64,000 nt of DNA from positions 60,110,876 to 60,174,875 of the forward strand of contig NC_068982.1 of assembly GCF_001194135.2 (NCBI RefSeq), read 5' to 3'. Position numbers and translations under genes: made by a program. Below, one piece after another: positions 1 through 64,000 of this stretch. Position 1 is the stretch's first letter. Every line of letters begins with the position of its first letter. Below the pieces are notes generated by a model. The model was not told where the DNA came from, made no database searches, and was given only the letters and a program-made list of their open reading frames with translations. Origin of the DNA: Octopus bimaculoides (lineage: Eukaryota).

Positions 1-899
1 TTGCCTAACTTGGAAACTGACAGGAGTTAGCAACAGGAGGGGAATTTGGCCATAGAAAATTCAGTTCTGCAAGTTCCATCCAACATGGGAAAGTGGACCT
101 TTACACAATGACGATGACTTCAAGTTACACCTCATGGCTCAGCCAACCATTCAGACTAAATAAAACTTATAACCATTCTGTATTTTGTGATTTGCATTTC
201 CTCAAACTATCTAAAGTTACATTATTTACATTGGACGGATATGTGTCCTCATTTTATGTCCTCATCTTGTGTCCTCATCTTGTGTCCTCATATCGTCCAA
301 TGTAAATAAAGCACAGAATTCCTCATCCCTAAAATATAGAACAGTATAATTTAAAGTTAGACCTAAAGGGTGCTGCTTTCATTTCACATTTTCTTTCTTC
401 TATAAGACATTAAACTGCATCTGGTGGTAAGGTTCCAGTTTTAGGAGCTGTGAGGTGTGTGGAATTGCCCCTTAATTACCAGTATTCTCACATCCATTCA
501 GACCTGTCAGGGCCCTATCTATGGATTAAATAGCTTTTTTTAAGGGTAGATTGAGTTTCATTAGCTGCTGTGAAAGCAAACAATCTAGGACAAGGAAAAT
601 CCAAAAATTAATCCCCTCCTCCAACATGCCCTAAGCCTGCACAAAAGAGTATGTCTGATGAAACTAACATGAGCTATGTCCAATAATATACTCTGATACA
701 TACTCTGAAGGTAACTACCTCGTGTTAGTGTGCATTCTGCTGCAAGTGGAGAGAGAGTGGGAGATGATGATGATGATCATCAGTCTCACAGAATTTTTGA
801 GTTGACAACATAAAATTTGTTGATAAAAGCAATGAGTATCATCCACAATTAGTTAGAGAAGATATCAGTTGAAAGAAGGAAACCAAATTTACACAAGTG

Positions 900-1059
900 T
901 AGGTATGGCTGTGTTGTAAAGAGGTTCGCTTAGCAACCACATGGGTTTGGGTTCAGTTCTGTGGCACAGCAGCTTAAAAAAATGTTTTCTACTACAGCTT
1001 CTGCCAACAAATACCTTGTGAGTTTAGTATGCAGAAACAGTGTGAGAGCCCAGCATATA

Positions 1060-1091
<32 letters not shown>

Positions 1092-1266
1092 CAGCTTGTC
1101 CCTCTCTAACTTAGCAGTTTGATAAAAAGAAAAAAAAAGACCACTACAATAGGCACTAGACATAAAATAAGTACTAGGGTTGATTTGATCAACTAAGCCC
1201 CTCAATGCAGAGCCCAAAATGGCTGTAGTCCAATGACTGAAACCGGTAAAAGAATAAAAGATGAAT
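900..1266 (+). mobile_element. tRNA-derived SINE, family A (internal TA/TG microsatellite), decayed copy
   Basis: Head GTAGGTATGGCTGTGTTGTAAAGAGG...GGTTCAGTTC, internal (GT)n, tail GTCCAATGACTGAAACCGGTAAAAGAATAAAAG; matches copies at 18570 and 28258. Confidence 0.85.
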
Positions 1267-4035
1267 AAAAGAGTAACTACTTTGGCCATTCAAAAATGTG
1301 TAAAGTGACTGATTAAAATGGAAATGCTTCTACTAGTGATCAACCTAACCCTGTATGAGTTTTATAAATTAGCTTGTAAACAACTGCAAGATATTCCAGA
1401 GAGAAAAAAAAAAAATGTGTTTTAAAATTTTGCATCAAAATGTTATTAATGACTGGAAAATTTTGATAGTCTTTCGGCAAAAAAAGAAAAAAGAAAAATT
1501 ATTTGACAAAACTATGATGAGATCTACAGTGGAATGATTCCTGACTGCTCACAGTTTGGGGTTTTATTGTTTTTAATTACTTTTTATCACATATTTGAAT
1601 CTAAAGCTTGCTTTGTTTTGTCTTCATGGTAATAAGCAGCATCTAGGATATATGGGAAATAGGGAAATACATAAAAGAATATGGTGGAATAATTATGACA
1701 TGAAGCAGCCAGGAAAAATGGACATAACTGTATAGAAATTGATAGGAAGACGGAAGCATAACAGCACTTTAATGAAGCATTGAAGTCAGTGTACATAAAT
1801 CAAGAAATAATTATTTCATTGGCTAACATAAAGGTATATTACATTTGACAAAAACTAAGGAAGTGTTTAGGATAAATTAGATACCTATGAAGTATAAATA
1901 GGCACATACACAACACACATACACACAGAGTATATGCCAATGCAATGTATACACATAAGCATATCTCTATGTGTGGCTTTATAATCTACATTTTTATACA
2001 ACTATACACATATATAAAATAGAAGCCTTGATACATGCATTGTTTATGTTTTGTGTGCGTGTATGTGTGATCATGTGTGTAACTCTAACACTGCAAGAAT
2101 GTAAACATATAAAGTTAAAACAAAACGTAAAAATATATAAAAGAACTGATCCAAATTTTATGTTTTCAAGTTTGATATTATTGACCCAACACACAAGGAA
2201 ATAACATCATGCATCAGGGATATGAAATTTTACAAAATAAAAGAGCAAAACAAACTGAGTCAGCTGAAAAACTTTCTATACGACAAGTAGATTTCTCCTC
2301 TATGCTAAAGAACAGCTTCAAAACATTTTTCAGAGCTATTAAAAGAAATTGTTTCTAAAATAACAATAGCAAACACCAGTAGAAAAGTAAAAGAGATTAG
2401 CCTTATTTTGGAGAGAGGAATGATCACCCGAGCTGCAAGGACTTTGTAAAATGAAATGAGGTGGTACAACTTACTAAATGACGAACACAAAAGGAGCGCT
2501 TCACATATTCTATATGGCTAAAGGAATCACAGATATGAAAATAAGCATCGTCCATAGAGAAACGAAAAGCAGGAAGTTTGAAAGAATACAACAAACAGGA
2601 TTAGAAACTGGCCATACATCATTAATTTAAGAGGGAGAAAAAAGAAAGAGAATCCAAACATATAGACATATCAATCCATTTCCTGCAAATATATGCATAC
2701 ATACATATATATACATGGATACATACATATATTATAAATATATGCCTCTCAGAATAAACACACATTTTCACAAAGTTTACCTAAATGCATTTATGTGTAA
2801 AAGGATATATGTGTTTATGTACACACACATACTGCACATATTGGTACTCTCTTCAAATTGAAAAGATAGATACACATGCATGCACATGCACACACATTTC
2901 AGTGTATGCACACATGTATATTCTATAAAAGAATTATACTGTTGCTTATTGGTATTTTTATATCAAAGTTTTACAAATTTTGTTGTTATGGACATTTTGC
3001 TATTGTTTTACTTTTTAAACAAATATTTTCACTTATATCTTTTACCAATGTTTAATGTATTTTTTTTTTCTGTTCTTTTCTGTTATTTTATATTATTTTT
3101 TTTATTATCAAACTCCCTTTTCAATATTCTGCAAAGAAAATTACTGTTTAATTCCGTCTAAAGTAAAAATTGCAGTGGAATAATACAATTAATGTTCCGT
3201 TATTTTCTGCTCCTATCGTTATCGCCAAAGATAATGAAAACAAAAAAAAAAATAACAAAAGCAAAAAACAAAAAACCCGCAGAAAGACAAAACAATAAAA
3301 GTAGACAACTTTGCAGGAGTATTTCCTATTTAACATAAGAAATCAAAATTAAATTTCAACAAGCTTTATGACTTCCAAATACTTTGTGGAACAGTGCAGA
3401 AAGAAATGATCAACAAATATTTATTTCAAAGAATTAACATCACTTCTGCACAAGATTAAATTAGTTGTTGCTACAATTATTATTGTTGTAAAAAGAGAGA
3501 GAGAAGCTGAAGTTTTATGTATTTAGATGAATGAGGTGTGTGAATGTGTGTGTGTGAGGAGAAAGTTCTTTGGCTGTTGTTTTTCTACATCTTCCGCCAC
3601 GCTCGCATACCTTTTCATATAATCTTTTTATAGTATTGTCTATATATTTACATTGGTTAATTTTTTTTTTTTTTTTTTTGGCATTCTGAACAAATAAGCA
3701 AAACCTAAAACACACACAGACACACATTATTGTTCCATATCATATCTATCGATAATTCATTGATATATAGATAAAACTATTATTTGATATAGTTTAAAAG
3801 AACTATGATTTATATTTTAAGCTACAAGTAGAGTCAATTATCAATATGTAATCAGATTATTCTACTAATGTTTATAATTAACTCCCATTACTGTCACAAG
3901 TTAAATAGAAAGTCTATCCAAAACAGCATCACAATAAATTTGTTACTAAGAAAATATATATACATACATACACAAACCCATATATACAAGTATATATATA
4001 GTCATACAAACAGATATATAGATACACACATATAT

Positions 4036-4072
<37 letters not shown>

Positions 4073-4424
4073 TACATAAAGACATATTCACACACACAAA
4101 CACACATTATGTGTGTATGCAATTATGGGTACATGTCCGTTTATATTCAAACATGGGAAAACCTTCACTACACAGAAACTGTCTTGGAAGAGAAATTCTC
4201 CTTATAGACAATGTTGGTGCTGTGATCTGCACCAATATATTAGCTCATATAGAAACAATAAGTCATCTGGAAAATGTATACCAGATTAACAAATAGTTAG
4301 TCTATCAAGCAAAGTAAAAGTTGAACCAAATTCAAATCCCTTTCTCCAAGGGTCTGTCTGATAAAATTCATAAAATCTGCAACTCATATATCATCAAAAT
4401 GAGCTGATAGAGAAGCTTCTACAT

Positions 4425-4697
4425 CAGTGGTTCCCAACTGGGGTCAGTATGGCCCTTAGGGGTTATTATGGGCTTTGAGGCTCCATATAAGATTTGGTTG
4501 TTAAAATATTTTATGTATTGAAGTATAACCAATTTACTGCAGATAAATTTTGAGAATTTATTTTATACAATTCCAGATAATATCTAATTATAAAAGTATA
4601 AGATTTTTTTTAAACGTCAAATGGATCGGAGGGTCCAGTTGAGTAAAATAGGAATCAAAGAGTAAAAATAGGTAAAAAAAATGGTTGAGAATTAGTG
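4425..4697. mobile_element. hAT-type MITE
   Basis: TIRs CAGTGGTTCCCAAC ... GTTGAGAATTAGTG; 8-bp flanks TTCTACAT / TTCAACAT (7/8) fit a hAT TSD; related copy at 27215. Confidence 0.75.
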
Positions 4698-5315
4698 TTC
4701 AACATGACCGTTTTACTTGTTAGAAATAGAAGCTAAATATTCCTCAAATTCTTCCTGGCTGTTGCAAAGAAAAGGAAAGAATACTTTGAACAATATAGAT
4801 TTAAACATATAAAAAGACAGCATGGTCGTAGTTGGGTTGTCTTTGATATTTTATAATTATAGCACCAGCTTGGAACCCAGCACTCTCAGAACTGCGTTTA
4901 GAAGTAACAGTGCACTGCAAAATTCCTCATCACAATAACAAAACCTGCCCAAGAGTAGTTAATACTTAGTTATATTAATAACAGCCCATACACTTGCGGA
5001 AGAAAATCTTAAAAGGAGAAATTGGGAGTTCCTCTAAAGATAAGTATAAAGGAATATGAGAAAGTCTTAGAGGGAAGTGAAACATCTGAGAGAGGAATAG
5101 CTGAACTCATATGATAAGAAGGAAAAGCCTAAACCACTATGGAATCAGAATTTCCACAATTCATAAAGAACTATATTGGAAACTTTGAAAAAATTTTAGA
5201 ACATGGTACTTATAACACTTAGTGATAATCTAGTCAATTATCTTAGCATGGACCAAAACTCAGTATAGCAGCATTTAGTGAAAAATATAGTTAAATAACT
5301 TTAATCTTTTATCTT

Positions 5316-5725
5316 TTGCTTGTTTCAGTCACTAGACTGTGGTCAAGTTGGGACTCTGCCTTGAATTTTAGTCAAACAAATCAACCCCTGTACTTATTTG
5401 TTTTCAAGCCTGATACTTATTCTATCGGTCTCTTTTTGTCAAATGGCTAAGTTACAGAGACATAACCACACTAACATCAGTTGTCGAGCAGTGGTGGGGG
5501 ACAAACACAGACACAAAGAGACACACACACACATATGTGTATATATATGTATACATACACAAACAATGGGTTTCTTTCAGTTTCCATTTATCAAATCCAC
5601 TCAAAAGGCTTTTGTTGGCCCAATATTATAGAAGATACTTGTCAAAGGTGCCTCTCAGTAGGACTGGACCTGGAACCATGTAGTTGGGAAGCAAACTTCT
5701 TACCACAGAGCCACACCTCACCTAT
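5316..5725 (-). mobile_element. SINE family A
   Basis: Reverse complement of the 18570-19038 copy along its length, including the internal microsatellite. Confidence 0.85.
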
Positions 5726-5815
5726 GTAACATAGGTTATAAATGCTCTAATGGATGAACTGGCCTGTGGAAAAAGAGCCTTATTACACTTATTGTATTAC
5801 ACTTAGTTCATATAC

Positions 5816-5943
5816 ATTCTGATGTATGTCCAGGAATGAGACACATGGTGACATTGCAACTCAAGTCAGTTGAAATATAGTGTTTATATTCTTTTATTGA
5901 GTTGATCTGGAAGAAGGGGTCTATATCCAATACTTTCATAAAA
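5816..5943 (-). CDS. Candidate coding exon (FMKVLDIDPFFQINSIKEYKHYISTDLSCNVTMCLIPGHTSE), product unknown
   Basis: Good acceptor TTTACATTTTAAACTTTCCAG; one open frame; weak donor GTATAT or stop at 5808; no recognisable homology. Confidence 0.25.
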
Positions 5944-6696
5944 CTGGAAAGTTTAAAATGTAAATATAAATTTTTTGCTTGTAATAAATGTTGCATTTCG
6001 GTGCTTATGGCCATGGCTTATTATAAAACATTTTCATAATGGTTTTACATTTTATCAAATATATCAAACGTAAAATGTTTTGTTTCTGAGATTCTTATCA
6101 TCAGTGCCCAGTTTCTAACCCATGATGGATCAGAACCCATCATAAGTTAGGAACTGCTTTTATTTATTACGTGCTCAATCATTTTTAGCATCAGTTTGTA
6201 AATCTGACAGATCTCGAAGATTTGTCTGTGAGAATGTTCATTATATGGAAGAAAGGAGAGAGAGAGAACGAATGAGGGCAGAATATGAAAGAAGATGATG
6301 GAGACAGACAGACAGACAGGCAGACAGAGAGACAAAGAAATAGAGGGGGAAGGAAGGAGAGAGAGAGAGAGAGAGAGAGATTTAATCAAATAGATTTATA
6401 GCAAGGGAGTAATCAATTGATCATTAGGTGATGATAAAAACAAATCAACAGATATGAATGAAGTCATCTATTTTTTTTACCACTTGTCATAGTTTATTAG
6501 TCTCTTGGGAAAATAAAAAAAATCTGTTAAGTTGACAACGACAATATTTCAAATAAAACCTCTAAATCCCTGAAGATCTATCAATTATACAGTTTACATT
6601 AGCAAAGTCCAAATAAGTTCACATCTGTTTGAATACATGTGGATTTATGTTTGTAAAAGTTAAGTTGCAACAGAAAACTAAGTTTGAGATGTTTAC

Positions 6697-6733
<37 letters not shown>

Positions 6734-8009
6734 TTCCTTTGTTTGAACAATAGAGGATGATAAGATGCCAAATAAAATTTAGTGTCTCAGAATGAACAAA
6801 AGATATTTTAGAAATGTCTTTATGTACAAACTGTATCACAAAAGAATGAGACAAAACATTTTCAAATGTCACCATTAGATTACAGAAGTGAAGAAACAAT
6901 TTCTGAAATAGCATGTTTTATTCTTTCATAAGGAATTAAGCATTTTTTCCCCCTCCTTTAATTAAAAGATCCAATGGTAATGAACAAAATCATTAACAGA
7001 AGTAGTTCTAATTTCCTACAGGAGAGTAATTGAGAAGAATACTTGTAAATCTGTTAAATATATGACCTATGAATTCTCTTAAAAAAAAAAAAAGACAGCT
7101 AATAACCAAGTCACTGCTGAGAGAGCATTCTCCTTGTCTCACTTTCACCTTTAAACATGTTGTGCTATGAAATGTTTCTGTCACTTATTGATTCAATGAT
7201 TAAATAAGAATTGTAACACCAATCAAGGGAGCTAAAATCAATAAAGCACCAATAAAAGAGAACTAGAACTGCAAAACAGTTGCAGGTAGCAACAATAACT
7301 TAGGTCTATTAACAGTTATTGGTACTAAAATATACTGGCACAGTCGACCAGTAAGTTTGAATGTTAGCCAGTAGGCTTTAACAATATCTGGCTGTAAAAG
7401 TTACTTATCTTGGAAGTCATTGTCTTTTCTAAAAGGACTATTATTTTAGTCAATATATCTTAGCAAACAACCACAAGATCCCAAATAGTTCTTGTAAATA
7501 ATTAATGTTTATACTGTTAAGAAGTTCAATTAAAATAAGAAATTGATTATCTGGAATTTAATAACTTGGCATTTAATCATTCTTGAATACATATAATTCT
7601 CATGGAATGTTGTAATGTCTGCACAGAAAAGCTGAATCAGTTTAGAACATTAATTCTAGTACAGAAAGCAAAAAACTCAACCCCAGATTTGCAGTTCTTA
7701 GTTATGGTATCACTTTATTCATGCTTCTAATGCATTTGTCATTATCATCATTAAATATCCATTATTTCATACTTGCATGGGTTGGACGGAATTTGTGGAG
7801 CTGGATTTTCTAAGGTTGGATGCTCTTCCTGTCACAAACACTTTCCTTTTTTCAAGTAAGGTATTATTTTCCCATGACCAGACATGTTTTGACAGAAGAT
7901 TAGAAATGAAGGACACTGCTGACATGATGGTAACATTCATTTAAAACCATCATGTGATGTCAAGGTAAGGAGGCAGTAACACATGCTTTCATGTACACAT
8001 ACACAAGGA

Positions 8010-8202
8010 CTGAGATATCTGGTGTGCTCAAAATGGCCCATCTGTCTCTGTGGAGTGGGTGGTGTTAAGAAGAACATCCAGCAGTAGAAATCATGCCAGA
8101 ACAGACAATGGAGCCTGATGCGACCCCTGGCCTTACCAGCTCCAATCAAACCATCCAGCCCATACTAGCATGGAAAATGGAAGTTAAATGATGATGATGA
8201 TG
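8010..8202 (+). mobile_element. SINE-like/RTE-tail repeat, family D, (GAT)n tail
   Basis: AAGAACATCCAGCAGTAGAAATCATGCC...CATGGAAAATGGAAGTTAAATGATGATGATG; related copies at ~7740-7835(-), 48440-48815(+), 53064-53250(-), 61455-61620(+). Confidence 0.75.
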
Positions 8203-8206
8203 CATG

Positions 8207-8239
<33 letters not shown>

Positions 8240-8371
8240 AATGCTCAAAATACAAGACTAGAAAAACAGCCAATAACTGACGAAGAGTCGTTCTTTATGT
8301 TGTTTGCTTTGTTTGCCATTTGTGTCTTTTATTGTTTGAAAGAATAATTCATGTTTCATGTACTCGTGCTT

Positions 8372-8696
8372 NNNNNNNNNNNNNNNNNNNNNNNNNNNNN
8401 NNNNNNNNNNNNNNNNNNNNNNNNNNNNNNNNNNNNNNNNNNNNNNNNNNNNNNNNNNNNNNNNNNNNNNNNNNNNNNNNNNNNNNNNNNNNNNNNNNNN
8501 NNNNNNNNNNNNNNNNNNNNNNNNNNNNNNNNNNNNNNNNNNNNNNNNNNNNNNNNNNNNNNNNNNNNNNNNNNNNNNNNNNNNNNNNNNNNNNNNNNNN
8601 NNNNNNNNNNNNNNNNNNNNNNNNNNNNNNNNNNNNNNNNNNNNNNNNNNNNNNNNNNNNNNNNNNNNNNNNNNNNNNNNNNNNNNNNNNNNNNNN
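8372..8696. other. Assembly gap
   Basis: Run of N followed by (TA)n. Confidence 1.
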
Positions 8697-8738
<42 letters not shown>

Positions 8739-8895
8739 GGTGTCTTTCAGTTTCTATCTACCAAATCCACTCACAAGGCGTTCATCAAGCATAGGCTATA
8801 GTAGAAGACACATGCACAAAATTCCATGCAATAGGACTGAACCTAAAAGTGTATGGTTGGGAAGTAAACTTCTTACCACACAGCCATGCCTGTAC
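8697..8895 (-). mobile_element. SINE family A, 5' half running into the gap
   Basis: TCTTTCAGTTTCTATCTACCAAATCCACTCACAAGG...CTTCTTACCACACAGCCATGCC is the reverse complement of the family A head. Confidence 0.85.
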
Positions 8896-10131
8896 CTATC
8901 CATACTTAAACCTACAGACTGAATACATTTATTTCAAGAAATTTTGCGACAGTAGTGACATCATATCTTTGGGCATAACATCTAATTTGTACTGAGCAAC
9001 TAAACTGATAGACAATGCATTATATTTTCTTGGAATGAAATAGATAAAACAGTGGAAATGAAGATGAAGAAATAGTGTCACTGAAGCACAAAACACTTTA
9101 AAAAAAGACAAAATAAATTACTGAATATTTTTTGGCTATCTCTGCTTTGCCACATTGGAACATAACAAGAAATTCTGGGAATAATTTTAGAAGACAATCT
9201 AACCTACTGAGGGATGTTAAACTTAATCTTCAAATTTTGGCTGCCTTCTGTATATAAGACAGTTACTATTCTATAACTATTGTATATTATTTATTGTTTA
9301 TTGCCCAATATAGATTTTTAATAGTTTTAATGCAATAAAGAATAAATGAGACATTGACTATTACCGTAAACTGTTCTTTCATGGTAATTCATTCATGCTG
9401 GCAAAAAGATTTCAACAGATTATGCATAATATTAATATAATATATGGCAGTTTTTGTTGTTATTTTCATATTAATAGAGCTGATCAGGCTGGATAAGCCA
9501 ACACTTAAGTGACTGGAATGATGATGCTGATGATGACAATAGCAATGATGACGATGATGACAACACAAAATTGATGCTGATGCTGATGATGGTGGCGATG
9601 GTGGTGATGATGATGATGTTGATGACGAATTTCATCTACTGTAGGACAGTAGTCATGAAATATCCTGAAATTCAATTTGAAGCCAATATCCAGTTAAAAA
9701 GAATTCGAATTAAAATTTTTTTGTCTTTTTGTAAAATATCTTTGACCACAGTAAAGTAATTAGCATTTATAATTTGTATGTGAACATGAAAGTCTGTTGG
9801 CACCATTAAGTCTGATGGTTCTCCATTTGTTGATTTCTCATAATTTAAAGACCAATAACACTCGCATCATTCATTCCCCCCTTTCTTGATTCAAAATATT
9901 TACATTTCACCCAACAGTTCCACTGTGAAACAACTGGCGTATAAGTGACACAAGAAGAAAAAAGATAATTCCACTCTATTTTAATAAATGTATTTAATTC
10001 ATGTTCCTGCTGAAAAGAATTTTGCATGATTAATAGTTGAATGAAATAAATACAGTTTTAAATTACTCCATACAATTTTTCTAGAACTGTTTCCACTAAT
10101 AAAAGAAATATATCATTTGAAATATGCTTAG

Positions 10132-10191
<60 letters not shown>

Positions 10192-10804
10192 TTCATTCAT
10201 TCATTTATTTATTTACTGTATTAGATTGCATTCACATCCACAATAATCTCAATTTTTTAATATATTTTTACTTATCTATTTATACATTTATTTTGTGTTG
10301 ACATCACTGTCTTTAAATCTGATTATCCATAATGGTGTAGGTAGGATGGCTTTGCTCAACCAATTCTATACTTGCTAGCAATATTCTATATGTTCTCGGG
10401 AGATTTCATTTTAGTTCTAATTTTTATGTACCCCAGTAGAAAAATGGATTAATTTTCATTATGACATTGCCTAATCTTAAAACATTAGATCTGTGATAAA
10501 GACTGCAGACATTCAGACTAAATCTTTGTCTTAAAACTGAAATTATATAAACCTATGGCTTATAGAAGCCAATCAAAGATAGAGCAACCAATCAAAATCT
10601 TAGTCATAATTCCACTAATATGATATACTCTATATGCTTCAGAGCACTTTTAGTCAATGATATTAAATCATCAATTAATATTAATTATAAAACTTATGTT
10701 TACTAGTGCTGATACCAAATTATTGCAAACACATGATAAAATATGCCGAAATGTTTTAGGAGTTTCTTTACTAATGGAAGATTTATACTGCTTATTAAAC
10801 TTAC

Positions 10805-10987
10805 TTTTTCTGGCAGGGTATGTTCTTATATAATATTATTTCAGAACGTTTGCATCCATTCATCATTAGGTGCCATTAGATGACACACTAAGGTATGTAG
10901 TCAGCTTCTTTGTAGGTAAAAATCTTTGCCATTAATTGTAACTTAATTCGTTTTCATATTATTCTGCTTGAGAGCTTCTATGGTTTT
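10805..10987 (-). other. Candidate exon, possibly 5'UTR plus start (MMNGCKRSEIILYKNIPCQK from 10866)
   Basis: Acceptor TTTTTGTATTTATAG and perfect donor GTAAGT; ends in phase 2, compatible with 5943 exon. Confidence 0.25.
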
Positions 10988-11269
10988 CTATAAATACAAA
11001 AACTGGTTATTTTAAAGTTTTCATATCCAAATTGGAAACTTTCCATCATAATTTCATGCAAGAACCTTTTATTAACTTAGATTCTGAAGATCAACTAAAT
11101 AATTGCAAAGTTTGATTATTTTACAGAATCCTTCCAAATTTTTGTTTGTTTTCTAGATAAATTTAAGCATGTAGGCAATATATTTAATCAAAAATAGGGT
11201 CACAAAAGGACCAAACCAATTAGTTATTCTAAAAGGTTAATAATGTCGAAGGAATTTCTCAGATGAATG

Positions 11270-11572
11270 AATCGACCTCAGTACTTAGTTTTTTTCCTTT
11301 TGAAACCTGGTATTTATTATATCTCTCTGCTTTTGTTGAACCACTGAGTGACAGGGACGTAAGCAAACCAACACTCATTGTCAAGTAGTGGTGGAATACA
11401 CACACACACACGCACAAATGATGGGCTTCTTTTAACTTCCATCTACCAAATCTACTCACAAAGCTTTGGTCAGCCTGAAGCCATGGTAGAAGACACTTGC
11501 CAAAGGTGTCACACAGTGGGACTGAGCCTCAAACCATGTGACTGAGAAGCAAACTGCTTGCCACACAATCCC
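11270..11572 (-). mobile_element. SINE family A
   Basis: Matches reverse complement of family A head and middle. Confidence 0.8.
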
Positions 11573-12039
11573 ATAGCAGTATTCCCTTCCATATATAAGA
11601 ATTCCCTCAGTAAATACAAAAAATATTCCTATACTAGATTTCTAATCATTATCAATCACATATGACAATGAGCTTCTTTTACATTCAGTTAATATTTACA
11701 AAGAAAAGAAAATATGTTTTTCCTTTGCTAATGTTTGCATTTTCTCAGTTAGTTTCAGCAATTTTTTGTATTCATTTCTCTACACCAGTGTAAGGTTGAT
11801 TACACATGCTCCCTAAAGTCAAATATTGTGTAACAAATCTTTTCTCTCATTGCAGATGTAGAGTTACCACTCAAAATGTAATCTTCTTGCCATTTTTCTT
11901 GAATAAACTTGCACTCTTTAGTCAATGATTCAACATATTGCTTGTCATAGATAAACTAACATTCCAGCTGGTTGCTAAGTACCCTATCCACTCAGCTATC
12001 AATTTAAGCAAAAAACGAAAAAAAAAAAAAAAAGGCAAA

Positions 12040-12560
12040 GTGGTGGATTTGCAGAATGTAAATGCTTTGCAGCATTTAGTTTCAGTCATCTATGTTCTGA
12101 GTTCAAATCTTACCCAGGGTAGACTTTGCCTTTCTCTCTTTCAGAGTCAATAACATAAGGACTTGTCAAGAAGTGAGATATACTTAACTGAAAGGTTAAG
12201 AGTATGTCACCTGTTCATGGTGTCCTAGCTGGCCATTCAGTAATGAACTGTTGCTAAATGATGCACTTGTGGACATTTGCAACACCATACATGAAATAAT
12301 GTTCACCAGAAGCATGCATTGGCATTATGTTGTCTGAATAAAATTAGGCAAATATATTATCTACTATCGGCAGAAGGCCTGAACTTTTCATTTTCTTTTG
12401 TGTGGTGAGATATAGTCAATTACATTGACCTCAGTATTCAACTGGTACTTTGTTTCAGTGACTTGAAAGATGAAAAGCCAAGTCAACGTCAGCAGAATGG
12501 ATTATATGCTGCTAAGCATTTCACCCAGTGTGCTAACAATCCTGCCAGTTCACTACATTA
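12040..12560. mobile_element. Two family B (Nin/Deu-domain-like) SINE remnants, opposite orientation (~12040-12170 +, ~12370-12560 -)
   Basis: GTTCTGAGTTCAAATCTT and ACTGGTACTT...GATGAAAAGCCAAGTCAAC motifs. Confidence 0.7.
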
Positions 12561-12743
12561 GGTGATCATAGGATAATGATACCAATTTTCAGTTACAATA
12601 GCTGAAATATAATTTCAGCTTGAACCCTAACCGTAAGCCCCAATAGTCTTGTACCTAACAGTATTGTAACCATACCATTTACTGGTTATGTTTTCGTTTG
12701 TGGTGACTTTTTTACTTGTAGCTATAAAGCAATTGTATGTTAC

Positions 12744-13610
12744 CATTTTTGACACATCCTGTTGGCACCCAGATAGAAAATTGTTTATGTCTAAAAATTA
12801 GTGATCCCAGAGGTTATGCTGTGTTAGCATGAGTAAAATTATAAGATTCCTTCATCAAGAATTTCCATATGATCAACCATCCTTATATCCTTAACTGAAT
12901 TACTAATGTAAAAAAATTTCTTTGAAATAACTAATTGTTTCAATATTTCAATTCTATCTATTCTCTTTCTAACTTTCTGAAATAGTTTAGAACATTTTAA
13001 GTCGAATAAGATCAGAGGTTTTACCATGTTTCATAAACCAATTTGGTGTTCTAATAATGGTCAATATGTTAAGGGTTTCAGTTATACTTTCAAAGCTTTA
13101 TATCTAGAAGAAATATTCACTTATTAATACAATATTCATAAGATCAAGGAGAGCGATAACAGTTATTTGTCACGATTCCAATCTGAAACTGGAAAATAAA
13201 ACAATCACAAATATCAGTATGCATCGTGAAGAACGTGTGACCCTCTTTTAAGAAACAAAATAAATTTGGTTGGAAAGTTAATGAACATATTGACCATTAT
13301 TAGAACACTAAATTGGATTATGAAATGTGGTAAAACCTCTGATCTTATTCGACTTAAAATGGTCTAAACTATTTCAGAAAGTTAAAAAGAGCATGGATAG
13401 AATTGAAATATTGAAACAATTAGTTATTTCAAAGAAGATTTTTTACATTAGTAATTCAGTTAAGGCTATAAGGATGGTTGATCATATGGAAATTCTTGAT
13501 GAAGGAATCTTATAATTTTACTCATGCAAACACAGCATAACCTCTGGGATCACTAATCTTAAGATGTAAACAATTTTCTACCTGGGTGCCAACAGGATGT
13601 GTCAAAAATG
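12744..13610. repeat. Long inverted repeat, ~327-bp arms (12744-13070, 13284-13610), 213-bp spacer
   Basis: Arms align end to end; ORFs 12839..13027(-) and 13327..13515(+) are near-identical translations. Confidence 0.95.
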
Positions 13611-14083
13611 TTGTTTTCTCACAACACAAAGCTGTTCATCATAATTTTTATAGTTTTCCAGCCATCCATAAATTAGAAGAGCTGACTAAATTGTTATGTC
13701 TTTGTGACTATGTAAGTCTCCCAGACAACATCTCCAGTAGGTGTGGTGTTTTAATAATTAATAAAAAGCATAGATTATGGCATGGGCTAGTCTACTGCAA
13801 CCACTTGATTAGATGTAAAATTACTTTTCCAAGTATCAACAACTAATTTCCATTGAGCGTGTTAAATGTTTTTCCTAAAAACTACTAAACATTATTTGCA
13901 ATTGAAAAGTTGAGCATAAGAAACTGTGGCATGATGGATAAAAGCTTTCAAATGATGAGTCACAGTAGTCAAATGACTAAAACAGGTAAAAGAATAATAT
14001 ATGTGTGTGTGTGTATGTATTTATATATATAGACACACACACACAAACATCTATATATATATATATATATCCTGTTTTACAAA

Positions 14084-14356
14084 TGTGGGGATGAGCCGGA
14101 AGAAGAGAGTTATGACGTCAATGGTCAAGGGACTGACAGGAAGAGGAAGTGCAGGGGGCGACAGGACAGGGTCGTCCTCTTTTGGTCAGCTGAGGTATTG
14201 CAAATGGACGTCAGGGAATTCACTCTCGGGCTGGTGAGATAACAGCTGCTTATATTGGGTGATGGGTAGGGCAGGATCACCGGAGTGACTACTACAAGAC
14301 TGACGCAGACAAGAGAGGAAGGTAGGTGAACCTCTTTTCATCTCCCATGCACGACA
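14084..14356 (+). mobile_element. Ty3/Gypsy 5' LTR (family 1)
   Basis: TGTGGGG...ACGACA termini, directly upstream of gag. Confidence 0.75.
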
Positions 14357-14375
14357 AGTTATTTCAGCAATTTCG

Positions 14376-15195
14376 TTGTCCCCTTGTGTAGTAGCCTGGA
14401 TTCGAAAGGTCAAAGTTGTAGCCAGGCTACAAGGCATTGAAGTTGTAGTGAGCCTCATGGCCCTGTATTTGGAGGGGAGTGTGCTAGCACTGTACCTCGA
14501 AATGGATGAAGAACAACTGAGTGTGGTGAAGATTGAACAGCACTTGAGAGAGGCTTACACAGATGGAGAATACGCTGCTTTTGCTAAGCTGGCAACAATC
14601 AGATGGGGAGGGGAACAGATTGATGAATATGCTGTGGAGATATGGACGTTGGTTGTCTGCTCTTATCGGTGAGGGACTTCAGAAAGTAGCACGACTGGCT
14701 TTTGTGAATGGCTTTCCTGACAACATGTCAGTGCAACTACAACAGTTGCCAGGTGACAACAAAATGACGATGAGCAAGCTTATCATTCAAGCCCACGTGT
14801 TGACACAATACACCGGGCAGAATGCAGTGGTGATGGTGGCTGCAGAAGCCCACAAATCTGCATGACAGCCAGTGAAGGACGAAAAGAGGCCTGCTGTGGA
14901 ATGACAGTGGCCATTCATAGGCTGGTGTTTTAAGTGCCAAGGACAGCACATGACGAGGGACTGTGCAGAGCTCGGACCGGTTTGCTACCGGTACAAACAG
15001 ACTGGGAATATTGCCCAAATTGTAACCAGGGAAAAGGCCACGGGGAAGTTGTTGCCCCTCAAACTTCACCCACAAATGAGGCGTTGGTGAAGTTACTGCC
15101 CGTGGTTGAGGTCATGGTCAGGGGAAACACGTTCAAGGCCCTCATGGACATGGGCTGCATGACAACTCTCATGACTCTGAGGGTGACAAAGAAAT
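14376..15195 (+). pseudogene. gag: Gypsy gag plus start of aspartic protease, frameshifted
   Basis: VVAWIRKVKVVARLQ...LYLEG...ARLAFVNGFPD gag motifs; knuckle CFKCQGQHMTRDC; protease-like KALMDMGC (ALVDTGC type). Confidence 0.85.
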
Positions 15196-15312
15196 AAAAG
15201 AGGACAACCCTGTCCTATCCCCCCTTACGCTTCCCCTCTCATGCTTCCTCTTCCAGTCAGTCCCTTGACCATTAACATCATGGCCCTCTTCTTCCAGCTC
15301 TTCCCCACAACA
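15196..15312 (-). mobile_element. Inverted copy of the first ~100 bp of the family 1 LTR
   Basis: AAAAGAGGACAACCCTGTCC...CCCCACAACA is the reverse complement of 14084-14183 with a ~17-bp insertion. Confidence 0.9.
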
Positions 15313-16519
15313 TATTTATTTTAAAAAAAGCATTATTTTCAATTTTCAAAAGAGTGAGGAAACTTATTGTCCTAAAATATGACACAGTATAACAGTAATC
15401 CTGTTTAATTATCAGGACATACTTGGTCCAATTGTCCAGGTGGTTTGGGAAGTAGAGGTATGAACTGAACAATAGGACAAGTATATCTGTTACCTTGGAA
15501 GCCCAGCACCATGACATTTCAGGGATTTCAGGAGATTAGTGGTTGCATCAATGGGATTTAATGAATGTATTGCCAAGATAGGTGATGGCTGTTATAAGGA
15601 AGTGAGAGATGTGAGGAAGGAATAAAGAGTAGAGAGAAAATGTGTACTTTAAGAAGCTTAAGTAACTTCAGTTGATCCATGTTGTTAGCTGTTTTATATT
15701 AATGTTTAAGTGACTTTTGAGTAGCTCATATTACTCCAAATATAAGGATCTACTAATTAAAATGTAGAGACTGTAAAAATAGAATATGTAAGATTGACAG
15801 TCTGTTTAATGCAAACTGTTTGGTTTATTCTTCGTTAAAGAGACTTTATATACTATAAACTATATAGGATAACATAAGGAAAAAATCCTCAAGGAGTTGG
15901 GATTTGTTTTTTTTTTGGGGTTTTCTTTTTTGTTGCTGAAAGAAAATAAAAACACCTGGTGATAATTACTATTAACTCTCAAATGAAAGAGGGAAATAAT
16001 TTCAAGAAAATAGGAATTGTTTGTCACCAAGCAGGGTGACAACTACAGACTCAAGCAAGTTTGAGAAGACTATACTTTGCAGAAAAGGACAAAATAAGAT
16101 TGAAACATGCTTATAGCTATCTTACTGTAACTGAATTTCCCAGCCAAAAGCCTTAAAACTGGCAACAATATTTCCCCTCTATTTCAAGCAAACAAAATAA
16201 GTCTTTCCCCAGAATGTTGAAAATGTATGGAAAAATAATTAGAAGTCATACCAAGTATAGAAAAGTAGAATGCTTTTGTCATCATAGATAAAACCTAAAC
16301 AGCTAGTCTGTCAAAAGGTGATTCAGTTAGCCTTTAACTCCAATTATTACAGTAATATTTTGTTTCTGCTATATTAGCGATTACTAGCACTGGGAGCCAA
16401 TGTAATCAACCTACCCTCTCTCCTTAAATTGCTGGCCTTGTGCCGAAATTTGAAACCATTCTTCTTCTTATTATTATTATTATTATTATCATTATTATTA
16501 TTATTTAGACAGTGAACAG

Positions 16520-16730
16520 GCTGAATTGTTAGCACATCAGACAAAATGCACAGTGGCATTTCATCTGTCATTACATTCTGAGTCCAAATTCCACTGAGGT
16601 CAACTTTGCCTTTTATCCTTTCAGGATCAGTAGAATAAATATCAGTCGAGCACTGCGATCAATGTAATCAACTTGCCACTTCCCTCAACTTTCAGGCCTT
16701 GTGCCTTGAGTAGAAAGGGTATCATTATTA
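16520..16730 (+). mobile_element. SINE family B
   Basis: ACATTCTGAGTCCAAATTCCACTGAGGTCAACTTTGCCTTTTATCCTTTC core, tail GGCCTTGTGCC...ATTATTA. Confidence 0.85.
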
Positions 16731-17068
16731 TTATATTCTGTTCTTTATACCTTTCATATTTCCAAATAATGACTACCAATCAAGGCACCTCTACATGGCT
16801 ATATAAATAACAGCCAAATAATTCTCCAGTTACACTCTGCAGTTGTCTCTCAAAGTCGAAGATGACTTCACAGGATGGGTATCTAACACAATTCCACTAA
16901 TTGTATTAGTTACCCATGAAATCGCAAGCAGCCATATACATCCTCTGGAAGCCTCTCACCCTTAACAAAGCAAAACATTCAGGTTGTAATGCTGATAAGA
17001 GTACTCTTTTTAAATGATACAAGCACAGAACTCTCACAAGCCAATCCTCTTGACCAGGGAGAATGGCT

Positions 17069-17215
17069 TTAACACTTCTGCTGCAGAGGACGGCTCTTTT
17101 TGAGTACAACAAGGCACCAGATATCTTGGTCCTTTGTCATTTTGTCTGAAAAGTTCAGTGTTCTGAGGTCATACTTCAGCACTTCGTCCCGTATCTTCCT
17201 ATATGTGTTTGTCTC
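17069..17215 (-). pseudogene. RTE-clade LINE ORF2 C-terminus
   Basis: TYRKIRDEVLKYDLRTLNFSDKMTKDQDIWCLVVLKKSRPLQQKC* resembles RTE termini (GRP.KTW.EV..D...MT.DR..W). Confidence 0.65.
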
Positions 17216-17219
17216 TTAC

Positions 17220-17548
17220 CACTGGATAAGGGTGATAGTTTGTTTATGTCGTTTTAATTGAACAGTTCAGCCAAACAGTTTGGCAGAATAAGTACTAGAC
17301 TTTACAAAAAATAAGTACTGGGGATCAGAAGTTATTCAAACAAAGCCTTGCACAGCAAGAGATTAGTTGAATAAATGTTTGTGTTGTATTTGTCCCACAT
17401 CACTACTTGATAACTGGTGTTGGTTTGTTGACATTCTTTCAACTTAGCAGTTCAGCAAAAGAGTCTGGTAGAATAAGTACCAGACTTTAAAAAAGCTAAC
17501 CCATTCAAGGCGTCGCTCCAGCATGGCAGCCTCTGATGACTGAAAGAA
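17220..17548 (+). mobile_element. Two tandem 3' halves of SINE family A
   Basis: Repeated GCAGAATAAGTACTAGACTT / TAGAATAAGTACCAGACTT blocks and CTCCAGCATGGC tail. Confidence 0.7.
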
Positions 17549-18435
17549 GAGGAGGAGAAAAAAAGAAAGTAATATGCTAAAATATTATTTCAAACATCTC
17601 AAAGCTTTGTGAGACCACTACTGTGATGCTTCCAAAAAAAGCCGTTGAAAGACAGTTTATAGCATAGACTCCATCTAAGAATATCTGAAGAGGGAATTGT
17701 ATTCCGAAATATCATCGAACTATAGATAACTAAATTACAACAGGTATATAGTCCATTTTTTGTATTATAGTGCATTGTTGTACCATTCAAAACTTCTTAT
17801 TCTTAAACAATACACAATGCTTCAAGTGAACTACAATACTCTCCTATCTTAAAGTATATAATTTCATATATACAAAACAGGGTGGGGGCTGCTCAAGTGA
17901 GATATAGTCATAAACATTTAATAAATATGAAAGTCTCTACAAAAATTTATTCTGTAAGTAATAATTAGTTTGATTACAAATAAATACAAGTACCCAATTT
18001 ATAAAAATGAAAATGAAAAAATTAAAAAATTAACTGGATTTAATCCATAAAGAATCTATTACTTTAATGAGACAAATTCTGGAACATCACATATATCGCT
18101 AGAGTAATCCTCTCAAAGAGATTAATAACAATTTAGTATCATTCGTTTATGTTGATTACCCTGTTGGCAATATCATCCATTAATCTTTTGCTTAAAATTC
18201 AGTATGTCCTCGATGTGGTCACTTACATTTCTAAAATGTAGCCAAAACAAACAATATTGACATGTACAAGTATATTTGCATAATAGATACATACAGTGCT
18301 AATGAATGCAGAAGAAATTTCACATCTATGTTTACAGCTGCAAGTTTCTAATTAACTTCAGATTATTCTAGTGAAATGTCACAAGTTAGTGGCTGCTGAC
18401 AGTTTTTAAGCTTTATTATGGCATATTAATGATAA

Positions 18436-20064
18436 TAATAATCCTTTCTACTAAAAGCACAAGACCTGGAATTTTGGCTCAGAGGACTAGTCGATTACAT
18501 CAACACCAGTGTTTCACTGGTACTTAATTTATCAACCTCAGCAGAATTTGAACTCAGAACGTAAAGATACAGGAGTGGCTATGTGGTAAGTAGCTTGCTT
18601 ACCAGCCACATGGTTCCTGGTTCAGTCTCACTGCGTGGCACCTTGGGCAAGTGTCTTCTACTATAGCCTCGGGCCGACCAAAGCCTTGTGAGTGGATTTG
18701 GTAGACGGAAACTGAAAGAAGNNNNNNNNNNGTGTCTTCTACTATAGCCTCGGGCCGACCAAAGCCTTGTGAGTGGATTTGGTAGACGGAAACTGAAAGA
18801 AGCCCGTCGTATATATGTATAGATATATATATATATGTATGTGTGTTTGTCCCCTCCACCATCGCTTGACAACCGATGCTGCTGTGTTTACGACCCCGTA
18901 ACTTCGTGGTTCAACAAAAAGAGATCGATAGAATAAGTACTAGGCTTACAAAGAATAAGTCCTGGAGTCGATTAGCAGCTCGACTAAAGGCTGTGCTCCA
19001 GCATGACCACAGTCAAATGACTGAAACAAGTAAAAGAGAGGGAGTATAATAATCCTTTCTACTAAAGGCACAAGACCTGGAATTTTGGCTTAGAGGACTA
19101 GTCGATTTCATCGACCTCAGTGTTTCACTGGTACTTAATTTATCAACCTCAGCAGAATTTGAACTCAGAACGTAAAGACACACAAAATGTAGCTGAAGCA
19201 TTTTGCCCAGTGAGCAAATGATTTTGTCAGCTCGCCATCTTTTTAATGATGATGATAATCCTTTCGACTGGAAGCACAAGGCCTAAAATTTGTGGGGAGG
19301 GGACTAGTTGATTACATCAAGCCCAGTTTTTCACTGGTACTTAATTTATTGACCCCGAAAGGATGAAAGGCAAAGTCAACCTCAGCAGAATTTGAACTCA
19401 GAACATAGTGACAGGAGAAACACCGCTAAGCATTTCGTCCAGCGTGCTAACAATTCTGCCAGCATGCTAACGATTTGCCAGCTTGCCATCTTTTCAATGA
19501 TAATAATAATAATGGTCTCACATTTTGGCACAAGGCCAGCAATTTCAAGGGAGGGGGTAATCGTTTATATAGAACCCCAGTGCTTAACTGATACTTATTT
19601 TGTTGACCTCAAAAAGGATGAAAGAAAAAGTTGACCTCAGCAGAATTTGAACTCAGGACATGAAGACCAATGAAATGATGAAAAGCATTTTGTCCAGCAT
19701 GCTAAAGATTCTGAAATTCTGTGGGGAGGGGGCAAGTCTATTACATCAACTCCCAACACTTCAGTGGTACCTATTATATCAAGCTCGAACGAATGAAGAG
19801 TAAAGTTCATCTCAACAGAATTTGAGCATTGAATGTAAATGCCACTACTTGTTTTGTCTGGCATGCTAATCTGCCAGCTTGCTACCTTGATAACAGTTAG
19901 TAAATTACATTGACCCCCAGTACTTAACAGGTACCTTTTATAGACTCTGAAAGAGTTGAAATACAAAGTCAGCCTGAGCAGAATTTGTGTTCAAAATATA
20001 AAGTTTTGAAAGAAACGCCACTGAGCATTTTGTCTGGTGTACTTATGATTCTGCTTGCTGACAA

Positions 20065-20098
<34 letters not shown>

Positions 20099-20260
20099 TC
20101 TTTCTACTACAGGCAGAGGGCTCAAAATTCATCAATTCCAGAACTCAATTGGTACTTATTTTATCGACCCCAAAAGGATGAAAGGCAAAATCAAACTCAG
20201 TAGGATTTGAACCTCACAACATAAAATCGGATGAAATGCTGCTAAGCATTTTTCTGTGTG
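18436..20260 (-). mobile_element. Head-to-tail array of ~7 family B SINE units, interrupted by a family A copy
   Basis: Recurring AGAATTTGAACTCAG (B-box complement) near 18545, 19155, 19388, 19643, 19818, 19980, 20203, separated by (AAT)n/(GAT)n. Confidence 0.9.
18570..19038 (+). mobile_element. SINE family A, young near-complete copy (contains 10-N gap 18722-18731)
   Basis: A/B-box-like head TGGCTATGTGG...GGTTCAGTCTC, CpGs intact, full tail. Confidence 0.9.
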
Positions 20261-20286
20261 CTTAGATGATAGATGGTGAGGATGTT

Positions 20287-20301
20287 GAGAAGAAGAAGAA
20301 G

Positions 20302-20398
<97 letters not shown>

Positions 20399-20414
20399 GC
20401 AGCAGCAGCAGCAG
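20287..20414. repeat. Compound microsatellite (AAG)4(GAC)18(AAC)14(AGC)5
   Basis: Read directly. Confidence 0.95.
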
Positions 20415-20627
20415 GATAAGTATGCTACTTATTAAAACGATGATTACTCTGATTAAGTTTATTCCCTTCATTTGACTTGATAATACCCACTCACCACTGG
20501 ACAAGTGTCGCCACAATTAGCTAGTGATGTGCACACAGTAGTTATTAACCGAGGCTTAACACAGAGTTTAAGTATGAAATGACTGAAGCTGCAAATAAGC
20601 TTCATATGAGCAACAATCTGCATGTAA

Positions 20628-20664
<37 letters not shown>

Positions 20665-20666
<2 letters not shown>

Positions 20667-20890
20667 CAGTGAGCTGGCAGAAGCATTAGCAAGCCAGGCA
20701 GAATGCTTTGTGGCTTTTTGTCTGTCTTCACATTCTGAATTCAAATTCCACTGAGGTTCGCCTTGCCCTCCATGCTTCTGGGGAGGTGGGGGGGGGTCAA
20801 TAAAATAAGTACTAGTTGAGCACTGGAGTCAATATAATCTACTTACCCTCTCCTCCAAACCTGCTGGCCTTGTGCTAAAATTTGAAATCA
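20665..20890 (+). mobile_element. SINE family B
   Basis: GGCAGTGAGCTGGCAGAAG head, TTCTGAATTCAAATTCC, GTCAATAAAATAAGTACTAGT core. Confidence 0.85.
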
Positions 20891-20899
20891 GATATTATA

Positions 20900-21170
20900 T
20901 ATTGGGTCATCCCATAAAAAATGCATTTTTTTCAATTGCATGAACTAAAAGTCAGAGGGAAATAAAATAAACTACCTGCATCAACTTGCTATAAAAGCAG
21001 GTAGTAATTTTACCTTGTCCTTATTCTTTGTGCAAGTTTTGACACAGGTTCGCTACCAGACTCTGCCCATTTTTTCATGAAATTATTCCTAGCCATTAAT
21101 ATAGATTTTAAATTTTTGAAAAATGTCGAAATTTGAAGAAAAATGTTTTGTGGCTATAACAAACATCTTA
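20900..21170 (+). mobile_element. Tc1/mariner-like 5' end fragment
   Basis: TATTGGGTCATCCCATAAAAAATGC resembles mariner TIRs; no partner TIR found. Confidence 0.4.
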
Positions 21171-21380
21171 TTAGGCCTGGAGTACCTAATGGCCGAATAT
21201 CTGTGTTTTTTGTAAACTGTTAAACTGTTTTCTTCCTTCCTTTTTTACCCCTTTGTGACTTTCCTTTTCTGAACTGTTTACTTTTTTATTCCTTTCTGTA
21301 ACTTTCCTTTTTGAATTTCTTCTTGAACTATTTCTTGTTTTTTTCTTCCTGTTTTATTTCTGAACTATTAAACAAAAAGC

Positions 21381-21815
21381 ATGACTAAGAAAAAGAACAC
21401 GGTTTTGGAGTGGGAATTAAGCCCACCCAAACAGTGGATGAATGAAATAGAGAAGAGGACAGTGGTCTTGCGGACCTATTCGTGGTCATGCAATGCCATT
21501 GCCCTCTTCAAAAAAGAAACAATAGAAAGGGAGCTGGCGGTTTGTCTGCCAGTGAAGAACTTTTTTGTTATGAGGTGAGTCAAATTTGCAACCGTATGGT
21601 TGCTATTTGACTCCCCCAAAGAGGCTGGCATTGCAGCCAGCCAACCACTGCAAGGAGAGGAGATTTTGTTCCTCCCCAGTTACTGTGGGAAAAAAATTGT
21701 GAGAGCTTGGGTATGCGGGCGTCCCCCAGGTACCGAGGCTGGATGGATTACAGATGCCATCCGGCGGGGCTTGGAGGACAGTGGGCCCAGGCTCCTTAAT
21801 GTGCACATCTCACCT
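21381..21815 (+). pseudogene. Probable non-LTR retrotransposon ORF1 N-terminal fragment
   Basis: ORFs 21381..21578 and 21600.. share one frame (one TGA), ~145 codons, LFLPSYCGKKIVRAWVCGRPPG; pyrimidine-rich leader; ends at a SINE A tail. Confidence 0.5.
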
Positions 21816-22224
21816 GCGGTCGATTTGTTCGACTAAAGGCAGTGCTCCAGCATAGCCACAGTCAAATGACTGAAACAAGTAAGTAAAGAATAGATCTTGG
21901 GATATGATGGTGAACATGATTAATTTTGGCTCCTTAGGCCTCATTCCTAGTCAAATAAAGGGTACCATGTAATCTTTAGTTATCTGGTGCATTGGAAGAA
22001 TCATTAGAGCATTGGACAAACATTACTTCCACAATTTACTTTGTATAATACTTTATGTTCTGAGTTCAAATCTTACTATGATGAACTTTGTCTTTCAAGC
22101 CTCCTAGGGTTAGTAAAATGAAATAGCAGCCAAATACAGGAGTCAATAGAATTTCAAACTGTTAAACTAAGGTTTCCAACATTCTAATTCCTAGGTATAT
22201 TGTTGCTGTAAATACATTGTCTTG

Positions 22225-22380
22225 TGCCCGACTCCAGTACACAACTGGTACTTAATTTATCGACCCTGAAAGGATGAAAGGCAAAGCTGACCTTGGCAGA
22301 ATTTGAACTCAGAACATAAAGACAGATGAAATACCGCTAAGCATTTCACCCGGAATGCTAACGTTTCTGCCAGCTCGCAG
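22225..22380 (-). mobile_element. SINE family B
   Basis: CTGGTACTTAATTTATCGACCCTGAAAGGATGAAAGGCAAAG...TTCTGCCAGCTCGC. Confidence 0.9.
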
Positions 22381-23382
22381 AATAAACTAATATCTTGTGG
22401 TTGTTAGTTACATTAAGGGTGGACATCCCAATTGCGGTCGATTTTATTTTTCATTCATGTTTAGTTGATACATAAAAGTATCAGTTAAGTTTACTTGCTG
22501 GAGTCAATATAAGTTCCCATACTCCTCCCCATCCTCCCTCCACAAAAATATGCGGCCTTACGCCAAATGTTGTTGGGTGGGGGGAAAAAAATCATTGTTG
22601 AAAAATGTGTTAAATCTGCCATTACCAAACTCCTGGTTACTTGCCTCGTGTATAAACATCGTTCATAACAGAAACATACTTAACTTTCTGGATTATACTA
22701 GATGATGACATACTCAGAACGGTAAAATTTACTCGATTCCATTCAAACCATTTCAGAGAAAGAGGTGGGGAAGGAGAGAGAGAGAGATAAGGACAGACAG
22801 GCAGACAGATAGACAGACTGAGATTTATATCTAATTGTAGTCACTCAATTCTAATAAAGTCAGTAGCTTAGCCTATAAAGAGACAGGGTAGACAAAGGTA
22901 GGAGAAGAGGAAACAAAACCGCTGGGTAGGCAGGCAGCGTGTAGATTAATAGGGAGGAAAGAAGAGAAAGTAAGGCTAGGGGTAGGTTAATGGTGGGGGT
23001 AGGTACGTTAAACGTCTTCAGAAGCAGCAGAACGGATGTCGTTGTTTTGTTTTTCTGGACGACTTCTCCATATTCAACGCTGAACTTGCGCTCCTGCCAT
23101 TCAACATGGCATGTAAACAAATCATCTTCAAAAAGGAAGTGCGACTGAGAGAAGTCATTCTCCTGATTCTTCTTATATACTTTCTTTCTTTTTTTTTTGT
23201 GATTTAAAATTTTATTTATTTATTTATTTTCTTACTTATTTCACGGAAAAAGGTGGTGGTGAAGGAAGCTTTCTCTCTTAGCATATATGCACGCGCGCGT
23301 GCATGTGTGTTTGAGAATGTTTCTTTTCGCATTTGTCTCTGGGTTCACCGTCAATAGTTCTGTTTCCAGTTTATGCAGGGTG

Positions 23383-23429
<47 letters not shown>

Positions 23430-23870
23430 TGTGCACGTGTTTCGCTTTCTCCATTTCTTATTCTCACTTCCATTTCTATCAGCACCGCCATCACAATCAC
23501 TTTTTTTCGTCCCCATACCTTCACTCCTATCTCTGGCTGTGGTACGTGTCCCATTGCCTTTTTTCCCCTTCTCTCTCTAATATCACACACAAACACACAC
23601 ATGTATATATTATATACTTACAGATTCATCTAAATACGTGGGCATATACATGCTTTTACAAATGTATATATGTAGAAGAGTGTCTGTGTATGCACCCACG
23701 TACATGCGTATGTACTACATATTTAAATACTTGTGCTTGTACAGAGAACACGCACATATTTCTCAGCAGTCACCAACAGCTGTCGGCTTGCTTCATTTAA
23801 GATGTTTTCTACCGGACTGTAAGAAATGTCGACTTCTGCTGGGGTGACAGCGGCTTTGTTATTTCGTTTA

Positions 23871-23891
23871 CACCCTCACTTAGTGAGGGTG
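23871..23891. promoter_or_regulatory. Perfect palindrome, 9-bp arms, 3-nt spacer
   Basis: CACCCTCAC-TTA-GTGAGGGTG; function inferred only. Confidence 0.4.
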
Positions 23892-24008
23892 GTATCTAGC
23901 CAAAATATACTGAATTACCTCAAGACGGGTGACTTGTCTCTGCTGCTGACAAGAACTAAAAGCATTAAATCATTGTCGCTTTTATTCTAGGAATTTTAAC
24001 ATTCTTAC

Positions 24009-24119
24009 CACTGGAATCTTTTCTTCTATGTAAAAACGAGACTTGTCATGGCTCCTCTTCGTCTCACACTTAGATAGGCGGGCTGACGGTTTGTTTGATT
24101 GAGAACGATGACAGCTCAT
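24009..24119 (-). CDS. Candidate first coding exon (MSCHRSQSNKPSARLSKCETKRSHDKSRFYIEEKIPV)
   Basis: GAAAATG context, 37 open codons ending exactly at a strong donor GTG|GTAAGA, at the edge of the CpG-retaining domain. Confidence 0.35.
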
Positions 24120-24229
24120 TTTCAGTGTTGCGTTTGTCACAAGTTAAACTTTTTAATCAAAAGCATTCCAATATATGACCATTATTCGGTTTAAATTCAT
24201 GAATACTCTTTACTATCATACTTGTTTCT

Positions 24230-24252
24230 GTCATTAGTCTGCGACTAATGAC
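24230..24252. promoter_or_regulatory. Perfect palindrome, 10-bp arms, 3-nt spacer
   Basis: GTCATTAGTC-TGC-GACTAATGAC; function inferred only. Confidence 0.4.
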
Positions 24253-24371
24253 TGAGGTACTATATATTCTTTTATTCTTATTTTTACGTCTGGTACTTTT
24301 TCTATCGGTTACTTTCGTCGAAGCTTTAAAGAGGACGTAAACAAACCAACTCAAAACCACGGGCATACACA

Positions 24372-24545
24372 CATTAAATACATACACATACAAAGACTTC
24401 CAGCTTGTGTTAACCAAATCCACTCACAAAGTATGAGTCGGGCCCATTTTAGAAGGCACTTGCCAAATGTGCTGCACTGCAGGTCTGATCTCGAAACCAC
24501 GGGGTTGCGAAGTGAACTTTTTAACCACACAACCATGCCTGCGCT
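24372..24545 (-). mobile_element. SINE family A, 5' half
   Basis: CAAATCCACTCACAAAG...TTTTAACCACACAACCATGCCTGCGC. Confidence 0.8.
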
Positions 24546-24882
24546 TAAAAGTATCCCGAAGGTCTTTCTTTTTTTTCCCCTGCGTCACCCCAGATGATAG
24601 TTTGTTTTGTTTTTTTAATTAAGACCAGCTAGCTGGTATGCTTTTGATTATAGTTCTATTTAGATCAGAACTGACCAGAGGCAACACCAGCAAGAATAAC
24701 AGTTCTGTCTATTAACATCGCTTGGCATTCATCACCCGTGCAATTAAAAACAGGCCTGCAAATAAATTAGCCAACATTTGTTGCTATGAGAGGAGCGAAA
24801 ACTGGATGAAAAAAATCCATCCTTTGGTGTTTGTCTTCACAAAAGAATAAGACAATGACTGGTACCAAACTCCATAGGATCT

Positions 24883-25315
24883 GTATTTATTTTTTATTAC
24901 CCATGCGGGCTAACATAGAGGGGACAAAACAAAACATGTGGGACATAAAACATATATAAAAAAAAACAAATGAATGTTATAACGTATGAAGACATGAATA
25001 TGATAAAATGGAAAAGGAACCACTCGTCCCACCCACGAGCGGCCCCATTTTCTACTTTTTGAATCCTGAACCCTCTAACACATCGATACCGGTTTCCTCC
25101 AAAAACCTATCGTATGTTGTAAAGCCTGGGAATGAGATCCAGCTGCAGTCTACCTCCCAAAAACAAAATCCAGCCATATATTCTTGTATTTTTTGCTCTT
25201 GCTTCTTATCTGGTATTACACACAAGTGATGTTCCTCCACGTTATCATACCCCGCAGTTCCAATGCACTTTATGTCCCATTCCACCGAATCCCTTAACAG
25301 TTTGTTGCTAAACAA
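24883..25315 (-). mobile_element. 5'-truncated non-LTR retroelement 3' end with 30-bp TSD
   Basis: Flanked by 24853-24882 and 25316-25345 (27/30 identical); minus strand ends GGGTAATAAAAAAATAAATAC. Confidence 0.65.
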
Positions 25316-27009
25316 CAATGACTGATATCAAACTCCATGGGATCTTCCTTCATCATTTCTCTTCAAAACAAGAAAGTCTGCTTTATGTCTGTATGTCTTT
25401 CATTCTAAGACTTAGGATACTTTAAAATCATTTAACATTATTGTAGAATATATACGAGGTAGAAATCAATAAACATATATATACTCAACTTGTATACTAA
25501 GTTCGTCTTCGGGTAGTCTTCAGTTTTTAAATTGTGTGGGTGGAGGAGTGTGCCGTAAAACTACATGTATAATACATACTTATTTTCATAAGTCACGATT
25601 AAAATTACGATTGCAAAGATTTTCCTCGTCCAGTTTTATCAGGAAAAAGTGCGAATGAGAATTGCAAAAAACGAAATGCGTATACAACACGCACTTTTCA
25701 AAGGGAAGCCACAATGTGCTCGTTTGACATCCAAGTATTAGCAATTAAATCTCCCTCAAATTATGCTGTATCGTTTTCAAATAATAAATTAAAATAATGC
25801 AGAACTAGATGGCCAGTGTTAAAAGACGGGATCATCAAAGCTGGAATACTTTTAACCATCGATTTGCTCAGAGTTGACCTGGGGTTAAACAACAACTTCG
25901 TAGTTATACAGTTTTAAAAAAAAAATAGAGTCAAGAACTACTTTCATACAAGTATTGTGTGTGTGTAACGGAAACTGAAACCGCCGACATCAAACGGCAA
26001 AAAAATACTAATAATACTTAAGCATTAAGAGTGTTTTCTGCAATATTTTATTGTTCTTCTGTCAGAAAATATTACGCTCGTTCAACGATGAAAAAAAAAG
26101 TAAAAAATTCTAAGACAAAAACAATTTAAAATATCATAACTTCTGAACTGTTCTTGAGTTGTGCGATTAAGTAAGCTACTTTAGACATATTAGAACTTCC
26201 CTTTTCTCCAAATATATTTAGAATTGGCAGAACAAAAGTTGCGCCAAAGCAGGAAATGAAAACATTACATATGTGCATAACTATCGCCAAAACACGGTAC
26301 ATATGGCGAAATTACGCTTTTAAAATTCAAGTATCTGTGTGTTGGTGAACTAAATAAATGGAAAAAAAAAAAAGAAAATTGTTTCCATTGGAATTGGTAG
26401 TGATGAATAAAGCAAGAATTTATTCTTCAAATAGTAAGCTCAAAAGCTCAATGTTCGTTTGTACTTTTAGAAACCGATACTGTTCTGTGATTGCTTTTCT
26501 TTATTTTTTCCTTCATTTTGTTTCAAGGAAGACTATAAAGGAAATAGGGTTGTAGAGGAATAAAAGAAGAGAACTGAAAGCAATGTGGTTGACATTTGTA
26601 TGTCTTTTGATTACAAATCTGTCAACCGTAAAGCAAAGACAGCCAAAGGCTTAAAATGGTATATTTCCATATCGACTTCCATCCCGCAAGAACGTCCAAC
26701 ACCACTTCTAATGGTTTCGTAACACGAATGACTAAAGAGAAGAGATAAGCAAGCCATATGCTCATCTTTGAACTTGAATAAATTCTACTAAGAAAAATGT
26801 TTTCCACCAATAAGATTACACATGTATATATAAATATTAAAAAGTGATAGTATTTGTTCAATATCTACGTAATTAATGGAAATAATAATCATTTATTTAT
26901 TCTGTCACTATGGTCTTTTCATGCAAATCACATTTAGCATTAATTTAAAGTTTGTTGGGTAGGAAGAAATATTTTTTCTTTAGATAGAAATGTTGCATTT
27001 GATAACGGT

Positions 27010-27210
27010 TTCTAACTCAGACACAAGGCCAACAGATTTGAAGGCAAGGAATTGTCGATTATATTGACTCTAAGTATTTGTCTATACTTTATCGACCCGG
27101 GAGTGATGAAAAGCAAAGTCAAACTCGGTAGGATGTGAACTCAGAACGTATTGACTGAAACAAATACTGCAAGACATTTTTGGAAACTCAAACGATTTTT
27201 CCAAACGCCT
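27010..27210 (-). mobile_element. SINE family B
   Basis: TATCGACCCGGGAGTGATGAAAAGCAAAGTC...GAACTCAGAACGT. Confidence 0.8.
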
Positions 27211-27214
27211 AAAA

Positions 27215-27544
27215 CAGTGGTGCTCAACCTGGGTCCATATAACCCCTTGAGATCCTTATAAGATTTTTGGGGTTCACGCAAACAAAATGTTAAGCTGGAG
27301 ACCCATAGTAGTATACCAAGTGCCCATGAAAAAATTTGGCTTCAGATTTATTTATTGCGAGAAATAGCCGGATGACCTTTTCTAACGTTTTATACAATTC
27401 TACGTACACAAGTTAATGTATGAAAAACAAAATAAGAATTTTCAAAGAAGTTTTTATAAAACTAGTTTTTGAACAACAATAGAGGTCCGCCAGAATAGAA
27501 TAGTAATCAAAGGGGTCCGTAGATAAAAAATGGTCGAGAACCTG
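27215..27544. mobile_element. hAT-type MITE related to 4425-4697
   Basis: CAGTGGTGCTCAACC ... GGTCGAGAACCTG ends, shared TTTTATACAATTC interior; TSD not evident. Confidence 0.65.
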
Positions 27545-27611
27545 GATACAGCGAACCAGAGAAAATTATTGCAACGGAGAAACAATAATAGTACTTAAGA
27601 CTATGTGATTA

Positions 27612-27800
27612 AGTTAGCTCCGTAACCATGTGCTTTCGAGTTCAATCCCTCTGCGCGGCACCTTGGACAAAGTGTCTTCTACTCTAGCTCCGGATGTATG
27701 TTCACATCTCTGTATCTTAGCGGTTCGGCAAAAGAAAACGAGAGAATAAGTACCTGACTTTAAAAATAAGACTGGTGGTGCCTCAGCATGGTCGTAGTCC
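27612..27800 (+). mobile_element. SINE family A, internally deleted
   Basis: GAGTTCAATCCCTCTGCGCGGCACCTTGGACAAAGTGTCTTCTACT head joined to TTAGCGGTTCGGCAAAAG. Confidence 0.8.
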
Positions 27801-28257
27801 AAGAATAATGAACACGTGTGTGTATAGCTAGCGTCAAAGCGTACTCGAACGAAGAGAAGTGAGAGAAACTGATCTTTTGTTGTTTACGACGGGCCACCTG
27901 GATAAGATGTTAGCTAGACACGTGTAACTCTTTAATGAAAATGAAATCCAGACTCGCCATGCAGCTGCACGAAAAGTAGCTATTTACATTGGTTGAATAT
28001 GGTAGCCCTTACTGCGTATGTTATCTGCCAATGACGTTCTTTTGATTGGAACAAATTTAATGATTAAGATCAGTGGAATTAAAACTATATCAGATGAACC
28101 AAGTTTTCGAAATTCCTCTTTGATCATTTCATACAAAAACCGAGCATACCAATCATTAGTTGGTTTCTAATTGGTGTCAAGACATGTTCTCAATGTTTTA
28201 CATAATCAAAACCATTCAAAGGCTAGTATGACGAGCTGTCCATCACAAACATATACA

Positions 28258-28655
28258 TAGGTGCAGGAGTGGCTGTGTGGTAAGAAGCTTGTTTCCCAAC
28301 CACATGATCCCAGGTTCAGTCCCTCCGTGTGGCAACTTAGGCAAATGTTTTCTGGTGAGTGGATGTGGTGGATGGAAACTGAAAGAAGCCCGTCATATAA
28401 GTATATGTGTGTGTATATGTATGTATATTTATGTATGCATGTCTGTGTGTGTACCCCCGCCATCGCTTGACAACCGATGTTAATGTGTTTATGTCTCCCC
28501 CTTAACTTAGCGGTTCGGCAAAAGAGACCAATAAAATAAGTACCAAGCTTACAAAGAATAAGTCCTGGGGTCGATTTCTTCGACTAAAACCCTTTAAAGC
28601 GGTGCTCCAGCATGGCCGCTGTCAAATGACTGAAACAATTAAAAGAATAAAAGAA
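28258..28655 (+). mobile_element. SINE family A, near-complete
   Basis: Head, internal microsatellite and tail all present. Confidence 0.9.
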
Positions 28656-29069
28656 CAGACGGCTGGAAAAACATCCTATGGGTTTGGATAACGAGGCTAC
28701 AAAAAAGAAGATATTAAACGGATGTTTAAAAAATCCTTCCTACCATCAGAATCTTTTCCAATTTTCGACACTGATGTTAGTTTTGAATGCTGATGACGAA
28801 AATCACCTTCAATTCACTGTGTAAGACGATTTTTGTCCTTGAGCAGCAACTGTTATTTAATATTTGCTTACCCATAGAAAGAATGGAAAATGGTTAATAT
28901 TTCCTTCAAACTTTGCTTTAGTTACATTTATTCAAAACCCCCAAAATTCCTCTCGTCACATGGTTATGATGCTCCCTTACTACTGCTCATGATCCTTCAG
29001 TTAAACTTGTTAAAAAAAAACAAAGTCGCGAGTCTTTCTACATCTGTGTCAAAGGTTAATAACAATAAT

Positions 29070-29660
29070 TGTTTCAAATTTTGGCAAAAAACCAGCAATT
29101 TTAACAGGGATTTTAATCGATCTCAGTTCTTCATTTTATTTATTCTGAAAGGATGAAAGGCAATATTAACTTCGGCGGGATTTGACTTCAGAAAGTAAAG
29201 AGCCGGAAGAAATGCCACTATGCATTATGTCCGACGCACTAACGAAGAAGAAATAAAAATGTTGGGATGCTCACACACACACACACACACGCATTTGTGT
29301 TGATTCACTGAGAAGTGATATATTACAGAACTCAAAAGTATATGTGTGTATGTGTGTGTGTGCGCGCACGTATGTAAATTTATAAAGTATTGCGTTCTGT
29401 AGTCACTTTTGAAAATACTTCGTATACCATGGAAAATATCGTTTTAGAACCAAAATGTTTTCTGATTTAAGCACAAGGACCAAAACTTTGGCTGGGAATC
29501 AATTGATATTATTTACATCAGTATTTGACTGGTACTTTATTTTTATCAGTCAAGAAAGGATGAAAGACAAAGTTCACCACTGCAGGATTTGAACTCAGTT
29601 CGCAAAGAGCCAGAACAAGTATCGCATGATATTTTGTCCGACGTTCTAAGGACTCTGCCA
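29070..29660 (-). mobile_element. Two family B SINE copies (~29070-29240, ~29470-29660)
   Basis: GAAAGGATGAAAG cores and GGATTTGA(A)CT(T)CAG B-box complements. Confidence 0.8.
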
Positions 29661-30179
29661 ATAGAGACACAAAAGGTCTCCTCCTGCAGCATACTCGCTA
29701 TTTGTCATTTGACACCTTCTACTTCAACATTTGGTTGAAACCATATAGCAAACTATATTAGCAAGCTATTTTTTTCATTCTGCTGTGATTGACATAACTT
29801 ATTTCATTAGAAGATTAATTCATTATAATATTAGAATCCGAACTGTATCAAGTTTCGTTCTGTTACGTCAGGATTATTCCTTAATTTATTTATTTATTTA
29901 TTTCATGATGCTTTTCAGAGCAAACAAAATATTTCGAAGAATTCTTTATCAAATAAATGAAATATAGTTATCAAATCTTTATACTCAGAATTTCAATTTG
30001 TATTCTTTACAAATTTTATATCCTTTTGATACTAACCCGCCTAAGACGGTCTCTTGTTTTATAATACAACCTTCCTGTATTAAAGAGATCTACCTTAAAA
30101 CCCTTCATCAAAATATCATGTTAAACTGTGCTTTACGCACCAGCTTGATAATCTCAGTTAACATATTTTAACCATCTTC

Positions 30180-30910
30180 GAGTTCATAAGACAGCAAGAT
30201 AGCAGAATTGTTAGCGCGTAAGACAACGCATTGAGAAATTTCTTCTGGCTCTTTTCCTTCAAATCTCACTGTCGTCAGCTTTTCCTCTCATCCTTTCAGA
30301 GTCGATGAAATAAGGACCAGTTGAGCACTGGGGTCGATATAATTGACTAGCAACCGCTCCCAAAATTTAAATGACTTGTACCAAAATTAGAAATTTGTAC
30401 CAAGGCTGGCAGACTCATGGATGCTTCAGACAAAATACTTTGTGACGTTTATTCCGACATTTTATGTTCTGACTTCACATTCTGCTGTAGGCAATTTCGC
30501 TTTCATCCTTTCGGTGCCTGTGATGTAAAGGAAGAAAAAAGACAGAAGCGAAGAGAGAATTACGGTAGTCTTACCTGTCGGTCTGGAGAAAGGGTCACTT
30601 TCAATATCCACGTGCTGTCACGATTTCCAAGGTTCACTCCACGTCCACGATCCGTTGCTCTACCGTCTCACACGTCCGTTCTGATGTGCTGTTCGCCGCC
30701 GACTGACCCTCGTGCTTCACTGAATGCCGCATGTCCACAGGCCTCCACACAATTCCGGCAGGACATGTCTACTCACTCACTTCCGATCTATAACACAGCC
30801 TGGCTCATAACACCACTGTGCCGATAAAAGGAAGTTCTAGCCAAGTACTAGGGTTGATGTAATCAACTAACCTTCTCACTATAAAACTGTTGGCTTCGTG
30901 CTATTTTTTG
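30180..30910 (+). mobile_element. Two tandem family B SINEs, the second split by an LTR-like insert
   Basis: Core TTTCATCCTTTCGGTGCC stops at 30518 and resumes GTGCCGATAAAA after 30817. Confidence 0.8.
30519..30812 (-). mobile_element. Solo LTR-like element, 294 bp
   Basis: TGTGATG...CATAACA inverted termini, GC-rich, inserted in a SINE; GTGCC duplicated. Confidence 0.65.
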
Positions 30911-31859
30911 AAACAATTACTTTCGAGTGCAAACATCTACATTTCGCGGCTCAGCAGTGTGTCACAAAGCAACGCTTGAGACCTACTGTGAATTTAATCC
31001 CATCGGGTTCGACTTTTCCTGTCATCCTCTCTAGATCGATAAATTAATGTTACCAATATTCAGGAGTCGATTCGCATTAACCCATCCACATCCTCAATAA
31101 ATATATCGCCTCGTGAGCCATTGTATTATATTATTATTAAATTAGAATCGTTGAAATAATACGTTTTCCTATAATGACTGCAACTAGAGATATTGAATAT
31201 CGAGGATATGAAACTGAAAGAAGCAAAAGAAGAGCACCAAGAAACAATATATTGATATTGAAGTAATATTTTATCGTGCACAATTAGAGATTATTCCTTT
31301 TTTTGCTTTAAACACACACACACGTATATATGTATGTACGTACGTATAGATTGCTAGATAGATGAACGTAGTTATCTATCTATTGGTGCGTGTGTGTGTG
31401 CACGTATGTAATATATATATATAATTTATAAACAAAACAAAAATTCCTTTTTGCATAGTACGATGTTTTAATGCCCACAACTTTGCTTTGAACAGTTTCA
31501 ATTATTTAAATATATATTTTTAAAAAGCCTAATTCTTCATATTCCTCGTGTTAATTTTCGTCACACACACACATCGAATTGATGTGTGATAGTTCGCAAT
31601 GATGTAGAATAGTCTGAAAAATAAATTAGCCAATCTGGTAAGGTTTGGCTGAACTATGATTTTAAGTGAAACATACACAATAACTATTGGAGGTAAAGTT
31701 TAAACCGGTAACGCATTTATAGGAAACGGCAACCGATTTGTGGTTAAAGGAGTAACCTGGACACCCATTCCCCCCCCCCGCCCCGCATCCCGAATTGATA
31801 CTAATAATGTCTTAAGATGGTAGCAATAGAATTTCTTGCGAAGGCACAAGGTCATAAAT

Positions 31860-32072
31860 ATTGGTTTCAAATTTTTGCACAAGGCCAGCAATTTTAGGGG
31901 ATGGGGCAAGCCAATTACATCGACCCTAATGCTCAGCTGGTAATTATTTTATTGGCCTCCGAAAGGATGAAAGGCAAATTTAGCCTCGGAGGAATTTGAA
32001 CTCAGAATGTAAAGACGGACGAAATATCACTAATCATTTTGTCCGGTGTGCTAACGATTCTGTCGGTCCGTC
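31860..32072 (-). mobile_element. SINE family B
   Basis: GCACAAGGCCAGCAATTTT tail, CGAAAGGATGAAAGGCAAA core, GAATTTGAACTCAGAAT. Confidence 0.9.
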
Positions 32073-32149
32073 ACTTTACAAGGTCACAAATATTAGAAGA
32101 GTGAGCACGATTAAACAGACCCTAAAATGACGGTCATAGATTACATGGG

Positions 32150-32650
32150 TCATCCCTTCATGTATCTATCGACCATGAGGTCCAGTCTTTGTTACGATAG
32201 GTTGACTTGTATGCTTCAATGACTTTGAGAGTTATGCCAGCAGAGCGTTAGATCCAAGTAGGGCCTTCCGTACTAGACATGTCAAATGATAGAGAACAGA
32301 CTAATATGGGTCATTTCACCTTAGGAATAAAAATAGGTTTGCGTTGGGCCAACACGACTATTAAGAAAAAAAATTAATAAGGGTAGTTACAGAAGCATCG
32401 ACGATAATTCAAAACCTGGAAGAGGAAGGACTTCCCTCAGACGAACACGCCAAGCCCTGACCTGGAACCCACAAGGAAGATGAAAGAAAAGACGCCATAA
32501 AAATAGCTGGGGGCAGGATACTAAGGTAGAGTTGAAAAAGGAAAAAACAAAAAAACAAAACAGGGGTTCAATTGAAGTCCAGAGTCGAGACCAAAGGAGA
32601 AAATTTGCCAAGAGCTTATACTGCATAAGAAGCGAAGGGTTTAATAAAAT
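32150..32650 (+). mobile_element. RTE-clade LINE relic; 3' end clear, upstream part may be its 5'UTR
   Basis: RRTRQALTWNPQGR*KKRRHKNSW matches the RTE C-terminal ALTWNPQGKRKRGRP.NSW motif. Confidence 0.7.
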
Positions 32651-33009
32651 TAATGAATTCGTATATCAATGAATATTTCTTCATGGAAATTTTTTCCATG
32701 AAAGATAAGAAAGAGGTTAAAGACGTGAAGAGCGTTTTAATGTTTGTTACAGTCGAATGTCGAAATGGATAGTAGTGTGTGATTAAAGCTCCCAACCGAA
32801 AAAAGGAAAATGTTGGTAGTACTATAATGCATCAATGGGTTCTTCAAACTAGTCGGTTGTAATTAACTTGGAAAATGCAGGTTATTCTACCAGCTAATGG
32901 ATTAGTCTGCGACTTTCAGAAAAACTGGTGATTTGAAAAAAAAAGATGTTAAAATCAGTGGCAGAAAAACATGACAAAAAAGAAAAGAAAGAGTAAACAA
33001 CGCATATTT

Positions 33010-33440
33010 TGTAGATTTACATTGAAAAACTGGTGTGAGAATGTTCTAATCCATCAGTCGTGGCAGTCTCGTACTTCCGATCTTTATTCTGTTTCACTTC
33101 CTTCCGCAGTATATACATTTCCTAGTCCAAGTTAGCTTGTTCTTAAGATTGAATAAAACCTTCGGTCGCTGCATCTTTGATATCTTCGTACAACACACTT
33201 TTATTCAGTCTGAAGAGATGTAATGGATCCGAAAATCTTCCGGAAAAAACTTGTTGATGAGCCGTCTGAAGAAGATTACAATTATTAGTGAAAAATGTTA
33301 CAAGTGTACATCGAGCAAACAAAAATATTAACCGAATAGCATTTAGCTGTACTTCTAGTTGATTGCGGCGCTAAAGCTTATCAAGTTGTCAAAGAGCGTA
33401 CCTCATTCCAGGAAGCCCTCAATTCTCTAAGGAACATTAA
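33010..33440 (+). mobile_element. gag: Ty3/Gypsy family 2: 186-bp LTR (33010-33195) plus gag N-terminus
   Basis: TGTAG...CAACA; MDPKIFRKKLVDEPSEEDYNY...AYQVVKERTSFQEAL; homologous to minus-strand copy at 38060-38447. Confidence 0.8.
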
Positions 33441-34137
33441 GACAGAATCCCGAACCTGATAAGAATCAGCGTCGGCAGCAATAATGAAAGGAAATCCAGA
33501 GAAGGAATCCATTAAGTATCGAAGTCAAAATACCGTGAGATACGGAAGAAGGAAAAACTGACGTTTCATAACAAGACACAATCCCTTCGATGGAGTGTGT
33601 TCAAGTAATGGCCGCTGATTATTTCAATGCACCCACCTCTTTACCCTTCGCCAAATGGTATATAACCCGAAATGTCAGTACTGTTTCTATTTTTTTACAC
33701 CCCTGGGCAAGTTAAACACACGTCTTCAGATTTACTGAGGAGATTTAATGTGTTCCGATATAAGTTTCTCAGTGGGTGGTGCTAAATTATAGTTTAGTAT
33801 AAAAACATTAACACATCCCACTGCCACCACAAACCTTGTGAGTCATTGGAAGAGGGACAGAGAAACTTCATAAAAAAGGGGAAAAAATGGTTAAAAGTCG
33901 TGCATTTGATATCACACGCGCAGATACGCGTGCATTTACTGATAGTTAGATAGATAGATAGATAGATAGATGTGTGTGTACACACTCATATGCACATACA
34001 GACATACAAATGTCTGTATATACAGCGAGAGAATTCGTTATACAAAGTGTGTCATAAGTTAGCAACTGAGACATGCTAAAATAAATATATGGACTATATC
34101 TATCTACGTCTTTACCCTTTCTATTTATCTATTTGTT

Positions 34138-34183
<46 letters not shown>

Positions 34184-34667
34184 CTAGTGCAATTTTGTTT
34201 TAAGATGCATTTTATGACTTTTGGTGAAGATCTGAAGACTTTAGACTAAACAAAATTTCGCTGAAATAGATATGTGATTTCAGTAAAAGTTTATCTAGCA
34301 ACTAACGTCATCAGTGGATTCTTGAAACTTTGAACTACTATTTATACACGAAGAAATCCATACCCTCGGAGATTACGTTTTTCTTTTTTAGATTATGTGC
34401 GATAACACATTATACTATCACTTATAATAGACTCGAGGAAACGTCAATGAATGCAATGTGTTGATAGATAGAAAAGGAAAAGGGCAAAAACAAATAATAT
34501 TTTTGAAAAAAAAATAACGAAAACAAACATGACTCAAAATGTTTGCATGAGCGTGCCTATGTGTTTGTGCGGTAGTATTTAAGCCATTATTTAAGAATGC
34601 GACTTGTCAAAAGCAATTTAGGAATGGTAAAAAATAATAAAAGCGGAATGATGGAACGAATTATAAA

Positions 34668-35186
34668 CGGTAATGTCTCGATATACGAGTCAATTTGTTC
34701 CCGGAGGCCACTCGTAAAGCGAAAACTCGCAATAATATCCCATAGTAGCAATGTTATAAATTGTAATTCATTCCCAGAAAAAATATTTTACCTGTAAAAT
34801 TTATAATACTAGTAAATAAATGGCACTAAAGCAACAGTAGAATGTAAAGAATGCCAAGATCATTTATAATTTTAAAAAAATATGATAACCGTTTTCTGAA
34901 TCATTTTCACTCGCACTAGACTCGCGAACACCATGCTTGTAGACGCGATCGCCGATTCACAAGTATTCGTAGACGGACTTGTAGATTTCTTTTTGAAAAA
35001 CAAGTCTAGAGTTGTAGCTTAGAAAAAGCTTCTTTTTTTGTTTTGCTCTCTGTAACACGCAGAAGCATATGCTATGGTAGTAGAAACTTTCGTACTTCGT
35101 TCAAAATTTGGATCTTGTACTTCAAAAGTAAAACTCATAAACCCAGGGTCTCGTAAAACGGGTCCTCATAAAATGAGGTATTACTG
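34668..35186. mobile_element. pogo/Tigger-like MITE
   Basis: CGGTAATGTCTCGA ... TGAGGTATTACTG-TA ends; subterminal CTCGTA/TTCGTA motifs. Confidence 0.6.
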
Positions 35187-35274
35187 TATCTACGCTTTAT
35201 AAAAGTCAATGTTTCTTTAAGAAGGTTAAGCACACTTAAATAACAGTATAACTACTAAATAGTTATATTTTTAT

Positions 35275-35745
35275 TCTTTTATTTGTTTGTCATTTGACTG
35301 CAGCCATGCTGGAGCATCACTTTTAGTCGGACAAATCGACTTATTCTTTGTAAGCGTAGTACTTATTCTATCGGTCTCTTTTGCCGAACTGCTATGTTAC
35401 GGGGACGCAAACACACCAACATTGATTGTCAAACGATGATGGGGGTACAAACACAAATACACACACACACATATATATATATATATGTATAACAAAACTG
35501 TCCGATGAACGGGAACGTGAAACTCCGAGTAACAGTTTTTTGTTATATTTTTGTTATATTTCTGCTGTTTTTAAATAAAGCATATTACTCTACCTCTGGT
35601 ATTTGAGTACTCTTTTTTCCACCTTGTTGCACATTTATGTACTTACTCCTGTATATATATGCCAAATCCATTTACAAGGCTTTGGTCGGCCCGAGGCTAT
35701 AGTAGAAGACACTTGCCCAAGGTGCCATGCAGTGGGACTGAACTC
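35275..35745 (-). mobile_element. SINE family A with an unrelated ~150-bp insert (~35490-35650) at its microsatellite
   Basis: Tail and head both match family A; insert GAAACTCCGAGTAACAG...AATAAAGCATATTACTC is foreign. Confidence 0.8.
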
Positions 35746-35786
35746 GGAAGCTATTTACAACACAGTGTGTGTGTTTATATATACAC

Positions 35787-36349
35787 ACGAGGCTGAACCG
35801 AAAAGTTCATAGGCTGACTATGAAGGAGTGATACTAGAGCTGTGGAATTTTGCATACATTCATTTCAATTCTTATCAATAACTGCATTGTTTCTTTCCAG
35901 ATAAATTGATAGCTGTTCAAAATAAGGCTGTAACTAGTAGCGACTTCTTGTGAAAATGGACAAAATTTGGCACCGTGGTGTTATTGAGTGCCTTCCAGAA
36001 AAGGGGTTTAGCCTCCGAGGACATTCATGCGGATATGGTCGCTGCATTAAGGAGATCACCATCCCTACTCTCTTGCTTTGCCTCTATATGACTATCATCT
36101 GTTCCACAACATGAAAGAAACACTTGACTGAGAACCAGTATCACAGTGATGATGACGTCATATCTGCTGGTGATGACTTTTTTGAGTAACAGGTTGAAAG
36201 CGTCTTCACCAAGGGGATCTAAGCACTGCAACACTGATGGAAGAAGTGTGTGTCCCGCAAGAGGGCTTAAGTTGAGAAATAAATCTCATTCGGTCACATT
36301 CCATGAGAGTATGTTGGTCACCCTGCGAACTTTTCAGCCGACTCACGTA
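35787..36349 (+). mobile_element. Internally deleted mariner
   Basis: Degenerate TIRs ending GAAAAGTTC; MDKIWHRGV start fused to HHPYS...DYHLFHNMK...QYHSDDDVISA C-terminus. Confidence 0.85.
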
Positions 36350-36544
36350 TATATGTATGCATTTATATATAGATATAGGTGAATGTGTGTGTGTGTGTGT
36401 GTGTGTACATATTAGCCATAGGATTCGTTAGAATCTAGTTGCATTTACAAGTAGGGCGCTAGAACTGTAGGGTACCATAACAGGGTTCACAGTGAGATAA
36501 AACAACCATGTTGGTAGTATACCGCAGATATGTAGTAATGTAAG

Positions 36545-36575
<31 letters not shown>

Positions 36576-36889
36576 CTGTTTTTAAGGAGGGTCGTAAAAA
36601 CACATGCACTTGTGGTCAACTTCTTTATTTTGTTGATTAGTTTACTAATCAGTTTGTCAGAAATTTCCGTCACACTACAGTGATCTTATCAATGATCTAT
36701 CAATCAGTAACTAATTTTTTTCGTTGTTATGATTGATAGGTTGTCAAGTATGTATGTGGTGACACTTGTGTATGTAATCGTTGTGTTATGATCTTGTTTC
36801 CGTTGTAGACATTTTTATTTTTTTAATTTTCATTGACTTTTATTGGTTGCAGTATAGAAACTGGTGCGTTTAAGGTTTGTAAGTTGTGC

Positions 36890-36930
<41 letters not shown>

Positions 36931-36959
36931 AGGGAAAGGCTTGCAGAAAGTTTATTTGT

Positions 36960-38447
36960 TACCCACATAAAGGTCCTATCTGATCCGTTATCCAGTAGAT
37001 ATCGTGTGTCATGTGATCGTTTACTTTCACTTTAATGAGTTTTGTTCGTTCCTCGACGGCCACCAGCTGTAAAAGTGAAGCACAATTATCGTCAGTTGAA
37101 TTACTTTCGGGATCAGCGTTACCTTCTGTTCTGATCATGGCCACCTTCAGCTTGAAAGAAGTTGGCTTCTTTGTCATGCAAATGGTTGCCCAGTGTCCTT
37201 TTCGACGGCAGTTATTACAGGAAGAAGTTTTGGTTGGACATGTTGCTTTTGGGTGAATAGGTTCACCACACCAATAGCAGGATTGTTTTCCTGAAGCTAC
37301 TAGAACTGGAAGGCATGAAGGATTCATTGTAGTGACGCGAAATTATGACCGCCATTAAGGAAGTGCAATCTACTCATGCGCAAGGGACTTGCCTTCCCGG
37401 AAGCCCCTCGAGTGCGCATGCGTAGTAAACCAGTACTTAAAGCGTTTCGCGCGTTTTCTAAGTCTCTTTAGCACGATGCTTTCCATGTGACAACACTCGC
37501 TCCGCTGGGATGCCTCAACAAAGCCCTTAATCTCCAGATGCTGATTACAAGTTAACCAGCGGCGACCAGGCTGAATGATACCGGTTTTGTAAAGCCTAGC
37601 ATCACCAAATAAAATTTATTTTATTATGCTGTTAATTGTTCACACCTGCGTTTGTTCTACAGTTTCCTAATATATTTTTGTTGAAAGGTGATAGAGAGAG
37701 ACTAATGTCTCAATGTTGCTATCAACCTTTTACACATTCTTGTCAAGTTCCTTACATCCTCGTTGGCCAGTTCAATGCTTAAAGCAATTTTTTCCAATGA
37801 TTCTCGGTCATCTTCGGTAGACACATTGATGACTAGTCGATCAATTTATTCCTGAAATGAAAACATTGCGAATTAGTAAACCATGGCGTTGTTTTGCACG
37901 CAAAGACTGTATATGACACTTCCTTGCAAGTTTTTTCAGGTCTAATAGTAAGCCTTCTATCGATCGGTCTTCTGCTTGATTGTGGTTACGTAGTCTGTGT
38001 TGAACCATGACAGAACACGATGCTTTAATAAACTTCTTATCGAGATTGGCGTCTTCCCGGAACGAGGTACACTCCTCGACAACTTGACTAGCTGAGAACT
38101 ACAAGGACAGCTAAATGCGATTCGGTGGGTATTTTTGTTTGCTCGATGTACACGTGTAACTTATTTCATAAATAATTGTAATCTTCTTCAGACGGCTCGT
38201 CAAGAAGTCTTTTTCGGAAGATTTCCAGTTTCATTACCGTTCTTAAGAGTGAATAAAAGCATGTTGCATGTGGACACGGAATGTGCGACGACCAAAGGTT
38301 TTATTCAATCTTAAAAACAAGCCGACTTACATTCGTTAGAAAATTTATATACTGCGGAAGAAAGTGAAAAAGAATGAAGACCGGAAGTACAAAATCGCAG
38401 TGACTGACGGATTAGAAACGTGGTTAGAACACTGAAAGCTTTCTACA
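36960..38447 (-). mobile_element. gag: Ty3/Gypsy family 2: LTR (38262-38447), gag with two CCHC knuckles, protease start; interrupted by solo LTR
   Basis: HRLRNHNQAEDRSIEGLLLDLKKLARKC, LIRNVFISGI, CYWCGEPIHPKATC, CNNCRRKGHWATIC, IKVKVNDH. Confidence 0.85.
37328..37661 (+). mobile_element. Solo LTR nested in gag, 334 bp
   Basis: TGTAG...CTACA termini, AATAAA near 37606; unrelated to host LTR; no TSD visible. Confidence 0.7.
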
Positions 38448-38663
38448 ATACATTTCTCTAACTCCAGAATATCTTCAGAGTTTTAATCTTTAAGTTTATG
38501 TCATTTACATATCATAAATCATTATTATAAGTATGTATAGATCTCTCTGTTAAGTACCGTCTCTATTGTTTATTTCATCATACAATGAAGCTGTTAGTTA
38601 CGTCTTTAACAATGCTGACTTATGTAGCAACATCCGTTTCTTTAGTATGTAATTTATTATATT

Positions 38664-38882
38664 AGGCGGCGAGCTGGCAGAATTGTTAGAACGCCGGACA
38701 AAATGCTTAGCGACAGTCATCCATCTTTATGTTCTAAATTAAAATTCCGCCGAGACCGACTTTGCCTTTCATCCTTTTGCAGTCGATAACTATCAGTTAC
38801 GCACTGGAAGTCAGTGTAATCGACTTAACCCCTCTCGCAAAATTCAGGCTTTGTGCCTATAGTAGACAGAATTATTATTATT
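38664..38882 (+). mobile_element. SINE family B, CpG-intact reference copy
   Basis: GGCGGCGAGCTGGCAGAA (A-box-like), TAAATTAAAATTCC (decayed B box), GCCTTTCATCCTTTTGCAGTCGATAA (Nin/Deu-like core), (ATT)n tail. Confidence 0.9.
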
Positions 38883-39059
38883 ATTGAGCCCAAATATGTC
38901 GTGCTTCAGTGTCATTTTTATTCTGGCACCAGTTGCATGTTCAACTATGTATCTTATTTGATCGTTGTTCATTCGAGTTTAGTGCATCCTATTTAGTGCT
39001 CAGTGAAGATCATTATTGCAAACAGGATTATTGAGACTGATCCACTTTGTTCTGGTCTG

Positions 39060-39700
39060 GTGGGGTAAAACTTTTTTGTATTTCGTGTTTGTTTATTTAT
39101 AACCACATGACTCTTTTTTGAGAAGTCCTAGTTCATTGATATTGGCATTGCAAAACAACATCACTCTCGCAAATCACCACTCATTTCTCTACCGTAAAAT
39201 CAATACTGATCGATGAATATAGGGATACTACGTCCATGGTATATACAATGCAGTCTGTAAAGCTGCAGGAGTGATTGCATTCATTAATTCTGTTGATGAT
39301 CACTTCATTGCTATCACTGATACCTAAATATATTTCTATTAGTGAACGTATGACTATTGAAAGGAAATATGACAATTTGTATTTGCTAGAGATACTGGGT
39401 CCATAAACAGGCTGGATATCCAGCAATAGGCTAAGAGACATGTTGGTGGTAGTTTCTAGATCCCTGGATGTATTTTATTGTAAGAAGTCATATAGGCAGT
39501 AAACAGCTTTTCCGTGTGTTAGTGCTCCTGCAGTGGTACTTCTCTCATGTCATTAATATGTCGTTGCAGCAACTGGACATAATTTGGCAATCTGTGTACG
39601 TGCGTTGTCTGGCCAAGCAAACCATTTCGCTATTTTAATGCGTTGTCTCAGCTTTCACTGGTGCTTATGACTCTAATGACAAGTCGATAGGGTCCTTTCA
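39060..39700 (-). pseudogene. Penelope-like reverse transcriptase fragment
   Basis: KIHP...PIAGYPAC then KYKLSYFLSIVI...DSNEVI...VYTMDVVSLYSSISID, matching PLE RT motifs (PKIHK, RPI.A.P.C, S.DV.SLYT.IP). Confidence 0.6.
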
Positions 39701-40144
39701 TTCCAGGTTTTCTTTTGTATTTCTGTTGTACTACTTTAGAATTTACCCTTTTTTCCAACCAAGCTATTAAAAATTTTGCTTCTTGTTCCCTCATCTACAT
39801 ATGGCAGGATGCAGATTTTTTTTTTTGTACATTGGTAGGGTGCTAGAGTTTCATGTCGTTTCATATATAATTTCGTGGCGGATTTGAAGAGATTTAAGAG
39901 TTATTAGCATTGTTTTTACCAACATTAGCAGCGAGTTTTGCATTTTGGTTAGGGTTAGAACTAGGGCTTGTGTTTGCTACCATCATCATTATGAGAAAGT
40001 TATTATTGTTACTAATGCTTATTCGCTAATTTGTATTTAATTTGTCTGAATGATTTTTTTCTCAATTTCTGATGGACAATTAATATTATTGAATAAGGCA
40101 TACATCGGTGGTAATTTAAGAAATAAATGTTTATTCTGTGTCCA

Positions 40145-40468
40145 ATTGTACAACTGGGCACACCGTCGGTTACGACGACGAGTGTTTCAGTTGATCCCAT
40201 CAATGGAACATATTTTTCACGAAATTAACGTACAGTTGGCTAAGCACGCCACAAACACATATACCTTTAATGTAGTTCTCGGAGAGATTCAGCGTGACAT
40301 ACCGATTGTGACAAGGCTAGCCTATTGAACTACAGGCACAACTCATTTTCGCCAGCTGGGTAGACGGGAGAAACGAGAAATAATGTGTCTTACTCAAGGA
40401 CACAACGCACCTCCGGGAATCGAACTCACGACCTAATGATCGTGAACCGAATAACTAAGCACCAAAAG
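40145..40468 (-). mobile_element. tRNA-derived SINE family E variant
   Basis: GTGTCTTACTCAAGGACACAACGC...GGAATCGAACTCACGACC is the complement of a B-box head. Confidence 0.8.
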
Positions 40469-40874
40469 CACGCATCTTCGAAATGCACAGCACCATGTAC
40501 TGTGTTGATATTGTCTGATTTGTGTTAGCATTCGTACATCCTATTAGTATGTCAGAATTGAAATTTAACGGTAATACCTGTCATAACAATTCTATCATTG
40601 CAGTCAGGGTATCTCCATTTATCTTTGGGGGATTGGTGTCACTGTATTTGATGTTGTTGCTGTTGTTTCACCTATTTCAGTTTCTGGCGAAAGTATTGGT
40701 TACCGGTTCTGTTTACATATCGACATTGAGATGACCAGCGTGTCATAGAAACATGATGGATCATTTAACAATATTCTAAAATAAAAGTTATTTCCACGTA
40801 ACCAAAAGATTCGACAGGCTACTGAAGAGGTGTGTGTGTGTGCGCGCGCGTGCGTTGCAATAGGTTTGTGACTA

Positions 40875-40977
40875 ATGGTACCCGACATGCAGTTTGGAAA
40901 CTGTTTTGCACCCTGGGTTTTAAACCATTGTTTACGATGGACTCTAGAATGTTTGAAATGTTTTTTAGATGGTGTTA
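40875..40977 (+). CDS. Candidate first coding exon (MVPDMQFGNCFAPWVLNHCLRWTLECLKCFLDGV)
   Basis: 34 open codons from ATG to donor GTGAGT near the right edge of the CpG-retaining domain; no homology recognised. Confidence 0.2.
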
Positions 40978-43339
40978 GTGAGTACATTAGTCCTTCATGG
41001 TATCAGTTACGAGATAGAGCCTCATCGAATCGAAGTACTTCGTTGCCCTGTTGAGGATAGATTCATTGAACAGTAAAGCATTTATTTTCTTTCTGACGGT
41101 TATTGGTTCATACTTGTTAATGTTGAGGATTAAATATGAAGTTATAATCGGGCACCATCAAGTTTCTTGATAGGGTCAACGGTTTTTTAGGCAAGCCTAA
41201 AGTATGTCATCCTGAAAGTTAATTTCTATAAGGTCCACTATAAATGCCATACCCAGACAGTATTCGTTGACTGTTTGAAACTATGGGCCTGCCATTTCCT
41301 GTGCTGGTATGACAACGCCATTAAAAGAGCACACGCACATGCACACGCGCGCGCACACACACACACACACTCATCATCGCGTATATTTGTCAATAGACTG
41401 ATTATTATATATGCATTATGAGCGATCTTACCAATTGGTTTTGCACCAAGGGTTCAACCGGATGTTAGATAACATCCCAATTATGTCATCATGTGTTCAT
41501 CAGAGTTAACAGCTATGGAAGAAAATATGGTGAAATATGGCAGTCGCCATACTTTCTTCCATAACTGCCATGTCTGATGAGTGCAGGGTTACATAATCAA
41601 ACTGTTATCTAACATCTGGTTGAGCACTCAGTGCAAAACCGATTGGTAAGATTAGCCATAGTAGATTTATAATGTACTTTCTTGGAGTGTATATATATAT
41701 ATATATATAGCAAGAAAGAGAGAGAGAGAGAGAGGCAGAGACACATATGTATGTACATACTTTGGCATTTTAGTGAAATCAGAAATTTGACTTTGGGCGT
41801 CATTTTAGCAAACTTGTAAAAGATAAAATGGCAAAGTGTGCATAACTTTTTACAAAACCAGTACAAGGCAATTTTTTTTCACATACCTAATGTGTATGTG
41901 TGTGTATTCATTATTGTATGTGCATGTGTGTGTGTGTGTGGATGTATGTATGTATGTCACCAGAACTTTACAGACCACTTGGAAGTCCTTGAATATGGTG
42001 ATTGAGTGAGCCAACTAGGAAAGTCCAATTTGCTTTTAAATGTTCATACACTTTACAAATATCATGATTTATTATAATATATAATTCTATAAGACTAGGC
42101 TCCATTAGTAAGTATGCACGAAATAAGAACCCTTGAGAATTCAATGCTTCATCAATGAAAATAATGATTGATATAACAGGATAATGATTCAGATTACATG
42201 CTATAATCGCCACCACCACCACCATCTCCACCACATGAAATATGTTAATAATTAGATGCACTAGAAAATTTATGTTCTGTATTTTTTTTTTTTTTCATAT
42301 TTTGGAGTTGATGTATTTCTAGGAAGACAGGTTATATATTTTAGTGGAAATGAAGGCACTATGTTTGAGATTAATGATAAGAATACATTTCAAAGCAATA
42401 GTTTCATAGCTCTGTATTACAAGAAATGGCTATTTCAGTTGTATTTGGGGACCATATAATATGGATATGTGAAAGTATTATGTCAAAAACATAAGGTTTT
42501 AGTGAGTTATTTATAAAACATGTAAAAGCAGATGCTGGAATTTTGTAGTGAGTGGTCATCTGATTGAGCCAATAGCACCAAAAGTTATAGGGGATGATGA
42601 ATCAAGAATCACAGTCTCATATGTAAAATAACCAAATTGAAAAAAAAAATTATTAATTGAGATTATGCAAGAAATTACTCAACAAAATTTTGATCTATAG
42701 ATATTTAAAATCTAATAACTTCAAGTAGTTTTTAAAGAACATAGACAATGTAGACTGGAGTAGTGGACCATGTTTTCAATGGAAACTAATGAAAGCAACT
42801 GTCATGTCCCAGTTTTATTATACCTCTCCAGTAAAGAATATTATACTATATATATACATTATATTGGTAACTGAGCAACATATTCAGAAATAGAATGTTG
42901 TGATGCTGATTATGACTATAAACAATAAGGATGGTAGGTATTCTGCATTATAAAGTACAAACACAATAGAGTTTCATATGTGGAATATAAGGAGTTGAAA
43001 ACCTTAAGCAACTGAGATTATCTAACAAAAATTCCCTGTGCTCCTGGATGTTATTTCTTTTGACTACTAATTGCTTAGATAATCTAAGTTAAAGTTTTTT
43101 TAATCCACTCTATTACATACATGAAACTCTACTATATTTATATTTAGTATGCAGAATATTCTCTTTCCCAAGATATTTTCCTTTAACCATATTGTTAGTT
43201 CAATAATATTGGTTGACATATCTTCTACAAGAGAAAATATACTCAGAGCAGAAATTAGAAGAATGAGTTAAACATTTGGTGGATAAAGAATACATTTTTA
43301 TTTGAAGATACAATGATTTCTAATTTACTAACTCCAGCA

Positions 43340-45240
43340 GATTAGATCAATGGGTTAGTTGATACCTCTTGACCCCAGCACTTGACTGTTACTTCATTTT
43401 ATCAACTCTGATAGGATGAAAGGTAAAGCTGACCTCATTGGGATTTTGAACACAGAATGTAATGTGGTGGAAAAGACAATACAAGGCATGTTATCAGAGG
43501 CTCTAACAATTCTGCCAATCCACAGCCGTCATGAAGATGCAGTTCTTTCAAAAGATACAAAAATTATGCCGGTTGCTCTTGATTGCCAAGCATTTTAGTG
43601 GACCACTTCAATTTGTTGTTGTACAAGCCTTTTTTGACTTGAAGAAGCACAACTAGAATAATGTGCCTGCATAATCTTTGGAAAGCCAGTTGAAAGTAGT
43701 TGTATTTTAAATTCTTGGAACATGTTATCAAAAGAACCAAAGGGAATGGTTTTTTTCCCTCAAAAAGATGAAATGTGAAAGTATTTTTGCTATGTGTCAG
43801 TTGGTTTTAATATTTGTTGAAGATAGTCATCAGATTAAGGAGAACTTATTAAAGATTGTAGTGAGATTAAGGAGTAGTTAAAAATAACCTATTATGGGTG
43901 AAAGGGAAATTTTAGAAATTATGACGGATGGAGTTTAGATGGAAGGAAGAGGTTTTAAGTTTCAGAAGTTTGAAATTTGAGTGAAGATGCCAGTAGAAGA
44001 GATGAAAAATTGTAAATTATTGATCCATGTCCATCTACTGTAGGTATTATTTTTCAGTGATAAGGGTAGTGTATTGGTAGAATCAATAGAGAGCTGGTAA
44101 AAGCACCTTTATTCCATGTCTTTTCATTCTGAGTTCAACTCACACCAAGTAATGAGATCAATTTGATTACTTAATACTACCAAGTTTCAGGTCTTATACC
44201 TATAATAGAAACCATTATATGAGATAGTGAGCTGGCAGAATTGTTAGCACACTGGATAACTTGCTTAGTGGCATTTCATCTGTCTTGACATTCTGAGTCC
44301 AAATTTTGCTGAGACTAACCTTACCCCTCATCCTTTCTTGGTCAATAAAATAAGTACCAGTTGGGCACTGGGGTTGATGTAATCAACTTGCCCCTTCTCC
44401 CATAATTTCAGGTCTTGTCACTAAAACAGAAAAGATTACTATACACTGATATATTTAGACTAGTGTTCTTGTTTTACTTGTTATAGTCACTGTGATTCAG
44501 CTAGTATACTCTCTAGCTGTATTCAGCAACGGTCTCTGAATTTCAAACCAAACCCTTTATTAAATACATGGGTGTAGAGAGTTCCCTTTCTGTTGTCCAT
44601 ACCAGGGATATTCCTCTATTTGTTATTCTACTTCTGATGCCACTTAACTCCACTTGGATCAGAATTTATTCACTATCCTTTATCAGTGTAAAATAATGAT
44701 AATTCTTCATCTCCAAAATTCAGACAATTTATGCTTATAATTTCTTTGACCTGGTTTTCTTTTTGTGTTTACGCTTGAAGTCTTTTCATCCCCATTAAAC
44801 GTGGGCTCATATTTCAGAGTTCTTGTTTGTGTAGAGGATGTGAAGTTGGAGTAAAGAATTAACCATATAAGAGCAAATTTGAATGAATTATGTAATTAGA
44901 GCTTCTGATAGAGAATACATCCCTTGATTTATCTTTGATTCTTGCTAATACCATGTTTTAAGAAGAGAACCAGTTCCTTTTAAAATTTAATTAAGGTATG
45001 TAATTTACAGGAAGCAACTAAACAACCTTTTTACCACTAATTTATAGTAATGCTAGTATTTATAGTATTTCATCTGTCGCTACGTTCTGAGTTTAAATTC
45101 TGCCAAGGTCGACTTTGCCTTTCATCCTTTCAGGGTTGATAAATTAAGTACCAGTTACGTACTGGGGTCGATCTAATCAACTGCCCCTCTCCCCCCCAAA
45201 AAATATTTGGAGCCTTGTGCCTAGAGTAGAAAAGAATTTA
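43340..45240. mobile_element. Family B SINE copies (~43340-43530 -, ~44090-44440 + two, ~45055-45240 +)
   Basis: Core and B-box motifs; 45055 copy keeps CpGs (young). Confidence 0.8.
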
Positions 45241-47354
45241 TAGTAATGCTGACACAAATTCACAATAGTGCTGACACTAAATCTGCAGAAGTCAAAATAC
45301 TAATAAAAGTCATATATCCTTGTTTATTGACACTGGAATGTTGAAAGCTGAAGTCAATCCTAACAGGATTTGACTTTTGAGCATAAAGGATGAAACTTAA
45401 TTTGAGCATAAAGGATGAAATTAAGTTCCCTGACTGTTAGACCACAATTTAAAACCTTTAGCATTCAGATTAATTAGTCAAATGTAATGCTTAATGCTTT
45501 AGAATTAATCCCATTGTTTTGAATTAATCTTCCATTATCTTGTATTTTCAAGATATCTATAAAGTGATTGTTTATTTTAAGAAGGACATTGTAGGGTAGG
45601 CGAGAGAGGCTAGATCTAGCTGATTTGAACATTAAACAGGTAGAATACTTGAGCTGGAAATGGCCAGTTTAGAGGCTAAATCATTATTAGCATTCATACA
45701 AAGTCTGTATCTCTTTGCTGGAGTTTATCAAATGTTATTGCATTTCACTTATTTCAGTTTTTGCAAAATTAAAAAAAAAACTTTAAGTTTCAGTACTTCC
45801 ACTTCTTTAGAATCATGTTATATATTTTCATTAAAAGAAAAAACATTTAGTAGGATTTATATATTTGATCCCATAATGATGTGATTTTATGTAGTTATGT
45901 AGATTGTAGAAAGGCTTTCTGATGTATTTTATAGTCCTCAGATACAGCCATTTAATAACCTAAAATAGCCATAGAATTTGAACCTGTTTCATTTGACTTT
46001 GTGCATTTGAATTATAATAAAGTGCTATTAAAATATTTAATGGAAAGTAAAAATGAGTGAATTTAATATTAATCAGATGAATATATTGGTTCATCTGTTT
46101 AAATATGTAGACTCTTCTTTTGTTTGAGCATGTGGACTTGTGCTGGATATTAACCCATTACCTACCACTGATCTCATATTAGATCACTTAAAAATTACAA
46201 ATTTCGTAATTATCTGTGAATATTTACACATGTCTAACCTTTTTGCTATATCTACTAGGTATATTTCTCTGATATTCAAATGAGGTTTGCTAATTTTTCA
46301 CCCAATATCTCGCTTATTTCTATTTAAAATGTTATTTTGAAATGTTATTTTGATCATTCCAGCGTGTTTCTAAGGCTGTTTTATGCAGGAAATCAAAGTT
46401 TCATAAAAAAAATTCCAGTTAATAGAATTATGGGAGGTAATGGGTTAATAGTGCATATTTGTATCTTATTCAATAAGCATAAATTAAGGTGTGTATATTG
46501 TTTTCAAGAGCTGGTAAAATTGTAAGCAAATTAAAGCCTAAATTCACTGCTTTCTTCTTCAAACTCTCGGTGTACTTTACATATCTAAAGCTAAAGGGGT
46601 ATTTAGTGGTGTTTAAGATATGAAATATGTATTTGCTCCTGATACATACTTTTAAGTTCTTAAGAAGGAATTAAATGATTTAATTCAACAATTAATCTTT
46701 TTATTTCTTACCAAATTAAAGCACAACTGTACATAGTAAATGAATTAAAGACAAAGTTTTTCATTTATGCTTAATGAATAATTTAGTGACACATGTATGT
46801 GATACATGTATGTATGAATATACATGTGTGTATGTGTGTGTGTGCATATATGTGTCTATGTATGTATATATGTGTGTATGTATGTATATGTGTATGTATA
46901 TATGTGTGTATCTATATGTGTATGTATATATGTGTATGTATATATGTGTATGTGCGTATATATATGTGTGTGTATGTGTATTTATATATGTGTGTATATA
47001 TATATTTATATATATATATATGAGAAAGAGAGAGAGAGAGAGAGCAGGTGGAGGGAAAGAAAAGAATGCAGACATCTAAATTAAAATTTTGGATCAAGTA
47101 AATTTAATTCAGCCAGTAAGATGCCAAGTTGTAATGAAATAGTGTGAAAACACAGAGAGGGTTTCAATGACATAGAAATTCTACTCTGCTGATGAAACCA
47201 GAAAAATAAATTGTCTGAAAGCAAAAAAAAACTCCAAAATTTGTGAAAATGCTTTAATAAGAATTATTATTTTTCTTCTTCAATACTGCTGTTTGTGTAG
47301 TGTAAATACATATGTGTGTGAGTGTATGGAAATGTATACAGTTATATATATATA

Positions 47355-47692
47355 NNNNNNNNNNNNNNNNNNNNNNNNNNNNNNNNNNNNNNNNNNNNNN
47401 NNNNNNNNNNNNNNNNNNNNNNNNNNNNNNNNNNNNNNNNNNNNNNNNNNNNNNNNNNNNNNNNNNNNNNNNNNNNNNNNNNNNNNNNNNNNNNNNNNNN
47501 NNNNNNNNNNNNNNNNNNNNNNNNNNNNNNNNNNNNNNNNNNNNNNNNNNNNNNNNNNNNNNNNNNNNNNNNNNNNNNNNNNNNNNNNNNNNNNNNNNNN
47601 NNNNNNNNNNNNNNNNNNNNNNNNNNNNNNNNNNNNNNNNNNNNNNNNNNNNNNNNNNNNNNNNNNNNNNNNNNNNNNNNNNNNNNNNNNNN
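47355..47692. other. Assembly gap
   Basis: N-run within (TA)n. Confidence 1.
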
Positions 47693-48439
47693 ATATATAT
47701 ATACACACATAAGCATACACACACACACACACACACACACAATGTATATAATGTTTATGTTTATGTAATATATATGAATATCAATAAGAAAATTATCTTA
47801 TCACATGAGACATGGTTCACCATGTTTTATTTTATAGCCATAAGAAACTGAAGAAGATAGACAATTTTTTTTAAAGGATACTATTTTAGTAATTTAGATT
47901 AGTCAACTTCAGGCTACCACAGCATTACTCGATATGAAATCTTTAGCAAAATAACAAACTGATAAGATTAAATTTACTTCACTTTATTCGAGTTGATAAA
48001 CATAGAGCATGAATTCAGCATGTCAGTTTGTCAAAAAATTACAATAATTCATGGTTAAATACTTCTACAGAAAAATGTTCAGCTTTCCTAAAATTTAACA
48101 GCTATACAACATTGGTGTAAAGTATTCTAAGCCATAGATCACTTGTAATCTGTCTCTCATCTAGCTAGTTACTTCCATATTCTTCACTCTCTGTCTAGTT
48201 ACATGTCTCATACATACACATGCAATCTTATACATCAACTAGACCACACAATTTCTCTGTTTTAAAAATTTAATATGAAGAGAAGGGACAGTGCTCATAG
48301 CCTTTTGCAGGCCCTCCTAGGCTTTACGAGATCCATGAGGCTAATGTTCTTCTGTCATTAAGGTATTCATGAACCACAAAGGAGTTCCAGAGAGTTGCAG
48401 TTCTAAAAGAAGGATTGGCGACAAAAAAGGGGATGATTT

Positions 48440-48815
48440 TCTTATGCCAGTGCTACATAAAGTGCATTTGGGTCAGTGCAATGTAAAATGCACTAATACC
48501 AATGCCATGTCAAATGCACTTGTGCTGGTGCTGTGTAAGGTGCACTTGTTCTGGTGCTGTGTAAGGTGCACTTGTTCTGGTGCCACATAGAATTCACCCT
48601 TGTCAGTAGCACATAAAAAGCATCTGCTACACTCTGTTAAGTGGCTGGCATTAGGAAAGGCATCCAGCCATAGAAACCATGCCTAAACAGACAATTGGAG
48701 GCTAGATAGCTCTCTGGCTTGACAGCTCCCGTCAAACAATCCAACCCATACCAGCATGGAAAACAGATGTTAAACATTGATGATGATGCTGCTGCTGCTG
48801 ATGATGATGATGATG
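48440..48815 (+). mobile_element. Family D repeat with 26-bp tandem units
   Basis: GCACTTGTTCTGGTGCTGTGTAAGGT x~3, then GGCATTAGGAAAGGCATCCAGCC and (GAT)n tail. Confidence 0.8.
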
Positions 48816-49299
48816 TAAGGAGAAAAAGCATTGTCTTGAGTGAGAATTACATACTTCTAGTTCATCAAATTGAGCAGGAGCTCTTGTGGAGGCAGAAAAA
48901 ATAAATATGGGTAAAATGTTTATAAGTCACAAGGGATTTATGAGCTTTGGTTGCATGGGGATTCTTAAATTTTGTTTCAAAAGTGCAAATGTGTGTCAGC
49001 TTGTTCAATGGCTTTCTTGTTTATCTTCCATTTTGATAACTTTTAATCTTTTGGAAGTATATCCCTCTACCATCTCAATGGATGCTATGTTTATGAATTT
49101 ATTCAACATTACCTGCTGGCAAAATGTTTTTAAATGTCTTTTTCCTTGTTAAACAGAGGGAAAGAAAAACACAAAAATAAACTTGTCACTTCTCTATGTA
49201 ATGAATGCAGAAGGCGCAATGCATAAAAATCTAAAAGTAATTCATTAATTTTTTTCAAAAGTTACATAAGATAAATTCATTGCAAGAACTCCAATAATA

Positions 49300-49968
49300 A
49301 TGATTTCAAATTTTGATACAAGGCCAGCAATTTTGGGGGAGCACATAAGTCAATTGCATCAACCCCAATACTCAACTGGTACTTATTTCATCAACCCAGA
49401 AAGGATGAAAGGCAAAGTTGACCTCAGTGGAATTTGAACACAGAATGTAAAGACAAACGAAATACCACTAAGTATTTTGTGTTAACAATTCTTCCAGCTT
49501 GCTGTCTTAGAGGAACTCCAATGGCAGGGGCTTCAAATTTTGGCACAACTACAACAGTTTTAAGGGAAGGGGAACAATCAATTACATTGATCCCAATCTT
49601 CGATCAGTGCTAATTTTATCAACCCTGAAAGGATGAATGGCAAAGTTGACCTCAACAGAATTTGAACTCAGACCATAAAGAGTCAAAAGAAATACTATTA
49701 AGCATTTTCTCCAACATGCTAATGATTCTGCCAGCTCACTGCCATGACAATAACAATTATTTCAAATCTTGACAAAAGGCAAACGGTTTTATGAGGATTG
49801 GGTTAGGCAATTACAACAATTCCAATGTTCAACTGGCACTTTGATTATCGACCCCAAAATTATGAAATACAAAGTTGACCTTGCTGGGATTTGAACTCAG
49901 AATGTAAAGAGACAGAAGAAATGTCATGAGGCATTTTTAATCCAATGCTCTAACGATTCCGACAACCC
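49300..49968 (-). mobile_element. Three head-to-tail family B SINEs
   Basis: AAAGTTGACCT repeated near 49413, 49642, 49871 with the same unit order. Confidence 0.9.
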
Positions 49969-50448
49969 TAAATAATAATAATAATAAGCCTACTTGTATT
50001 TATGTGGTGTGACATAATGAACCACCTAATCAATAACACATATAGCCATGTATAGTAATGTGTAATTGTCAGTGCGTAATGGGGTTGAAGTTTCATACCC
50101 GACGCTGACATATTATGTTGTCGGACTATGACACTGAATTCTATTTGCATAATGATTTGTGTCTTATTAGAAATCAATATTTTAAACGACGTATTTAATT
50201 TACTAAGTATTTCATTGACTCATAAGTTACCTATTTCATAGACTTTTGCATTAATGCTTTCATTTCTTAAGCTCTTTGACTTATACCCTTGGAACTTTCA
50301 GATTAAAAGACAGTTGAAACAATGCCAGATGTATTGTAACACTGACTGAGATAATCACCTAATCACTTTTATATATACAGTATATGTATGCACATGTATG
50401 TGTGTAGTATATATGTGTATACATACATACATACATATATACATATAT

Positions 50449-50536
<88 letters not shown>

Positions 50537-51016
50537 ATAAGGAGACAGAGAATTTTGACAGTGACTTCAAAGTTATGACAAAGCTGGTGTTTCAGACTCT
50601 GTTTGAAATGCTGGCTGAGGCCAAATTTTGAAGCCCTTCTTAAACACATTTTAACTTCAGTTTATGTACTGAGTTTCTGTTTTTAGATTATTGGCTTACC
50701 AGTAGAAGGGTGAAAAAAGCTAATGTCACCATTATAGTTATGATGTTGAAGGTTATATTATTTATCTCCCATTGTCCCTCTACCTCAAGTTGAGAATAGC
50801 TGTTGTTCTTCATTATATAGAACTCATACATGAGAGCACTTCATTATTTGAGATCACTTCCACTACCATTGATGTAAATCTCCTTGTTTTTAACATATAC
50901 ACAACTGCAGCATTCATTTCTGGATATGTTGTTACAGTTGTGCTTCAATTTCTTGTATTTCATGTGGATGGATATGAAAAAGTTAATGGAAGCAGGGCTG
51001 TGGTGTAAACACTTAC

Positions 51017-51135
51017 GCCTTCAACCCATTGTTGTTATGAGAATGTAGTTTGCTGTTACAGTCAGCGGTAACCATAATAGAGCTGACAAGTGCCTTGCAG
51101 TACTGAGTATATAGTATTTTGAAGCACTGGCTGTT
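51017..51135 (-). CDS. Candidate exon (NSQCFKILYTQYCKALVSSIMVTADCNSKLHSHNNNGLK)
   Basis: Acceptor CTTTTAAACTTCAG, donor GTAAGT, one fully open frame. Confidence 0.25.
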
Positions 51136-53011
51136 CTGAAGTTTAAAAGTCTAATGCAACATAACCATCTGTCACTTGCAAGTGAGTAGGGTTTAGCCTC
51201 ATGTAACATCTAACATATACCACACTTTCACTAATTGTTTTAGGCACCTATGTAGTTACAAGTGTACACCTTCTCTGCTCCATCACCTTTGACCCAGGGG
51301 AGCATCAAGCACATGAAAACTAGTGGGAGAGAGCTGTATCAGCAACTGGTTTGAACTCATAATCTCAAAGCTGACTGTAGCTATGTGAAATGGTGTGTTT
51401 TGCTCAAGGCATAATACACCACCCAATCCAGGAATCACATCCCCAACCTTACTATCAAGGGTCAAATATATCTAGTCTCTTAGGTACATGCCTTCACATA
51501 TTGATATATCTGGTTTGGAAAAGACATGTAATAATTGACTCAGTGTATCACACCTGCATGAGATAAAAATTTCCACCAACTTCACAAAACTTTTTGCTTA
51601 ATTTTAGTATTTCATTTATGGTCATATATTGGTTTACAGTTCTTATTTAACTTGTAGAATTTTATCAAGCTAGTGTTATGTCCAGTAACATTTCTTAGGT
51701 CAAAATGACTGGAATGAAATAACCACCAACTCAGTTTCTTATGTGTAATTCTGTCAGAAGAATCAAAATTAACGACATTGCTCATAGGTACTAAAACACC
51801 TGAAGGTGAGAGGAGAAAATTCTTGCAGAATTGTTATAATAAAATCATCATTAATAGTAAGGTCAGTTAATAATTGGTATGCTTGCAGCAGAATACATTT
51901 GGCACTAAGAGCTAAGTTAAATCTCACAACTGTCACAAGCACATCTTAGTGTTGTCACTTTGTGTGAAAGCAGACAATAACCAATGATGATTGTGTCAGG
52001 TATACTGGTGTTGGCCAATTCCATCTGTAAATCAGGCGATAATTGAAACTAGTGTTTCTCTTTGCCAGTTCATCCCCTGGCAACAGTAATACATTTGTTG
52101 CCTCTGCTTAGTTATTTATATCTATTTACAATTACCACCCCTGTGTTAAAGTTTTAAAGTAAATTTACAAGTAATGTGTCGATGCATAAATAATTGCATT
52201 TAACCGAGTAAATAGAAAAATATATTGATACTTAGTGACAAAGATAAATGATTTCCTGACGACTAGAATGAAAGAATGTTGGGAACAAGAAACTAATTTA
52301 AAAGTCATAAAACAAGGAACTAATTTAAAAGTCAAAAACCTGAGGACAGATTTACTGGCAAAAGTTTTAATAATGAATATTTCAAATAACAATAAGGGAA
52401 TTTATATAAATACCACAAGAGAACGATAGAATAATTTGTTTAAAGAGATTTTAATGGCTAAGTAATCAATTGTCATTGTTAATCCAACTAGGGTGGTGGC
52501 ATTTAGAGATTATTCCTAATCTGGGATTATTTGTACCAAAATGACAATGGACATATTTTAAATCTCAGGATTTTATCATTTTATTTCATCTATAAATATA
52601 ATTAGTTTTCAGTTTAGCATTGGATTCATTGAGATTAAGATACCAGATAGCATTGGCTTTATCATGTACAATTAATTTTTTTTTATGGATTTTGTATTTA
52701 TGAAAAGATTATTGATATTTTGACTTAATATATGTGGTAACAAGGTAAAATATTTCTTTTCAATTTATGAGAATGAAAAATTTGGCATTTCATAAAAGAA
52801 AACAAAAACCTTTTTATCTAAAATTTAAAAAAATGATGATGAAGCTAATGTTGAATAGGTAATTGACTTAACTCCAGTATATTAGTATTTTTGCAATGTA
52901 AAATGATACCTTTCCAGATTGTCTTGTCTGTCTTATCAGATATATATATATATATATATATATATTTCCTGGTAATAAATCGATATTAATTAATATCTGA
53001 TTTTTACCCTA

Positions 53012-53055
<44 letters not shown>

Positions 53056-53663
53056 TAGATATCATCATCATTTAATGTCTGTTTCCCATGCTGGCATGAG
53101 TTGGATGGTATGAGAAGTGCAGGCAAACTAGAGGAATTATACCAGTTCTATTGTTTGCTTTGGGGATGGTCTCTACAGGTGGATGCCAAATGCCAACCAT
53201 TTTTCAGAGTGTACTTAGAGCACTGGTGGGGTCACCAAGCAACTTGCAAGACAAAGTCCCCCTTGATTTAGATGAGTAACATTGAGGAAGTGGCTTTGTG
53301 CCAATTGATGAGAGGTGTAAAAAGAATAATAAAGGGATATGATGATACCCCAGTTGGAGAACCCGGGAAAAGATGACAAATCTAGAAAGATAGAGATGGA
53401 GAGCATGAGAATGAAATATATATATGCATGCATATATGTGTGTGTGTACATATATATTGATCGCTAGCCACTAAACCATTTTTAATTTTCTCTCTCTGTT
53501 TATTTCTGTGTTCCTTTCTGTTGAAGAGCATAGGCTCAAAATTTAAAAGACTTCTTCACATCCCGAGCGTTAAACTAATACATCTGTTTATTGTTTACAC
53601 ACTCATTTTCATATTTTGTTTTCTTTGCTTTTTTTGTAAATTCCAACTATATATGTATATGTA

Positions 53664-53712
<49 letters not shown>

Positions 53713-53725
53713 ATATATATATGCT

Positions 53726-54058
53726 GAGACCCCCTTCGGTCATGACTGACCATGGGATTGCGCCTAGAAAGTTACCCTCCCAGGCACAAGTCCAGGCAAG
53801 GTTGTTTATGGAAGACCAGCAGTCGCCCATGCATACTGGCCTCCCCTATTCACACCACCAGTGTTATCCAAGGGAAAGGCAAAGGCTGATACAGCTTGAC
53901 ACCTGTGATGTCACAACTCATTTCTACAGCTGAATGAACTGGAGCAACGTGAAATAAAGTGTCTTGCTCAAGAACACAACACGCAGCTCAGTCTGGGATT
54001 CGAACTCACAACCTCACAATCATAAGCTCGATGCTCTAACCACTGAGTCATGTGCCTT

Positions 54059-54060
<2 letters not shown>
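53726..54060 (-). mobile_element. tRNA-derived SINE family E, complete copy
   Basis: Minus strand TGAAGGCACATGACTCAGTGG (A box), GAGTTCGAATCCC (B box), GTGTTCTTGAGCAAGACACTTTA core; fragments at ~51275-51450 and ~61905-62020. Confidence 0.9.
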
Positions 54061-54090
<30 letters not shown>

Positions 54091-54220
54091 AGGAGAAAAA
54101 CAATGAGTCTTAAATCTATGAATGAGAAATAAGTAGTAACAGTACTACAGAGTAAAGTCTATTTGCCAACATAAAGTGGCAATCCTGATTAGGACCTTGA
54201 ACAAGAGAACTTAAGTCCCC

Positions 54221-54226
54221 ACTCAG

Positions 54227-54260
<34 letters not shown>

Positions 54261-55020
54261 CCCGGTGTTGCCTGGGTTACTGCTGTCCTTATTCAGATTA
54301 GTAAACAAGAAATATAAAGATATATTTTATTCTCATGATTATATCTAAATATCTATATTTTATTTTAAAAAATATCCAAATTGTAATGATAATAGAATTT
54401 AGAACTGAAAGTCTGTCAATCTTGAAGCACCTCAGGTTAAAGAATATTCGTTGTGTAATATTTTGTTAGTGTCCAAATGAATAAATTGTTGCAACTTTGA
54501 ACCCATGAGCAGCCAACATAGAGTTGGTCATGAGAGAAGCATGTAGTAGAGAGATGAAGTCCAAATACCTTGAGGGAATGACTCTGAGATTAATTAATTG
54601 AAATACCAATACTTAGTTTGACTGGAAACTGAAGCCTCTTAAATTCAAATGGAACATCTGTAGGTATGAGAGAAAATTTTGGAATAATGACATTTTCTTC
54701 TTTGTGACTACTTGTTATGACTGTTGCATGTAGGACATGGAGCTTCATGTAACAATTAAGTAAGTTCCATTACACAGGTGAGATAGGTCAAGATTCCTAA
54801 GCAACAATAGGAGCATCCAGCTTTAGTGTCAAGTTATGTGGTGACAATGCAGCAGGTTTAAACGTGTTCAGAAATTCAACAACCTGATCTTGATCGACTG
54901 TCGTGAGAATTGGTGGAAAAGTCATTTCTGATGTATCTGTTAACTTTTGAAGAAGTTTATGATTGAGTTTATCAACCATTTCATTAAGTGGAGCCAGTAC
55001 AGCTCTTTCACATAACCAGT
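54221..55020 (-). mobile_element. Helitron 3' remnant with PIF1 helicase C-terminus
   Basis: WLCERAVLAPLNE, VEFLNT, LRNLDLSHLCNGT, IPTDVPFEFKRLQFPVKL, CFSHDQLYVGCS; 3' hairpin CCCAGG-CAAC-ACCGGG at 54261-54276. Confidence 0.92.
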
Positions 55021-55996
55021 TTACCTGTGTCTAATTGGCAATCACACATACACATTCACATACACTGATGCACACATACACTCTTACATACACTCACATA
55101 CGTATACTAAGACAGATACATACAGACATACATTTACGTAACAAATGCGCAAACGCACACACACTCAGAGACACATACTCATATACAAAATGTGTCATCT
55201 TTTGTAATGAACATGCAAACACACACTCACAGTCACATACACACTCATATACAAAATGTGTTGTCATCATTGTAATCATGGTACAAAATGTCCTTTACTC
55301 TATAATTGACTATAGAAAGATTATTTTAGATAAAATGTTATACTGTTTTAACCCAAATAAAAATTACATGTTAACACTTGCAGGATTTAATACTGTTACC
55401 TTGTAAAATTTGACTTTATTTGGTGCAGCCATTTGAGAATGCATAGGGAACAGACAGACAGACAAACAAAGAATTTTATATATATATAGATATATATATA
55501 TCCTTATACATGAATTTATATACATATACTCATTCATATATTTACATACATACATACATATATATATACATATACATACATACACATATATATATATAAA
55601 GATGTATATCTTAATATATAAATCTGAAGTTGTGTGTCTGTGTGAAGCTTTTTTGAATGTTTATAGAAATCCACATTTTCCACTTTTTCGTAAAAATTCC
55701 GTTTACTTTGTGTGATTTAAGGGAGATTTGGCTGTTGTTTCTAGCAACTTTTATATTTCATCCCTTCTACCTGGAACGTCATTCTTACACACACGCTCAA
55801 CATAAAAATATAGAGAGTAAGAGTAAAAGAGGGTGAGGGAGAGAGAGAGAAAGTGATACATACAACGTCATAGATTAAACTTTCATCTCAGTATTCTTTA
55901 CCTATTTTTCATAACATAGATACGTAAAAACACACACAACCACACATACATGACCTGTGACAACAACATACACATTGCTCTCAATCTCTATTCATT

Positions 55997-56337
55997 NNNN
56001 NNNNNNNNNNNNNNNNNNNNNNNNNNNNNNNNNNNNNNNNNNNNNNNNNNNNNNNNNNNNNNNNNNNNNNNNNNNNNNNNNNNNNNNNNNNNNNNNNNNN
56101 NNNNNNNNNNNNNNNNNNNNNNNNNNNNNNNNNNNNNNNNNNNNNNNNNNNNNNNNNNNNNNNNNNNNNNNNNNNNNNNNNNNNNNNNNNNNNNNNNNNN
56201 NNNNNNNNNNNNNNNNNNNNNNNNNNNNNNNNNNNNNNNNNNNNNNNNNNNNNNNNNNNNNNNNNNNNNNNNNNNNNNNNNNNNNNNNNNNNNNNNNNNN
56301 NNNNNNNNNNNNNNNNNNNNNNNNNNNNNNNNNNNNN
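55997..56337. other. Assembly gap
   Basis: N-run. Confidence 1.
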
Positions 56338-56645
56338 GAAGGAAACAACTGCACGTTATTTTTGAGAAGTGTTCCCCACTCGGCGGTGTTTCGGAGCAAG
56401 TCGTCCATATTTGTTTCATTTTTCTCTATTATGTGCTTATGTGCATCCTTAGATTTCTAATGAAGTAATAGGCAGTGAAGAGAAGCAGTCATAAGAAAAC
56501 TTTTAACTACCCCTATTCCTTTCTCTCCCCCTCTCTACCTCTTCCTCTCTCGCTCTCTCAAAAGCATACGCGTGCAAGTACACAATCATTCAGTAAAATA
56601 TAACTCATGTTCGTCAATGTTTTGTAAATTTACCACGATTTTCAC

Positions 56646-56784
56646 TAAGGTGTTAGGGTTAGGGTTTTAGGGTCAGGGTTAGGGTTTAGGATTAATGTTA
56701 CGGCTACAATTTTTAGGGTCAGGGTTAGGGTTTAGGATTAGTGTTAGGGTTAGTGTTAGGATTAGGTTTAGGATTAAGGTTGGG
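56646..56784 (+). repeat. Degenerate TTAGGG-like tandem repeat
   Basis: GTTAGGGTTAGGGTTTTAGGGTCAGGGTTAGGGTTTAGGA... Confidence 0.9.
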
Positions 56785-57344
56785 TAATCGTGCGGGTGTT
56801 AATCTGAAAAATTACAGATATGTGAAAAGTACCGACATTGCCATCTATTATAACTTTTGTTGTTCTGTTTAATATATACATAGATTATGCCTCCAAAGAA
56901 GAGAGTTTGCTGGGGAAAGACAGCAACCGGTTTAAAATGACAGCCACAGACTGCAGCAATTCACCACATTCCAGTAGCTACTTTGAACATAATGCAAAAT
57001 GGTGTATCAACACCTTCTGCCCAATCTGATAGAATTCTGGCAAAACTGTTTAGCAACAGATCGCCAGCAATTGCTTCATCACAAATTGCCATCCTAGCTC
57101 CTGTGAAAAGGGATTACCCTGCTATGTATAATCAGGGCAGCGCAAAAAGTTGTTTTGCACAAGCATTTCTATAGCCAATTACACGGATGAAATTTACGTA
57201 TGCTTAATAATTGTACGCAAAACAGCCTTCAGACTTTCCCTATTAATTCCAAGGTCGGGTTATACTGCTAGTACATATATAAATATATGTATATATATTC
57301 ACATACATACATAAATATTATATATATAAATACATATATTTATG

Positions 57345-57381
<37 letters not shown>

Positions 57382-58158
57382 AAAATCGAGTTGATATCAT
57401 GTAATAAATATGACAACTCAGATCTGAATTTTCTGAACTTCCTCGAGAAATCTAAGCTTACTTTGTTTAGCAAAATTTTCATGAATAAATAAAAAGAAAA
57501 TACCAATATCTATGTGAAATTACTGTTTGATGCAAGATATTTGCATATAATATTGCAAGATATATAAGAACTTCACTAAAATTTGACAAGAGACAACTTT
57601 TCTGATAATAATTTATCTTATAAGTTCTGAAGATTAGATTTGTTTTTATTCTTTTATTAAGTAAAACAAAAAAAAAAATGTATGCTAGCAAGAGCATTTT
57701 CTGTAGTCGATCATTAAAATGTCTTTATTCATGACTGGTGCCAAAAACCTGAAGCAATATTTGCAAGAAATTATCTTCTATTATTTTTTTTTTGTATTTA
57801 TTTATTGTTTTTTTAACTTCAACCATGCTTTCTATGATGTCTTCTTCGTTATATAAGTCTCGCCACTTGCTAAAGTTTTTCAAGTCACTTCTGATTAGTG
57901 TTCATATAAGAAACAATGGATTAAAGTTATTTAGAAAGACAATTACTAATATGCATATTTAACTAATTCCCTGAGCTATATTGCAATATCCCATACCAAC
58001 AGATAAGATGATTCTGTTGAAGATTTTTACCATTATACAATACTGATTTCTTTCAGTTCTTAATCACATATCACATAAATAGCATAGTGTAATTATAAAG
58101 TTGAAGAAGCATCGTAATCTCTCAAGTAATATGGTTCTCATGTAAGTGAAATAGCAAA

Positions 58159-58643
58159 TATGAGATCTGATCGAAAAGTATCAAGACTGTTGCTATGGTA
58201 ACAGGGTTAACGTAAACAGAGTGAAGCTGCTTGGAACACAGTGACCTTGAACTCTGTCACTCATGCATGCTAAGTTATAATGTTCTCACTCACTTCTGTC
58301 ATTTAGAGCAGGGCTTGGAAGTAAAGTGAGTAGAGTGTGGTTGTCTCACCACACCACAGAGGTTCTATCAGTGACCATGGCAGAGAAAATTCAGCAGAGA
58401 ATCTGCATCAATAAGGTTTCTTGATGTTGATGAAATCCAAGAGAATGCAAAAGGGCAGCTGCTTGCTATCCCAAAAAATGAGTTTCAGGAATGCATCCAT
58501 CAATGGAAAGGATGCAGGATAAAGTGTGTGGCTTCAGAAGGGGACTACTTCAAAGGAGATTGAATGCTGAATCGATATGTGTTGTATTTTTTTTTTTTTT
58601 TTGTAATAATACCAACCCCAATACTTTTTGATTAGTCCCCGTA
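58159..58643 (+). mobile_element. Internally deleted mariner
   Basis: TIRs TATGAGATCTGATCGAAAAGTATC / AATACTTTTTGATTAGTCCCCGTA; MAEKIQQRICI fused to RFLDVDEIQEN...KCVASEGDYFKGD*. Confidence 0.88.
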
Positions 58644-58757
58644 TGTTGCATTTTAATTTCGACTTGATCTCTGAGCAGTAATGGCTGGGTAGTTAAGAGG
58701 TTTACTCTGTGTATGGTTCCAGATTCAATATCTCTGTGTGACACCTTATATGTATAT

Positions 58758-58909
58758 NNNNNNNNNNNNNNNNNNNNNNNNNNNNNNNNNNNNNNNNNNN
58801 NNNNNNNNNNNNNNNNNNNNNNNNNNNNNNNNNNNNNNNNNNNNNNNNNNNNNNNNNNNNNNNNNNNNNNNNNNNNNNNNNNNNNNNNNNNNNNNNNNNN
58901 NNNNNNNNN
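58758..58909. other. Assembly gap next to a SINE A head (58660-58757, minus)
   Basis: N-run. Confidence 1.
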
Positions 58910-58950
<41 letters not shown>

Positions 58951-59029
58951 TACGTGTGTGTGTGTGTGTATGTGTGTGTAGATATATAGATAGATAGATT
59001 TTTTTTTTAGTTTGTTATGATATGTGGTT

Positions 59030-59831
59030 TACGCCTGAAGAATAGTATAGCAGGATCAGTTGGGCACCATTTGTGAGAAAAACACCACCATGACACAATT
59101 CACTCTGCCAGAAATTTGGAAACAACATGCTGTACTGCTTGGCTATGTGCCAGAAGCTCCAGCATGAACATTTCAGAGTGTTTGGGTGTCAATCTGAAGA
59201 CATGTACCGAGAGTGATGAAAATCAAACATCCAGTCACGATCATGCTGCTTGGAGTGATCACTAGTGATAGCAGTGTTATGTCTCCCTTCATCTTCCTCC
59301 ACGGCCTCAGACTCAACATAGAGACCTACATCAAGTGCCTGGAGAAGTCATTACTGCCCTGAGTCAAGAGGAAGGCTGCTGGAAGACCCTATGTCTGGCA
59401 ACAGGACTCTGAATCATGCCACACAAGCAGGAGAACCCAGTCATGACTGTCAGACAATTTATGCAACTACATCACTCCTAACATCTGGCCACCTAACTCC
59501 CCAGACTGCAACCCCTTAATTATTATGTGAGGGGCACAGTCTAGCAAGAGACCAACATAACTCCTTGTAACACCAAAGATGAAATGAAGGTAAGGATTAT
59601 GGCAGCATTGACCAACTTAAACAAGGAGACCAACCAGAAGAGTTGCAGGAGATTCCGAAGTCATTTGGAAGCTGTGGTTGAAGCCAATGGCGATTTTATT
59701 GAATAAATTTACTCCTTAGTATTTCAAGATATTTTTATGTGGTTTTGGTAAATATATCTGTTAAAATGAGATGTCAGTGTTATTTTCATGTTTGCATAAT
59801 TTAGATGGCAATATATCCACTGCACCCTGTA
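59030..59831 (+). mobile_element. DD37D (maT-type) transposase relic with right TIR
   Basis: YVWQQDSESCHTSRRTQ...WPPNSPDCNP: 37 residues between the second and third D positions; AVVEANGDFIE* end; CACTGCACCCTGTA terminus. Confidence 0.88.
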
Positions 59832-59859
59832 TGTGTGTGTGTGTGTGTGTACATATATG

Positions 59860-59899
<40 letters not shown>

Positions 59900-59961
59900 C
59901 ATGTGTTTGTGTATATATATCTGTATGCTAATATGTATATATATGTACATGTGTGTTTGTA

Positions 59962-60801
59962 TATGAGGTCTGACCAATAAGTATCCTGGCTGTTGCCATA
60001 GTAAAGCACACAAAGTGAAGCCACTTGGCACAGATGACCTTGACCCCCCGCTATGCATGCACACTAAGTTTTAATGTTGTGGTTCACTTCCGCTGTTTAC
60101 AGCAGTGCTCAGAAGGAAGGCGTGTAATGTGATCATTGCATTGACCATGACAGAGAAAGTTGTCATGACGACACCTGTTCAGAGGCCTACACAAGGTTGC
60201 AGAAAGTGCATGGAGAGGAGTGTATGAGCTGCACACATGTGGACAAGTGGCTCAGACGTTTCCAAGATGGCTGAAAAAATGCTGCTAAAAACATGAGAAA
60301 AACTGAGAAAAACATTGCAGATGTGTATGCAGCTGAGAGGGAAAATCGTTGAATCACCATCCTTGAGTTACCAGAGGAGGTGCAGATTAGTTACAGTTCA
60401 GTTCAGTCCATTATCCCAGAAGATTTGGGTATGAGACACATGTTTGCCAAGTTTGTGTCAAAACTGCTTTCAGCTGACCAAAAAGACACTCAGGTTTCAA
60501 TCTCCTTGATTGTATTGAGAACAATGTAAACTTTTTAAAAACTTTGCATAGGCCTCTGAGCAGGTATTGCCAAGCTTTTGGCAAAATTTGATGCAAATTC
60601 TCTGCTCAACTTTCCCTGTCATGGTCAGGGTAGTGACGATCACAAGCACTGCTGTAAACAGCAGAAGTAGGCTAGAATGTTAAAACTTAGTGCACATGCA
60701 CTGCAGAGTTCAAGGTCAATCTGTGCCAAGCAGCTTCACTCTACATGCTTTAGCTTCGTTACAATGGCAACAGTCCAGATACTTATTGATCAGACCACGT
60801 A
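59962..60801. mobile_element. Head-to-head mariner derivative made of two 5' ends
   Basis: Plus: TIR + MTEKV...KWLRRFQDG...FVSKLLSADQK; minus: TIR + MTGKVEQRICIKFCQKLGNTCSEAY. Confidence 0.88.
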
Positions 60802-60995
60802 TATATATATATACACACACATATGTGTGTTTACATACATAACATGCATATTACTGGAGCACCAATACAGCAACAGTAAGGGTTACAAATAAACAAACAT
60901 ACTTTCAGACAAACATACTATCAGACTCATTCATATCTCAAACGTATTTTGTTTCATTGTGAAATTACTTCTTCTCTGTGTGTGTGTGTGTTTGC

Positions 60996-61043
<48 letters not shown>

Positions 61044-62069
61044 TGAATTTGCAATCATTTCTCTATTTAAAATCACCTTTCAAATTTTTATCTGCAGTTC
61101 AATGCTGAATCAGGTAAAAACTATTAAATTTGAATAACTGATTCTGAAAAAAATCACCTCCTAAAGCAAGATGGCCACAAGTTAATCTTCAACCAGGATT
61201 ATCTATTAGATTAAAGCCTAAATGTTGTTTTAATGATGTCAACTCTTTATGTATGCATAACTACTAGAGTTATAAAGAAAGGAAGAAATCTGAGACAGAG
61301 TAAAGGAAAGATAGAGATATACAGAGATGGACAGATAGAGAGAGAGAGAGGTCACTAAAAGTTGGTAATTAGAAGACTGAGTGCTTAAAGCTTACTTCCC
61401 TATTTAAATTTTGTTGTTATGAGAGATTGATTAATCATAGATCATTTCTGTTTTACAGACCTGTGCTGGTGCCACGTTAAAAACAGCCAGTGCACACTGT
61501 AAAGTGGTTGGCATTAGGAAGGGCATCCAGCTGTAGAAACCATACCAAATCAGACTGGAACTTGGTGCAGCTCACCAACCTCATGCTAGCATCGAAAACA
61601 GATTTTAAAGGATGGTGATGAGATCTATGATCAGAAGTCATTCCATAAGTGACTATCTCATCAACATGCATGTCTAAGACTGTGTTGTCCAATGTACAAG
61701 TCCTATTTTATCATTTGATGGCTACAATTTCTGGCAAGTCCAGAAACTGTAGAAAGGCTTCTTCTATTGTTTTCATTCATTGTGTGTAGTAATATCTTAC
61801 TAGTGTAAAGGTCAATACAGATAGGGGATTGTGATAGCATATTATTGTGTTGATCAATGCAAAATAATTGATGGTGATATATTACTGTGATAGTTAGTAC
61901 AAAATAGTGAAATGATGTATATTGCTCAAGGACACGACTTATCATCATGAACTGAGCAGGAATTGAACACACAACCTTATCATCATGAGCCATGCACCCA
62001 AATCATAAGCCTTGTGCCTCCACCAAATTCAGTTGAAATATCAAATCTTACAAGAATCAATTTTGCCTA

Positions 62070-62245
62070 AAAAAACAAAATTCTGATGGGAGGGAAATAG
62101 TCGACTACACTAATCTCAGTACTCAACTGGTACCTATTTTATCGACCTCAAAAGGATGAAAGGCAAAATCAACCTCAGCAGAATCTGAACTCAGAATGTA
62201 AAGACAGACGAAGTACTGCTAAGTATTTTGCCCAGCATGCTAATG
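62070..62245 (-). mobile_element. SINE family B
   Basis: CTGGTACCTATTTTATCGACCTCAAAAGGATGAAAGGC...TTCTGCCAGCTC. Confidence 0.88.
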
Positions 62246-62295
62246 ATTCTGCCAGCTCTCCAACTTAATAATGATGAGGATGGAGATGATAAAAG

Positions 62296-62296
62296 T

Positions 62297-62349
<53 letters not shown>

Positions 62350-62350
62350 A

Positions 62351-62391
<41 letters not shown>

Positions 62392-62503
62392 TAGATAATG
62401 AAGTAAAAGGATAATTTTAGTTTAATGCCAATTTATATTTCTAGCTATGTCATTTCCCCAAACTAAGTCTGAATGTAATAATTACGTAAATGCGACTATA
62501 AGG

Positions 62504-62555
<52 letters not shown>

Positions 62556-62570
62556 ATTATTATTATTATT
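62296..62570. repeat. (AGT)n and (ATT)n microsatellites
   Basis: ~62296-62391 and ~62506-62570. Confidence 0.95.
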
Positions 62571-63968
62571 AAGATATATAGAGTAGAATAAAGCAAACAA
62601 AAAAAAAGGGAAAAAACAAGCAAGTAATGTCAAAATTTATTTGATCTCTACTCACAGCTATTCTAACTAAGGCTTTATTAGAATTATTTGCCTGAAGTGA
62701 GGAATTAATAACCAATTAACATGAAGTCTATAGAATCATATATTTATTCTTCTATGCTGTGAACTAATGAAGTTGGATTCTTGTCTTTCTAAGGATTCTC
62801 ATTGCACAATAATGTCCAATAACTTATAAAACTATTTGCCATTAATGGATCTTAATAGCCAGGCAGAGATAAGACATGCATGCTCACACACTCACACACA
62901 CACATGCACAAATGCATACTGACATAGACACACATGCATACACAAGCAAAAATGCACACAGAAACAAATATACAAAAAGAGGAAGAGAAATAAAACAAAA
63001 ATTCCAATTAATGTTGAAGTCATATTTATTATTCAGCCAGATGTTAAAATTTCTGATGAAAACAAACTTGAAATCAGACACTATAAAGAGTATATAAGAG
63101 CTTTTCTTTTTGGTTGATCTGGAAAGGTCGGTGACAAAAGAGGTCAATTCACTTGCAAGAGTCACACAATAATGGTTTCTTCTATCGTTATGTATCCATC
63201 CAACTTGGTTAGAAAATGAAAAGGCTGATTTCTGGGGATATGTTTTATCAGAGAATTGCAAACTGCTGTCCAAATTATTATTTTCTTTATATTCTATTCT
63301 AAATACACTCTGGGTTGTCTGTCTCAAGATATTTCTTTCTTGATGTCCTTTGGAATAAATAATTCAGTCACTGAAAAGATAAATTGCTCTGATAGAATGT
63401 ATGGCTATGAAATTTGTTGCCAGTTACACTATAATTGTTAAAGAGGGAGATACATGGTTTTTGCTATAAATGTCCCAAATGAGAAGAAATATATTTTATA
63501 TCTCAACAAAAAAGGTCTAAGACGAGTGTTATTTTTCCCTAAATGGTCAAAACATCAAATACAGTGAGAAGCTAGAGAAATGCTATCAATTTTACAGTTC
63601 TAAGCAATAAAAGAATCATTGTGAAATGTTACTAGACAATAAATCTTTCAAACTGCTTTCTTCATGCTTGCTGTTTTTCCTTAGAACATTTTTCTGTGAT
63701 TACAGATTATTGCCAGGTGCCATGGTGCCAATAATATAAACAGGCAACAATTGATTTTTAATCTTTGCAGCAAGACACGGAATTGAACTTCAGAATTCAT
63801 ATTGCAGAGAATTAATGAATACTTTTTATCTAATTTTGCAGGTCACTGTTCAAAATACTTTCTGATTCTTGTATAGATTTTATGTATAAATGGGAAGGAA
63901 AAAAATTCCATACATACAAACACACACACACTCACACATACACACACATGCACATAAATAAAAAAAAT

Positions 63969-64000
<32 letters not shown>

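What the first reader, a model, noticed from the sequence alone, without database searches (positions are those of the whole stretch)
33010..33240. Gypsy family 2 has no tRNA PBS but a ~20-nt self-complement: candidate self-primed LTR retrotransposon
Seen: after the LTR ends (CAACA, 33195) there is no TGG-type PBS, and gag starts ~28 nt later. The post-LTR sequence TTTTATTCAGTCTGAAGA (from 33199) is complementary to the LTR segment GTTCTTAAGATTGAATAAAA (33139-33158), which begins 29 nt after TATATA (33110), where transcription should start. Known: fission yeast Tf1 primes reverse transcription by pairing the first 11 nt of its mRNA with the PBS. Inference: this family self-primes with a longer duplex. 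I am not aware of this being described for molluscan elements, but could not check.
Basis: partly seen in the sequence, partly recalled or inferred. Interest (0 to 1): 0.8.

Follow-up and report, generated by a model that had tools for sequence, protein, structure and literature searches.

The report
Self-priming hairpin in small Gypsy retrotransposons
Two dead fragments of a small Gypsy-type retrotransposon carry, where a tRNA primer site should be, a stretch complementary to the element's own LTR, and relatives from a sea anemone and other samples keep this pairing through matched changes, so the elements probably prime their own reverse transcription.

Summary
At 33139-33158 and 33199-33216 an 18-20 nt inverted repeat links an LTR segment to the sequence just after the LTR. 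No TGG-type tRNA site is present. A second, inverted, decayed copy at 38447-36941 on the minus strand has the same two arms with the same 40-nt spacing.

Both window copies are dead 5' fragments: an LTR plus part of gag. The window holds no 3' LTR and no RT, so the Gypsy label rests on outside relatives.

Ten relatives, including an intact sea-anemone copy with identical LTRs and a 5-bp target duplication, share the architecture. Arm 1 lies inside the LTR. Arm 2 begins 1-4 nt after the LTR end. The arms covary: the inner 12 pairs are almost always paired, most with 2-4 pair types.

Best explanation: Tf1-like self-priming in a Ty3/Gypsy clade of animals that lacks a chromodomain, probably also masking the 5' poly(A) signal. 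Priming, the RNase H cut and the transcription start are inferred, not shown. I rate it a new variant of a known kind.

The parts
33010..33195 (+). Copy A: LTR-like unit, 186 nt, TGTAG...CAACA. Only the 5' LTR is present.
   Evidence: Copy B has the same length and termini. The LTR end is inferred from the ..AACA end plus 1-4 nt spacer seen in relatives, including L013, where a target-site duplication fixes the boundary.
33110..33115 (+). TATA box (TATATA), 29 nt upstream of the first base of arm 1.
   Evidence: The equivalent TATATAAA in copy B is 33 nt upstream of its arm 1.
33139..33158 (+). Arm 1 (GTTCTTAAGATTGAATAAAA): proposed 5' end of the transcript and self-primer.
   Evidence: Covaries with arm 2 across families.
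33152..33157 (+). Poly(A) hexamer AATAAA inside the 3' end of arm 1.
   Evidence: All 12 elements carry a hexamer here: AATAAA, ATTAAA or GTTAAA.
33159..33198 (+). 40-nt loop: the rest of R/U5, the LTR terminus CAACA and a 3-nt spacer (CAC).
   Evidence: Loops are 38-64 nt in relatives.
33199..33216 (+). Arm 2 (TTTTATTCAGTCTGAAGA): sits where the primer-binding site should be and is complementary to arm 1. In this decayed copy the duplex has 15 Watson-Crick pairs, 2 G-U pairs and 1 mismatch.
33223..33435 (+). Copy A: gag residues 1-71 (MDPKIFRKKLVDEPSEEDYNY...), with in-frame stops. The element is truncated after this.
   Evidence: tblastn with P0006, P0153 and P0154, E 1e-12 to 1e-15.
38262..38447 (-). 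Copy B: LTR-like unit, 186 nt, on the minus strand.
38299..38318 (-). Copy B arm 1 (GTTTTTAAGATTGAATAAAA). It includes AATAAA at 38305-38300.
38239..38258 (-). Copy B arm 2 (TTTTATTCACTCTTAAGAAC), 3 nt after the LTR end. The duplex is 20 nt with 1 mismatch and 1 G-U pair.
36941..38234 (-). Copy B: decayed gag (residues 1 to ~313 of relatives) with two CCHC knuckles and the start of the protease (YLLDNGSD after a frameshift). It then runs into a microsatellite.
   Evidence: The exhaustive protein search found P0004 and P0006.

Best explanation
The window holds two dead 5' fragments of a small Ty3/Gypsy retrotransposon family. Intact relatives are about 4 kb, with one gag-pol reading frame and LTRs of about 150-190 nt.

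The family belongs to a clade of animal elements in which the primer-binding site is not complementary to a tRNA. It is complementary to a 12-20 nt stretch of the element's own LTR that ends in the poly(A) signal.

Proposed mechanism; all steps are inferred.
1. Transcription starts at or near the first base of arm 1.
2. In the genomic RNA the 5' end folds back onto arm 2, which lies 1-4 nt past the LTR.
3. RNase H cuts at the inner end of the duplex, just after AAUAAA(A).
4. The freed 3'-OH primes minus-strand strong-stop DNA across the 40-60 nt of U5.
5. The short stretch between the cut and the poly(A) site serves as R for the first strand transfer.
6. Plus-strand synthesis copies the RNA primer and so rewrites arm 2 from arm 1 in every cycle.

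The same duplex would bury the AAUAAA of the 5' LTR. The 3' LTR copy has no arm 2 downstream, so its signal stays free.
For: Shown:
- Both arms are present in both window copies with the same 40-nt spacing.
- The exhaustive protein search links the window gag to full-length gag-PR-RT-RH-IN proteins. Their best solved relative is Ty3 Gag-Pol, E 1.4e-59.
- Ten relatives from different families share the layout. Arm 1 ends in AATAAA, ATTAAA or GTTAAA. The loop is 38-64 nt. The LTR ends in ..CA. A 1-4 nt spacer precedes arm 2. The ATG follows arm 2 within -3 to +35 nt.
- In Actinostola sp. (L013) two 100% identical 187-nt LTRs, a 5-bp target duplication (ATAAG) and an intact 1189-codon frame fix the LTR end. 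Arm 2 starts 1 nt after it.
- Covariation on an anchored, gap-free alignment: 79% of cells are paired against 61.8% in shuffles (0 of 500 shuffles reach it). The covariation score is 0.488 against 0.183 (0 of 500). Sliding the partner by 1-3 columns gives 33-49% paired. Columns 12-22 pair in all 12 sequences, apart from one mismatch and one G-U pair in column 14; column 11 pairs in 10 of 12. Seven of the eight pairs outside the invariant TAAA core have 2-4 pair types (column 17 with 38 changes in only one sequence). The switch from AATAAA to ATTAAA is matched by TTTATT to TTTAAT.
- In 239 chance matches to the invariant core in prokaryotic and metagenome DNA, the next 8 positions pair at about 2.4 of 8, and only 2 reach 6 or more. 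The seven clade members with that core reach 5-8, counted by hand from the sequences.
- Each relative's minimum-energy fold closes with the arm 1 - arm 2 helix, with z-scores from -2.1 to -7.4.
- The called duplexes of the 10 relatives, which come from elements with intact frames, hold 139 Watson-Crick pairs with no internal G-U pair or mismatch. This fits a site that is recopied from the primer.
- No TGG follows the LTR in any element.

From the literature: self-priming of this geometry is established for Tf1 and predicted for the Tf1/sushi, Tcn1 and TAR groups (PMC6317226, PMC5006619).
Against: - There is no direct evidence of priming, of the RNase H cut or of the transcription start.
- Several relatives lack a clear TATA box. 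In L011 and L013 a GCCGCCATGTT motif (YY1/initiator-like by my own knowledge) lies about 30 nt upstream of arm 1. A start there would leave a 5' overhang on the primer.
- The effective R left after the cut would be only about 10-25 nt.
- The helices are A-U rich and weak (-10 to -28 kcal/mol for the whole hairpin). Copy A alone is not better than shuffles (z = -1.1).
- RNAalifold on an unguided MAFFT alignment predicted no pairs.
- Sequences were trimmed at the arms before folding, which favours the helix.
- Host tRNA sets were not available for a direct comparison.
- Most relatives come from unnamed metagenome or read-archive contigs. Four LTR+PBS pieces were joined across contig ends by 30-75 nt overlaps.
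Confidence: 0.7

Rival explanations
1. The hairpin only regulates polyadenylation. Arm 2 masks the AAUAAA of the 5' LTR so that transcripts read through. The 3' LTR copy, with no arm 2 downstream, is used. Reverse transcription is primed by something else.
For: Arm 1 ends in the poly(A) hexamer in all 12 elements, and the hexamer is fully paired. Arm 2 lies outside the LTR, so it exists only at the 5' end. HIV-1 is known to hold its AAUAAA in a hairpin (my own knowledge).
Against: It leaves the element with no primer site. Arm 2 occupies the exact place of a PBS, 1-4 nt after the LTR, and only -3 to +35 nt remain before the ATG, with no TGG. A poly(A) signal 10-20 nt from the cap is usually weak anyway (my own knowledge). 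The lack of G-U pairs inside 139 bp of duplex fits recopying better than a purely structural helix. This role is most likely an added one, not the only one.
Confidence: 0.12
2. The element is primed by a tRNA or a tRNA fragment that pairs with arm 2 or with nearby sequence. The match to arm 1 is incidental.
For: Most LTR retrotransposons use tRNAs, and some use internal tRNA fragments (PMC6317226). Host tRNAs could not be compared here. The window has no tRNA gene.
Against: No TGG follows the LTR in any element. Arm 2 differs between families, and each difference is mirrored in arm 1. A site for a conserved tRNA would stay constant.
Confidence: 0.05
3. The helix is a packaging, dimerisation or translation-control structure of the 5' leader and has no role in priming.
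For: The hairpin is conserved next to the gag ATG. In L004 and L012 arm 2 overlaps the ATG, so the helix could affect initiation.
Against: This does not explain the missing primer site, the fixed position right after the LTR end, or the all-Watson-Crick pairing. The distance to the ATG varies from -3 to +35 nt.
Confidence: 0.08
4. It is a chance palindrome in A/T-rich DNA with no function.
For: The arms are A/T-rich, and copy A's fold is not better than shuffles.
Against: The inverted repeat occurs in 1 of 2000 shuffles. It is present in both copies and in 10 other families with covariation. Chance matches to the core show no distal pairing.
Confidence: 0.02

Closest known systems
Tf1/Tf2 of fission yeast and the Tf1/sushi group (Maggy, Skippy, Cft-1, sushi-ichi; Tcn1 clade in mosses)
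   Same: There is no tRNA primer site. An LTR segment at or near the transcript 5' end is complementary to the sequence just after the 5' LTR. Fold-back priming is proposed for these groups (PMC6317226, PMC6934838, PMC5006619).
   Different: Here the duplex is 12-20 nt, against 11 nt in Tf1. The primer ends in the poly(A) signal. The proteins have no chromodomain. Elements are about 4 kb with one reading frame and LTRs of about 150-190 nt. The named hosts are animals: a sea anemone (the only named host checked at the DNA level) and, by protein name only, insects, rays and a coral. Relatedness to Tf1 was not tested.
TAR lineage of plant Ty1/copia (Houba, Osr-1), predicted self-priming
   Same: Self-priming was predicted from sequence alone in a group outside the chromoviruses (PMC6317226).
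   Different: It is a different superfamily (copia, with integrase before RT) and the hosts are plants.
HIV-1 poly(A) hairpin (my own knowledge)
   Same: The AAUAAA signal is held in a stem, which lowers its use at the 5' end.
   Different: The HIV hairpin lies wholly within R and is present at both ends, and HIV is primed by tRNA-Lys3. Here the second arm lies outside the LTR, exists only at the 5' end and sits at the primer site.
Conserved hairpin site of GalEa copia elements and inverted repeats of bivalve TRIMs (PMC6934838)
   Same: These are LTR elements, some of them from molluscs, with no recognisable tRNA site and with short inverted repeats near the 5' LTR.
   Different: Both of their arms (9-10 bp, 12-41 bp apart) lie in the internal domain, and no LTR partner is described. 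No mechanism has been assigned to them.
Steamer and Steamer-like elements of bivalves (PMC11046912)
   Same: They are small single-frame Gypsy elements of molluscs with LTRs of about 180 bp.
   Different: A tRNA-type primer site (tRNA-Asn) is reported for MchSLE1, and the elements are about 4.8 kb.

Membership tests
Ty3/Gypsy (Metaviridae) LTR retrotransposon | Domain order gag-PR-RT-RNase H-integrase | tested here: met
   Met for the relatives P0006, P0154, P0164 and P0203 (Pfam). The best PDB match is Ty3 Gag-Pol. The window itself holds only gag and the start of PR.
Ty3/Gypsy (Metaviridae) LTR retrotransposon | Two direct LTRs with TG..CA ends, a target-site duplication and a polypurine tract | tested here: met
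   Met in L013: identical 187-nt LTRs, TG..CA ends and a 5-bp duplication. Purine-rich tracts such as GGGAGAGAC or GGAGAAGAC lie before the 3' LTR in relatives. In the window only one LTR per copy is present, so this cannot be shown there.
Tf1/sushi self-priming group | No tRNA-type primer site; the site is complementary to the element's own LTR | tested here: met
Tf1/sushi self-priming group | The complementary stretch is the very 5' end of the transcript | not testable with these tools
   Only the TATA spacing is available: 29 and 33 nt in the window copies and 38 nt in L002. There are no transcript-end data.
Tf1/sushi self-priming group | RNase H cut of the folded RNA gives the primer | not testable with these tools
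   This needs biochemistry.
Tf1/sushi self-priming group | Chromodomain at the integrase C-terminus (chromovirus) | tested here: not met
   No PF00385 was found in 4 full-length relatives at E up to 0.1, nor in the precomputed domains of the relatives of the two gag subclades.
Tf1/sushi self-priming group | RT/integrase phylogeny places it inside the Tf1/sushi clade | not tested
   No reference sequences for the named clades could be fetched.
Tf1/sushi self-priming group | Second stem next to the primer duplex (U5-IR) | tested here: inconclusive
   Several relatives extend the helix with a 3-7 bp stem after an unpaired LTR terminus: L002, L004, L008, L010 and L012. Others have a local hairpin instead. 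No consensus emerged.
Mag lineage, C-clade (SURL-like) | LTR of about 174 nt with ends TGTNATRT...AYANAACA | tested here: inconclusive
   LTRs are 147-192 nt. Starts include TGTTGTAT, TGTGATAG and TGTAGATT; ends include ..ACAACA..AGAACA and ..CGACA. They resemble the description in PMC3601003, but this is not specific.
Mag lineage, C-clade (SURL-like) | RT/RNase H phylogeny with SURL | not tested
   No reference sequence was available.
HIV-type poly(A) hairpin | Hairpin lies wholly inside R and is present at both RNA ends | tested here: not met
   Arm 2 lies outside the LTR.

The most novel reading that the evidence does not exclude
A widespread clade of very small (~4 kb) Ty3/Gypsy elements of animals, without a chromodomain, primes reverse transcription with its own 5' end. 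The primer is defined by the poly(A) signal. One 12-20 bp duplex would then serve as the primer, as the template that rewrites the primer site in every cycle, and as the mask of the 5' poly(A) signal. Its outer edge would mark the transcription start. Self-priming would then be a recurrent or ancient solution among animal Gypsy elements, not a peculiarity of the Tf1/sushi chromoviruses.
Probability: 0.45. Interest if true: 0.75.

Novelty: new variant of a known kind. Interest (0 to 1): 0.62.

Why it matters
In the papers searched here, self-priming among Ty3/Gypsy elements is described only for the Tf1/sushi chromoviruses, with predictions for two plant groups. Surveys of mollusc, annelid and other animal LTR elements that I read do not analyse primer sites.

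If a whole clade of animal elements self-primes, three things follow.
- Annotation tools that demand a tRNA site will miss or mislabel these elements.
- The link between the poly(A) signal and the primer gives a simple rule for finding such elements. It also gives a testable model of how a 150-190 nt LTR can hold a promoter, a primer, a poly(A) signal and R.
- It bears on the old question of whether hairpin priming came before tRNA priming (PMC3601003).

The two copies in this window are dead and have no likely effect on the host.

Tried and rejected
- Word-index protein search with the 122-aa gag ORF gave no hits.
The exact 127-aa window translation was used instead.
- Pfam on X-masked frames of copy B gave only a weak zinc knuckle.
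- Pfam on the stop-free stretches of 70 aa or more from window positions ~13,500-55,000 gave nothing. The packs covering ~1-13,500 and ~55,000-64,000 were built but not submitted, and low-complexity stretches were filtered out. Apart from tblastn, the window gives no evidence for RT or integrase.
- A DNA-pattern scan for the invariant core in metagenome and prokaryote genome collections returned only chance matches and no clade member. I used them as a negative control.
- RNAalifold on an unguided MAFFT alignment of the full hairpins predicted no pairs. The AAA and AAAA hexamer ends were put out of register and the loops do not align. The anchored alignment was used for pair counting.
- Rfam gave no family at the hairpin.
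- An early idea was that the inverted pair A/B marks a DIRS-like element or a DNA transposon with long terminal inverted repeats. I rejected it because each arm of the pair is an LTR followed by the gag start of a Gypsy element, the two point towards each other, and both are truncated.
- L006 shows only arm 2 and L009 only arm 1, because their contigs are cut. They were left out of the counts.

Full report
**What is in the window**

- An LTR-like unit runs from TGTAG at 33010 to CAACA at 33195.
- TATATA lies at 33110.
- GTTCTTAAGATTGAATAAAA lies at 33139-33158.
- After a 40-nt interval, TTTTATTCAGTCTGAAGA lies at 33199-33216.
- The gag ATG is at 33223.

The repeat finder scores the arms as 18 nt and 89% complementary. 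A repeat of this quality appears in 1 of 2000 shuffles of the region. It is rare in the window outside microsatellites.

A BLAST of the region against the window found no direct second LTR. It found an inverted copy instead: 33044-33423 matches 38417-38045 at 78% identity. That copy B, on the minus strand, has the same 186-nt LTR-like unit (38447-38262), a TATATAAA box, both arms (38318-38299 and 38258-38239), the same 40-nt spacing and a gag start.

Its hairpin folds much better than shuffles (z = -4.1). Copy A's hairpin carries more substitutions and does not (z = -1.1).

**State of the two copies**

Both are dead fragments. Copy A keeps gag residues 1-71. Copy B keeps gag to about residue 313, with two CCHC knuckles, and then runs into a microsatellite just past the protease motif.

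No Pfam family was found in the stop-free stretches of 70 aa or more from window positions ~13,500-55,000. The rest of the window was not scanned with Pfam. tblastn with full-length relatives matched only gag. There is no tRNA gene. From the window alone, 'LTR' and 'Gypsy' are therefore guesses.

**Relatives**

An exhaustive protein search with the 127-aa gag stretch of copy B found P0004 (50% identity) and P0006. P0006 is a 1206-aa single-frame protein. Its N-terminus, MDPKIFKTVL..NPSEEEYTYW, matches the window gag start.

A second search from P0006 gave about 97 relatives.
- Most lie on contigs of 3.6-4.2 kb.
- They have protease, RT, RNase H and integrase domains and no chromodomain.
- The best solved relative is Ty3 Gag-Pol.
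- Named hits come from a sea anemone, a coral, an aphid, a leafhopper and rays.
- The gag N-termini fall into two subclades. The window family belongs to the 'MDxKIFKK' one.

I read only the ends of these contigs, never whole elements. Thirteen loci were fetched.

**The shared architecture**

In ten relatives with enough sequence, and in both window copies, the layout is the same.
- The LTR is short, 147-192 nt, and starts TGT../TGA.. right after a purine tract.
- Arm 1 is 12-20 nt and ends in AATAAA(A). L010 and L012 have ATTAAA and L011 has GTTAAA.
- The loop is 38-64 nt and contains the LTR terminus ..CA.
- A spacer of 1-4 nt follows, usually a single A.
- Arm 2 is the complement of arm 1.
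- The gag ATG lies within -3 to +35 nt of the end of arm 2.
- No element has TGG after the LTR.

The LTR boundary is proven in L013 (Actinostola sp., GCA_033675265.1). It has two 100% identical 187-nt LTRs, a 5-bp target duplication (ATAAG) and an intact 1189-codon frame. Arm 2 starts one base after the LTR. This copy looks recently active, so the layout is that of a working element.

**Covariation**

I built gap-free 54-nt constructs. They are anchored only on the hexamer end in arm 1 and on the last TTTA before the ATG in arm 2. Pairs were then counted.
- 79% of cells form standard pairs, against 61.8% in shuffles (0 of 500 shuffles reach it).
- The covariation score is 0.488 against 0.183 (0 of 500).
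- With the partner slid by 1-3 columns, pairing falls to 33-49%.
- Columns 12-22 pair in all 12 sequences, apart from one mismatch and one G-U pair in column 14. Column 11 pairs in 10 of 12.
- Seven of the eight pairs outside the invariant TAAA core have 2-4 pair types. For example, column 12 with column 43 gives AU 5, GC 4, UA 3. Column 17 with 38 changes in only one sequence.
- The change of the poly(A) hexamer from AATAAA to ATTAAA is matched by TTTATT to TTTAAT.

As an outside control I scanned large prokaryotic and metagenome collections for the invariant core alone. This gave 239 chance matches and no clade member. In those matches the next 8 positions pair at about 2.4 of 8, and only 2 reach 6 or more. 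The seven clade members with that core reach 5-8, counted by hand.

Each relative's minimum-energy fold closes with this helix, with z from -2.1 to -7.4. The trimming at the arms favours that result.

**Mechanism**

What is shown is a conserved, covarying duplex between an LTR segment and the exact position of a primer-binding site, in elements that have no tRNA-type site. The rest is inferred by analogy with Tf1 (PMC6317226, PMC5006619).
1. The 5' end of the genomic RNA folds back on arm 2.
2. RNase H cuts after AAUAAA(A).
3. The new 3'-OH primes strong-stop DNA through U5.

Three features fit this model.
- The TATA box lies 29 and 33 nt upstream of arm 1 in the window copies and 38 nt upstream in L002.
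- The poly(A) signal sits at the 3' end of arm 1. The cut therefore lies upstream of the poly(A) site, and a short R remains for strand transfer.
- The called duplexes of the ten relatives, which come from elements with intact frames, hold 139 Watson-Crick pairs with no internal G-U pair or mismatch. This is expected if arm 2 is recopied from the primer each cycle.

The duplex should also mask the 5' AAUAAA, because arm 2 exists only downstream of the 5' LTR. I take this as a likely second role. As a sole role it is the main rival, but it leaves the element without a primer.

**Weak points**
- No transcript ends and no biochemistry are available.
- Several relatives lack a clear TATA box.
- In subclade 2 a GCCGCCATGTT motif lies about 30 nt upstream of arm 1 and could set an earlier start.
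- The helices are weak and A-U rich.
- RNAalifold on an unguided alignment found nothing.
- Host tRNAs could not be compared.

**Comparison with what is known**

The element works like Tf1, but membership in the Tf1/sushi group is not supported. The chromodomain is absent, and phylogeny was not tested. LTR size and ends resemble the description of the Mag C-clade (PMC3601003), but that is not a test.

In the papers I could search, self-priming among Gypsy elements is reported only for Tf1/sushi and Tcn1, and among copia elements for TAR. The two mollusc and one annelid LTR-element papers I read do not report any self-priming site. I cannot exclude a description in subscription journals or in repeat-library notes.

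**Verdict**

It is extended in two ways: the feature is clade-wide, and the poly(A) signal lies inside the primer. It is also qualified: the window copies are dead, and priming and the transcription start are not proven.

Noticed in passing
window 33010-33435 (+) and 38447-36941 (-): The two copies of the family point towards each other, about 3.5 kb apart. Both have lost their 3' parts. The DNA between them holds other repeats and microsatellites. Homology detected by BLAST starts ~30 nt inside the LTR and none was found upstream of it, which suggests two separate insertions rather than an inverted duplication.
   Followed up: partly
window 14304-15194 (+): Three stop-free stretches look by eye like gag and the start of a protease from another retroelement (for example ...YLEGSVLALYLEMDEEQL... 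and ...CPNCNQGKGH...FKALMDMGC...). Pfam gave no hit at E <= 0.01.
   Followed up: partly
window 54800-55030 (-): A 77-aa stop-free stretch (TQVNWLCERAVLAPLNEMVDKLN...) looks by eye like a Pif1/Helitron-type helicase fragment. Pfam gave no hit.
   Followed up: no
window 19285-19463, 22196-22374, 31889-32067, 49327-49505, 62078-62256 and others: A dispersed repeat family of about 180-230 nt has many copies at 61-80% identity, some of them in tandem. Its kind was not determined.
   Followed up: no
window 8340-8920, 47176-47850, 55920-56470, 58550-59030: Long microsatellite-like arrays (for example an 8-nt period at 8340-8770) produce false long ORFs in several frames.
   Followed up: no
L002 112-7666; L011 about 1200-5500: Two relatives lie in head-to-tail arrays in which neighbouring units share a single LTR. 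In L002 the period is 3886 nt, with only 217 nt between the pol stop and the next gag ATG. This could be real tandem elements or an assembly effect of the repeated LTR.
   Followed up: partly
L011 and L013, about 30 nt upstream of arm 1: Both subclade-2 elements share the motif GCCGCCATGTT in the LTR. By my own knowledge it resembles a YY1 or initiator site. It could set a transcription start upstream of arm 1.
   Followed up: no
L002, L004, L008, L010, L012 (hairpin region): The bases just after arm 1 (GCxx) pair with bases 7-11 nt upstream of arm 2. This extends the helix and leaves the LTR terminus as an unpaired bulge. It is reminiscent of the second stem needed in Tf1, but it is not conserved in all families.
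   Followed up: partly
L004 and L012, end of arm 2: Arm 2 overlaps the gag start codon (..TCTAGATGG and ..AATAATGG), so the helix would have to open for translation to start.
   Followed up: no
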